The notes below the pieces were generated by a model. The model ran no database searches. It was not told the origin of the DNA and saw only the letters and a list, made by a program, of their open reading frames with translations. Made by a program: the position numbers and the translations under genes. Shown piece after piece: positions 1 through 64,000 of a stretch of DNA of 64,000 bases. The DNA comes from Blasia pusilla (taxonomy: Eukaryota). The stretch is from NCBI GenBank assembly GCA_050084515.1, contig CM114271.1, forward strand, positions 39,308,001 to 39,372,000, read 5' to 3'. Position 1 is the stretch's first letter. Each line of letters begins with the position of its first letter.

Positions 1-387
1 GTTGACAAGGAATCTGGAGTATCTTATATGCCAGAGTTGGTATAACTGGGCCCAGTCACCCGCCAAATGTCTATATCCTGCCTACCTAAATTCGTCATGT
101 GTTGAAAGGTTAGGATGGAAATCTTCCTGAGATTGCCGTTGAAGCCTAGTAGGATCCATCTTAGCAAGGAATCTGAAATTCTATTTCGCATTCCAGAGTA
201 AGTGGGGGCGAAGCACCTGCCAAATATCAACATCCACCCTACGTATTCTTGCTCCTGATCAGACTTGCAATTAAAGTTAGAAAGGGATTTGTGCAAGGGA
301 CCACCAGACTGCCAAATCTTGGATTATAGACCTCATAGACCTGATTGTTCTGACTGAGGGCTCCCAATATGTCTGCCGGTCTTGCAG

Positions 388-2945
388 GCGGCACGGAAGG
401 CAGCACAACGTAGCAAGACCATTATTGCAGACTGGCGCCAAAAGGTAGGGTGATTTACAGCCAGTTGGAGGTGGAATTGGTTTTGCACTTTGATGAATTC
501 CTTACTATGTCATTTGCATATTATCGAAGCTACGAAAAGTTGTACTACAGAGATTCCTTTCTCTTGTAGACCCTTACTAACTACACTTGTAGACTACTCA
601 CTAACCATATTTGTTTATTGTGGTTCACAGGGTGCTGGTGGCAAGGGTGGTAAGTATCAACCTTAATGTGTTTCATGTCTGAGGGGTTCTTGGTGATTGA
701 ACCTTACTTGCTCCCATCGCCTTTGTCTTGAGGCCACAAAGGTGTGGAATATCCTGATGTAGCGATGGAGCCCCTAAAGAATTAAGAGTGGGAGACTTCC
801 AGTTGTAGAGCTTGCACCAAAGCTATATGGGTCATAGACATTCCAGATGGAAGTTTTACTCTGAGGGGGGTGACCAGGAGAAACCAGTTTTAAGAATAAT
901 CTGAAAGAATATATTGAAAACTTTTGGGTTACTTTTAGATGGTCCGATCTTCATTTAAGATTTTCAACACTTCATGCATGTTGACTTCTTACCATCATCT
1001 TTTGTAATAGAGTTCCATTTCTTGAATATATCCCAAGAAAATCATATCAAATCCACAGTGCTTACAGTGATGTGTTCCTGTAAAAAGTACTCTTCTTGAG
1101 GTTGACCTACCTTTTTATTCTTGTTTCGTTTCAGTGTTTGGGGTACCACTGGAAATTCTTGTGCAGAGGCAAAAGAGTACCAGACCCATCCCCTCCATCG
1201 TCATCAAATGCGTTGATTTCTTAGTCATGTCAGGTGAGGAGGTGTCCTTTGTCTGTTGGATTTAAATAGCTAAGATTGTGTGGTACCTTGAGCTGGAAAC
1301 TTTGTCCAAAGGTATGTGGGATGACAGGGTGATGAGCTGAATGTTTCAGTTTTCACTGTTACTGAATGCAAACTCTTTTCTTGCAGGATTGAATGCGGAG
1401 TACATCTTCAAGAAAGATGGAAATCATCGAGTGGTGGACCGGCTTATTGCTTCTTTGAATGAAGGTGACATTACATCATTCTCTAATAGATGTTCTGCTT
1501 TGTGAGTATGAGTAGGGCTTTCTTCAGGAAAGAAGATTCATTCTCCTTTTGTGTTAGAAAAAGCTTAAGCATCACAGGAACAATCTTCATGGCTTTACCT
1601 TCATCGTCATTGAAGGAAGTATCTTTGAGTTGACGTGCTCAGGGATTTCCTTATCATGAATAAACTCTGCTATTGACTGTTTTTTCAGAACTTCAACACT
1701 TATCAATTGACATTAGGTCTGACAGAAGTGAGGGTATGAATGCTGCAGACCCTACTACATCAGTGCAAGGGGCAAGCCCAATTGATGTGGCAGCTTTGTT
1801 GAAAGCGTTTCTGCACATGCTGCCAGAGCCTCTCTTAATGTTCGAGCAGTATGATGCCTTCGTTAGTGCTCGTGGGAATGTTGTGAGACTACGCCAGATA
1901 GTTTCGGCACTTCCTCCAGCAAACTACTTTACTTTGGAGTGTCTTACAGCTCTGTTGTTGCGCATCAGCCAAAAATCAACTGTCAATAAGGTGGGCATTT
2001 CTTTCATCTTTGATATCATCCTATGCTTCCCTGGACTGGTGAGCATAAATTTTGTGTTTGAAATCACGCCATGCATTCCTAGACGGGCACATAATTTTAC
2101 TGGATAATGATTTGTACCTTCATAGGTATATCTATTATGCATTCTCAAGTAACATTTCTCTTGACTTCCTAGGACTCGCTCATTTCAAAGCCTGCACTAG
2201 TTGGTTCGGTTCAGTCATTAATTTTGACTTTTTCTACCACAGACGCAGTGCCAGGTGCTAGACATAAATCTGTCTGTCCGTGTTTTCTGAAGTAGGTACC
2301 GGAAAATTATATTCTGTTTCATGGTTAAGCTTCTTGGTTAACTCAGGATGACGTGGGTTTGTTTGGTTGCTTGGGCAGATGGATTCCCATAGTCTCGCAT
2401 TTGAATTTGCCCCAGCACTACTCTGGCAAAAAGGAAAAAGTAAATCTTCTCTTTCTGGGAAATCAAGGCCATTAGCTGCAGGTAGTTTGAGGTCATCTCG
2501 ATTGACACCTGTTATAGAACGACCAAGAGAAGAGGCAGCAGCGCTATCTGAGGATGGGCTCAAATCCCCACATCAGCCACGATCTGTTTCTGTGATGGTC
2601 AATGTGAATGAGCCTGGTAGTGGTGCTGATTGGCGTCAACTTGAAGGTGGGAAAATCAACTTGTTTCATGCACAAGTAGTTTGTTTTCTGTTTACAGCTT
2701 GGCTACCTTCTTCAGCATTAAGGCCAACCAAATTTCTCGTTTTCTCAGGAATTGATGACGGGATGCTGAATGGGCACGAACTGGATGACCGAAATGGTGA
2801 CTTGTCAGCTCAGATTCCACTTGATGACGATGAGCCTTTGTCAGTGGATTTTGCAATAGTGGAAGCTGTGCAATGTCTGATCGATCAACACAACGTTGTA
2901 TTTGCAGATGCCATTGAGGTTGTCTGGCAGGAAATGGGAAGTTAA
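388..2945 (+). CDS. Rho GTPase-activating (RhoGAP) domain protein, At5g61530-like; 5' end not resolved, probably upstream of the window
   Basis: GT-AG exons 388-444, 631-649, 1135-1233, 1387-1464, 1749-1990, 2379-2646, 2749-2945 splice in frame to AARKAAQRSKTII..VFGVPLEILVQRQKSTRPIPSIVIKCVDFL..PIDVAALLKAFLHMLPEPL..LLLRISQKSTVNKMDSHSLAFEFAPALLW; stop TAA at 2943-2945. Confidence 0.88.
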
Positions 2946-5507
2946 CTAAGTCCCTGTTCTGTCCATACTGGGCATCTTTCCACCAAGTGAATTAACCACC
3001 AAGTGAAATAGCATACTTAGTTGAGAGTTTGAAAATGGCATTTAATTAAGTTAGCATGTAAAATAGATTGTTTTCCAGAGAATAGTTATCATCTGGCATG
3101 AGGTAATAAGTCACCATTTTGTAATTTCTCTCCTACATTACCAACTTGTTGGAATGAGTGCAAAGTCCAGGTTGATTCCACTTCCTGGCAAATGGTAGCA
3201 CATCATCTGCTGAAGTTCAAAGTGGTGAGTAGCCACATATTTTGAGGTGTGACTACCATGGAGTGCAACTTGTCTGCCTGGACTTCTCATTACAGCCCCT
3301 GCTGCTGCATAAATTCCGCATTCAATTCTTGCCTCCACCAAAAGGAGGGAGCATGCAGGACATCTATGTGGCCGACCAGCTTATGCCTCCATTGCATTCA
3401 CGTTAGATCATCCTCATGCTATCAATCAAATTCTTATGAATGTGGTGCATGAATTCACTCAAGATTCTTCACTTGGCTGCTCGTTTTCCGTCTTTTACCC
3501 TAAGCCCTAAATGCCCCCTTCTTCCTTTTCTGGTCTTGTTGTGGCCTTCAGGTTTTGACTCTTTGAGTCCCCCTCTTTTGTACTTCCGATGGGTTTTCCA
3601 TCACACGTTTTTATCGAAGTGCATCATTTCATTTTCTTTTACCCTTATTTGCCTTATTGCTTTCCATCCAGAGACAAGTCATCCTTCCTCATCAGGATCA
3701 TTCGTCTTGATTATTGGGAGCAGTGGAAAGGTGGTGGTTATGTTTCTCCACTCTCTATAATGTCTGACAGCCAGTCCCATTTCAAAAGTTGGTAAATTTG
3801 TTTGTTGGAAAGATGTCCCCCTCGGCCCTTGCAATCACAGTGATTTCGTTATTGTTTAGACTCCCACAACCTCAGATTTTCTTTTCAGCTCAGGTTTTCG
3901 TCTTCAACTACACTTCTCCCTCTAATGTGGATACTTTGTTCATTTATTTACTTATGCTGATTCATTCCTTTCTTCTTTCATGCTTCTTGCAACATGGAAA
4001 TGGTATTCACACTATGGACTATGATTGATTCTCAATCATGTTTGACAGATTGCATCCCGAAAGTAAGGGATTTTTTTTTTCGTACAGGGATGAAAAAATC
4101 TTTATGGGCAGCAAAATTTTAGGAAAAAATTGTGTGAAGTAGGGCCCATTCTACTAGGGCCCTAGGGCCCATTCTACTACACTTACATGAGTACTTGAAA
4201 TGAATTCTGAATGTCAAGGCTTGATCTGCCAACGATTTACTCTTAAGTTCTTTCTTCCTGTTTGCCGTTGTTTACACCTTCAGTGTGTCTAGAGCACTTG
4301 TGCATTATTTCGCTCTATCTCTTGCAGAAAAGCACAACTCACAAGCACTCGTGCATTTGCCTGATTTCTTGGTGGTCCCCACCAAGTATGCTTCGCATAA
4401 CATCACGTAGTGAGCTCCTCAGCCCTTATACCTCCTCATGTCGTTTGGCAGTTTCACCAACATGATACACGTGTTACACAACCATCAGACTGCCCCTTTG
4501 GGCGATTAGTATCACATGTACACGAAAACCACAACTATGAGAAAACCTCACCAATGGAGAATGGTGAGTAGAATCTTTGCGTCTAGGCAAAGACTGTGAA
4601 GAGAAAAAAAAAATCATCCTATGTAGGCGGAGGCCAAGAGGAAAATCACTTGTATGAGAACACCACCAAAAAATGGAGTGGACCCACCTAGTTGGTGCCA
4701 ATTCTTCATAAATCTCCTGCTTTCCTTCGTGTCGCGTATGATTGTGCAATGCAATCAATGCACACCAGGCATCGTCATGACGGACTGAGCCTGTCATTTT
4801 GCGACAAATACCTTGCTAGCTACACTGTAGAACATGATGGGTATTTCCCATATAACTTCCCATAAAATTGTACTAATGTGAAACCCGTGCACGGGAGTGC
4901 TTCACGTAAATGTTCTTTCTCTAATAAAATAACATGTATATTGGAGAGTGCTTTTTGTATTTGCATACAAAATTTTTTTTCCTTCGGACAAAATTAATTT
5001 ACAAAACCATGATTAATACTGATGATTCCAACTCATGGCACTGGCTGCCATGAAGGCTTGGGGTGCATCGAGATATGTGCCCCCATGCGCAAAGCAAAAG
5101 CCACTCGAGACCTTTAAACACAAGATGACTTAAAACTCACGCTAACTGACTATCTTAAATTACCGTTAAGTTATTCGAATTCCCGTAACTATCTTACGGA
5201 AACTTCGAATACGTCGGTGGGTCCTCGCGATCCCTACTAACCCTAGTCGTGTTTCGAACAGAGCGGGCGGATGGATGGCAACCGCTAGGAAGGGCGAAGC
5301 AGAGGAGAGTAGAGTAGGCTACGTGGGTCTGGACGGAGTTTGGGAAAGAGGCGGAGCGGTGCCTGAGATGGGGAGAGAATCGTGAGAGTGGGGGGTGAGA
5401 GGTGGGAAGACGAATTGGGAGAGAAGTGGGGAGGGAAGAAGAGACCGACGCAATCGCAGGAGAAGCAAGAGAGAGAGAGTGAACAATCGCAAGAGAAGCA
5501 AGAGATT

Positions 5508-8500
5508 ATGGCATGTCGCCAACGATTGGTGCTCCGAGTGCTGCTGCGGAATCGGCAGTGTTTGCAGGAGGTGGTAGGCCGCGGCGCACTTGGGGCTGCC
5601 GCTGCCGGTACTTATTCCGGCCTGCACACGTTTGGAGGTGCTGGAGCGCAAGCTAAGAAAATCGCGCCTCCGAGAAGTCGTCTCACTTGGGTACTGGATA
5701 GTCTGCTCTGAGCTTGCAAGAGTGTGTCGGGAATTGTATGTCCACGACGATGGACTGATTGGGATTGTGGCTGAATGACAGAGGCGTCTTTTGACCGGTA
5801 CGCTGCTGGGATCTGTGATAACAAGCGGAGCATATGTAGGGACCAGGGACGAGGCGACCATAAGGTACACCCTTTTGTAGATACATTCTCATAGGCGCTA
5901 CACATTTGTAATTTCAGAGTGTAGGTGCGTGGGAGTGCTGGAGCTGTAATTGATGGAGAAGTAGAGTCAGTCTGGGTTTCACTGAGGGTTGATTTTGTAA
6001 ACTGATGGCATCTAACTTTCTCTCTTTCTCTTTCTCTCCCCCTCTATTCCTCCCTCCCTCCCTCCCTCTCTCCCTCTCTCCCTCTGTCTCTCTGTCTCTC
6101 TCTGTCCCTCTCTCTCTGATGACAGCACATGGGCATTCGAGGGTTCAAAGTTAGCGAACCCTCTCTTTAGACTGTTTGATCCAGAGGATGCCCACCGACT
6201 TGCTATTTGGGCTGCATCTCAGGGTCTGGTGCCCAAGGAGAACAGACCTGATCCAGGTATCTTAGCAATTGAAGTGTGGGGGCGCAACTTCTCGAACCCA
6301 ATAGGGCTTGCGGCAGGTTTTGATAAAAATGCGGAGGCTGTGGAGGGATTGCTTGGAGTGGGATTTGGCTTTGTGGAGGTGGGGTCCGTCACACCGGTAC
6401 CTCAGGAAGGCAATCCAAAACCTCGAGTTTTCAGATTGCAGGAAGAGGGGTAAGCATGTATGTTACAGCTATACTCATATTCACGGTTGTCTTGAGTAGA
6501 CTAGCTGCTATGGTTAGACTTAGAGTTTTCTCAAAATCTTGACTACTGTACTGGTATCACGGGACTAACAGACCCAGAGCTGGAACTGAATGTGCTTGAC
6601 TCTTCGCTCTTCAGTGGTAGAAACTGTGAGCTCATGAACAGAGTCCTATTTGTGTCAACTCATTGTTCTCTGAGACTGGTTCCATGCCAAGAACCGCAAG
6701 AGAATTTCTTATTCTGTAGTCATGGAAGGCAGTGGTTCACGTCTGTGATTTCGAAACTTCTTTCCTCTGACATATTTTCTATGCTCTCCTGTGGATTTAA
6801 GGTTCTACTCAATAGCTGAGTTCTTATGGTTAGTTCTTTATGCATCTGCTGAGTGTGCTGATCAAATTTTTTTTTGGATTGCTTGTACTTACTGCTTCAG
6901 TTCGTTTCATTTGGAATAGGGCTATCATCAATAGATACGGTTTCAACAGTGAAGGCATTATGGCAGTTGCCAAGAGACTGGGTGCACAACATGGGAAGCG
7001 GAAGTTAGCCGAAACAACCAAAACCTCACCATCAATTTATGGAGACCAAAGGCAACCGGGTGGTAAGGCAGGCCCTGGAATTTTAGGTGTCAATCTCGGA
7101 AAGAATAAAACCAGCACTGATGCCTCGTCCGATTATGTACAAGGCGTTCATACATTGTCTCAATATGCCGACTACATGGTATGTACCTTGTAATGCCTTT
7201 GCTTCTTCTTTGTGGCTTCTTGTTTTTGTTACCCTTGATATGGCTGTGAAAGAGTAAAACTTGTAGTCAATTGGCTTGGTGGTATGTAGGTGATAAATAT
7301 CTCTTCTCCCAATACCCCAGGCCTGCGGAAGCTTCAAGGGCGGAAGGAATTGAAGGATCTCATTAAAAAGGTTGGCTCAGTACCTCACCCGTAGTCACTC
7401 AACAACCTCACTGGTGTTGATCGAACTCTGAGCTCTGAGCTCTGAAGTTGATTTCTTGAGTCTACCTTGACTCCCTGGAATCTGGAATGTACTACATATT
7501 AATGAAAGTTGGAGGACATTGATCCAAAGTGTCCAGCCACTCACTTTTATGGTACTTAGATATTCAGGGTTCGTAAGGATAAAGAACTATAGTTCACCTT
7601 TTCATTGTCTCACATATGTGTGAAGGTACTGGCAGCGCGAGATGACATGCAATGGGGTGAAGAAGGTCCACCTCCCCTGCTTGTGAAGATTGCACCAGAT
7701 TTGTCCAAAGAGGACCTTGCTGATATTGCAGCGGTATGCACTATTGAACTTAGAGGTTGAGGTCTTTGTCTAGCTGATATACTGCTTGTAAGTACTACAT
7801 TCCTTTCAATCGTACTCTAGGAGAGAATTAGGAGTAGCCAGATTTGAACTCCAATTCTTTAGTGCACAACTTCTAAATCTTTGATTTAGTCATTGCTTGG
7901 AGACGGGGTACATTCCATTTCCTTTTGATTGCGCATGCATGAACCGGCTCAGGAGGGATCCTGGAAATGTTGATTTTTGGATCGTGGTTATGGCAGGTCA
8001 CACTAACACTGAGGGTGGATGGATTGGTAAGCTTTTTACTTTTCAATGGACTGTTTGCTTGCATCAAGTTCGTTTAAATGGCTGAACTCTGCAATCGTTT
8101 GAATGACATTTGGAGTTTTTAGTGTGCTAAAACTAAAGTCTGGGAATATCTTGGAAGCAGAAATGTCTGGTGATGATCAGGAAATTGCTAAAATAAAGTA
8201 GGTGTGATCACTTGTGTCGGGTCTGGAATCGCAGTCAATTCTCTAACTAGACTCTTACAGATGGCTGTGAGGTAGCTGAGACTGAGGAACTCATTCACTT
8301 TCTTTTTTACATGTCATACAGGTCATTTCCAACACTACCGTCTCAAGACCAGAGTACATTCAGGGCCTTTCTCATGCCAACGAAACTGGCGGACTTAGTG
8401 GAAAACCATTGCTTAAGATGTCAACCGATGTGCTTAGAGAGATGTACCAGCTCACTAGGGTATGTTGTATTAACTGGAAGGTGAACTGACTTTTTGCAGT

Positions 8501-9751
8501 GTCAATTCTCAAAGAAATGTTATGAAATCCCTGTCTACCTTCAGTTAGTTTTTTGTTCCATAGTTTAAACTCTCATATTATCTGTAGGTGGTATATAAGT
8601 TCTGTTCACTTGAGTACAAATTGCTAAACGTGATGGTGTGCCTTGTAATTAACAGGGAAAGGTTCCTCTAATCGGAGTTGGAGGCGTTGCCAGGTTGGCT
8701 TCTTTAGACGTAGGAGAGTGGTAGCAGTTTTACAAAGGAGTCAGTTTCATTGAGGATATATACTGAGCTCTATTTATTGGATTGCCGTTTTGCACATAAA
8801 ATGAGGAAGTGTAGATTCAAGAAGTTGAACATTTTCTCTACATGCAAGTCTAGAGGATAATCAAACTTCATTTGTACTCATCAATAAGTAGATCTTTTTG
8901 CTAGGAAAGTGGATCTTCCTAGTCTCTAGGATTCAAAAGATTCTTACGCCCAAATATTTTGGTGGTTTTGCAGTGGCAAGGATGCATATTTAAAAATACG
9001 TGCTGGTGCATCTCTGGTACAACTTTACTCCTCATTTGCGTATGAAGGTCCAGCACTCATACCTCAGATAAAGGTTTGCCCCAGAACTTATTACCCGTGC
9101 TTGTTGAAGTAATGAAGTAGGATCCTAAGGCCAACAGACAGCTGGTCCATTTAGAGAAAGGAGGTCTCTCATTAAAATGCTTTGTTATCGATGAATACTG
9201 ACAAGGCAGCTGGTGTGGAATAGAATGCCTTGTGTGTTATGTGTGAAATATCATGCTCATTGGGTTCATATTTTGTCTTGGTGGCACAAAGTCCCATATT
9301 ACTGTAGGGATCATTAGCTGTAATGAGATAAGTGTTAACCCTTTACCCTAAGTAGACTCTGGGGAAGGTTTGATTATCACCCCGGGGCAGTTCTCTTTAG
9401 ATCAGTAAAGGAGTTGAGATTGGCTAGAGTGGTGGATCATCAATAGTAAAGTGTCATTGCCGTTGGGTTACACTAGCAAAGTAAATATATGTGCCATTCT
9501 CAGACATGAGGTGAGATGGTTTCATGTTTCCACGGTTCTCCCAGATTCTGAAATCCTCCTGTAGGTCTACATGTATAGTACTTTCACATGGTAGACGGGC
9601 TAGAGTACACTGGTACTTTAAACTATTTCAATTTTTCTGAGCAAAATTTGGGACTTGGTGTCAATTGTGGTTACAGGTGGAGTTGGCAGCCTGTCTTGAG
9701 AATGATGGTTTCAAATCAGTGGGAGAAGCAGTAGGTGCAGATTTTCGGTAG
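5508..9751 (+). CDS. PYRD: Dihydroorotate dehydrogenase (quinone), mitochondrial
   Basis: 11 GT-AG exons (5508-5690, 5782-5864, 6126-6449, 6920-7178, 7290-7370, 7626-7733, 7997-8026, 8322-8459, 8656-8693, 8974-9073, 9677-9751) give class 2 DHODH motifs [68 protein letters not shown]; Arg-rich N-terminus fits a mitochondrial presequence. Confidence 0.96.
6017..6117. repeat. Imperfect CT-rich microsatellite in DHODH intron 2
   Basis: Runs of (CT)n, (CCCT)n and (CTCTGT)-like units directly before the acceptor AG at 6124-6125. Confidence 0.85.
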
Positions 9752-11560
9752 CAGTTTGTTGGTGACTGCAGGCATTATTTCCCTCGTCTCAAATAAATGA
9801 AGACAAATGGAGTATGCAGGCAACAGGGAAGAACTGCAAGGTGTGGGCCCAGTTAACACTGCCTACTTCAGTTGAATGGCGGTAGCCTCAAGTTTGACAA
9901 GCCCCTCCCTGCCACAAAGCATTGACGGGTTTCCCAGGTTCTGGAGCTGCTAAAAATTGGAGGATTTTGAATGCCTATTTTGAAGTAGCAGCACTGGTGC
10001 ACTTGAGTTTCACCAGCCAATTTTGCAACATGTATGGTCAGGAACTGTGGAAGCCGCGAGTTTAAATCTAGGGTGTCTGTCTCTACATGAGATAATGAGA
10101 TGGACTCCCGTTGAGGCTCAAAAGATGAGTCAAAGTTTTTTGTCAATTTGTGTAACAAAAATTTGCCACTGTATGTTGGCCAAGTTCTGGAGTCTGGAGA
10201 GCTACTTCCAGTAAGCCGTTTTCCAAGATCTTTCTTCCTGGATCACGTGTATGGGCTATCATACTTAACTCCCTTAGAAGTTTGCTTGAAGCAGTCGGAA
10301 CATTTCAGAATGCATTGTTAATGGAAAGGAGCAGACCTTTTGTGGGAATGGTTTGATATGGATGTGCCTGATGAGGTATCCTCGATTGGAATCCATTTTT
10401 TCACTGTTGTTTTGGTGGCTAGTCATGATCTTTTGAAGTCTTCTCGGAGGGCTTTGGAATTTTTCCATTGATCTGGGTCACAATCATCACAACCAACACT
10501 CTGTGACTTGGATATATTTCAAAGGATTCAAGACAGCCAGGATCAAGTATCTAACGTGAGGCAGATATCCTTTAAGAATTGGTCCCCTGGAACGAATTCC
10601 TTGAATTGGTCCATTTTGTCGTCGATAGGTTTTCTACCTTGCCAGTGGTTCCTTGCAGCATCCAAATCATTGCTTTTTTTTATGTATTAGGAAGGTTTTC
10701 AACCCTTTTCCAACCAGCCCCTTTTCCAGTATGCTTGTTTAGTCCCATTTCAACCATTACCTTAGTGCCCTTCTGACATGGAATTGTCGATATGTTGTTT
10801 TCAGAAGGGTCGTACGAGTGTAGTTTCAAGAGAGCATCATTGTCCCCCATTTTTTGCTGTTCCCTACATTGTCCTGGAAGAAGGTTTTGCTATATTCTAT
10901 GCCAAACCGAATACTTGTAAGATGGCTGGAGTTCTGCACACCAAATTTAACTGCCAAATGTGATGTTTCGGAGGTCTTTTATGACCCTTCGAGTGGCTTC
11001 CATCAACTCATTTGAGGCTCCCAGAAGTCTCACATGTTCAAAGGATGCAGAAGATGGGTATAGCAGAAACTTCTGTATAGCCAATAGAATAACTCTGTCT
11101 TCATCCACATTTCCAGCAACCCTTTGAGAGGAATTTGACTAAAGTCCAAGACAAATGAGGAGCAAATTGAATTGCAAAGGAGCATATGTTAGCTCGTCCA
11201 CACCGTTTGAAAATAAAAAGCAGCTGGAAATTGGTTAGGTGATTGTGAGGGAACATGAAGTGCATCACATGTCTCCAAGATTATGTACTCCCTAATCATA
11301 TAGCTTACCATTGTTATTGTTAGAAAAGATTCGAGGTGCCCACTAATTTCTGTTTCCCAGATTGGTATCCAAGCATGGGTTATAAGTCGTACTTCATAAT
11401 ATCATACAGTGCAGGGATGCCTTAGCTGATATGCACATAGGGAATAGCGTCCCTTGCATACGGAGTCCGTGTATTGCTAAGTGATCAGAGTTGCATATGA
11501 TAGCAACTTTGTGACACACGAGAGGTTGGAACCTGACTTCGATGGGACTTTCTTCACCAA

Positions 11561-12158
11561 TGGTAAGTAATGTCTCTCTCAATGTCAAACCAAACCCACT
11601 CTCCTAATGAGAGGCTTGGGTTACATTCATAAGGCAAGAGACCGTAATTCCGCCGCCTCGTACCAAAAGGTTCAACAAAGAAAGATTGAGCTCTCAAATT
11701 TTCTCTCCTTGAGGTATACCCCCTTCCCCCTTCCCTCTTCCAAGCTCTCTCCTCGGTAACCTATGTTTGCATGTCACCTCCTTGGCTCTTGACCTACTGT
11801 AGTGGGTCAAGGGCCACTTCCAAAAGTGGAAAGTTGACTCTACCAAATATGGAAATTTACCCAAAATAGTAAGTTTCTCTATATGGCTCCAAATAAGCCG
11901 AAAAGAAGGAAAAACCTGCTCTCTCAAGTTTCCCAAGACCTCAGCAAGTCATCCTCGACCTCTTGAGCCTGTCCTCCTCTAACTCACGAAGATGCTCTAC
12001 CAGATCTCTCCGATCTATCCTAGAAAGTCATGACAGCTATGGTGCGCATACACATCGTTACACAACATACATCGTTGTTGAATATACACAAACACGCACG
12101 ATCCTATGCTAACTCATGGCATCCAAACAACGAGACAAGAAGTACCAAAATATCTCCA
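11561..12158 (-). repeat. 3' LTR of gypsy copy 1, preceded by a polypurine-tract candidate
   Basis: Matches 62962-63387 (same orientation) and 20009-20228, 22413-22617, 32041-32226, 32247-32370 (opposite orientation). The minus strand reads TTGGGGGGCGAT then TGGAGATATTTTGG starting at 12158; the 32247 copy also starts at TGGAGATATTTTGG. Other copies start at TGTCA (equivalent to 12035), so the exact LTR limit is uncertain. Confidence 0.7.
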
Positions 12159-12340
12159 ATCGCCCCCCAAGATGGTGGTTAGGTCCCTCTAACTCCAGAT
12201 AGCTATCTATCCCTACCTACCATGACACACATCTCTCGGACTCTAAGAGCAAAAAGGCCAAGAGCTCATGTGGCCCCATCGTTAGTCGCCTTCTTGTCAT
12301 CCATGTCACAGACACAAGTCGGAATCTAGAACTACCTACT

Positions 12341-15300
12341 CTATGTACATCTGGGATATATCTATCGTCCCTCATGAAACCTAGTGAGAGGTGGCGTCAG
12401 ACATGCCATATGCCATCCTCTCGAACACCCATGACAAACTAGCATAGTGGCTGCACCACGGGCTGAACCACACAACATACACCGCAAGCTTATAGGAACT
12501 ACAATTAAGCTTGGATCAACTGTATCGTCCATGTTCAGAAGATGACATGGCGCACAGTTACGCACATGGTCCTTCCAAACCATATCATCGCGTCCCTCCA
12601 ATAAGAGAACACCGGATGCCAAAACCTCATGCACTCTCAAGATGGTGCGCCCTGCAGTCACATGCAATGTCGTGGGTGCCGTCAGGTACAAGTAGACATA
12701 GTCTTCTTGATGAAACCTCCGGATAGTAGGTCGATAACCACCTCCCCCAATAGTCGCATACCTCAACGTATCCCGATGATGCGCAATCGCCAAGTTCTCA
12801 AATGCCATGGGCATCGCTCTCCGAAACAACTCAACCCTCTGAGAACATGCTTGCATCCACACATCAGGGTCATCAAGGTTCAACACCTCACCAACATCTC
12901 GACGAATGGCCGCAGGTAAATCTGGCTCTCGGCCATACAAAAGCAAGTACGGTGAGAAAGACGCAAAGGATGCATGTCTGCTGAATCTGTATCCCATCGC
13001 CAACCATGGCAACTGAAGATCCCAATCTCCTAGGTGACCTCTCTGCAAGCCATACTTGCGTAATCCTCTCTTCACCGTCTGCACAACCCTCCCCGATAGT
13101 CCATCCGCCTCAGGATGATCTCGCGAAGTGGTGGGGTGGTCGATCAATGCCTGATCACACAAGGCCTGAAACTCCCCGCAAAACTCTGTATCCTGGTTTG
13201 TCAACACCTCAGCTAGTGCGCCGTAATGACTCAGCACTCGATCTAGGAAGGCATACACTAGGAATGCAACCAACTCTATCCACTCCGAGAAGTACTCAAC
13301 CATCACCAACACATAACGACTACGGCGCTCCGTCAAAGGTAAAGGTCCTGCAAAATCCAAACTCCATCTATAACCTAAACACATGATCGGAAGTGGATAC
13401 AACTGTGGAGTTGGAACATTGAACGATGTCCGATCTCGATCACACACCATGCACCTGACAAAAAACTATTGAACGTCAGTATGCATGCCTCGCCACCAAT
13501 ACTGTATCTGGAGCAAGTTGTAAGTTTGCTTCACTCCAAAATGACCCAACTCCTCGTGGGCATGACGCATCAAACGTGCTCTCCGTAAAGGATGAGGCAC
13601 TACACGCACTCTACCATCCTCCCAAACTCGCAACACATGTGTCCCCTCCCACTGGAATCGTCTGGCTCGCGGTAGGATGCTATCCCGCTCTCTAGCACCC
13701 ACTGTGCCCGCAACGGTGCCAGTACGCAGGTACTCCAAGACCACTCCATCTTCGTGAATGTCTCGGCCATCCGTTGTCTCCTCACCGGCCTCTGGATCTA
13801 AGGACTCTCCATCAAACCTTGCCATCGAAGTCTCAGCAATCTGGCTCTCCATAGCCAACAAGCCCAAATAGGCAGACGCGTGCCATCCTGGCACCAACTC
13901 CTCGTTACTCTCCCCATGCCAACGAGCTCCAATCACATCTCGCTGACTTGGGCATGGGTTACGGCTCAAACCATCTACATCCTGGTTGACCACTTGGAAG
14001 TCATACTCCTGCAACAAAAGAGCCCACCTCGCAAGCTTCCCTATAAGATTGTCGGATTCCATCAACCTCTTAAGTGGCTGATGATCAGTAATGATGGTAA
14101 AGGGGTTGTTGAATAAATAACACCTTAAATGAGCGACAGCCCACACCGTAACCTAGCACTCACCCTCATACGAGCTATACTTTGCCTCTGCAGCATTGTT
14201 CAAGCGACTAGCGTAAGCCACCACGAACTCTCTACCATCATCGTCATGTTGGGTAAGCACGGCTTCAAGCCCCAACATGCCCCAATCTGTATGCAACTGG
14301 AAAGGACGCCCCGTGATCGGTCTCTTGAATATGGGCATGGACATCAATTTGTCCTTGAGCAGGTGAAATGCTCTCTCCTACTCATCCACCCAGTGCCACT
14401 CCTGATCCACCTTGGTCAACAAGGTTAGCGGCTTCACAATCAAACTGAAACCCTTGACGTACCGTCGATAGAAGTTCGCCAATCCCATGAATGCAAAAAC
14501 TTGACTCACATCTATAGGAAATGGAATACGTGAAATACCCTCTACCTTCATCTGCTGCACAGCAAGGCCCCCTCGGTATATCGTATGACCCAAGTACTCA
14601 ATCTGGTTGTAGAAGAACTTGCACTTGCCTGGATGTAGCTTCATCCCATGTAACTGCAATCATCAAAATACCTCCTCTAGATGCCGCTCATGCTCCTCAT
14701 CCGTGGCGCTGAAGACTATGATGTCATCAATATAACACCTAGCAAAGTCTAGACGTGCCAAGATCCTATCCATGACCCTCTGAAACTGAGCCGGGCATTT
14801 TTTCACCCGAATGGTAAGAATCGCCATTGGTACAAACAATCCTTCTCGTGAGGATTGATGCCCTAAAATGCCATCTTCTGCCTGTCCTCAAATCTCATAG
14901 GCAGTTGATGGTATCCGACTCCCAAATCCAATGAACTGAAGACATTTGCATGCCCAATCGCATCAAAGATCTCCTCAGGGATGGGCATGGCATACCTATC
15001 AAACTTCGTCTGCCAATTGATAGGTCGGTAATCTCCACACATCCGCCTATCCGTCCAGTTGCCATGCACATCCTTCTTGGCGGGCATGACTGTGGCAGAT
15101 GCATACTCTCCATGCGATATCTCCACTTGTCCTGCTCCAACCAAATCCTGGCTCCTAATCTTAATCAAAGCCCTCTCCATGTCACTGTACTTGTAGGATC
15201 GTCGGAAGATCGGCGTGTCACTTGACAACCTAATGCGGATCCCTTGACCCTTCAGCGTATCCAAACCATGGATACTAAATGCAAGACATCTCCTATAACT

Positions 15301-17184
15301 CCTAAGGAATTGGTGTATCCGGCGCCGCTCTCCTCTTGTCAACTTAGGGCCCATATCTGGCTCCCAAGTCTCCATCGTGACTATGGTAGGACTCTCCGGC
15401 GCGGATGTAGGTGGTTGCTATGATGCAACCCGGTCTCGGACAACAAAACTCTCATCTCCACGTGCAATACCCGGAACCACGCTCGATGCTGTGGCTACCA
15501 TCTCCTAGCATACATGCAAAACATCCCAAGAAATCCAAGGATGTCTCCCCCAATCACCCATGGTGTGTCGATCTCCTCGGATCTCGCCCCCAGCCACTGC
15601 CTCAACCGTCTTGGTAGGCATGGGGCTTACCAACGCAACAGCTGTGATCTCTCGCATCCGCAAACGACGCTGCTCAGCGACTCTTAAGCTGAAAGTCCAT
15701 GTTAAGCAATTGAGGTCCATCTCCTGACCCAAGACATAATGTCGTGATGCCTCTGATAGTGACGATATTGCTGTCACTCTTGTGGGGAATCCCATCGCTC
15801 GCTCTCACTCATCGGCGTTGGGCTCCACCAACCTCTATACCTGGTCATCCCAAACCAAGCCAGGTCCGGCCTCCTTGAATGCATAAGAAGCAGGAAAACT
15901 CACCAATGTGGGAAAGGCTGCCTGTGGCATGCCAATCTTGTTGACCACAATCAACGGCGGTTGATCATCATGCCTCATTGCTTATGATCGACGACCTGGA
16001 TCCAGAATAGAATCCACCAACAAATCGGAGGGGCACTCCACTATGGCATACGCCCTCCGTCATACAATGGGTGTGGTATACAAGGGCGTCATCATAGCAC
16101 TCTCGGCTACCCCGGGTTCCTCTGACCCATCACGCTTTGGTGGAAATGTCTTGCTCCACGCAGTCTGCACATGCTCAGTGGCTAAGCGTAGAAGCTCCTC
16201 AGTCGAGCCCCAAAGCAGCACCTCCCCTCCACAGACTGATCCGGCGACCATGACACTCCTCTCCATAGAAATGTCAAGAACGGGAGTGTCCTCTGCATGG
16301 ACATGTCCCTCAATCAAATCACTAGGCCGTGTGATGGCGTTGCTAAATGCTGCTAAGGTTGCCATCTCTCCTGGCCGTCGCTCCATCACTGCATCGGTAA
16401 ATCGAACGGGTAATGAGCTAAGGCGCCCATCAGCTGACTCCCATCATGGTCTGTAGAATGTTGACTCCTCCTAGTAATCCAGGGAAAACCCCATCGGGTA
16501 CAACACTGCTCCACCAACCAAGACGTCGTAGGACTCTGCATGAGTCACTATCGCCTTCGCTCGCACCACGGACTCATCTCTAGGGTGTCCGGGGCGAATC
16601 CTCACCACGACCTCCTATCGGGTGATATACTGTGTGGTACTCACTCCACCCAAGGATGTCTGTATCCGGAATGAACAACGCTCCACGTCGGCTCTCCTCA
16701 AGCCCAATCCTCTAAATGAAGCTTTCCCCAACATTAGGGGTTGCGCTCCTGAATCCAACAAGACGCGCTGCGGACTAAAATCTCTATCTCTTGGACTCAC
16801 CAACTGGAAGACCTCTCCCCAATTATCCAGCAAAACAACACCAGGAGAAGCCATGGCACGCTCTATTGCGGATCTAGCGGGCATCTCTGCCATCCTAGCA
16901 GCCGCAACCTGCCATGAATCTGACGTGGACGGCCCGACCATCCGCTCCAAGGGCAGGTCCATCACCTCCTTTGCAATCACCTTTGAATGTGATGCAGGAC
17001 CTCCAACTCCACATAGCGTAGCAGCCAGCCAGAAAACCTCGACAGGCGTACCTCTCAAAGTCATAACATCGGAAGCAAAAAATAAAAGAGCGTAGTACAC
17101 AATAGTCGTCGCCCCCAACAACATGCTCAACACATGCTCCTCTTGAGCATCAGCAATAGGAGTCTTCAAACTTGCTTCTCCCAT
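12341..17184 (-). pseudogene. gypsy pol (PR-RT-RNaseH-integrase-PHD), disrupted
   Basis: ORF fragments 16615-17184, 14863-15375, 14378-14659, 14153-14347, 13466-14146, 12362-13450 carry consecutive pol motifs separated by stops or frameshifts. Confidence 0.9.
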
Positions 17185-17670
17185 CGCCCTCCGTGCCTAC
17201 ACACCAACAACATCACCAACTCTCAGAGAACTCTGATCAGAACCCATCGATGGGGTCCTCATTGTCTCGGACAACGTGAAGGATTGAGGAAGCCTGGTCT
17301 GTTTTCTGGATTCCCCTCGTTGCGGATCCAACTCTGCAGTTGCTCCACACATAACAACCGCGGCGACCTCCATTTGAGCAACCCTGCACATCCAACCAGG
17401 ATCCTCCATATCTCTGGCGGCTCCATAAGACGTTGATGCCACGGATCTGGCATCGGGTAATCTCAATGCCATAGTGGCAATCTGCTATTGTAGCTACTGT
17501 ATTTGAGTAGCCATCCCAGCCTCACGCCCAACGTCTCCCTCGAAGCGTCTAGGTGGTGGGACTCTACCTCCTCCACGGACAACTCCACCACCCCCTTGGG
17601 CGAATGCAACTCCTCGTTTCCCAACAGGACCACTTGGTGCACGACCTCTAGGCCCGCCTAGACCGGCAAC

Positions 17671-18836
17671 TCACTCTAGTGCCCTCTCTAGCCCTCGGTC
17701 TGGACGTAACTCAAGGTGCAAGCTGAAACACCTAGCGCGTATGTGACCGTACCTCTGACAAGAGTCACACTGATAACCTCTTGGTGCAGCACCATCTCCT
17801 CCTCCATGCTGAGGCACGCGATCCTTAACGAGTGCAATGACGTTGATGATGGGCTCCACCACATGACCAACAAGTAATTGGAGGCGGCTGTTGCTGAGCC
17901 GTATATGAAGGCGCAGGTCTCTGTGGCACCGCCTCCCAGTATCCTCCCTGAGCTCGTGGTGCCACAGACTTATCTCGGAATCCACGATGCTGCACTGGTG
18001 GTGCAGGCAATCGTGACTACTCTCACCCATACATAACCCATGGTGGCTACGATCTCCTCCACCATGTTGCGCTCAAATGTTCTTAGCAGTCCTAAAAACA
18101 TCTCTCAATGTATGGGAGGTTTTCATAAGAAGCACCCCCTCCCGCACCCGTGCCCGCAAGGTCCGGTCCAGCATCGCGTACCATGAGTGGATAGCTTGAG
18201 ACTTTGTCACCCCCTGAGTGACGTTAATCAACAGGCGCAAGCGGGTGTAGGCCTCACGCAAACTCTCACCCGTCTGCCTCTGGAAGTCGTGGATGCTCTG
18301 CAACTTCTCCGTCCGCACCCCTTAGTAGCTCGCCCTCAACTCAACGAAGAACTCAACCACGAGGTTGAACCTAGGATGAACTCGACTGGACGATGCAACT
18401 GCTCTAGTGCAAGTCACCCCTCCAACAACATCACTGGTGGAGGAACCCTCTCCTGACTCCTCCTCATCTGGAAATGGCTTAGTCCATAACACATAGTGTG
18501 GGTCATAGTAGAGTCTCCAGGCCTCAATCTCATGGGCATATCTTTGCGAGAACTCATGGTAATCGTCCATGGGTGCCCCCTCTAAATGCTGGATCATTCC
18601 GTTCCATGTTGTAAACAGGTTGAACTCTCTGGAGTTCCTAGCCCGTTGTGAGTCACACCAACTCCTAAACTCCGAATGAAGTCGTGTAACTCTATAGTGC
18701 CTATAGCACCTGAAAACCTCCGCGGTCCTTTACCCCGGTCGTCCATCTCGCACGCCCAACTAGTAGGACCACTCAATGTGAGCGGTGGATCACTAGCACA
18801 CTCCTCTACACTCTCCCCCTCGTCTGAAGATGACAC
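17671..18836 (-). pseudogene. gypsy gag, disrupted
   Basis: FQRQTGESLREAYTRL (retrotransposon gag-like motif) in 18073-18318 and two zinc knuckles in 17671-18030; homologous to 60480-60710. Confidence 0.8.
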
Positions 18837-19754
18837 ATAAGGAGATTGAAGTGGTCTCTCACGTGGAGACTCTCGAAACCTCGCACCACTCCGGGTAAAC
18901 CCTCTAGAGCTACTCTCAGGTCCACCACCTCCCCTCTCAAAGTCCCGAAAGGACGCCCTGATGACCCTCGTGCCCCTCTCACATGATCACTCTCAATCTC
19001 GCCAGTATTCACTCAATCACTCAATCCAACATGCGGCACTCAATCTACACTCTCTCACTAAGACGTGTGCTATGCGGCAACAAGCGGCGTGGTGCGGAAA
19101 ATCGTCTATTGTCCTATCATCTCATCGACAGGACACACCCTCAACTCTGGACATCCCACACAAGTCTATGTCCCCTAAGCCCATACATCAATGATGCTCT
19201 CAGCATCCGCACAAAACCCAATATCCCCAAATAACTGCCCAATACGCGGAATTCCTTAACATGATAAGGCAAAAGACCAGAATGGGTAACCTGAACAAAT
19301 GTCAATCGCTCCTCAGCATATGCAAACCTCGACCCCAACTCGGTCGCGAAGATAAACTCCTCCAAGCAGCAAGTCTTACTCCTCTGGTACTGATGATGCT
19401 CAAATCTCCTCAATGTGCGGTGCAGGTCCAGCGGTACGGTGCAGTACTAGCGGCATAGGACGGCTATAAACGGCATGGCACTCGAGAATGGGGTGCGACA
19501 CTCAGCGGCATACCCTCCTCAATAGCAATACACTCTGCTCCCAATGATGGTACGGCTCCGTGATCGAGACAGTGCGGTGCGGCCACGAGCGGCACGGCCC
19601 GGCAATCAACGGCACGTTGCGGCTACGGACGTCACGGTACGGTACTCGATCGTCATCGAGCGGCTACCAATCATGAAATAGCAAAGCAGAAAGAAAACTC
19701 CGGCACCATCAATCCAAAAAGGTAACTTGACCTCCGAAATAGTGCTCACAAATG

Positions 19755-21130
19755 GTCGATGCACAGCGGTCAATGTTGTGATGGTGACTAATAGCCGTCA
19801 ACAATCCGACGGTGACAGACTGGCTGACCGACGGCGCAGTGCTGGATGGACGGTGCGGGGTGACCCGGACAGAGCAGAAGGCGCGGACAGTGCAGCAGGC
19901 GTGGTCGGTCGGGCTGGGTCGCGGTAGTAGCTCTTCAACAACCGCAGCGCGGTAGCTGCCGTCAAGCGCCAGACCTCCAGGTGGCCGGTCAGCAGGGGCG
20001 CAGTAGTCAAGGAGGTGACATGTGAGCATAGGTTACCGAGGAGAGAGCTTGGAAGAGGGAAGGGGATATACCTCGAAGAGAGAGAGCGTGAGAGCTCATT
20101 ATCTCTTTGTTGAACCTCTCGACACGAGGCGGCGGAGCTATGGTCCCTTGCCTTGTGAGTGTAACCCAAGCCTTTCATTAGGAGAGTGGGTTTGGTTTGA
20201 CATTGAGAGAAACATGTGAGAGTGCTCATATTTGAGAGCTATGGTGTTGAGAGAGATTGGAGCGCATTTTACAAAGAGAAAATGAGTGAGTGAGAGAGCT
20301 TTATGGGGGAGGTCGCTGGTTTTGCAGGTTGGGATCGTATTCCCCGGTCAATGGTTCATGGGAGTGCTCACGAGAGCAAGAGCCGCTTACTTTTGACGGT
20401 CGGCTGCCCGTCAGTGCCGAGCATAGCAGCTCGACCGTGGTAGAGCAATTTGACTGCAGCACCCACAGACGGCGGCGGTTGGATCCGAGAGCAGATGCTC
20501 GGCGGCACAAGAAGGCAAAGGCAGCAAGCTACGGGGTCGGCGTCCCGGCGACGGCAGGCACCATGCCATAGAGTCGCGGCAAGAGCACGGCAGGGCGGCA
20601 TCAACCCGCGGTTGACGGCAGGTGGCATCAACGGCGACTGCAACGGACAAGACTGGGTCGGCGGCAGTCTAAGCGGGGTCGACGATGTAGTACAACCGGG
20701 TGGGCATGGCGACTGGCGGTCGCGGTTGGTATTGTGCAACTGCGCGGCAGCTTCACTCGTGGCAAGGCTGGTATAGGGCCGCAATGACGGCGAGGGCGCT
20801 GCTGCGGTAGCGGCCACGGCGCTAAGTCGGCGCGCTAGCCGACGTCGTTACACCCCCTAAAATCCGGTTGAGTCAGTAACGGCGTCTGGGCTACGTCGGA
20901 GGAAATAGCTGCGGGCACGGCAGCAGCTCTGTCGGCGGCTGTGGGCGTGGCAGATCCGGCGACTGCGGCAGCCCAGTAATCATGGTCCGTCAGTTTAACG
21001 GGCGGACGGACGCATCAGGGTCGGCGGGAGCACCGTCGTAGGAACAGTTGACCACGGTCATACAGCCCACGGCGCGGTGTAGACAGATGGCGCGTGGTAG
21101 GGCGCCTTAGCTAAAGTGACCCCCTACAAA
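19755..21130 (+). repeat. Inverted, GC-rich copy of the gypsy LTR plus 5' leader inside copy 1
   Basis: 20009-20395 is a close reverse complement of 11571-11783 and 21795-21890; the flanks stay colinear with LTR and leader sequence but are heavily substituted and GC-rich. Confidence 0.7.
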
Positions 21131-21544
21131 TCCGGGACAGGCCTATTTTGATTAACTTGATTGCCCCCTTCTGACATTGCTGCAGTTTGAGTGCTTCACC
21201 ACAACTTCCTCCTAAGATTGAGGGTCAACTCCTCTAAATTTATTTTTCATTCCACTTCTACCTCAAAGGACATGTGCCCTTGTCCTATCCACTACAATAT
21301 CAATCATTTTATTTTTCTCTACCACTCAAGAAATTACCAAGGATTTGCAATTTCTCTCACACCTTGGAACGGTGGCTATGGCAGCCCAACAAAAATGATC
21401 ATAACTCCGTGCACCAATCTCCAAATCATGCACTCTTTCTTCAGTAGCATACACGACTTCTAGATCTACAACCGTGTCAAAACGGTTTCTCCATGTGATT
21501 TTTCACCAAAAACTCACAGGGATTGTCGTGCCGCCCAACGTCTC

Positions 21545-21602
21545 TTTCTCCTACGCAAAATTTTGCAGCGCGGAAGCGCTGCAAAATTTTGCGTAGGAGA
21601 AA
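21545..21602. repeat. Perfect inverted repeat, 27-bp arms with a 4-nt loop
   Basis: tttctcctacgcaaaattttgcagcgc-ggaa-gcgctgcaaaattttgcgtaggagaaa. Confidence 0.95.
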
Positions 21603-22412
21603 AAGAAATCAGCGCCTCCACGCTGATTCCTCCCAACAGAAATGTAAAACCTGTCACCAAACAAACCAGCAAGCTACACAGTGCTCCCGAGAGCACCAGC
21701 ATGGAGCAATCCGCCCCCATATTCAATTCCTATAAAAAATTGGGTAGCGCTTCCGCGCACCACTTTTCCACATTAAAAATCAGCAAAATAAACACTGAAA
21801 GTAAGCGGCTCTTGCTCTCGTGAGTACTCCCATGAACCGTTGAACGGGGAATACGATCCCCTACCTGCAAAACCAACGAGTGACCAGCGACCCTAAACCT
21901 GCTCTCTGAGGTTTCCCAGAACCTCATAAGGTCATCCTCAACCTCATGAGCATGTTCTCCTCTACTCACGAAGGTGCTCTACCAGATCTCTCCGATCTAT
22001 CCTAAAAAGTCATGACATACGTCTTAGAAGTAGTTTTTAGTGAATTGTGAGAACAAAAATGCTCTTAGGATCAGCATCAGAAAATTCTGCAAAAATATAA
22101 AACATCAAATGAAGCATGGAAGAGTTTGACATACAACTTGACATGCCAAAACGTTGTGACTAAAATGCATCTTTTGACCTTCCATTTCGTGCTCTTACAC
22201 ATTGCTACATCGTATATATTTTTGTCACATTCACACAAATATATGCTGACAACACACACATAAGTCATGACATTCATATGAACACCATCTCATATAGAGA
22301 CCACACAATGAAAATCAGTTGGGAAACACACCACTCTTTGATACACTGAGTAACAAATGTGCAAAATCCACATTAAAATGAGGAAATCCAAGTCTTATTC
22401 AAGGATGACCAC

Positions 22413-22617
22413 TATCACTTCTTTTAGGAAGGATCAACGAGTATCCATAGGATGCTTCCGAGGAGATTGGAGGACATCCTCAAGAGGTCGAGGATGACTT
22501 GTTGAGACCCTAGGTAACATAAGAGAGTAGGTTTTTCCTTTATTTTGGCTCATTTGGAGTTATGTCAAGAAACCTACTATTTTGAGTAAATTCCTATCAA
22601 TAACTCTTTAGGAAGTG
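22413..22617 (+). repeat. 5' part of a gypsy-family LTR, opposite orientation to copy 1
   Basis: caagaggtcgaggatgacttg..gagagtaggtttttcctt..gaaacctactattttgagtaaatt..ggaagtg matches the reverse complement of about 11815-12035. Confidence 0.8.
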
Positions 22618-24099
22618 CGAGAGTACACGGTCTATGCACTACTTTCACAACTATCCAAACTGGTGGAATCTATTTCTTCGTCATGTGTGGTTTGCCACTC
22701 ATCTGTAGGCTCCTCCATGTCTCCAAAGACTTGGTTGATCCGATATGGTTGTTTCACTAGCTTGTTTCCAATCAAGTCATGTGGAGTACTTTCTACCAAG
22801 TGCCCCAATTCAATGGATTCTTTGACAGAGTTGTAATGAAGTACATATAGACCTTGAGATGAGACCCACAAATGAATCAATGTCTTTCCATGATATCTAC
22901 AAGCTTTGGAAAAGGATCGACAAATCAAGTGGGTGGTATTCCTATCCACCATGTCATCCACATGCCCACCACATACTAGAATTTTTCTCTTCATCCATGT
23001 CAACCCTCCATTCAGATATATTGTCAGGGACAAATACTACCCTCAGCTGACCAAACATGGTTGGATATGGAGTGGGTGACGGACTAGTTGGGAGTGGTTT
23101 AGGGTTCTACCTTCCCTCACATTCTTCCAATACAATTTCTTTTCCCTCAAAACAGCCACCGAGCTTGATTTACTCTAGAATAGATCATGGTTGTTAGGGT
23201 CATGCAATCTTCCATCTTGGATGGACAAGGACAACCAATCTATGTGTACATATTTAACACCCCGTTCATTCCTCTCGGAATTCAGGATGATCCATATGAA
23301 ATTCTCCAAAACTCTTACCCAATTCCTAGAAATGCCATGTGTGGCGTCATGGAGACAATCAGTCTCTCTTCCACCCAATTTCACAAAGTTTGTCTTGAGC
23401 CGACACCATTCATCATGGGGAAATTTTGGGGAGGCCATGATGCAGGCTACAATCCTTGCAAAAAGAGAGGTTGGCATCGCACCCGATGCGCATCCGGGTG
23501 AGGTCTCATGGCACATTAACACTTTAGAGACACCGCCACTTGGGAGTGGGGGAAGATCAACAATTCTCATTTTGGTATTGTGTTGCCAATGGTTTTCCAT
23601 GATGGACTACCTAGCTCTAAAGCTATACTTGCATGATTGGATATGGTAATGGATGACGAATGAATACAGAATTCCACCTGCAACCAAACATATCCTAATC
23701 AAGAGCCTAATCACAAGAGTCGTTTAGAAACCACCACGATTACATTTCATTCTTCCAAAACAAAAAAACTGCATAATGTTGATGCAAAACTTGATATTAT
23801 ATTGCTCAAGTTATTCATGAAATCAATGGCTTTATGCGTCCTTCCAAACACGAAACACTTTACAGGTTGATGGATTGGTTTTCGCAATTATGGCCATTCG
23901 ATCAAAATTTCAAAAGATTGGAACTCTCAAAATCAGAGGGTCGGTAATGACGAGTCTCTATACGAAGTCATACCACCTACCTAGTAAGCATGTTTAGAGC
24001 CTCAACCCTCTTTATATCAGAGGTGGCTACCTTACACTCTCCACTAAAATGCCTCGGAATTTTGTTCAGACACGAATCTCTCTTCCGCCTACCTGAAAA

Positions 24100-24756
24100 T
24101 CAAATCCATGAAATATGATCTCTCAAAGGAGTCTGAAGTGTCGGATCAACTTTGTGTTGGTGGCAATAGAACCACCAACTATCCTCACCACATGCAGCAT
24201 GGTCATATATAATCCGATCGCATGCATAATCCTTGCTCATAGCCTTCTTCAAGCAAGTCTAATGCCATGCAGTGGGGCACCTAAGACAATAGACCATGTC
24301 CTCCAACAACCCGTTATCATGCTTATGGCATTCTGGGCGATAATGCATGGGGCAAGACTCCACTCCCGTAGGCAAACAAGTAAAGCACAAAAACCTCACA
24401 CAAAAGGTATTTGGGCACTTTCTCACGCGAATCCCAAAATCCTTGCTCTCTACAAAACTCCCCTCTAGACCACACTTGGCACACCTGGCGATTTGCTTCA
24501 CACAATCCTGGCACAACCAGTTCCCCTTGTGGTTTGGTGGGAGGTTGACCCCTGGACAAGAGTTCTCTTTAGCCCTCGCTAATTCTGTAGTTGCGTGGAA
24601 GTGTCTGGCACAAGGCCCGTCGCAAACAACCAGGTCTTCCCTATCATCACACATTGCACAAATGTGGGTTGTCATCTGCAAAACCTGGAGTGCACTATAT
24701 GGCGCATAAGTGCTCACCTCGGGGGTTTTCTTGGCTCGGTATTTCGGGCGCGCCAT
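24100..24756 (-). pseudogene. EDM2-like triple PHD-finger module with one internal stop
   Basis: CAMCDDREDLVVCDGPCARHFH..C..WLCQDC..CAKC..RKCPNTFC..CPMHY..VYCLRCPTAWH*TCL..FYCHQHKVDPTLQTPLRDHISW follows the cysteine pattern and the C-terminal YC..H..D..L.TP.RDH motif I recall for the EDM2 PHD region. Confidence 0.75.
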
Positions 24757-25484
24757 CCTTGTGCGTTGGTTACTCCTATATTTCGAGACAAAAGACAATA
24801 AGATCACTATTAGGTGTAGAAATTCAATGGATATTGAATGTCCATGATTCAGGCAAGGAAAAAAAAAGCTTAAAAAATGGATGTCAATGGATGTGGAGGT
24901 TAGCTATAGCCTTCACGATACTCGGATTTCCAATAGTCAATCCTTTGGTACCTGTACATAGAACAAGTTAAAGTTAAGTAGCATAAGAAGAAATTGTTTC
25001 TACAGAAATCATTACTTCTTATTAATTATTTGGTTGCATACATCCCCGTAATAGGGTCTTTTATCGTCCAAGGTCAAGAGTGTACACACACCATGGCCCC
25101 TCAAAATAAGCCCAATTCCATCAATGACAAAAAATAACGGTGACTCAATCAATGATTGGAAAAAATGGATCCTCTTATTGTCTTATTGTTTACAATTACA
25201 AATGTTATCCATAGGCCATATGAAGGGCCTCAAGTTAGGCTACGGATCTGACTCGTTGCCATACTGCAGCATCACGGCATATGTTTAGGCAACATATGCA
25301 AACTTTCCCTGAAATTTTTCTACGACTTGAGCGAATGCATACTAAGTCCCCCAAGGTTACAACTTCCCAAGTATTATAATACTCAAGAATAACCTCTACC
25401 GTGTGGCCACCAATAGAACGCGCATATTCAATGATGGCTCGTGCCTTCCTAACAATGGGATGATCCTCCCCAGGGAGAACCCCC

Positions 25485-25940
25485 CTACATCATGACACAT
25501 ATAAAGAGTGACTTTGCCCCAAGCCTTAGCCATGCTAATAGTGCTCCTCTATCCTCCCTCCACATAACAATGTCTAAAAATTGCACATACATATGGCGAT
25601 CTTCTAAGCGGAGTAGCCAATTCCTAGTCTGCCTTTGTCGCCTATTTGGGGTCCAATAACGGTCAGAGTAAGCATGAAAGTAACAAATGTTTGCCCTTGC
25701 ATATTGTGGGAGGGCAAGGATACGGTCCGAGAGACTAGTAGGCCTGCTCATGGGAAAGATCTTGACCTTCACTTCAAAAGGAAGGCTCCTTAATCTGGAC
25801 AAAAAGTATCCTGAGTCATTTTGAACCATTGGTTTAAACGAAACACCCGCCATCACTCTGATGCCATCCAGAGACATGAAGGATGTTACATTCCTAAGAC
25901 TTCTCTCTTCATGGTGCACAAGGCTAGCCTTGTGCACCAT
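25485..25940 (-). CDS. Hypothetical ORF with F-box-like motif(s), probably degenerate
   Basis: 151-aa ATG-initiated ORF; LRSLPFEVKVKIF resembles the F-box start L..LP.E....IF, with a weaker second copy ILALPQYARANI. Confidence 0.3.
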   Translation of the reverse strand: MVHKASLVHHEERSLRNVTSFMSLDGIRVMAGVSFKPMVQNDSGYFLSRLRSLPFEVKVKIFPMSRPTSLSDRILALPQYARANICYFHAYSDRYWTPNRRQRQTRNWLLRLEDRHMYVQFLDIVMWREDRGALLAWLRLGAKSLFICVMM

Positions 25941-26014
25941 GAAGTTTTGTTGTCATTAAATACCGGGCAGTTGTAGCGCTACAACTGCCTGATATTTAAT
26001 GACAACAAAACTTC
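25941..26014. repeat. 74-bp spacerless palindrome with 2 mismatches
   Basis: gaagttttgttgtcattaaataccgggcagttgtagc|gctacaactgcctgatatttaatgacaacaaaacttc. Confidence 0.95.
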
Positions 26015-26420
26015 TCTCTCCATTCAAGTGAATACCCTAAATATTTACTAAAGTACAAAAGAGTAGTTCAAAACCAAGTAGACAAAGAAGTCACCATACA
26101 GATCGTCCACCTCTCCCTCAAGTATCCACCAATGGATCTTTTCATGGATTGGTACAGGGGATCTCTGATATTAAGGAGGGATTGTTTTTGTGTGGAAGAT
26201 TTTTGTTATTGCACTATATGACGCACATGTCCATTAAGATATCCAATAAGTTCCTACGAAAAAATCCCATGAATTTCAATCAGATTTCATACCTTTTTAA
26301 CCACGTCCAGGGAAAACATAGCTTCCAGATTTTTATGCATGCTTACTATATGCTGTGACTCCTTCAAAGCTCTACCAGCCACTAACGATTATAACACTTG
26401 AATCTCTGCACCAACACTTT

Positions 26421-26423
<3 letters not shown>

Positions 26424-26498
<75 letters not shown>
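26424..26498. repeat. (AG)n microsatellite
   Basis: About 37 perfect AG units, ending 1 nt before the copia LTR. Confidence 0.97.
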
Positions 26499-26499
<1 letters not shown>

Positions 26500-26503
<4 letters not shown>

Positions 26504-28326
26504 CTCATTAAGAAATATCGGTCGTAGCCTTGTGACCATAGACCCGGCGCCCTAGTTGGATGGTGCTTGAGACTGGGATGAGTGTAGAGAGAGAAGCAAG
26601 TGAAGAGTCCATAGAGGATCCGTGACCAGTCATGAGAAGCGGTGTTTGATCAGTTCTGTCTTAGAAGAGTGTCCAAGAAGCATTGTATTTCTATAGAAGG
26701 ATATCTGTGTGACTAGCAAGAGGTATCAAGCACGCGCCCAAAGTGTATGTGCTTTCATGTGCTTGAATTCTTACTCCAATTGAGGGCGTAAAAATTGAGA
26801 GGAAAGCGAAGTGAATCTTGTCAACTAGTAATGGCTCATCTTAGAGCTTCAGATATTCCTAAGTTTGATGGAACTTATTTTCAAGTATAGAAACAGAGAA
26901 TGATATTGGTTCTCAGATCTGAAGCACTTATGGAGATGGTAGAGGGAGCAGAAACGAAATCCCTAGAACCTGCTGCAGCAACTCTATGGATCAAGAAAGA
27001 TAGTCTTGTCTCCTCTATCATTGCAAACTTGCTAGAGAACAATCAATTCTCTCTCCTGAGTGGTTGCTCGACGTCTGCTAATGCCTAGAAAATAATGACG
27101 GATCTTTTCGAGCAAAAGGACCAGGTAACACAAATGTATCTAAAAGATCAGTTGTCAACATCAAGATAAGAGAGGGTGAAAGTGTACTAAAACACATTCA
27201 TCGCTTGACATCCATTCTGGATCAATTGACAGTTGTTGGGGCTGTCCTCAATGAAGAAGAGAAGGTTTTAGATCTTATGCGAAGCATGCCTCAAAGTGAC
27301 ATAAGTTTTTTGATTTCTATTTGGGTCGAGCCCAATTTGACTATGACAACTCTCATTCCTCAATTGTTGCAAGAAGAAACTCATATGAAGAATATGGGTG
27401 GGAATGTTGAGTCATCAACAACACTCTATATAGGTGGTAATCAAAGATTCAATCAAGGAAGAGGAAGCTAGAGGAAGAAGCTTCTGATCACATCAATTCG
27501 CTATTTCTATTGTAAGCAATTAGGACACATATTGAAGAATTGTCCTAAGAGATTGCAGAAGCTACATCACAATAATAATGTTGGGACTAAAATCTATGTA
27601 ACAACCTTGACAGCCTCAAATAGTCCAGATACAACTTGGTACGTGGACACTAGAGCCACTCAGCACATGGCTCGTGACCTCATCACATTCACCACTTTCC
27701 GAGCTAGTAATACAGATCAGCAATAGGTGGTGTATTTGGGAGATGACACAACCTAGCCTATTCAAGGAAGAGGGTTAGTAAGCATCAAGCTACTGAGTAC
27801 AAACTATCATCCCAGATGTGTTGTATGTCCCTGGTCTCAAGAAGAATCTGTTCTCAGTGGATCAATTTGATCAAGTAGGAGGACATGTCGCAATCAAGAA
27901 TCGTCGTTGTACCCTGAACAACAAAGCTGGGGTAACAATAGCAAATTGTAGGTCGAAGAACAAGTTGTATATGCTAGGTGAGTCCATAACACCTAAGCAA
28001 TCAACCAGAGATTCTACCTGCAAGGAGACCACTGCTCTCTCTACAACAACTAATGTTGTTTTGTGACATGAGAGGCTTGGCCACATTAGCCAAGCAAGAC
28101 TCATACCACTTCAAAAACAAAATTTTCTGAAGGGTGAAACTTTGACAACTTTCCTCTTTGTACCACATGCATCAAGTCCAAGCAAGTAAGGGAAAAATTT
28201 CCAACAGATGGTGGTAAGAGAGCTGAAGATGTTCTTGGCTTAGTTCATTCTGATGTTTGTGGACCAATGAGCACATGTACATTCAATGGAGCTAGATATT
28301 TCTTGACTTTTATAGATGATTTGTCA

Positions 28327-28406
<80 letters not shown>

Positions 28407-30700
28407 ACTGAAGCAGAAATCAGAAGTATATCAGAAGTTTTTAGTGCACAAAAACTTGGTAGAGAATCAGATAGGAAGAAAAATCAGATGTGATAATGGA
28501 GGAGGATACACTTCCATTGATTTCAATTCACATTTTCAAGAGCATGGGATTAGAAGGCAGTTTTCAGTCCTTCACACTCCACAACAAAATGGAGTAGCAG
28601 AAAGGAAAAACATCTGCTATACTTGCAATGCTAGAACAATCAGGTCTCGAAAAGTCTTATTGGGATGAAGCAATAGTGACAGCAAACTATTTGCAGACAA
28701 GATCACCAACAAAGGCTCTGGAGGGTGTTAAGACACCATATGAGGTTTGGTACAGAGAGCCTCCAGATCTTAGTCACGTTAGAATTTTTGGATGTACAGC
28801 TTTTGCACTAATTCCTTCTTCTCAGAGGAGAAAACTAGATTTAAAATCAGAAGAATGTATTCTTCATGGTTATGATGAGCAAAGAAAAGGATACATGTTG
28901 CAAAAGAAATTTGACAAAACCATCAGCACTTCTAGGGATGTAAAATTCCAAGAGGGCAAAGTGGCATTTGTTGGTTTGCGTAAAGAGGAGGACGATTCTT
29001 TGTTTGAGTTCCCCAGAGTCCTGGGGAATGATTTTAGTGGGAGCCTTACCAACTCCAGCATCGACTACCACTAAAGGAAAAGGTGTACTAACATCATGTA
29101 TGAGCACTCCAAGTACTAGTAAGAGTGCTAGTGAGATTCCAACATAGAGTGGTTTTCTTGATGTTGCACCACAACAAGTTCTGAAGGAGCCACAGATTGT
29201 TCAAATAGAGTCCAACAACAAAATTCCAACAAAAGCAAGTCGCTGGACCAAGAAGATCTAAAAGGGTTTCAAGGCAAGTGCAGAAATATGATGCGGCACA
29301 TCAAGAATCACACGCAAGGAATCAAGATAAGGAGAAGTTGACTCAGGGGTTAATGAGTCAACAAGAGAAGCATAACAATATTGAAGAACCCGAGACTTAT
29401 GAAGAAGCTCTCTCTGGGCAGCAAGCAGTTCATTGGAAGGATGCAATGGAACAAGAGCTCGAATCGATGAGGTTGAATAACACTTGGTCACTCACTTCAC
29501 TCCCACCAGGTAGAAAGCCCGTGGGATGTAAATGGATTTTAAAAATAAAGTACATGGCAGATGGGAGCATTGAAAGGTACAAAGCAAGATTGGTAGCAAA
29601 AGGCTACTCACAAGTTTATGGTGTAAACTACACTGAGACATTCTCACATGTAGTCAAACCAACTTCAATCCGAGTTATGCTTGCTCTAGCAGCACAATTT
29701 GATCTTGAAGTACATCAAATGGATGTAAAGATACATTTCTGAATGGTATACTTGAGGAGGAAGTATACATGGAGATGCTAGAGGGGGTGTCACATCCTAC
29801 TTGCCAAGATCAAGTTTGTAGGCTACACAAGTCCATTTATGGACTGAAATAGTCATCAAGACTATGGTATCAAATGATGGATAGATTTCTGATCAAAATA
29901 GGATTTTGGAGATGTGGTAATGACACAAATGTTTACATCCTAAATGATCAGGAATATTTTTGTTCAATTAGCCCTATACGTAGATGACGTTGTACTAATT
30001 AGTAATTGTACACCACAGCTAATATGTGTCAAAAGACTCAATGAAAAAGGAGTTCAGAATGACAGATTTGGGAGAAATCCATCATTTCCTTCAAATGGAA
30101 GTAACTAGGAATAGAAAGGAAGGATGGATTAGACTATCTCAAAGTAGGTATGTCAAAAATAAACTTGCAAAGTTTAAAATGTCAAACTGCAAACCTGTAG
30201 ATACACCAGTAGAATCAGGGAAGAAGCTATGAAGAAAGGATTCCCCGAGGAATGAAGAAGAAAGAAGCTTCATGAGAAAGATACCTTATAAAAGTGCAGC
30301 AGGTAGTATGATGTGGGCAATGGTTTGTACCAGGCCTGACATTTCTTTTGCTCTGAGTATGATTTCTAGATATGTGGCTGAACCAGGTCCAGCCCATTGG
30401 GGTGTTGTGAAAAGGATTTTTAGATATCTAAAAGGACAAACTTAGGACTTGTGTACATTAGGAAAAACAGCCTAGAACCATTGTATGGTTACTCTGATGT
30501 TGATTGGGGAGGTAATCAGGATGATCGAACATTAACCTCTAGTTTTTGTTTCTTGTTAGGACACGCAGCTGTATGCTGGGGAAGCAAGAAGCATAAATTT
30601 GTTGCTCTATCCACTACTGAAGCATAGTACATGGCTCTAACTAGAGCTCTCACAGAGGCAACTTGGTTACGAAATTTTTTAAGTGAGATTTGGGGTTATA
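26500..30700 (+). mobile_element. Ty1/copia LTR retrotransposon, degenerate and 3'-truncated
   Basis: Candidate 5' LTR TG..CA at 26500-26718, degenerate iMet PBS aggtatcaagc at 26721-26731, gag IPKFDGT from 26830, protease WYVDTRATQHM, integrase HSDVCGP/TPQQNGVAERKN, RT GCKWILKIK..YKARLVAKG..QMDVK, YVDD near 29977, RNase H to about 30690; copia domain order; no 3' LTR. Confidence 0.92.
28329..28404. repeat. (AT)n microsatellite inside the copia integrase
   Basis: About 38 AT units interrupting FIDDLSRY..YLLKQKSE. Confidence 0.97.
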
Positions 30701-30992
30701 CGACTTTGGGAAGCATGTGATCTGGGATGAGTTTTGGGGTTATGTTGTCGGCCATCAAGTAGGACTGGAACGCCAAGAGATGCATGGGAGTAAACAGTAC
30801 CCTACTACTCATAAATGTTTTTGTGAATCTACCAATTTTGCAGTAGGGAAACTAGACCACATCGAGGGTTTTATGACAATTATCATGAGACTAATTCGAG
30901 GACCTTGGTCCCATTTTCCAGAGAGATTGTCAAACCTTAGAGTTGGGGCAATAAGAAATAACGCCCATGGTTGAGTCGTCTGATGTTGGAAA

Positions 30993-31120
30993 TCAAGTTG
31001 GGTGGAAGGATTTAGGCGCACTAGATGTTGGGCATCAAAGAAGTACAACAATTCAAGTTGGGTGGTAAGGTTTAGGCGCACTAGATGCTCGTCATCAAAT
31101 AAGTGTAGTTGTTCAAGTAG
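30993..31120. repeat. 60-bp tandem repeat, about 2.1 copies
   Basis: tcaagttgggtgg..tttaggcgcactagatg..catcaaa.aagt at 30993 and 31053, with a partial unit at 31113. Confidence 0.85.
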
Positions 31121-32040
31121 GCCACGAAATTGACAGGATATGTCTCTTGAGTTGTAATGTAGGACATCAAACTAATTTGACATATTTTGGAACAAGTGAT
31201 TCCAAGAACCAAATGGATTTGGCAGAAACGAGAAAGAGAGACAAGAAATATGCAACCCGACTTCGTGAAATCTGTACCTGATCGGGTTTGTGCACTCTCT
31301 CCACCACAGTGTGCAATCCAAGGCCTTATCTGAACCTTTCATGAAGATGGAGCTGGCAAAAGTGATTTTCCACCATCGTAAGGCAGAAATCACGCGGCTT
31401 CCACGCTCGAGCTATTCAAGCCTTCAAGCCTTCTTCCTTCTTTCTCGCGTAGAAGTCCCGAGAGTATCAAAAGTGAAATAGCAAACTTGGACCAGAACAA
31501 TGTCTACCATGACAAAACAAAAGGAACTGAAAGAGCATGAGAGACCGCGCAAAAGAGAAAAGGCGCGTTCCCTGTATTCCCGCCTTGGATGACAGCATGA
31601 TTCAACAAAGTGCTGCAATAGCTAAAGTAGGTCTCTAGCTACTTAGGGTTAACTTGTTTTCCTTGTATTTTCATGTTATCAAATGATCTCAACTTTCTAA
31701 ACCTTAGTTCATTTTAGTCTTCTTTGGCAACACCTACTAGCACCCCTTTTATATATTCCATGTCAACCAACCTTATAGTGGCTTCCTAATAGTCTCAAAT
31801 AGGGCTTATCATCGTTCATAATAATAAAGAAATTCACAAAATATTGCCCAACATCTCTAAGAAAAAAAAACTCTTCCCTCCTCTATGAGTTTAACCTAGT
31901 CATTAAATGTGACTCGAGGATCATATGAGTCATTCATGAGTCAATTGACCTGTTTTAGAGTAACTAGGAGTAGTTCAAATGACTCTTAGTAACATGAGTC
32001 ACTAACACGTGGGTTTAAAATAGCCCCTTTTCTACTAGTG

Positions 32041-32470
32041 GAGGGAACTTACGAGCATCGATTACGCTGGAGAGAGCTTGGGAGAGGGAAGGGAGAAAGC
32101 TTTAGAGTTCATTCTCTCTTTCTTAAACCTCAAAATCATGGTCCTCCTTGCCTTATGAGTAACCCAAGCCTCTCAATAGGAGAGTGGTTTGGTTTGACCT
32201 CTGAGAGATGGAGATTGCGTGCACCATTCGAGTACTTTTGATTCACTGGAGATATTTTGGTTCATGATTATTTCAATATTCAAATGCCATGAGTGAGCAT
32301 GCTATCTTGTTTGTATGTGCTTATAGTCAATGACAACAATGTATGTTACGTAGCAATATGTATGCGCATGACAACATCGAGCACAAAATTAATTATACCT
32401 ATGGTGGGGATGTTTGAGCTACCTTATATAGTGAAGATACTCTTGCTACCTTACATAGATGTCATGACTT
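32041..32470 (+). repeat. 3' part of the split gypsy LTR (32041-32226) followed by a second LTR-start fragment (from 32247)
   Basis: ggagagagcttgggagagggaaggg..gtaacccaagcctctcaataggagagtggtttggtttgac matches the reverse complement of 11571-11780; 32247-32370 matches the reverse complement of 12043-12158. Confidence 0.75.
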
Positions 32471-33506
32471 ACTCGGTAAGATGTACTAAAATTGAACTCC
32501 CCTTAAAGCCATGTCCCATGGGGATTTGCAAACATTTATACGCCCAAAAGTTTTGGGCATCTGTCGTAACTACCAATGTCTTGGGAAATTTCAACTCTCG
32601 AATGGACAAATAAGTTGTTACTTGATCCTTTAGAAAAATGTGATCGTTGCAATGACCCGAGCGGCCATCCATAGATCCCGTCTGTAAGGGGCAGTCCCCA
32701 TGGAATAGAGAAGAGTCCTAGGTCAATGGTCCTCACACCGCAATTGTAATTACCAACATCTTCTCATCCCTTTTTTGTTTGAGCTCAAGTTTTCATTGTT
32801 GTTTCTACCACTCGATGATCATCCTTCCAGTGATGTTCCACGCGTGAATTTTACTTTGCATAAGAACCAAAGATAGGTCCTTAGGTCCAAGCAATCGTAG
32901 GAATCTCAAGCATCCGTTTTTTAAAAGAAGGATCCGGGGACCAACAAATAATCGCATGGGGACTCTATCTTAGAGTCCCCATGTCTACCTTCCTTTCCTG
33001 TCCTGCATCCAACGGGAATGGTTTGAAACGCCCCATATTTGCATGTGCACCACCAAGGTCGCCGTCTGCCCTCCTTCGTGAGAGTCCAGGCGTGTTGCCA
33101 GTTTTCCGTCCGTGGATGGATAGAAGGGACAGGAGGAGATCAAAACTCCCTCCGGTCCTTCTTTCTTCCCCTCCTTCTCTCTCCCTTACTTCCGTCTCCG
33201 GTTTTGTCTCCCTCCGCCCCTCCCTTCTTCCTTCTCCGGTTTTGTCGACTGCGAAAGCCGCTACGTCAAACAATTATCCTGTTTCGGAGAGTGGCCCAGA
33301 CTCCAGAGGGAGGACGAGCGCCATTCCTCCCCTCACCTCTCCACTCCTCTGGCTCTGATTCGATTAGAGTAGAGCTTTCGCGCAAAGCAGCTTGCGGTGG
33401 GGGTTGTTGCGAGTGCCACTGCGCAATCTGCAAAGTGAGGAAGTGGAATTGAATCGCGGCGGCCTGTGGGTCAGCAGGGAAAGAGCACAAGGGAGGAAGG
33501 ATAGTC

Positions 33507-35892
33507 ATGGCGATGGCGGCAACAGCACCGCATCAGCTCCGGCTGGGGTCGCAGAATGGCAAGGCTTGCGTAGTCGGCCTGCGTGTTACCCCCACGCGCG
33601 TCCAGCTTCCATTGAGGGGATTCGCTCTTCCCCAGCGCGCGCTGCGCATGACTTGCGTCCGCGCCGTCTCAGTTTTAGCCGAAGCTGAAGAGGTGTGTGG
33701 ACATGCGGAAGACAATTCCCTTCACTTGTTTCATTTTGTTCGTTTTGTCGAAGTTGAGCTCTCTGTCACTTTCGATAGCCACGTTACAGTATAATGGAAT
33801 GGGTATAGATGCGCCTGCAGCCTCCTTCTCTGCACTGCCATGACTGGGATTGGAGAGGCGTGGTGTCTCCGAGGTTTAGTGTACTGAATTTTTCGGGGTT
33901 TCTGACTCTTGGCTGAACGTCTCGGGGGTTTATGGCCGCGCGGAATTGTTTCGGCAATGCAGGAAATTGCTGAGCAGGCGGAAGATTCTGTGTTGGTCGC
34001 GACACCCCCTAAAGAAAAGGCCTTCCAGAAGGAGAAGGTGTGACCGTCGCTGAACTTCCAATTCTTTTCTTGAGCGAATACCAGTCCCCTGTCTCTCGCA
34101 TGTACTTTATTGTTCCGTGCTACCTCAATCTCGTGGAACGCCGCGCGAATGCTCTTTTGGCGATGGCACGTGCTCGCCATTTCCTGCATTCCTCTGAACC
34201 TCGGGGTTTCGATCGGGATCCATGTCTCATACTCCAGTGAGTGTGAGGTCGTGATGCGTCGATGAGAGTACCTTCGCAAAGTTCTACACATCATGCGGTG
34301 GGGGGTGAGGTCTAACCTTCGTGCACCTCTGTGTCCTCTCACAGGGTCGATCAAAGAGGTTCCTGGAAGTGCAGAAGCTGCGTGTGAAGAAGCAGGAATA
34401 CGACCCTTCCACAGCAATCCGCCTGTTGAAGGAGACCGCGAGCACCAAATTTATTGAAACCGCCGAGGCCCATATCCGACTGAACATTGATCCCAAATAC
34501 ACAGACCAACAGCTCCGAGCCACTGTAAGTTACGGGGACCGATACATACATCGAAGCCTGAAGATTTCAGAGCAATGCTTGTAGAGGTCCTGTGTAAAAA
34601 TCCTCTTGCTCCGGAACTAACCAGTGTTCCTGTGTGTATCACAGGTGTCACTGCCCAAGGGAACAGGGCAAGTTGTGAGAGTGGCCGTTCTCGCTCAAGG
34701 TTGTCAGCCCTTCTGTCGGATTCATGAAAGGATAGCTGTCACTGACTGTATTGAATTAACCAGAAAGAAGGTAGAGCTTTGTGCGGGGCTCGTACATGAG
34801 TTTGAAATATCCCATGACATCGTGCGGACTTGATTATCATAATGACAGGAGAAAAGCAACAAGAGGCGAAGACTGCCGGGGCTGATTTTGTGGGAGGAGA
34901 AGATTTAATCGAGGAGATTGCTGGTGGCTTCCTGGAGTTTGATAAGCTCATTGCCACACCAGATATGATGCCCAAGGTAATCAATCAGCCTACTGAATGC
35001 ATTTTGGAGTGGACGCAACAGCATCTGGTCATAGGCATAATTGAGATACAGGTAGAGGTTGTTGAGAAAACTGTGTATATCCGCAGGACTGAGGCAAGCT
35101 CAAATTGCAAATCCTAAATTGTAATCCTCTGGTCTGCGCAGGTTGCAAAGTTGGGAAGGTTGCTAGGTCCACGCGGGCTTATGCCCAACCCTAAAGCTGG
35201 AACCGTGACTGTGGATATCATCAAGGTACAATCACAAATGTTTTGCATCGCCTTTCTAGTGAAGATTGAGACCATGCTACTTTCCATGGTCGAGGTTTCA
35301 TTGTAAGAGATGATTCCTTTGGTGATGTTACCTTTTGTGGTGTCAAGGATGAAATTCTCTCGTGGTTTACGTATTGTGCAGGCAATAGGAGAATTCAAGG
35401 CAGGAAAAGTCGAATACCGGGCCGACAAAACTGGAATTGTCCATGTTCTTTTCGGAAAATCGAACTTCCCAGCTGAAGATCTGATCGCAAATCTCATAGC
35501 TGTTGCGGTAAGAGAAGATTGCACCCTTGGATTAAATTGTGTAAATGAATCCCAACTTATGTAGGGGTCTTGTCTTTACCTGTCTGTCTCCCAACACAGA
35601 ACCTTTCAGCCTCAAGAAGTAAGATTGCATGCAAACCTTATCATTAAGTTGCAGTCTAGCCTTTCAATATAAGATTTGCTAGCAATGTTCTTCGTGACAG
35701 GGAAACCATCACAGCATTTGATAGCTTGGTTGCTGATGAGTGTGGCTGTTTATGCAGAATTCTGTGGATGTCAACAAACCCACTGGAGCTAAGGGAGTGT
35801 ACTGGAAGACTTGCTACTTATGCACCACTATGGGTCCTTCCATTAGAGTAAATGTTTCACAGTTGAGGGACTTCAAATTGTCAGGTTCATAG
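33507..35892 (+). CDS. RPL1: 50S ribosomal protein L1 (uL1c), plastid-targeted
   Basis: 8 GT-AG exons (33507-33692, 33963-34037, 34345-34524, 34645-34699, 34849-34976, 35142-35225, 35382-35507, 35758-35892): transit-peptide-like N-terminus, [86 protein letters not shown]. Confidence 0.95.
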
Positions 35893-36719
35893 CTCGTTTC
35901 TTCAGTCCTAACTTTTAGGAATTCATTTAGGTAAATTTATACAGTACCAGGTTACACATCTGTGAGAGTAACGTTTGTGTGCGTATATTTTATAAAAATG
36001 CTCGATTTTGAGGAGCAAATGTAGCAGCCACTTTTTGTTGAAGCCACAAATATCCATGACTGTACAGTCTAGAATCTTCAGAGTTGAATTATTGAGTTAT
36101 TTCATAAAATTTGCCTTTTTAAATCCAGGCAAAAGGAGATTGTATGAATATGGCATTTGTCCAACTACCGTCTTAGACATTTGAAAAATATTCCAGACTT
36201 TTTTTTCAGTGAAGTGATATGGATAATAAGTGAACGCATCCCGGATTGAAGTTACACGTAGTGTGGAGTAAAAAGTGAACGTACCTCAACGTAAATCAAG
36301 TTACATTTCACGTGTGATAGAGGGTGCAGTTGCATCTTTAAAATACCTTGGGACTCATGCACCATTTCCCACTGTTCGAGTATTTAGTTTTTCCCATACA
36401 AAATTCAGAAGTAGACCCTTCCCCATTTGGGGTTTAATTGGCATGACGGTGGGATGTAAAAACTTTATAAATTTATAATGCCACAACAACAACCAATAAC
36501 ATAATTGCCATTGGCTGGATGAATGAATGCTAGCTCATAATTTCTGCAGTGTAATCCGCCAGGCAACTGGTTTGTACTGCTAATTCCAGAACCTCAGGTA
36601 AAAATAAAGGTGGAAATTCACCACCAATAATTGTATCACCCTCGGCTGCTCATTTGGAGCAGCAACCAAAAAAAATTCCCGGTTTTTAAGAATTGCAGGA
36701 GTTGGCCTGAATTGCCACA

Positions 36720-37860
36720 CTAGTCCCTGTCCAAAACCTTTTCAATGGCGACAGAGAATGCCGCGAAGCCTGCACATCCCAAACATGCTGCCTGGGGTCC
36801 AGCTGAACACATGCATAACGATTCAAGTAAGAAAGCTTCAATGTAGTATAAGATCGACCAACACAGGTAACCTATAATTCATCTTCCAGTAGTTGGGCAG
36901 ATTCCTGTATAAAATTAGAGAAGATTAAATTACCTCTGGCTGATAAAGCTCCACCAGTCACACATCCAGCCAAGGCAGTGTTCGTCACATCATGTTTCGC
37001 ACGAGCCTGCACTTATCAGGCCAGCACAACTGTGTAGGTCAGCTCCATCACACAATCTTCTGCAGTCTTTCCTGCGTCACAACACCCGCAATTGCTGCAT
37101 CAAATGCTTGGGTGTATGACTCTGAGTAGGTTACTTCCTGAAACCATGATCTTTATCACCCACTACAGCTCTCAGGCACATTTGAAGAAAACAAAGAATT
37201 TCAATCTTCGTGATCAACGATTTAAATCAAAGTAGAAACTCTAGTGAATAATCAGAAGTTTGCATGTCCCACCAAATCCTCTCCAATTTCTCCACTTCCA
37301 TAAACACGTATATAGAGATCCCCCAAGAGAAATCCTTGCAACCTAATCACTTGGACCCTATCACTGTGGCTCTGGGCTGCCTGAACTACAGTTGGATGGT
37401 CTACCTTTTCAATCACGCATTCAACTCCTGAAAATATTGCACCCATGACTGCAAAGGCCTTAGCCATCTGTATACTTTTGCTTCCCATCAACCGCGCTGA
37501 TGAAACTAGTTGCTGCTTGGTGGTCATTGTATCTGCGTGCATGGGTGTCTCCAATGCTCCAAACAATGCCCCCATGAAAATCCCCATGCCACCACCTGGA
37601 ATGTTGGCAATGCACTAATTAATTAGAAAAGGCCAGGATTGTAAGTTAAATCATTTGCCAAGGCTATGTGTTTCTCAAAGGTAGGATCACTCACCCATGA
37701 CACCACTGATGATAGTGCGTACAGCACAATTGTTGAACATGTCCTGCGCTTGAATCTCCTCAAACGAGGGTGGCCTGAAAGAGGGCCCTGACTCTGCGGG
37801 ATTACTCATGGATGCGGGTGGTGATGGGATAGCCTCTGAAGAAGCAGTTTCACTAGCCAT
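36720..37860 (-). CDS. TIM22: Mitochondrial inner membrane translocase subunit TIM22
   Basis: Exons 37860-37695, 37595-37405, 37006-36934, 36802-36720: [91 protein letters not shown]. Confidence 0.93.
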
Positions 37861-39150
37861 CTCTTCCTCCACTGCATACTATTTCGCCGCAATTTTGGAC
37901 CAAAAGCCTGCCAAAACAGCCATTAACCTCAAAATGTATCCTCTCAATTCATAATCGATTGACCACACAACTAATAAAATGCAATGTCCTCCTGCACACC
38001 CATCATTGCATTGAGAGCCCAGCGCTCAGACGAAGAAAATGCTCTCCAATTGAAGGGACCAGCTACATGATGAATGGTTTTGGAGGGAAGGCACAGAAAC
38101 CTATGAAGAGAGTTTGATGGTCACTTAATTCATACTGAAGATACCAACGAGACAAGTGGACTAAACCCTCTAGACTAGGCCATTCATTAATCCATATCTG
38201 AATGGACTACAAAATCACATTAGCAAAACCAGGGAGCAGTAAGTTCTAAGAATTCCAAATCTCTCCCCAACGTATTTTATCTTCCTAGTGATAGACTTGA
38301 GACTCAGTTTAGACTACAAATGAGGAATTTGGAGACTGATGGAATAATTCTTTGATGGATCCAAACACAACAAAAGAACACCAATTGGAGTTCACGCGCA
38401 CTTAAATTAATAGGAATTCCAAAAAGCTTTCAGGGACATACAACCCCAAAAAGAGCCTGATTACCATCCTCGAAGATCACAGTGCAAACCTCGGAATTGC
38501 AAAAAACCTTTGCAAGGACGAGAAGGAAACTGTGCAGTCATTGACACACAAGCGCCAAGAGAGGATAAACACGAATTTCGTCAAGGAGTGAAGTCTTTCC
38601 TTCCCTCACCCAACGACTGCAATTTGGCGGACTGATTGCTTCTAGGCTTGTTCTACTATTGTCTGCAATGTAGGAGACAACGGTTTGACCTGAATGCAAT
38701 TAAACTAGAAGCCATTACTCATATCACGCATATCGTTCTTCTAAACGAACAAGCCTTGCGAATAATTCTGTCCTCAACGGCTGCATGCCTTCTGGACAAG
38801 TGGAAGAGCAACGAATGTCTACCTCCCATACCTCGCACACGGAATTCAATCCCAACGATCTGAAACCGAGATGCGGGTGAAATCTTCCAACAGAGGATCC
38901 TCAGAAGTGTTAACAGTGAGAATGGATTTAGGGCTCTACTGACAAATAATCACTTTGAACAAGAGTGATTCTCACGGACTATGTGATTACTCGGTGGCAT
39001 GTGATGAGTAATCACCAAATCCCATGTGCAACGAGCAACGGGTGAGTCAGAAGTATCCTCAAAAAAGGTAGTCGTCGATTTGACTCATCAGAGTTCAGGT
39101 GGGACTCGTGAATGTTTCCATCCAAGGAAACAACGGACGTTTAGTGACCC

Positions 39151-39239
39151 GCGCTCAGTGGAAGAAGAAGTCGTTTTGTTATTCTCTCAAGGTACAGGTA
39201 CCAGTAGAGACATACCTCACGGCGGAATCATCATCGCGC
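39151..39239 (-). ncRNA. Box C/D snoRNA, snoR23-like, guiding 2'-O-methylation near the 18S rRNA 3' end
   Basis: Minus strand GCGC-G-ATGATGA...ACGACTTCTTCTTCC-A-CTGA-GCGC: box C, box D, 4-bp terminal stem, and a 15-nt guide complementary (one G-U pair) to the conserved plant 18S sequence GGAAGGAGAAGUCGU. Confidence 0.85.
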
Positions 39240-39346
39240 AGCACCCAAGACGACAGTAGATAACTTTAGACCTGACAATAAACTATTCTTCTGGAATGCT
39301 GTCGTCCCTATCTGACACAAACGTGCTCGGGACTCACACCCCACAA

Positions 39347-39471
39347 GTCTGTCTGGAATAGCGACATAATTCACAAAGAAACTTCGTGAACGAATTTCTC
39401 TGTTCCAGGGATAACTATCGAGGAGCAGGATTCAAAGCTTTCTCGTCTACTATTTCCTTCAATCTCCTCGA
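39347..39471 (-). ncRNA. Candidate snoRNA with an H/ACA-like two-hairpin layout
   Basis: Hairpin cgaggag..ctcctcg, linker ATAGTTA (imperfect H box), hairpin ctggaa..ttcacgaag/ctttgtgaa..ttccag, then ACA plus 3 nt; atgtcgctat is complementary to 25S rRNA AUAGCGACGU (one G-U pair). Confidence 0.45.
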
Positions 39472-39558
39472 ATACAAGGCCTACCGTATCACCGGACATG
39501 ACTTTTCAAGATTTAGTGGAGAAAATATACATAGAAGTATAACTTAAGGTGAATCGGA

Positions 39559-39677
39559 GTCTCACATATCCAAGGAGGTTCAAGCTGCATCAGTTCTCAA
39601 GCCCTGGCGGGGCATAAACTCTTGGCCGACCACTGCGAATGTTCTGAGAAACAAGCCTCGAGACTATCATCTCAGAC
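39559..39677 (-). ncRNA. U14: U14 box C/D snoRNA
   Basis: Minus strand aggcttgtttctcagaACATTCGCAGTgg..ccaagag..cgccagggcttgagaactgatgc..TCCTTGGATatGTGA: U14 domain A, plant-type middle domain and domain B; boxes are variant (GAGATGA, GTGA) with a gtc/gac stem. Confidence 0.85.
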
Positions 39678-40109
39678 GACAACTACAGAAAACCTTTCCT
39701 CCGGACGTCGGCCTCGCTCATTCCATAAAAAGCGCAGTGCTCTAAATGCGACTGCATCCCCAATCCTCTATCGACAAATCGAGCAAACCACGACATGGCC
39801 GCCCGTAACAAACTGGACAATCTACAAACCTCCTCCTTTCTCGAGTCTCCCGAAACGTCCAGCGTCAGACCCCTCTAGTCCCATTCAAGCACCAGGATCC
39901 AGGATTCCGCTCCCCGCTCGCATGTACACGATGACTGCTGCAATATCACGATCGTTCCGATTCCGTTCCTGCTCCTCGCCGACCCTCGACGACCACGGCA
40001 CCGAGTCCCCTCCTGCCTGAGCATGCATGCTCTCTGAGTACAGACAGGTCGGGGAAACGTTCGCCTTGAGTACGCTCCAGAGCTCTAGGGCCTCTCGGAA
40101 ACCTTAAGC

Positions 40110-40118
40110 TTAGGGTTT
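40110..40118 (-). promoter_or_regulatory. Telo-box (AAACCCTAA) upstream of the snoRNA/TIM22 unit
   Basis: ttagggttt on the + strand at the edge of the GC-rich leader; telo-boxes are typical of plant snoRNA and translation-machinery promoters. Confidence 0.5.
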
Positions 40119-40691
40119 GGGAGCGTAGCCCGGCCTCACATTTGATGTAAGGTGCCCGCAGGAAATAAAAACTTGTTTATGGAGTTCCTGCATGTGAACG
40201 GAATAATGATGTTGATACAAATAATAATTTTGTTGCAGAGTAGTATATATGAAATTTTTTTTCTATGTCCAAGTGTCGTGTCAAATAGGGAGGTGTTTGC
40301 AAATCAAAAAGGCACTCTCCAATAATAATATAGACTTTTGCGGTTAGCCTTGAGCCGTTTGATCTCCAAAGTGATGTTTAGATCCCTCTCAAACGCTTGG
40401 CAACCAAGCTTGGATGAAAAGTCTGCATTTATTTCATGCCATTGGCACTCATTAGCGATCTTATATTCTTGTAAAAGGGGACGGGAGTAGAGAAAACCTC
40501 CTATGAAATCTCTTCTACAAGCGTGCGGCTTAAGAGGGGGGAATTGGAGAGGAGAATTACTTATTATATTCATATGAAGACACTCGGATAAGTTGTAATA
40601 ATTAAATTAACAGGACCAAATTTAACATATGCCAAGAAATCTTCACCCACCCATGCTTGGAATGTTTCTTTTAGTCCGTCCTTTTTTACTG

Positions 40692-40755
<64 letters not shown>

Positions 40756-40778
40756 TAGATATATATATATATATATAT
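40692..40778. repeat. Compound (GATA)n(TA)n microsatellite
   Basis: About 16 GATA units followed by a TA run. Confidence 0.95.
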
Positions 40779-41705
40779 GCCTATTTGGTTTTTAAGAATG
40801 TGATCCAATCTTGTTCCGATAGGGATTCATCGTGTCCAATTTTCTTCCGATGGACAAAATGTTTGTCCAACGGATAATAGGTCTTGGGGTTAGTTTTCCT
40901 TATGTTCACTCACAAAATTAACCTAAATCCTACTAAAACCTTTACTTGCTCCCATTGCAACCCCTTGTAATCCCTTCTACCCTCTTAAAATTTTCCGATT
41001 ACTTTTATTCTCAATGGTCAAAACTACTGGTGGATATTATTTGGGCCGGATGATTTCCGATACTCTCTTTTTCCTGGCCGGTGACCCTTCCGTGAAAATA
41101 CCTTTCTGATTGGTAAAACCAGTTTAGGAACGGGCACCTTTGACAAAGAATGTCGGTTTTGTCCGAGCCTTGCACCCATGCGTAACATGAGCATTTTGCT
41201 AGTGTTTTGTAATAACATAGTTGGTGTCTCAATCTTAGAAGCTACAAAATATGGCAGCAATTCATAAATTAAACACATATTCACAAACTCCAAGGGATAA
41301 CTAGTGTGGCTTTCCCAGACATTCATTCATTCATATTTACTAATAAGCCCCAAAAGATAGTTGTACTCATCTCACTTAAGTCATCGGAGCAAATTGTATG
41401 AACATCACTAAATCCCCATAATCCACCAATACCATAGTGCGCTCGATGAACTCCTAAGCAGAGAGACCTCGGGCAAGATGGTAAAATACGTTCAAGGTAA
41501 GTTCGCCATAGGCAGAGGAGGAGGAAACGTCAACGGACCTATAAGAATCACTTAAAAATGAATGGCTAGATGCTATAGGGTTTGAGGAAGGGATGCAATC
41601 ATGTGGAAAAGGAGAGCAATTGAGAACAAAAGCTAAGAAAATCAATTATCTCTTTCTCAGCTCCTTCCTAGAATTACAAAGAGAGAGCCACATGCAAAGG
41701 AGTCT

Positions 41706-41741
<36 letters not shown>

Positions 41742-43557
41742 GAGAAGATTGTGTCTAGTTCTTGGAATTCATTTGCAGCGAGCTTGTACGAAGATTTTCT
41801 ATCACTCGATTCAGCAACATTGCATGGTGGAAGGTATGTGTAGTCCATCCAAAGCTTTATCTAAGAGGACTATTGCATTGATTTGGAGGGTTTTGTTCCT
41901 GAACCACACCATCCACAATACGAACGAGACACGAGCTACCTTGCAAATCCCCACTTCTCATAATCTTCACAAACCCACTCACTCACCTCATCACCTCACA
42001 GTGCATTCCGCAAGTAATTCAAACTAGGAATCACTTGCGGAATGCTCGGGAAGTTGTCTATCTAATGACGATAAGAGAAGCATTGAAATTCGATCAGTAT
42101 TTTGCAACCGAAACAAGTAAATGTGTGTGCCTATGGTGGCACTTATTTGAGAAAAATAGTGATTTCTTGAAAGATTTATGCCAAAACATTGGGATAACTA
42201 GACAATTTGACGTTTAATAACAACAAAGTGGATGGGAGAAGACAATAGCTGAATCACATAACCTCTCTCAACGATTGCTGATTTTCGATGGCAGACGACA
42301 ATAGCCAAACCACGGCCTCTCTCTCAAAAAATTCTGATTTTCTAGCACCCATCACGATGACATAGTTGAAATCCTATACAATTGCAAATTTTCATTTGCG
42401 CCAAATCAGAGATGCATTGGACTTGGGTAGGCTCGATGATGCAAGAGCAGAGAGCAGTAAAGAATAGAGAGAATAGAAAGGCGCTAACAGAAGAGAAATC
42501 GATAACTCTATCACCAATCGCTTAAACAAAGGGCCTAAAAAGCACCAAAAGTGCTTGCAAATTCTCTCGAGGCTGCTCTGTCCCTAATTTGCTTATGCTA
42601 ACAGTTCCACTTCAATTCCCTCCTCTGCTTAGTGGTAGCTGCCCCACTTCCGCTGCAATTCCACTCCCTCCTCTCTTAAAATGGTAGCTCTTCTACCTCC
42701 ACTTCCTTCTCCAAAGTAACTAAAGACCAAACTATTATTGGCACTCGAGCAAGAGGTGTGTTTCTATCAATAACAATATGAAGAAGCATTACTAACATTT
42801 TCTTGCTGCCCAATTGCCACTTTTCAAACTGAACTGAGCTTACAAATCAAGAAAACACTCTCCCATAATAATATAGATGAGGATAATAAATATGTTGTCC
42901 TCGACATCATACTTATTCCTGACGGGGGAATACATCGTCACCACAACAGCCTGGACTACCGTTAGGGCCAGCTCCCAGCATACCCTACGACAAAGCACGG
43001 GGTCAATGGTTATCTACAGTTCAAGGAGAAGATACAAGGAAAGGACTTGGAAATCTTTCAAAACTGGATGCAACGAGGAATCTTCAATTCTGTTAAAAAG
43101 GCAAAAGACCTCACCGTCAGCATTTTGATCTCAATGAGAAAACATCACTAAAACCACGGAATTTACACTCACTGTACATGTTCCTAAAACAATCCCACGT
43201 CCGAATCAAAGGTTTCCTATCCTTCAGTTGAGAAATTCTCCATCTGGGGCATTTCCAAACTTGTCAAAGACAGGAGTTGCTTCCAAGGCTTCACTTTTGA
43301 CGGCGTCTACGCAAGTCATGATGAGCCTTTACTGGAAATAGTTCCCGCTCAATCTAAACGGGGTTTCTTACTCGCTACCCAACTAGTACGGAGAAAAGCT
43401 AAGCTCTGCGAATGTTTAAGTGTGCAAAGAAGACAGCTCTGGAGCTTTACCTGATTCAACCCTTGAGAGGGAGAAATCTCTCATCTGCAGAGAGGTTAGC
43501 TTCACTTGAACTTGATCTCGGAATTACATCACCACATCACGTTACTCGCCATTGGTT

Positions 43558-46500
43558 TCACCGAGGCGAGAAGGGCGACATTTCAATGTTTCCTCGACTG
43601 TTCCGATTTTCTGTGCTCTTGCATTCGCCGACACTAAGGCCATCGCCAAAAGTTGTGCTGTCGTCGAGGGCAAATCCGGATAGCAACGGTATGGTACCTC
43701 GTGGTGAATCCGACCTTAACTCATCACAGGAAACCATGAAATCAGAGGTGCCATCAACCTCGCAGTAAAGGGCTTGTAGCTCTTTCCACACCTCATTCAT
43801 GGTCGGTCGGGCCTTGGATCGCAAGTCCACGCATCGTAAAGCCAGCCTTCCCACGTTCAGAATGGACTCCCTCCCCTTGCCATCTGGATCGTTGTAGGTG
43901 TCTGCAAGAACTGGATCGAGGATTTGCTGTAAATCATCACTCGGGATGCAGCGAGTAGCGAAATTCACGAGACTGGTGTCGTCTCCACCTCTTTCAAAGT
44001 CGAGTGCAGGCTTGGCTGAGATCAGCTCTAGGAGAACTACGCCGAAGCTATACACGTCGCTTTTGCCGGTGAGCTGGTAGCTGGTGTAGTACTCGGGATC
44101 GATGTAGCCCATGGTGCCCTGGACTGCAACAGTTGAGGCGTGGGTAGCTTCCACGGGAACCAACTTCGAGATTCCAAAATCTGACACCTTGGCATTCAGA
44201 TCGTTACTCAACAGAATGTTTGCCGACTTGACATCTCTGTGGTAAATGGGAAAATTGGCTGCCGAGTGAAGGTAATCCAGAGCATTTGCGGTTTGGACCG
44301 CAATCCGAAGGCGTTGTTTCCAGCTTAAGCGCTCTGCCTTTCTGCCACGAAGATGCTCTTGGAGTGTGCCGTTGGGAACGAATTCGAGGACCAACAGGGC
44401 AATCTTATTCTCCATACAGCAACCCAAGAGCTTTACGAGATGCCGGTGATTCACCTGGGACAAGATCCTTACCTCATTCAGAAATTGGTCCTTGTCTATC
44501 TCAGTCCCCTCGCGCTTGCTCCTCTTTATGGCCACCGTGGTTCCGTCATTGAGTTTGCCTAGAAAAACAGTCCCAAAGCCTCCCGCCCCTATCTGCGCGC
44601 TTTCTGCGAAGTTGTCTGTGGCCTTCCTTAGATCCCGAAGGGCCATCAGTGACGCCGTTTCCCTCTCCATCAATGTTTTGATCAAATCCGCATCCTGCTG
44701 ATGTCGTCGGGAGTACACTCTCCATCGCCAAGCCACGATCAAACAACTGCATATCGATATCGTCACAGCTCCCGCGACAATGATCAATAACACCCACCAT
44801 CTAACGCCTGTCCTCCGGATGATGGGCGGATCAATAATTGGGTTCGAGGGACAAGCAGGGAGAGGATCCCCGCAAAGTCCAACGTTACCAGCATAAAACC
44901 TAGGGTTGCGCAGGCTGCTGGTTGTTGGTATCGCAGGAAGGACTCCTGACAAATTGTTGTTCGAGACATCGATAACTGTCAGATTGGAGAGCATGACAAC
45001 ATTATCAGGAAGACGTCCTGTGACTTCATTATTAGACAAGTTCAAAATATGGAGCCCGCCGAACCACGTGTTGTTGAAAACCGCACCCGATATCTCGCCC
45101 TGCAGGTGGCTGTTGCTGAGATCCAGGACTTCGAGAACAGTATTGTAGCCAGACAAGTATTCAGCAGGTAAAGAAGTTCCCCGAAAATTGTTTCCTCCGC
45201 TACGAAACTCCCTCAGAACACCACCCATGAAATCTTCCAGGGTACTCCTCCAAGGATCAGGGTACTCTGTCGTGGTGCTCATGTGGAGATTGTTGTTGCT
45301 GAGGTCAAGGACTTCTAGTTTGTACGCAAACTTGCTCCAATTACCCACCATTCTCGTCAGATCTCCTGTGAACACATTGTTCTGAAACAGCATTTCCCTC
45401 GTATAAAAAAAACCCTGGCCATCGTACAGAATATCGATAATGTCTCCCGAGAAATTGTTGTTCTGAAGATACAGGTAGTAGATCAGGTTATTCTCGTTGC
45501 GGAGGAAGGGAATGGGTCCACTAAGTTGATTATGACTCAGATCCAAAACATCAAAAAACCATCTACCCCCTGCATTCGTGTGGATATTACCAGTAAGTAG
45601 ATTGTGGGACAAATTTAAAGAAACAACAGCCTGAGGACGTGAAGGTAATAACAAATCCGCAGGGATTTCGCCAGTGAGCTGATTTTGAGAGAGATCTAAC
45701 CAGAAGCTGTGATTTAACTGCCGAGCGAGGCCTACCGGGATCTTGCCTGACAATCGGTTGGCTGACATATTCAGGACCTCGAGATCCAGCATGTGTGCCA
45801 AACCGGGCGGGATCGGACCCTCTAGTTGATTCCCCGAGACAAACATGTGCTTCAGACTCCTCGAACTTGGAAATTGAGGATCTCCGAACTTCGTAAAGTT
45901 GTTCTTGTCAAGGTTCAAGTCCAGAAGATTGGTCAAGTTCGATAAGGGTAGGATGGCACCACTAAGCATGTTATTTGAAAGATCTAAGCTGACAAGACTG
46001 GTCAGTTCCTGAAACTGATCAGGAATGGAGCCAACAAGTTGATTGTGAGCAAGAGAGAGCACTTGCAAGTTAACCAATCCAGGCAGGCTTGGGATTGGAC
46101 CCTGCAGATTGTTCTGCTCAAGAGAGAGGTACCGCAGGCTCCGGCATTCATTGATAGTCGGTGGAATCTCGCCTACGAAGTTGTTGAATGAAAAGTCAAG
46201 TCGGATGACCTGAGTCAAATTTCCGACGGTGTCCGGAATTGTTCCGGTGCCCTCCGATGGTCCGAAATTGTTGTTTGACAGATCCAACTGCCGGAGATCT
46301 TTAAGATTGGACAAGATATCCAGACTCCATAGACGATAGAGTCCCCAACCCGAAAGATCGATCGCTTCCACAGTGAAATTGTCCGTGCAAGTCACCCCTA
46401 CCCAAGCACACGGATTCTTATCAGTCTCTTTCCAGCTACTCCAGAATCCCCTAGGTTCAAGCACAGTGCCTCCGCTTCCCCTCTGATCAACAACTTCTAG

Positions 46501-46647
46501 TGAGGATTTAAGGTACAGCAGAGTCTGAACTTCTTCGAACCGGTTCTGCGCCTGCACAAGAGTGAGAAACAAAAGCCACAAAAGAAACGCTGAAATCCAC
46601 CGAAACCATTTCGAAGCAGTGAACGAAAATGAAACAGCCGAAGCCAT
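43558..46647 (-). CDS. Intronless LRR receptor-like kinase with a WAK/WAKL-type kinase domain
   Basis: Uninterrupted ORF (first ATG at 46647): signal peptide, LRRNT cap WKETDKNPCAWVGVTC, many LxxLDLSxNxLxGxIP repeats, GNVGLCG cap, TM helix, RD kinase with IGAGGFGTVF, VAIKR, HRDVKSANILL, DFG, GTMGYIDPEY. Confidence 0.95.
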   Translation of the reverse strand: MASAVSFSFTASKWFRWISAFLLWLLFLTLVQAQNRFEEVQTLLYLKSSLEVVDQRGSGGTVLEPRGFWSSWKETDKNPCAWVGVTCTDNFTVEAIDLSGWGLYRLWSLDILSNLKDLRQLDLSNNNFGPSEGTGTIPDTVGNLTQVIRLDFSFNNFVGEIPPTINECRSLRYLSLEQNNLQGPIPSLPGLVNLQVLSLAHNQLVGSIPDQFQELTSLVSLDLSNNMLSGAILPLSNLTNLLDLNLDKNNFTKFGDPQFPSSRSLKHMFVSGNQLEGPIPPGLAHMLDLEVLNMSANRLSGKIPVGLARQLNHSFWLDLSQNQLTGEIPADLLLPSRPQAVVSLNLSHNLLTGNIHTNAGGRWFFDVLDLSHNQLSGPIPFLRNENNLIYYLYLQNNNFSGDIIDILYDGQGFFYTREMLFQNNVFTGDLTRMVGNWSKFAYKLEVLDLSNNNLHMSTTTEYPDPWRSTLEDFMGGVLREFRSGGNNFRGTSLPAEYLSGYNTVLEVLDLSNSHLQGEISGAVFNNTWFGGLHILNLSNNEVTGRLPDNVVMLSNLTVIDVSNNNLSGVLPAIPTTSSLRNPRFYAGNVGLCGDPLPACPSNPIIDPPIIRRTGVRWWVLLIIVAGAVTISICSCLIVAWRWRVYSRRHQQDADLIKTLMERETASLMALRDLRKATDNFAESAQIGAGGFGTVFLGKLNDGTTVAIKRSKREGTEIDKDQFLNEVRILSQVNHRHLVKLLGCCMENKIALLVLEFVPNGTLQEHLRGRKAERLSWKQRLRIAVQTANALDYLHSAANFPIYHRDVKSANILLSNDLNAKVSDFGISKLVPVEATHASTVAVQGTMGYIDPEYYTSYQLTGKSDVYSFGVVLLELISAKPALDFERGGDDTSLVNFATRCIPSDDLQQILDPVLADTYNDPDGKGRESILNVGRLALRCVDLRSKARPTMNEVWKELQALYCEVDGTSDFMVSCDELRSDSPRGTIPLLSGFALDDSTTFGDGLSVGECKSTENRNSRGNIEMSPFSPR

Positions 46648-47288
46648 TCTCTCCACCGTATAGCGCGCGCACCACCGGGCGGGGGCGGATTTCCAAGTGC
46701 AATAATAAAAGCCCCCACCGCTTTCACAGCAATCTAAGCAACATGGAATGGCTGAGCCTCGAGGGATCCTGGCTTTATATTACGAGGTAGCTGTTCTCAA
46801 CTTACAACTACCAACGATAGTCATGATGCTCATTCACTGACACCAAAACTATCTACCCTCTGGAGGCCAATTCACCGAGATTGCGGTCGGGAAAGTACAT
46901 CCCGGGAGCTCCACGACTGGATCCTCAAATTCATTAGAGTCACAATTTTTTTCTGCAAACTCTTACACGGCAACTGAAGATGGAGCCCGACTCACAGCCC
47001 TCCCCCGGGGCCATCCGACCTTCTTCAGTGAAAAGATCCGAGCGACGACTCACCAAGTCTCACTTTCATTGCTATTCAGACTCTGTTCAACCAGCTCCAT
47101 GAGTTGCCGATTACCTTTGGCGACCATCATCTTTTATCGGCATTGCACCGAGGTTCACTTTCATTGAACTATTAGGGCGTCTCAAACCAGTACCCTCAAA
47201 GCACGAGAAGGGTATCAGGGGCCGTAATTCTATCTTTTGTCGACGGAGCCGGGAAAGGGGGTTTCGGGCTTGTGAAATGTTCAACTCA

Positions 47289-50200
47289 TTTTTTTCAGGT
47301 TAAACTGGTAAAATTACGTTGAATCTATCCACTTTATTATAAAATAAACAAAGAGAGATAATAACAACTCAAAAGAGGAGTCAAAAAATGCATAAAAGAA
47401 AATGGTAACAAGCCAATGTAAACACCAGCTCAACGAGTTACACGATTGATAGCGTGAAACAAATCTGACAAGAACACGAGTGGTTGGACGACGAGGCGAG
47501 CGACCCCCCACCACCTCCGCACGACGTATCAATGCCAAGGCTTGTGCACGTTGTAAGGCCACTGAGATGCATTGCCGAAAATAAGTAGTAACTACCGAGA
47601 GAGAAGGACTACGGGAAGGGGCAAGGAGATGATTCTCGAGGGAGTGGTGAGCACATGTTTTCAGGAAATTATCAAAAGACACATGTAAATGACCGAGTAC
47701 TTCCACTGCAAAAGGAATAAATCCATCAGTCGCATGTCTCACAGCATAACTTAACTCCTTGATTCTTGCTGCAGCTTCAGCTACCAAACCTTTGGTATGT
47801 GCGGCTCGACACACCAAGTCAGAACGTGTTGGATCAGCAACCACCACATCACTTAGAGTCCGGAATCCACCTCGAGACATAACAAGATCCACTCTCGGAC
47901 GAGAGGTTGCTTGTGTGGTTAAAGGTAGGACATGGAGTTGCTCTTGCCCAACGGTGTATCCTGCAGTACGAGCCACCGATGCTAGCGCCTCTCTAATGAC
48001 ATCATGTGTGGCCGTTCGTTCTCCACCATGTGCACATTGGAGAATATGGATACCCTTGGCATCAATGGGATCCCCGCATACACAATTCGGCACACCTAAG
48101 AGAGAAGGATGGGGAAGTCCAAGACGTAACCGCAAAGTTGTCGAGAAAGATGAAATGGAAGAATAAAAGGATTTGCAGTAAGCCACGCCCCCGCTCCGGT
48201 ACCCACACATGAACGTAGATGAGCTCGATTAGCGTCAGAGGATGCCTCGGAGAGAATGCTGGAAAAGTTGATTCGATGCAGATTCTTGGAGATATGCTCT
48301 TGAAGTCTATCAAGCCCTTCCGTAATCAGTTGACTGAAAGGAGGTAGAATTGCTTGTGTAGCAAGAGGAAAAAGAGCTCGTGCAGATCTCAGTTGTTGTT
48401 GAAATAACAAGTCCCCCTCCTCTACATGGGCGATATGATCCATCCAGATAGGTGTATGTCCTTGGAGAAACCTTTAAGCCATAATCGGTGCTACCAACGC
48501 CCAACTCCCCAAAAAGGCTGTGGGAGCATATGCGACTATGGAGGACAGTCCCACCCCTCCAGAAGAAATAGCAAGATAGCTTGTCGTGAAGCAAAGACAC
48601 CATCCTCTCCCTCAAAGGTATTCGGGCCAAGAAGTTGACCAAAAGTTGCCAAGATAGAAGCGTCAAAAGAGACCAACTGATGTAACAACCTTGAAGTGGG
48701 AGGACAAGTGCGAAGAAGGTAGAAAGGACGTCGTAGAAAACATTGGGAGAGAATCCCATAAGCCACTTAGGGATCCCCTAGATGAGGTAACAAATGAAGC
48801 CATTCCACGTCTTTCAAAAGGGCCTCATCCAAGAACTTTGAGACATAGTCGATGAAGCCAATTGGGACCCCAAGAACTCTAACCCTTTCAATGTAGATGG
48901 GAAAATCAGGAGTAGGTGGGGTGAATGTTGAGGGAAGGCATGAAGGAGACCATACTCCACATTTACTAGGTTGGACTTTAAGGTTTAAGAAAGAGAGCTG
49001 CTCCATGAAATGGGTTTAAGCAAGAACCACTTCAGAAGTAGGACCTATAATGTGATTGTCATCAGCAATAGAAGGGAAAAGACAAGATGGAAATGCTTGC
49101 GTTGATGCTCGAAGGGCACGAAAATGAGCAATGGCAAAGAGTGGGCCATCCATGGGATCACCTTGACGTGTGCCACAAGCCGATTGTAGAATACTATATT
49201 CCACAAAAGTAGCATGATGGGAATAGATAATGGGCGTATCATACGCATAGAAGGAGCGAACAAATGGAATGAGGCTCGCAAGTTGTCCTCCAGCACAACG
49301 TAACTCCTCAAAGATGGCCGCACAAGAAATTGAATTGAAGGTGTTAGCCACATCGACTTGAATTGCTACCCAATCTGGATGATTATCAAGAGTGGAGCGA
49401 ATCCCATGCACCACAGCCTCACAACCTCCAAGATTTGCCACTCCAAATTGATGAGGAAATAAGTGGGCACTAAAGTGAGGACAAAATTGCAAGCATAAGG
49501 ATCGACTAACGAAGCGATATAAAACCTCTCCAATAGCCAAAGGGCCCACATCTAAAGGAGGCTTATCCATAGCCAACAAACGACAAGCCCCTAAGAGCCT
49601 AGAGATAGAGAATGGGAGACGACATGCCGTCATATGTGCACACACCTTCTATAGAGAGACAAAGCCACTTGCTGAATCTGTTGGGATAAAGCAATCGCGG
49701 AGATGCTCAAAAAACATCCCTGATAGCCCGCTTGCTGATAAGCGAGGAGTATGCAGAAAAGCCGTTGTGAAAATCTCCAAGTCAAGGTGTGTTGTATAGT
49801 CTTCCACAAAAGGTGGAGCATCGCCACTTGAAGGAGGATGAAGAGCTTCTAAGAGAACCATTGTTTTCGCACTTGGAACCGCCGGAGAAAGAGGACCCAA
49901 TGCTCGAGTTGCACGTGAAAACTCACCAACCTGCCCCAAAAGTAGACTTTGTTGAAGGCGTTGTTGTATTGGAGGCCTCCCATGATTGGCATGTTGAGTG
50001 GGATGAGTCGCAGCTAAGGCCTCTGCTCGAAGTACATGCTCATTTTGAAGATTCTCCCAATCCCTAGACATAAAGCGTTGAATACGTGTGGAGGTTTTAC
50101 GATGACCCGTTGCACCACCCCTAAGAGGGAGGACTAAAACCCATTATGGGAAGAGTAATAGGAGATACCAAGCATTGATATCTGTGGGGTCACGCGCTAA

Positions 50201-51056
50201 CCTTTCTAATGGGAAAAGCAAAGCTTGTTGAGTGATGGGGCGAAGACCAATAGGAATGCGAGTGTAGAGTCTAAGACGAGGAAGACCTGGATAGAAAGAG
50301 CGAAGGAGATCAATTTGGCTTAACCAGGTCCAAGCAATTGTTGTGGGGAGTGCAGTAGGAGGTGGTATCGAGTTAGGGATTGAAGGCCCATGCATGGATC
50401 GACAATACTGCTAATGTCTTTTGATCCCATTAGGAGCAAACTCCTTACCACAAGGTATGCAACGAACCTTTGGTACAAATGGAGAAGTAGAAGGGTTACA
50501 AGGAGAGGAGGTGGGAGGTGCAAGAGGTGGTGATGGCCGATGATGAGGGGGTAAGTAGGTTGGGGAAGGAGGAGGAGGAAGAGGGGAGATTCGGGTAGAA
50601 TAAATGGGAGTTGGAAGCAAGGGCATAGATGAGATATATGGGGATGGCAAAGTAGAAGGATTCGGTAATAATGGATCAAGATTAGGCTCAATAGGACAAG
50701 GCAAAGAAGGGAGAAGAGGAGAATCCGGAAGAAATGTAGCGAGTATAATGGGTGTATTAGCATCTGGAGGAAAATGGCGAGATCTACGATGAGGAGGTGA
50801 ACCAGGGTGAGAGGTTACGACTGTAGGAGGGCGTGTAAAACCACATAAGCGAGTAGATGGAGAATCCAACTCCGTCTCTGATGACATAGAAGTAAAGGTA
50901 GGCAAGTCATCGAAGACAAGGAAAGACATATGAAACGTGGTTTGGAGAGAAGAAGATTAAGCAATACCGAATTAATGATAACGAGCAAAGCAAAAGTAGT
51001 GGAATTCGTCCAAAAGAAATTTACATGGAGAGAAGAAGATTAGGCAATACCGAATT
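47289..51056 (-). mobile_element. CRE-like non-LTR retrotransposon (RT plus C-terminal restriction-like endonuclease), disrupted; 5' end uncertain
   Basis: One ancestral ORF from 50929: zinc finger CIPCGKEFAPNGIKRH*QYC, RT (PLAIGEVLYRF, PHQFGV, DVANTFNS, GTRQGDP, SIADD, VLGVPIG), knuckle CVCGDPIDAKGIHILQC, THDVIRE, RVDL..SDVVV..KELSY..FIPFAVEVLG; AATAAA near 47333-47338 and an A7 run near 47289-47295; no APE domain. Confidence 0.85.
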
Positions 51057-51943
51057 TATGATTGAAAGTTACTATAAGAAAAATATAAAAAGCAATTGAA
51101 AAGAAAAAGTGATCTATATGGTACCGGAAGAGGTGGCTCAAGAATATGTATTTCTAATGTTCTGAAGGAGATGGAAAACGTATGTAGGGGCCAAACAATA
51201 AGGTAAGGAGTTGAAAGAGCAAGGAAGACTTTTGGGAGGAATTGACCTAAAACAAACCCGTACACAAAAATAGGCAGTTATAAAGAAGGAAGAAAAACTA
51301 AAAAAACTACTTGATATGGAAAGAACGAGTTCGTCAAGACGATCGAAACACATCCAAAACCGACATTCCAGAAGAAAGTTATGAAAGAAATTGGAAACAC
51401 CAAAAAAGAAAAGTGAGCCACCCACCAATGACCGCTAAGAGGGAATGATTTCGTAATGTTGGGCCCAACCCGTATCAAAAGATTCAGAAAAGCAAGAGGA
51501 ATCCCTTAAACCAATGGTAACCCGGTATCACTCTATAAGGAGAGCGCTATGTTTGAAATTGCGTATAGGAATCTATGAGCACATTTAGGAGAGAAGGAGG
51601 TCCAAAGATCCCAAGAACTTTGGAAAACTCAATCTTAAGTGGAAAAAAGAAGAACCCAAAGTTCAAGCTTGAGAAGATGAACACATTGGGCCTTAGATTG
51701 AAAAGATTGGATCACCATGGAAATAGTTACAAGCAAAATTCTAGACGTCCCTCCATCTCCTCCGCGATAGTCCTCCGAACTCAGGATTTGAGATATTATT
51801 TCAAATCCTGAGGTAAAGGTGTAAGAAGTAATAGATGGGCATTCCCGTTTTTATGGGGACGGGTACGTCGGCAGGTACCTAGTAATTATCTTACGAACGA
51901 GGAGGTCCAGAAACAATTTTTCGAGAGAAAATAATATTCTATG

Positions 51944-51982
51944 GACCGTTGAGAAATCGTTTTGGGCGATTTCTCAACGGTC
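51944..51982. repeat. Inverted repeat, 16-bp arms with a 7-nt loop
   Basis: gaccgttgagaaatcg-ttttggg-cgatttctcaacggtc; possibly part of a small non-autonomous DNA transposon. Confidence 0.8.
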
Positions 51983-54959
51983 GCCGTGTGTACATAGGAT
52001 CAATGACCGACTACCGTCCGCAACCATCATCGCCTGATGGCTGCATTAGGATCGCTTAGATCAGTCGCCGTGTATAGAGCATCCCAGTCGTATATGCGGT
52101 GCGCCCGTCGCTGCGCCCATCGAACATCAACCGGTAGAATTCTATCGAGTCGAAAATAAAAAAAATCTTGTGTGTAGTCTTGAAGAAAAGAGAATAATGA
52201 TACTGTACATAAATTTAAATTTTGTTTTTTCTAGTTGTCACATAGAGAAGTATCAACAACATCTCCCATAACAATATAGATTTGGGTTTGTCTTTGCTAG
52301 TTCTTGATAACTGACTGGAATGTGCGGAGGTTTGCACCCTGAATGCGGTTCAGGATCCCATTAACGTATATGCGTCCCGTCCCATCCACAGGATCTTGAA
52401 AATCCGGAGGCCCGCGTCCTCGGGGCCTTATCCCATTAGCTGTGTCTTTAGGTCGCATGCGACCCAACGACTGGAACGGCCAGCTGCTTGGGAATTCTCA
52501 GCCGATTTCAGGGCCATTTACGGAACACGCCCGCCACTCGAAGAACGAGACGAAGGAAAACAGCCGGTAATTTGGAAATTTCTACCGGCTGGGAGGGGCG
52601 AGTCCATACCCCATTCTTTTAACGCCAACGTTTAACCGGAATAACGCCGATGAATGCCAACTTGTCTAACTGCGCAGGCCCAAAGAAAAGACATAGGGCT
52701 GCACGACTTCCGGTCTGCAGACGTGGACGCAATAGGGAATCTAAAAGAAAACCTTTCTGACATAAATTAAGGATGCCAATGTTTAACATCCAAACATCCA
52801 AACATCCGTAGGATTTTCCCATTCGTACTGTCCCCGTACCTGACTGTGGACAGAATTTGACGTGTGGAATCATGAGACCAACCGATCTTTCCGTGAGAGC
52901 TTGTCTGAGAGTCTGGCACGCCCCGAGGAAAGACGACGACTCGGCTAACTCCCGGGGAACTCCGCGGTGGTTGCGCGGTGAGATTAAGGGCCGGGCACAG
53001 CTGGGAGCCCGTAGATCGGGAGATTTGAAAGGTAACTTTGAGAGGATGGGTAAAGGCAGCTAATTGGATGCTAATCACGGCTGGTGTCTGCAGTTAGGGG
53101 CCACCCACACTAAAAATAAAAATAAAAATATCAGAGCGATGTGGGAGGCGGCGGGAGTGGTCTGGGTTCGAATCCGTGTCACGACACTTACTTATGTATT
53201 TTCGGCCTCTCCATCTTGACCCGCTCACACTAGATCTCGGGTGTTTACGGCTTGCGAATCTACTTGGGTAAGATTTCTCGGCTGTCGAGCCTTACTTGAC
53301 AGTTCGCCACTTACTGTGTTACTTACTCACTGTGTCGGATCAATCAATCACTCAGGTATTTTTTCAAGTATGTCCTTCGGAAACGTTTACTTCGTATTTT
53401 AAGGACTTGGTAAGAGAATTTCAGGAAAGAAAAAGGTGCGCACTGCGCATGCATAAAAGCGGAAGGGGAACCCCATCAGAGAAGCAAGTCAAGCGACAGA
53501 GAAGACCGAAGGAGTCAAACGAGAACCTGACCACAACAATCCGGGGAGAGAAAGAGACGTACGCACTTCGATTCGGAATGCTCAATAAATTTGAGCTGCA
53601 CTCGGTCAATCAACGACGCAAACAAAGTCTCGTGTGAGAAGTTTTGACCATTCAAACGCGACTTTGAACTAGCTGTGGTGGTGCGTCGAGCTGACCGGGG
53701 TTACTAGTAATCCCGGCCGGCCGGGAAAAACAATCTGTCTCGTGAAAGCAGATGCCAGCAGGGTTTCCAGTGCAGGTCAGGGAGTTCCCGGCCGTTGACG
53801 GAGGTGTCTGTCACTGTGCCGATAGCCGGGAACTAGCTTCATGTAGGGGAATACGTCGGCATTGGACCGTTTAGAAATTACCAGGGACCGGGAACTAGTT
53901 GGAATCTTCCCCGGTTGCCGGGAAACCGGTTTTGACACGTGATTGGTTAGGGTATGGACGCGTAGATGGCATTAGGGGCAAACGGCCATAGCCATGAAAA
54001 CTCGTCACGCGCCAAATTAGGGCCTATTGTAAGCCATCCGATGGAAGATCGGACGGGTAGGAGGTTCGGAGGGGGCCGTGGGTTGAGAGGGGCCCTATCG
54101 TGGGGTGGAGACGCCCCCAACTATATTTCAGTTTGGGCTTCTTTCGTATGACATGTATGTATTTTAGGCAATTCCCGTCTTGACATGTGGCGGGTTTAAC
54201 AAGAGCTAACAGTTAAGTTGAGGGGGACGGGGCCGGTTGCACCTATGCATCGGACGAGCACCGAGTTCCTGAACTCCCTTGTTGCCTCGCTCTTGTAGCC
54301 TTGCTCTTGTTACTCTTGCGGCTCGCGGCTTGACGATGCCTTGACCTCCAAAGGCTCTAGCTCTCTCAAGCTCGACTTCGCAGTCCGTGCCTCGTTTGAA
54401 GTTTGCATTTGCATTTGCATCTGCAGTATTTGCACTCTCTATTTGTCTCTTGCGGCTCCGCCTCTGAGGCCTCTCTTGCAGCTTGCGGCTAGAGTTTTTT
54501 TCTTGCTTTGTAGGCCTTCATTTTGGGTCTCATAGTCTTGCCCTCTTGAGTCCCAAATCTTCAGAATTTTTGTCCTTCATTTATGCTATGGTGCTACAGC
54601 CATCTCTAGTCTTTGAAGTCGGCACTCACTAGAGATTCTTGCCGCTTCATCTTGGACAGTTGCTTTGCCGTTGTGGGGGACCGAGGGACAAAGTATGAGG
54701 ACAAAGTCTATGTCCACGGACTTACTTCTCTCCTATGGAATGAGTTGTCCATCTGGGCCCCACCTCCTCCAACATGTCTCCGTGTTCCGTATTTTCACGT
54801 TTCTTTCTCCCCCCACCACCACCTCCACTTCCTTCATCCTTATTGCCTCACCCGCACTTGCCATGCTTTCCACCATGAGCTATAAGAGTGAGCCCACCTC
54901 TTGCAATCCGTGTCCGTGGATATGTCCAAACTTGTCCTTTCATGTCTCTCTTAGGGACG

Positions 54960-55745
54960 AACTTCTCCATTTTTATGCAATCATGAAAAGGACCCCTGCC
55001 AAAGTAAATTCTATTCTTTGGAATTACGATTGATAAATCTACTAATATACTTGTGACATCGCATTTGGTTTTGTTTGCAAATTTTATAGAAGATGGTCAA
55101 GCAAAGTGTTTTTTTCTAGGATTGCTTCAATGTGAGTCTAAGTGTTCAAATGCTATCACTAATAGTTTGTTGGAGTTACTTAAAGATGGGGGGCTAGATT
55201 ATTCCAAAAATGCTAGCTTTGGGTTCATATGGTGCTTCCTCAATGGTAAGGTGGTTTCACAATGGAAGCAAGAGACAGACTCATTTCTTCTTTCAGTGCA
55301 TTTTGTTGCCTATATGACAAACCTTGTAGCTCTCACGACTACAAAAGCAACTAATTGCAAATCCACTTCCATAGAAGTCGATTTTGTTCTCAATGTTATA
55401 GCGGGATATTTCAAAAGATCTTTCGAGAAAAAAAATATTTTAGAATCTATGCTAGAGAAGTTGATTGACTTCCAAAGAGTCGTGAAAATATATCATAAGA
55501 TATGATGGTTGTCGCGCTGGCAAGCTATATCCATTTTCTGTGATTCACTAGAATCTGTTTTGACATACTTTTGAGACATTTTCCCTTCGAAAGATGATGG
55601 GAATAGTGCAAATTTATATGACAAGTTAAAGATCGTTCCAAATAATCTATCGATTATATTTTTTTACAAAATATTTCTATGCTTACCAACTTGAGCAAGA
55701 TTTTTCAATACAAATTTGTTGATGTTAGTACTATTGGAAATATTT
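54960..55745 (+). pseudogene. hAT-superfamily (ZNF862/ZBED-like) transposase relic
   Basis: IDKSTN..HLVLF..FLGLL..GASSM..SVHFVAYMTNLVA..YFKRS..I*WLSRWQA, matching the DESTD / DGAS.M / HC.AH / RWLSR motif series; stops and frameshifts present. Confidence 0.75.
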
Positions 55746-56796
55746 TCTCCCTTAGTCATATGAATTGACATAATTCCATCAATCATGTTTCCCTTAGTTT
55801 AAGTCATGTTCGATTACTCGTAAAGTCGTGAGTCTTGGACTATATGTGTCCATCCCACTTACACGGAAAAATTAATGACTAAGAGAATTGCCATCTTCAA
55901 CTTAGCCCAACAAATTGTTAACGCATGGAGTCATACTTTTTACCAAAAAATGAATTACTCGTAGTTTGAGTACAAGTGTTACACTATCATATATGCAAGA
56001 AAACCATGGTTTTGATGACTAGGAACTAAATCACTAAGATTCTTCATGACTTGAACATATGATTAGAATGTCATCTATTCAAATGCAAACCATATTTTTC
56101 CATAAACTAATAAGATTTTAGTTATGTAAAGATATTAGTTAGCATGCTCGTGCTTACGCACCGAAATTTTTTTTCAATAATTTTTTTTTTTCAAAATTAA
56201 ATTTAATCTCCATATTTTTTAGATTTGAAAGGAGTACTAGCATTCCACTCCTCAATTATATTTTAAAAATATTCCCCTTAATAATTCCACTTTTCCATAC
56301 AAATTTTAAACAATACCTACTCCTTCTCCTCCATTCCTCCCACCAATATGACATATATTAACTAAATCATTAATTAATGAAAATTTTCCCTCTTCCATTC
56401 AAATTCATTTTCCCTTCCAAAAATATCAAGTGTAACTTAGGGGGGAAATTTGCAAGATTGTTACTATTTTGTCTCATTATCTCACCATTTTGGTTTATTG
56501 TACATATAGGGTCTAAGGCATGTGGACAAAGTCCATGTTGGCGGACTTACGTGCGTTTTATGGAATGACTTGTCCATGTGGGTCCTCGGGGGTCTCACTT
56601 CCACGAAAGAGATCCATCACTTACAACAAAGTATAGGGGTTTTTAATTGGATTTCGGAGAAGACTTATAAAGTTTTGTGGAAGAACTTAAGGGTATTTTT
56701 AATATAGGGCGACACTTATAATAAAAATAGGGCATTATTAATTCTCCGGTTGTACATGGAATATGCCCAAGGAAGTAAGGGGGAGATACAGAAAGT

Positions 56797-57461
56797 AGGA
56801 GATCATTTTTAGGGTTTATGATTTTTATTTTCATGTGTGGGTGGTCATTTTAATTATTGAATTTTGTTTCCTTGTGTTCCTCGGCTTGAAGTGTCTCTTT
56901 GGAAAAAGTTTCATGATTTTTAGAGCCCTTTTTGAGGGGGAAGGGAGAAACATAGTGGTCAAGAATGAAGAGGATAGCTCCTAGTAGGAATGTTTCAAGT
57001 CTTTGCTTCATTCTTATGTTCACATTGAGGTATCTTTTGTTCCAACCATTGGATGGTGTTGAAACTTGGCACATGCCTTTGCATTAAATCCCTTGCAAAC
57101 TTCAACGGTTTAGAACTGCTATCTTGGCTTCCATGTTCAAGAAAAGAGGAGACCATTTTTAGGGTTTACGATTTTTATTTTCATGTGTGGATGGTTATTT
57201 GAAGTTTTGATTTTTTTTCCGGTGTCCCAAGGCTTAGATTTCATCTTTGGGAAAGGTTTCATGATTTTTGGAACCCTCGTTTAAGGGGAGGGAAGAAAAC
57301 TAGGGGTCAAGAAGGAAGAGGATGGCTATGAGTAGACCTTTTTCTTCAGAGATGCAAACTTCAACGGTTCATATCTGCTATCTTGGCTTCCATGTTCCAA
57401 AAAAAAAAGGGACCAATTTTAGGTTTTACAAATTTTATTTTCATGTACATGAAAATAAAAA
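56797..57461. repeat. Imperfect tandem duplication (units of about 350 and 260 bp, third unit truncated at a palindrome)
   Basis: ga.cattttt-agggttta.gatttttattttcatgt recurs near 56800, 57151 and 57411; the array ends in ttttattttcatgtacatgaaaataaaa. Confidence 0.8.
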
Positions 57462-59432
57462 TGGGATGGGGGATATTCCGATAAAGGGCTTGCTTCTTAA
57501 TGCCAATATTAGCATTGGAGTCGGAAAGATACTAGAGGATTATCATGAGCAACACCTGAACGATCAACATTTCCAAGAGAACAACGCGTTTAGTTGCTAG
57601 CTAGGCTTTGTTCATAGCCCGTGCCAGAGATGCTTAGGGTTGGCTACCAATTTAAAGTCTAAACCTAAGAGGTTTAGGAGCCAAATTAGTTTCTTTCCTT
57701 GCTTCGATGCCCCATGAAAACTCAATAGACGTGTGACGTCAAAGAAAGGAGAGAGAGAAAGAGATAGAGCGTTAGAGGAGAGGGAGAGGGAGAGGGAGGG
57801 TGGGGGGGGGAAGCTGATGGGGTTTTCGGAGATGCTTCATGAGTTGTTTGCTATGTTGCCCATACATCTTGTGCATGATCTTCTACGCTTGGGGGTAGTG
57901 GATTCTCACTCTCAACTTCGCTTTCTCACTCGCATTCATGGGTTTCAACTTCTTTTTTCTATTCTTGTGGATTTTCATAGAACCACATTGCTGCCTTCTA
58001 CGCTCGTGCGTGCGTGCGTGCGTGCGTGCGTGTGTAGCTTTGCTAGTATGGATTTGGGGTGCCTGTCCAATCAGGGTAAGGCATCTTAAGATGTGAAGAC
58101 TTTATGATCATATGTGATAAGTGCACTTTCAATTTAGATCACGGGAAACCGTTACGATTAGCTGAAGAATGGCGCATAAGAATTACATGGAAACATAGCT
58201 TTCATAGTTGACTAGATCTCAAGATTTTCCAACAAGGCCTCTTCCCCATTTCCTCGGTGCGGAAACTATATAAGATGCAAACATCATGTTCACAATATGG
58301 AAATGAACAGAAGTTGCTTGTCCATTCCAATCGATAGAGAATGGATTTTTCACTTTACACCTCATTGAATCAGACTAACGATTGTAGTCCAACTCCATTT
58401 AAAGGGCAAAACTTAGACGGAACGACTACTTGCCTCAATCCTTGTTCCGCATAACTGTATGAAGCTTAATCAAGCGATGGTGATGGATGACACCAGATTG
58501 ATTTCCACATAAGAGCTAGCTCGATTTTAGCATGGAGATACCTCGGAGAGAGTCTGGTCTCTAACATTGCTCTTGTAACATTTTTCTCAATGTCATTCCA
58601 ACGAGTTCTCCTTTGAGTTGGGTGAGGTGTTGGGGTCTTTGTCAAACGCCTTGTAAGATTTGGTTCTTAGTACTTCTATCGATCTGATTACTCGTAGGAG
58701 TCTGTGTAGAGCTTTCTACCTCAAGAAGGTCTCCTTCATCACCTTATCTTTGGACATAGGGGACTTAAATTAGGCCATCTTGGCGAGTATGAGCTCCTGC
58801 GTTGGAAGACGCTAGTGTTCTCTACAAATTGAGTACTTTTTCGCCATCCTGATACTGCTCTCGCCACATCGTGGGTCACTCAATGGCAAACCAATCCATC
58901 CAAAGGTAGAAGCATTTTAGAGCTTTCGTCCACTTCTCGCTTTGATCTGACCTAGATTAGAGGGTAAGATTTGATCCCATCTTTCTAAGGCTGTAGAGAT
59001 GGCGGTCAAGGGGGAGTGAGTCCTAGAAGGCCCACAGAGGTAGTCCTATCTTGAATGCAAGGCCAGTTAATGGGTGAAAAGAAATGCCCAAGTGTCTCTT
59101 GGATTATCCACAACAAACTGAACAAGTCCTTGGTACCCGTGCTGGAAAATAGTTATTCAGTTATGCGTGTTCAAGATATACCGTCAATAGAGTTGGGTTA
59201 CTCGGTGCTTAACTTCCAAGTGTCAACAATAAATAGCAGACCTGCGACATTGTTGGTCTCCTGTGCAAAAACTTTGGGCAATCAATCACTGGTACTCAAT
59301 GTGTACAAAAATTATGGTGTGACGAGCTTAGCAATATCAGCATATGCTAGTGTCACCAACACAACAGTATCAACATGCGTTGGAGGACCACAAGTAGGCT
59401 CTAGAGCTTCCAGCCTTAGTTTTGGGAGATAT

Positions 59433-59490
59433 TGTACTCATTAAGTATTGCCTTATATTGTCTTGAGACCATAGACCTCGCCTATCATGT
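59433..59490 (+). repeat. Fragment matching the start of the copia LTR at 26500
   Basis: tgtactcattaag...ttgagaccatagacc vs tgtactcattaag...ttgtgaccatagacc. Confidence 0.6.
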
Positions 59491-59902
59491 TGCACAAGAC
59501 CAAGTAGTGACCAAATAGGCTTTGAATGTGTTGAAAAATTTTAGTGTTATCAAGTTGGGTTTGTGCATATCATCTAGTGAATGTGTTGAAGAGTTTTGGT
59601 ACTATTCAAGATGTATAATAACATGGGTTGAATGTAAAGCCTCAAATCGAGACCACTACGTTAATGCTTCTGTTTGCATTAGACATCCTAAAACTTGTTT
59701 GTATAGTTCTTGACTGTACATGTTGGCATCCTATTTGTGCAGGGTGTATTGAAGGAGCCCATAGGGAAGTGACTGCCCTATTGCAGGCCATTGGATTTGA
59801 CCACTAGTGGACTTCTAATCCTTTTTGTGCATCACAAAGAGTAAGAGCCAGTGATTGTTCTCTGCCATAGGTAAGAATTTTTGAACACCTCACACACACG
59901 CA

Positions 59903-60450
59903 ATGGCAAATGTTCCCTTATTAGATTTGTACTCTTATGTTGAGCATCATCGGATGGATCCCCCATGCTGCTTTTCTTGTGATGAGGGAGGTGATGTTAT
60001 ATTTTGTGATGGTCGCCATTTTCACTGGATTGGAGGTGGCATCCCCACCAACCTAGATAGTGGCAAGGGTAAGACCTACATCCATGTTGTGCTCCTTGGA
60101 AATCACGACGAGAGTGGACCTTGGGTATGTGACCTATGTGCTAATGACAAAGCCGTTTTTTTCTCTTGTGGGCTGGTTGGTCTTGTTGTTGGACATACTG
60201 AGTTTGAGACACGACTCATCAAGTGTGCTCACGAGGATTTTTACTCCTTTTATCCCCCGAGCTGTGTGAGGATCCGCTTACTTGTTGGAGGACTGCCGTA
60301 GACTCACCTCGAGGATAACATAGTGCACAACCCTCTTGTTGCTCCTGATGCACTCATCTGCTCGCGTCTCTATTGTGATGCGTGCAAGGTATATCATGAT
60401 GGTATATATGACTTAGTGGAGTGCCATAGATGTCCCCGTGCTTGGTGTTA
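59903..60450 (+). pseudogene. Second EDM2-like triple PHD-finger module, one internal stop, truncated by gypsy copy 2
   Basis: CFSCDEGGDVIFCDGRHFH..WVCDLC..FSCGLVG..IKCAHEDFYSFYPPSCV..*..ICSRLYCDACK..LVECHRCPRAWC. Confidence 0.65.
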
Positions 60451-63387
60451 TGATCAAACCCCATGAGGCAAGAGATACTTGTGAACATGTTGAACTCTCT
60501 AGAGTTCCTATCCCGTTATAAGTCACGCCAACTCCTAAACTCTGCAATGAAGTTGTGCAACTCTTTCGTGCATATAGCACTCAAAAACCTATGCGGTCCT
60601 CTACCCGGGTCTTCCATCTCGTACTCCCAGGCATCAAGAGCAGTAACAGTGTGCGGTGATGCACTAACCAATTGCTCTATGCTCTCCCCCTTGTTTGACG
60701 ATGACACAGAAGGAGGTCAAGTCAGTTTCTCGTGTGGAGACCCTCAGAACCTCACACCACTCCGCGTATAACCTCTAGAGATACTCTTAGGTCCACCACC
60801 TCACCTCTCAAAGTCTCGGAAGGACGACGTGATGACTCTTATGCCCCTCTGATGCGATCACTCTCAATCTAATGAGTAATCCCTCAATCACTCAACCCAA
60901 ACATGCGGCACTCAATCTACACTCCCTCTCATTGAGACGTGTACTATGTGGCAACAAGCGGTGTGGTGCGGCAAATCAGCTGATCTATCATCTTATCGAC
61001 ATAACATACCCTAAACTTTGGACATCCCACACATTTTTATATCCCCTACACCCATACAGTCATGATGCTCTCAGCATCCATACAAAACTCATTATCCTAG
61101 AATAACTACCAAATACCCAGAATTCCCTCACACGTGCAGGGAAAACGAGCAGAATGGGTAACCTAACAACAATGTCGATGTCACTCCTCAACAACTGCAA
61201 ATTTCAATCCCAACTCGGTCATGACGACCAACTCTTGTAATCAACAAATTCTACTCCTCTAGTACTGACAATAATTAACTCTCCTTGATGTGCGGTACGG
61301 GTCCAGCGGTATGGTGCGGCACAGGCAACACAAAATGGCTACAAACGACACGGCCCTCGGTGTTGGGATGCGACACTCAAGGGCATATCCTCCTCAATAG
61401 AAACACCCGCTTTGTCCCCTAGTGATGGTATGGCTTCGCGATCGAGATGGTGTGGTGCAGCCATTAGTGGCACGATGCGCCAATCAGAGGCGCATTGGAG
61501 TTACGGAAGTCACGGAACGGTACTTGATCGTCATCGAGCACCTACCAAAAACTATGCATAGCCAAGAGGAAAGAAAACTACGACCCTATAAATCAAGATA
61601 TCACCTACCATCACTAGAAGGCACTCGAAAATAATCGGTATGCGACGGTCGATGACGACACAATTGCACTGGTTCTGCACCGTGCAAAACGATGATCAAA
61701 GACTCACTCTCGAGTCTTGGTTGTTGTTGCTAGTACTCAGTGGATTTTAACTCAAAAAAATTGACTATCTTCAGTGCCTACTGTCCAATCAACAACGGTG
61801 ATCAAGGTTGTTGACAATGGCCAACAGATAGAGCAAGGACAACCCGAATGCAGGGTCCGGGGAGTTTTTTCGTGACAACCGGTACATTTCCGGTCTCTAC
61901 AAAATTGAGCGGAAATTTTTGAAGATTTCATCATTCCAGCCAACTAAACATATACAAATACAAAGGACACCCTCCCTAAACCCTCGGTTTTTGGCTGGTA
62001 AGTGACAAACTGAATCGGAAATTCTCAAATTCTTCCAGCCAGCTCAACACGGAACCCCGGTTCTCCCCGGACATTGCCCGAATGGACACTGAAAGTCAAT
62101 AGTAATTATAATAACTCTCATGTTGGTAAATATGACTCTATTTTAACCTTGTTCAAAAAGTCAAATTTTTTTCCCACTCCACTAACTCTTAAACTAAGGG
62201 TCAACTCACTAAAATTGCTCACTTTTGGCTAACTAATACTCCACTAAGCACCATAAATATTGGGTCAACACCCACTAAATAAAGTTTCCACTTGCTTTAA
62301 CCTCAAGATCCTAAGTTTGACTTTTTCTTTCCATAATAATACAAGATTTTTGAATTTTTTTACCTCAACTAAGAAGTTACCAAGAATTTCAAATTTTGCT
62401 CTCCATACGGTGGTTATGGTAGATCCGTGGAAATGATCATAACTTCTTGCTCACATGTTTAAATTTTGCACGGTTTCTTCCATAAGATGCACAACTTCCC
62501 GATCTTCAACTTGGTTAAATTGGTTTCTTCATTAAATCTTCCATTAAAATTTGACAGGAATTGTCGTGCAGTTCACAATCTCCTTAAAACTACACAAATT
62601 TTGGCAGCGCTTCTGCGCTAATTTCTCCCAAAAAAATTGAAAACCTATAAAAATAGCAATCAGCAAGCTACACAATACTCCTAAGAGCATTCACACGGAG
62701 CAATCCGCCCCCACACTCAATTTCTAATGAAAATTGAAGAGCGCTTCTGCGCTCCACTCTACCACACGAAAAATCGACAAAGCAGAATGCGCAAACAAGC
62801 AACCTTTGCTCCGATGAGCACTCCCATGAGTCATTGAACGGAAAAAACTATCCCCAACCTACATGAATAGCAAGAAACCAACAAGCTCCTCCATTCAAGC
62901 TCTCTCACTCCTTTATCTCTCTTTGTAAATCAATCAAATCTTTCTCACAACAAGCTCTCAATGGTGTGCGCTCTCTGTCTCTCTCTCATGTCAAACCAAA
63001 CCCACTCTCCTAACGAGAGTCTTCGGTTACACGCACAAGGCAAGGAGGACCATAGCTCGTCTGCCTCATGCCAAGAGGTTCAACAAAGAGAGAATGAGCT
63101 CTCAAGCTCTCTCTCGTGGAGGTATACCCTCTTCCCTCTTCCAAACCCTCTCCACGATAACCTATGCTTGGAGGTCAAATCCTTGGCACTTGACATGCTG
63201 TAGCGGGTCAAGGGTCACTTCCCAAAGTGGATACTCAACTATACCAAAAACAAAAACTTATCCTAAATAGTAAGTTTCTCAATATGGCTCCATATGAGCC
63301 GAAACGAAGGGGAAACTTGCTTTCTCAAGTTTCTCATCTTGAGGCTGTCCTCCTAGATCTCGTCGATCTATCCTACCGGAGGTGACA
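60450..63387 (-). mobile_element. gypsy copy 2: 5' LTR, leader and start of gag only
   Basis: 60480-61590 is colinear with 18611-19710, 62250-62870 with about 21215-21880, and 62962-63387 with 11561-12035; ends in ..TGACA at 63387. Confidence 0.88.
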
Positions 63388-64000
63388 AAGTCCATGATGC
63401 TTGATTTAAAAATCAAAAAATTGAAGTTCTTTCATAGGGGCTTAAGTGAGGAGGCAAGTACTTTATTAGACATAGGATGTTGCGTACTGATGGCTTGGAT
63501 GGTTAAGTCATTCAACTTCTCCATTGCTGAAACTATACTACTTCATCTATTAATAGACTCTTATACATTGTAAGTATCCAAAAGTATGAGGTTTGAATCC
63601 AATAAGTTCTTGTGATGATTGGATTGGTGTTCCTCCTTTTCTTAGCTTGATCTTTCTTTGCATAAAATATGTAAAGCTTTTATGTAAGACATTTACAATT
63701 CCATCCTAAAATATGAATGAGTCATTGTGTTTGTGGCCTTCATCTACATAAGAAAAAGGGAGTCTTCATACTAACTTAGCAAAGGATCTAGCTAGTTACT
63801 AACACGATATTCATGGAGATCTATTGGAATAACATCAACGCATTCTTTGTATTGAGTTCTACATGAGATATAGAGATGAATCATAACATATACTAGATTA
63901 TTAGTCGATAAGAAGTTTGGAAACAAAGTATGTTGAAGTTAAGATAGGATAATGAAACAATGATATAGATAATGATCTCATTTCATGTATTTATAAATAA

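What the first reader, a model, noticed from the sequence alone, without database searches (positions are those of the whole stretch)
24100..24756. EDM2-type histone-reader module carried inside a CACTA-ended element
Seen: a compact, intron-free triple-PHD coding stretch that continues through one stop into FYCHQHKVDPTLQTPLRDHISW, inside a 9.4-kb block that interrupts an LTR and ends in a CACTA TIR. Known: Arabidopsis EDM2 uses its PHD fingers to read H3K9me2-containing marks and, in the ASI1-AIPP1-EDM2 complex, allows full-length transcription across intronic heterochromatin. Inference: a DNA transposon family may have captured only the reader part, without the EDM2 C-terminal methyltransferase-like domain, as an anti-silencing factor, decoy or targeting module. 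I know of no description of such cargo. This copy is decayed.
Basis: partly seen in the sequence, partly recalled or inferred. Interest (0 to 1): 0.8.

Follow-up and report, generated by a model that had tools for sequence, protein, structure and literature searches.

The report
Stand-alone EDM2-type PHD reader, repeated copy
The stretch is a slightly broken copy of a small plant gene that encodes only the histone-reading zinc-finger part of the EDM2 protein; it belongs to an unannotated gene family and sits in DNA repeated about a hundred times in this genome, but its link to the nearby CACTA transposon end is not shown.

Summary
Minus strand 24756..24100 is an intron-free 218-codon frame with one TAG. 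It keeps 27 of the 28 Cys/His columns conserved in its family. Its named relatives are EDM2 proteins of bryophytes, lycophytes and angiosperms, at E 1e-8 to 1e-15. Its best hits are unnamed stand-alone proteins of 166-245 aa with the same start and end, at E down to 1e-54. These form their own clade (SH-aLRT 99) beside liverwort and moss EDM2-like proteins.

No other EDM2 exon lies in the window. A second, more decayed copy lies at 59885-60454. Whole-genome reads put the 3.6-kb unit around the frame at roughly 100 copy-equivalents. RNA reads cover the frame alone, on its own strand, and carry letters of other copies.

The 9.4-kb block does split an LTR-like repeat and ends exactly in CACTAGTAGAAAA. 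However, it has no left end and no transposase. A copia fragment and 1 kb of low-copy DNA lie between the gene and that end.

Verdict: a repeated reader-only EDM2-type gene family is real. CACTA carriage is unproven.

The parts
24100..24756 (-). Intron-free frame for a stand-alone EDM2-type triple-PHD protein (218 codons plus stop); a pseudogene copy
   Evidence: frame. (177 HMMER hits, best 1.2e-54). (27 of 28 conserved Cys/His columns kept).
24259..24261 (-). In-frame TAG at codon 166; full-length family members have Y, F, H, V, L, I or R here
24337..24339 (-). Codon 140 is Arg where all 10 full-length family members have Cys (the Cys just after the conserved His, opening the third finger)
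22618..26203 (.). Mid-repetitive unit that carries the frame; its class and true ends are unresolved
   Evidence: WGS depth 30-56 per bin from 22534 to 25836, with a spike of 146 at 23268-23634 and 16 at 25837-26203. Low-copy bins read 0-5.5. The 28 reads at 99% or better over 11 kb give a single-copy depth of about 0.4.
22408..22617 (-). Left part of the split LTR-like repeat (matches reference copy 12043..11815)
32041..32228 (-). Right part of the same LTR-like repeat (matches reference copy 11781..11559); 33 nt of the repeat are missing between the two parts
   Evidence: loose ends at 32053 carry the uninterrupted repeat.
32028..32040 (-). CACTAGTAGAAAA terminal repeat, exactly at the right junction of the block
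31925..32001 (+). Three copies of ATGAGTCA, a subterminal repeat of the CACTA-type end; none occurs in 22618-26203
   Evidence: 9 matches in the window, 3 of them here; 1 of 100 shuffles reaches 9.
26204..30700 (+). Copia-type retroelement fragment (gag 27082-27471, integrase 28138-29074, RT 29209-29742); no matching 3' LTR
   Evidence: Pfam. (no similarity between 26100-27000 and 30600-32040). (depth 6-17 over the coding part).
30701..31708 (.). Low-copy spacer between the copia fragment and the CACTA-type end
   Evidence: depth 5.5, 4.1 and 2.2 in the three bins from 30608 to 31708.
59885..60454 (+). Second, much more decayed copy of the PHD module; it abuts a fragment of the same gypsy family
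   Evidence: 13 of 14 protein queries hit it, E 3e-12 to 0.06; stops and several Cys positions lost; 60479-61579 matches 18609-19699.
22632..23606 (-). Two frames downstream of the PHD frame with a weak BRCT-like signature (23606..23175 and 23036..22632); a lead only
   Evidence: PTCB-BRCT E 0.0017, below cut-off. (Atlas 0.87, a lead only). (no RNA reads here).

Best explanation
The frame is a lightly decayed copy of a gene family that encodes a small protein of about 220-230 aa with no introns. The protein consists of a short basic N-terminus (MARPK..AKK) followed only by the EDM2-type PHD module, and it ends just after the conserved ...RDHISW motif.

The family is old. It forms its own clade next to bryophyte EDM2-like proteins, and it has intact members on short contigs in other public data.

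In this genome the gene lies in a unit of about 3.6 kb present at roughly a hundred copy-equivalents, so it has been amplified with, or as part of, repeated (probably mobile) DNA. Other copies, not this one, are transcribed at a low level on the coding strand.

Inferred mechanism: intact copies make a nuclear zinc-finger protein that binds modified histone H3 tails as the EDM2 PHD module does. Because it has no effector domain, it would act by occupancy. It could compete with host EDM2 or other readers, or serve as an adaptor on heterochromatin-marked chromatin.

The CACTA-type end 7.3 kb away is a real transposon end at the edge of the same inserted block, but nothing ties the gene to it.
For: Shown:
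- Frame and defects.
- Homology: 177 hits at E<=1e-3. The best are stand-alone proteins of 166-245 aa covering residues 3-218 of the query, at E 1.2e-54 to 2e-23. EDM2-named proteins of Selaginella, Physcomitrium, Neltuma, Iris, Wolffia and Syzygium follow at E 1e-11 to 2e-8.
- A profile search finds 14 short family members, none named beyond 'hypothetical protein', all on contigs of 1-5.7 kb.
- In the tree of 77 rows the 16 short rows form one clade (SH-aLRT 99, stem length 1.68). That clade sits inside a group (95) with Marchantia, Riccia and Physcomitrium proteins. Angiosperm EDM2 forms a separate clade (96), and green-algal PHD proteins fall outside.
- 28 Cys/His columns are kept in at least 9 of 10 full-length members, although the 19-row family alignment has a mean column identity of only 32%. 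This indicates long-term constraint on the protein.
- Copy number: WGS depth is 43-53 over the frame and 30-56 over 22534-25836, against 0-5.5 in low-copy bins and an estimated single-copy depth of 0.4.
- At 2 of the 4 listed variant sites in the frame, the letter that most genomic reads carry encodes the residue conserved in the family.
- RNA: in two stranded runs, depth is 4.1 and 6.6 in 24369-24735 with the first mate on plus, against 0.2 and 0.1 on the other orientation. Depth is 0 in 22901-23634. At 24178 all RNA reads (4 of 4 and 2 of 2) carry the other copies' letter.
- A second decayed copy lies in the window.

Inferred: histone binding and action by occupancy. This rests on EDM2 biology (PMC7529245, passages read: EDM2 has 2 1/2 atypical PHD fingers and binds H3K9me2) and on weak fold likeness to H3-tail readers.
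Against: - The class of the carrying repeat is unknown. I found no terminal repeats, LTRs, poly(A) tail or transposase for the 3.6-kb unit, so mobility is inferred from copy number alone.
- Depth counts local matches at 85% or better, and 81% of laid DNA reads run on into unlike sequence. The figure of about 100 copies is therefore rough and may include fragments.
- The terminal 330 bp of the CACTA-type end has, by my own decomposition of one bin, a depth similar to the gene unit. A shared family is therefore not excluded.
- No dN/dS could be computed, because DNA of other copies was not available.
- Pfam hits of the window frame are all below the curated cut-offs.
- The structural matches are weak (best Foldseek E 5.7e-3; best Z 4.4).
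- No binding data exist for this family.
Confidence: 0.55

Rival explanations
1. One reading: the gene is cargo of a CACTA (En/Spm) transposon. The element inserted into the LTR-like repeat, later took a copia insertion, and lost its left end by deletion.
For: - The block splits one LTR-like copy, and its right edge is exactly CACTAGTAGAAAA followed inward by three ATGAGTCA subterminal repeats.
- 33 nt of the LTR-like repeat are missing at the left junction, as a deletion that also removed a left end would leave.
- The terminal 330 bp seem about as abundant as the gene unit (my decomposition of bin 31709-32075).
- Gene capture by Pack-CACTA elements is known (PMC6379663 and PMC8903248, search listing and abstracts only).
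Against: - Only one end is present, and no target duplication can be read.
- No transposase was found in the 16 frames scanned.
- The subterminal motif is absent from 22618-26203.
- There is no inverted similarity between 22618-23100 and 31600-32040.
- The 1.1 kb next to the end has 10-20 times lower depth than the gene unit.
- The copia fragment lacks a 3' LTR, so the picture of a clean nested insertion does not hold.
- The second copy at 59885-60454 has no CACTA end nearby.
Confidence: 0.2
2. A host gene family rather than transposon cargo. The stand-alone PHD gene is an ordinary nuclear gene, as in Marchantia. It was multiplied here by segmental duplication or by hitch-hiking in a repeat-rich region, and this copy is one of its pseudogenes.
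For: - Marchantia has an annotated 280-aa PHD-only relative (P0072), and Miscanthus has a 287-aa EDM2-like protein (P0048).
- The family shows long-term protein constraint.
- Transcription is confined to the frame.
Against: - About 100 copy-equivalents at 85% or better extend at least 1.5 kb to the left and 1.1 kb to the right of the frame. That is unusual for a host gene.
- Both copies in the window lie in or against gypsy-family sequence.
- None of the 14 family members comes from an annotated genome, as expected if annotators mask them as repeats.
Confidence: 0.15
3. An accessory frame of an LTR retrotransposon: the 3.6-kb unit is a very long LTR or untranslated region of the adjacent copia element, or of the gypsy family around it.
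For: - Depth is 30-67 from 22618 to 26937 and falls to 6-17 over the copia coding part, a ratio like that of LTR to interior.
- A primer-binding-site-like TGGTTCTCAGA lies at 26907, just before gag (read; the canonical primer-binding-site motif is recalled, not from a call).
- The neighbouring gypsy integrase itself ends in a PHD finger.
Against: - There is no second copy of the unit after the copia pol.
- RNA reads of the copia interior (8-27 per orientation) do not extend into 22901-26203 on the copia strand.
- The gene is antisense to the copia element.
Confidence: 0.08

Closest known systems
EDM2 (ENHANCED DOWNY MILDEW 2) and EDM2-like proteins of land plants
   Same: Homologous PHD module over its whole length (query residues about 30-216). 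E ranges from 1e-15 (Riccia) to 1e-8 (angiosperm proteins named EDM2). The Cys/His pattern is the same.
   Different: It has no N-terminal RFD-like region, no acidic or PGR regions and no N6-adenine-methyltransferase-like ELP domain (domain list from PMC7529245, passages). It is about 220 aa against 1200-1400 aa, has no introns, is multi-copy, and forms a separate clade on a long stem.
Short PHD-only EDM2-like proteins annotated in genomes, e.g. Marchantia polymorpha 280-aa hypothetical protein (P0072) and Miscanthus 287-aa 'EDM2-like' (P0048)
   Same: These are also proteins that are little more than the EDM2-type PHD module. P0072 groups with the liverwort proteins next to the short family.
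   Different: They lie outside the 16-row clade. Profile scores are about 100 bits against at least 216 for family members. Their N- and C-termini differ. Nothing seen here suggests they are repeated.
PZP and PHD5-C5HCH histone H3 readers (BRPF1, JADE1, AF10; NSD1/NSD3)
   Same: Best structural look-alikes of the predicted model. Pfam places the fingers in the NSD-type PHD families.
   Different: The matches are weak (Foldseek E 5.7e-3 or worse; Z 4.4 or lower, mostly over one finger). There is no sequence hit to any solved PHD protein below E 0.4.
Pack-CACTA / Pack-TYPE transposons and transposon anti-silencing proteins (VANC of VANDAL elements)
   Same: Only as a model. Pack-CACTA elements move captured host coding DNA. 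VANC shows that plant transposons can encode proteins that counter silencing (PMC6379663, PMC8903248, PMC5735166, PMC10398659: search listings and abstracts only).
   Different: No pair of CACTA ends surrounds the gene. The gene is a whole, conserved, intron-free frame rather than a fragment. VANC is unrelated in sequence, and per the abstracts it acts by binding noncoding DNA of specific elements, not by reading histones.

Membership tests
EDM2 / EDM2-like proteins | Atypical PHD-finger module (2 1/2 to 3 fingers) | tested here: met
   HMMER E 1e-8 to 1e-15 against EDM2-named and EDM2-architecture proteins. 27 of 28 conserved Cys/His columns are present.
EDM2 / EDM2-like proteins | C-terminal N6-adenine-methyltransferase-like (ELP) domain | tested here: not met
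   The frame stops 4 codons after the module. tblastn with 7 long EDM2-like proteins finds no other part in the 64 kb at E<=1, apart from a single PHD finger in a gypsy integrase.
EDM2 / EDM2-like proteins | N-terminal RFD-like region before the PHD module | tested here: not met
   Only about 30 residues precede the module. The RFD region that Pfam finds in P0016 has no tblastn match in the window.
EDM2 / EDM2-like proteins | Binding of H3K9me2-marked chromatin | not testable with these tools
   Known for Arabidopsis EDM2 (PMC7529245, passages).
CACTA (En/Spm) transposon | Inverted CACTA terminal repeats at both ends | tested here: not met
   One exact CACTAGTAGAAAA lies at 32028-32040. There is no partner on the plus strand with up to 2 mismatches. 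The left junction reads CGAGAGTACACGG.
CACTA (En/Spm) transposon | 3-bp target-site duplication | tested here: inconclusive
   33 nt of the target repeat are missing at the left junction, so the duplication cannot be read.
CACTA (En/Spm) transposon | Subterminal short repeats near the ends | tested here: met
   Met for the right end only: ATGAGTCA occurs three times in 31925-32001. None occurs in 22618-26203.
CACTA (En/Spm) transposon | TnpD/TnpA-type transposase genes (autonomous copies) | tested here: not met
   No transposase family was found in the 16 frames of the block scanned against Pfam. The only hits are copia gag, integrase and RT, plus a weak BRCT. Non-autonomous elements lack these genes, so this does not exclude membership.
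Stand-alone EDM2-type PHD family (unnamed, defined here) | About 220-230 aa, basic N-terminus, three fingers, stop within about 15 residues of the ..DH(I/V)S.. motif, one clade in the tree | tested here: met
   Alignment. Profile score 328 bits against 130 or less for EDM2-like proteins. Clade support 99. Nearest members are P0177 and P0179, at 56% identity (P0177).

The most novel reading that the evidence does not exclude
A mobile element family of a land plant carries and expresses a complete stand-alone EDM2-type histone reader. This would be a transposon-borne chromatin reader that competes with the host's EDM2 system or steers the element to heterochromatin. It would be a protein-level counter-silencing or targeting device of a kind not described for plant transposons.
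Probability: 0.15. Interest if true: 0.8.

Novelty: new variant of a known kind. Interest (0 to 1): 0.5.

Why it matters
EDM2 lets plants transcribe through heterochromatin inside genes and tunes H3K9me2 at thousands of transposons (PMC7529245, passages read). A conserved, expressed protein family made of the reader module alone, amplified about a hundredfold in one genome, would be a natural dominant-negative or adaptor form of that system. It would give a direct handle on what the module reads.

If the carrier proves to be a transposon, this would be a case of mobile DNA carrying a host-type chromatin reader. If not, it is still an unannotated plant gene family that repeat masking hides from genome annotation: none of the 14 members found has a name beyond 'hypothetical protein'.

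My five paper searches found no description of such a family or cargo (term search in PMC13547354).

Tried and rejected
- The whole genome is not held, so copy number, flanks and dN/dS could not be taken from an assembly.
- The word-indexed search with the single frame found nothing. The HMMER scan and the profile search did.
- Earlier-findings look-ups by place, sequence and words gave nothing relevant.
- The run index listed no RNA holder for 22618-26400. The lay of raw RNA reads was used instead.
- The metagenome scan returned 8 loci. One is a family member with one stop (L001), one a full EDM2 mRNA-like contig (L002) and one an EDM2-like fragment (L003). The other five are weak single-finger matches. 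None gave genomic context.
- The BRCT lead downstream of the gene rests on Pfam E 0.0017 (below cut-off) and Atlas 0.87 (a lead only). The homolog search was empty and the two frames show no mutual similarity. I kept it as a note only.
- Repeat search in 22400-27100 found no terminal inverted or long direct repeats for the unit, only two small palindromes at 25907-26014. Rfam gave only a sub-threshold miRNA-like hit on that palindrome.
- No poly(A) run follows the frame, so I did not pursue LINE-type retroposition.
- Fold search: Foldseek found no match at E<=1e-3, and VIA gave Z 4.4 or lower on single PHD fingers. This is consistent with PHD fingers but adds little.
- No sequence match to a solved PHD structure below E 0.4.
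- Supplementary tables of the Pack-TYPE catalogue (PMC8903248) might list captured PHD or EDM2 fragments. They were not open to me.

Full report
**What is there**

On the minus strand, 24756..24100 reads from ATG to TGA as 218 codons with one in-frame TAG at codon 166 (24259-24261). The product begins MARPKYRAKK, holds three cross-brace Cys/His fingers and ends ...TPLRDHISWI. Pfam sees only sub-threshold NSD-type PHD matches: PHDvar_NSD at E 3.7e-4 and PHD-1st_NSD at 2.5e-3, both below their cut-offs. The language-model atlas points, as a lead only, to plant clusters with NSD-type PHD families (0.88).

**Relatives**

HMMER against 1.84 billion cluster representatives gave 177 proteins at E<=1e-3, 31 at <=1e-10 and 3 at <=1e-30.

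- The seven best hits are short proteins of 166-245 aa (E 1.2e-54 to 2e-23, 37-45% identity). They cover the query almost end to end.
- Longer proteins then follow, matching only through their PHD module.
- Cluster look-ups name these as ENHANCED DOWNY MILDEW 2 in Neltuma, Iris, Wolffia and Syzygium (4 of 10 clusters looked up). The same name appears in Selaginella, Physcomitrium and Miscanthus (3 of 10).
- Others are hypothetical proteins of Riccia, Calypogeia, Marchantia, Diphasiastrum and others.
- The long hits P0013, P0016 and P0018 carry the EDM2-type methyltransferase-like block in their sequence. P0016 also carries an N-terminal RFD domain. This matches the published EDM2 architecture of 2 1/2 atypical PHD fingers plus an N6-adenine-methyltransferase-like ELP domain (PMC7529245, passages read).

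**A family of its own**

A profile of seven short proteins found 14 members at E<=1e-5 among 750 candidates. Eleven come from Logan assemblies, two from JGI and one from another source. They lie on contigs of about 1-5.7 kb, and none has a name beyond 'hypothetical protein'.

Full-length members are 220-231 aa, with one of 245 and one of 278. They share the basic N-terminus and stop within about 15 residues of the ..DH(I/V)S.. motif. Against the family profile they score at least 216 bits, while EDM2-like proteins score 130 or less.

For the tree I used 77 rows. These were 76 proteins whose best profile match spans at least 150 profile positions, plus the read-through translation of metagenome locus L001. 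I left out shorter matches and 20 near-duplicate cluster members. The result (quick method, SH-aLRT only):

- The 16 short rows form one clade (99) on a long stem (1.68).
- That clade sits inside a group (95) with Marchantia, Riccia and Physcomitrium proteins, and then lycophyte EDM2.
- Angiosperm EDM2 forms a separate clade (96), and green-algal PHD proteins lie outside.
- The tool warned that long branches meet at this clade.

Twenty-eight Cys/His columns are kept in at least 9 of 10 full-length members, although the 19-row family alignment has a mean column identity of only 32%. This speaks for long constraint on the protein. The short gene is therefore old, not a recent clipping of EDM2.

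**State of this copy**

- It keeps 27 of the 28 Cys/His columns. Codon 140 is Arg where all ten full-length members have Cys.
- Codon 166 is TAG.
- The conserved GG after the first CxxC reads RE.

It is a young-looking pseudogene.

**Not a piece of an EDM2 gene, and not single-copy**

tblastn with 14 proteins (7 short, 7 long) found no EDM2 part other than the PHD module anywhere in the 64 kb. Thirteen of the 14 queries also hit a second locus at 59885-60454 on the plus strand (E 3e-12 to 0.06). This copy has stops and has lost several Cys positions. Only the frame is alike between the two loci.

I laid about 1 in 100 of a whole-genome short-read run of the same species label on 21800-32800 at 85% likeness or better. 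Depths below sum both orientations.

| Region | WGS depth |
|---|---|
| The two bins over the frame | 53 and 43 |
| 22534-25836 | 30-56, with a spike of 146 at 23268-23634 |
| 25837-26203 | 16 |
| Copia coding part | 6-17 |
| 30608-31708 | 5.5, 4.1 and 2.2 |
| 32443-32800 | 0 |

The 28 reads at 99% or better over 11 kb suggest a single-copy depth near 0.4. The gene unit therefore stands at the order of 100 copy-equivalents. This is rough, for two reasons: 81% of laid reads run on into unlike sequence, and most matches are below 95% identity.

At two of the four listed variant sites in the frame, the letter carried by nearly all genomic reads encodes the family-conserved residue. Better copies therefore exist in this genome.

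**Expression**

Two stranded RNA runs give depth 4.1 and 6.6 in 24369-24735, and 1.0 and 1.5 in 24002-24368, with the first mate on plus. The other orientation gives 0.2 or less. This fits RNA of the minus strand under the usual library convention.

Depth is 0 over 22901-23634, and there is a little signal at 25837-26203. At 24178 every RNA read (4 of 4 and 2 of 2) carries the other copies' letter, and only 3 and 2 RNA reads in the whole 11 kb are 99% alike or better. The family is therefore expressed at a low level, and probably not from this locus.

**The block and the CACTA end**

Self-comparison shows an LTR-like repeat of the neighbouring gypsy family, with copies at 11570-12043, 20005-20215, 21895-22017 and 62976-63333. 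One further copy, in minus orientation, is split:

- 22408-22617 matches reference 12043..11815.
- 32040-32228 matches reference 11781..11559.
- 33 nt are missing between the two parts.

Genomic reads with loose ends at 32053 carry the uninterrupted repeat. The right junction is exactly the start of CACTAGTAGAAAA, followed inward by three ATGAGTCA repeats within 80 bp. So a CACTA-type end is really there.

- There is no left end.
- No duplication is readable.
- No transposase appears in 16 scanned frames.
- The subterminal motif is absent near the gene.
- The two edges of the block show no inverted similarity.
- Between the gene unit and the end lie a copia fragment without a 3' LTR and a kilobase of low-copy DNA.

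By my own decomposition of bin 31709-32075, the last 330 bp of the end may be about as abundant as the gene unit. The depth data therefore neither join nor separate them. I rate CACTA carriage at about 0.2.

**What the carrier might be**

I found no terminal inverted repeats, LTRs or poly(A) tail for the 3.6-kb unit.

- An LTR-retrotransposon accessory region is possible but poorly supported. No second copy of the unit follows the copia pol, and copia-strand RNA does not run into the unit.
- A plain host family is possible, since Marchantia has a 280-aa PHD-only relative. It does not easily explain the copy number and the repeated flanks.

**How it would work (inferred)**

An intact member is a zinc-finger protein of about 25 kDa with a basic N-terminus and no effector domain. 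The predicted model (mean pLDDT 72, pTM 0.67) resembles H3-tail readers only weakly. These are the BRPF1, JADE1 and AF10 PZP domains and NSD1/3 PHD5-C5HCH, with Foldseek E at best 5.7e-3 and Z 4.4 or lower.

By homology with the EDM2 module, it should bind modified H3 tails and act by occupancy, as a competitor or an adaptor. Nothing here tests this.

**Novelty**

Searches of the paper library for EDM2 with PHD and transposon terms, for CACTA with PHD capture, and for EDM2 in non-seed plants found no description of a stand-alone EDM2-type PHD family or of such cargo. A term search inside a 2026 atlas of Arabidopsis transposon products also found none. Supplementary catalogues of captured genes were not open to me.

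I file it as a new variant of a known kind: a reader-only relative of EDM2, repeated in this genome.

Noticed in passing
window 59885-60454 (+): Second, strongly decayed copy of the stand-alone PHD module (stops, several Cys positions lost). It lies 25 nt from a fragment of the gypsy family (60479-61579 matches 18609-19699).
   Followed up: partly
window 12362-13465 (-), finger at 12368-12484: The integrase frame of the Ty3/gypsy element at 11570-22017 ends in a single canonical PHD finger (Pfam PHD 27.4 bits, above the cut-off). From recall, related elements often carry a chromodomain at that position. One paper search on this point found nothing relevant.
   Followed up: partly
window 23606..23175 and 23036..22632 (-): Two frames 0.5-1.5 kb downstream of the PHD gene, on the same strand and in the same repeated unit, have a weak BRCT-like signature (Pfam E 0.0017, Atlas 0.87). 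No RNA reads and no homologs were found.
   Followed up: partly
window 26521-26606: An 86-nt piece is very abundant in both RNA runs (765-887 reads with consistent loose ends on each side, and joints that go back 86 nt). It is also abundant in DNA. It looks like a fragment of a highly expressed repeated RNA. Rfam found nothing.
   Followed up: partly
window 25907-26014: Two adjacent near-perfect palindromes (38 and 74 nt) flanked by a 17-nt direct repeat, MITE-like. There is a sub-threshold Rfam mir-5014 hit. Other genomic copies lack 55 nt here.
   Followed up: partly
window 23415-23500: A short segment shared with a much more abundant repeat (296 reads with one consistent loose end at 23415). 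It causes the depth spike in the bin 23268-23634.
   Followed up: no
window 43558-46779 (-): An uninterrupted 1073-codon frame for an LRR receptor-like kinase (LRR, LRRNT_2 and protein kinase domains). It is the only evident ordinary host gene in the window.
   Followed up: no
window 56790-57446: Tandem repeat with a period of about 350 bp (2-3 units, 74-87% alike).
   Followed up: no
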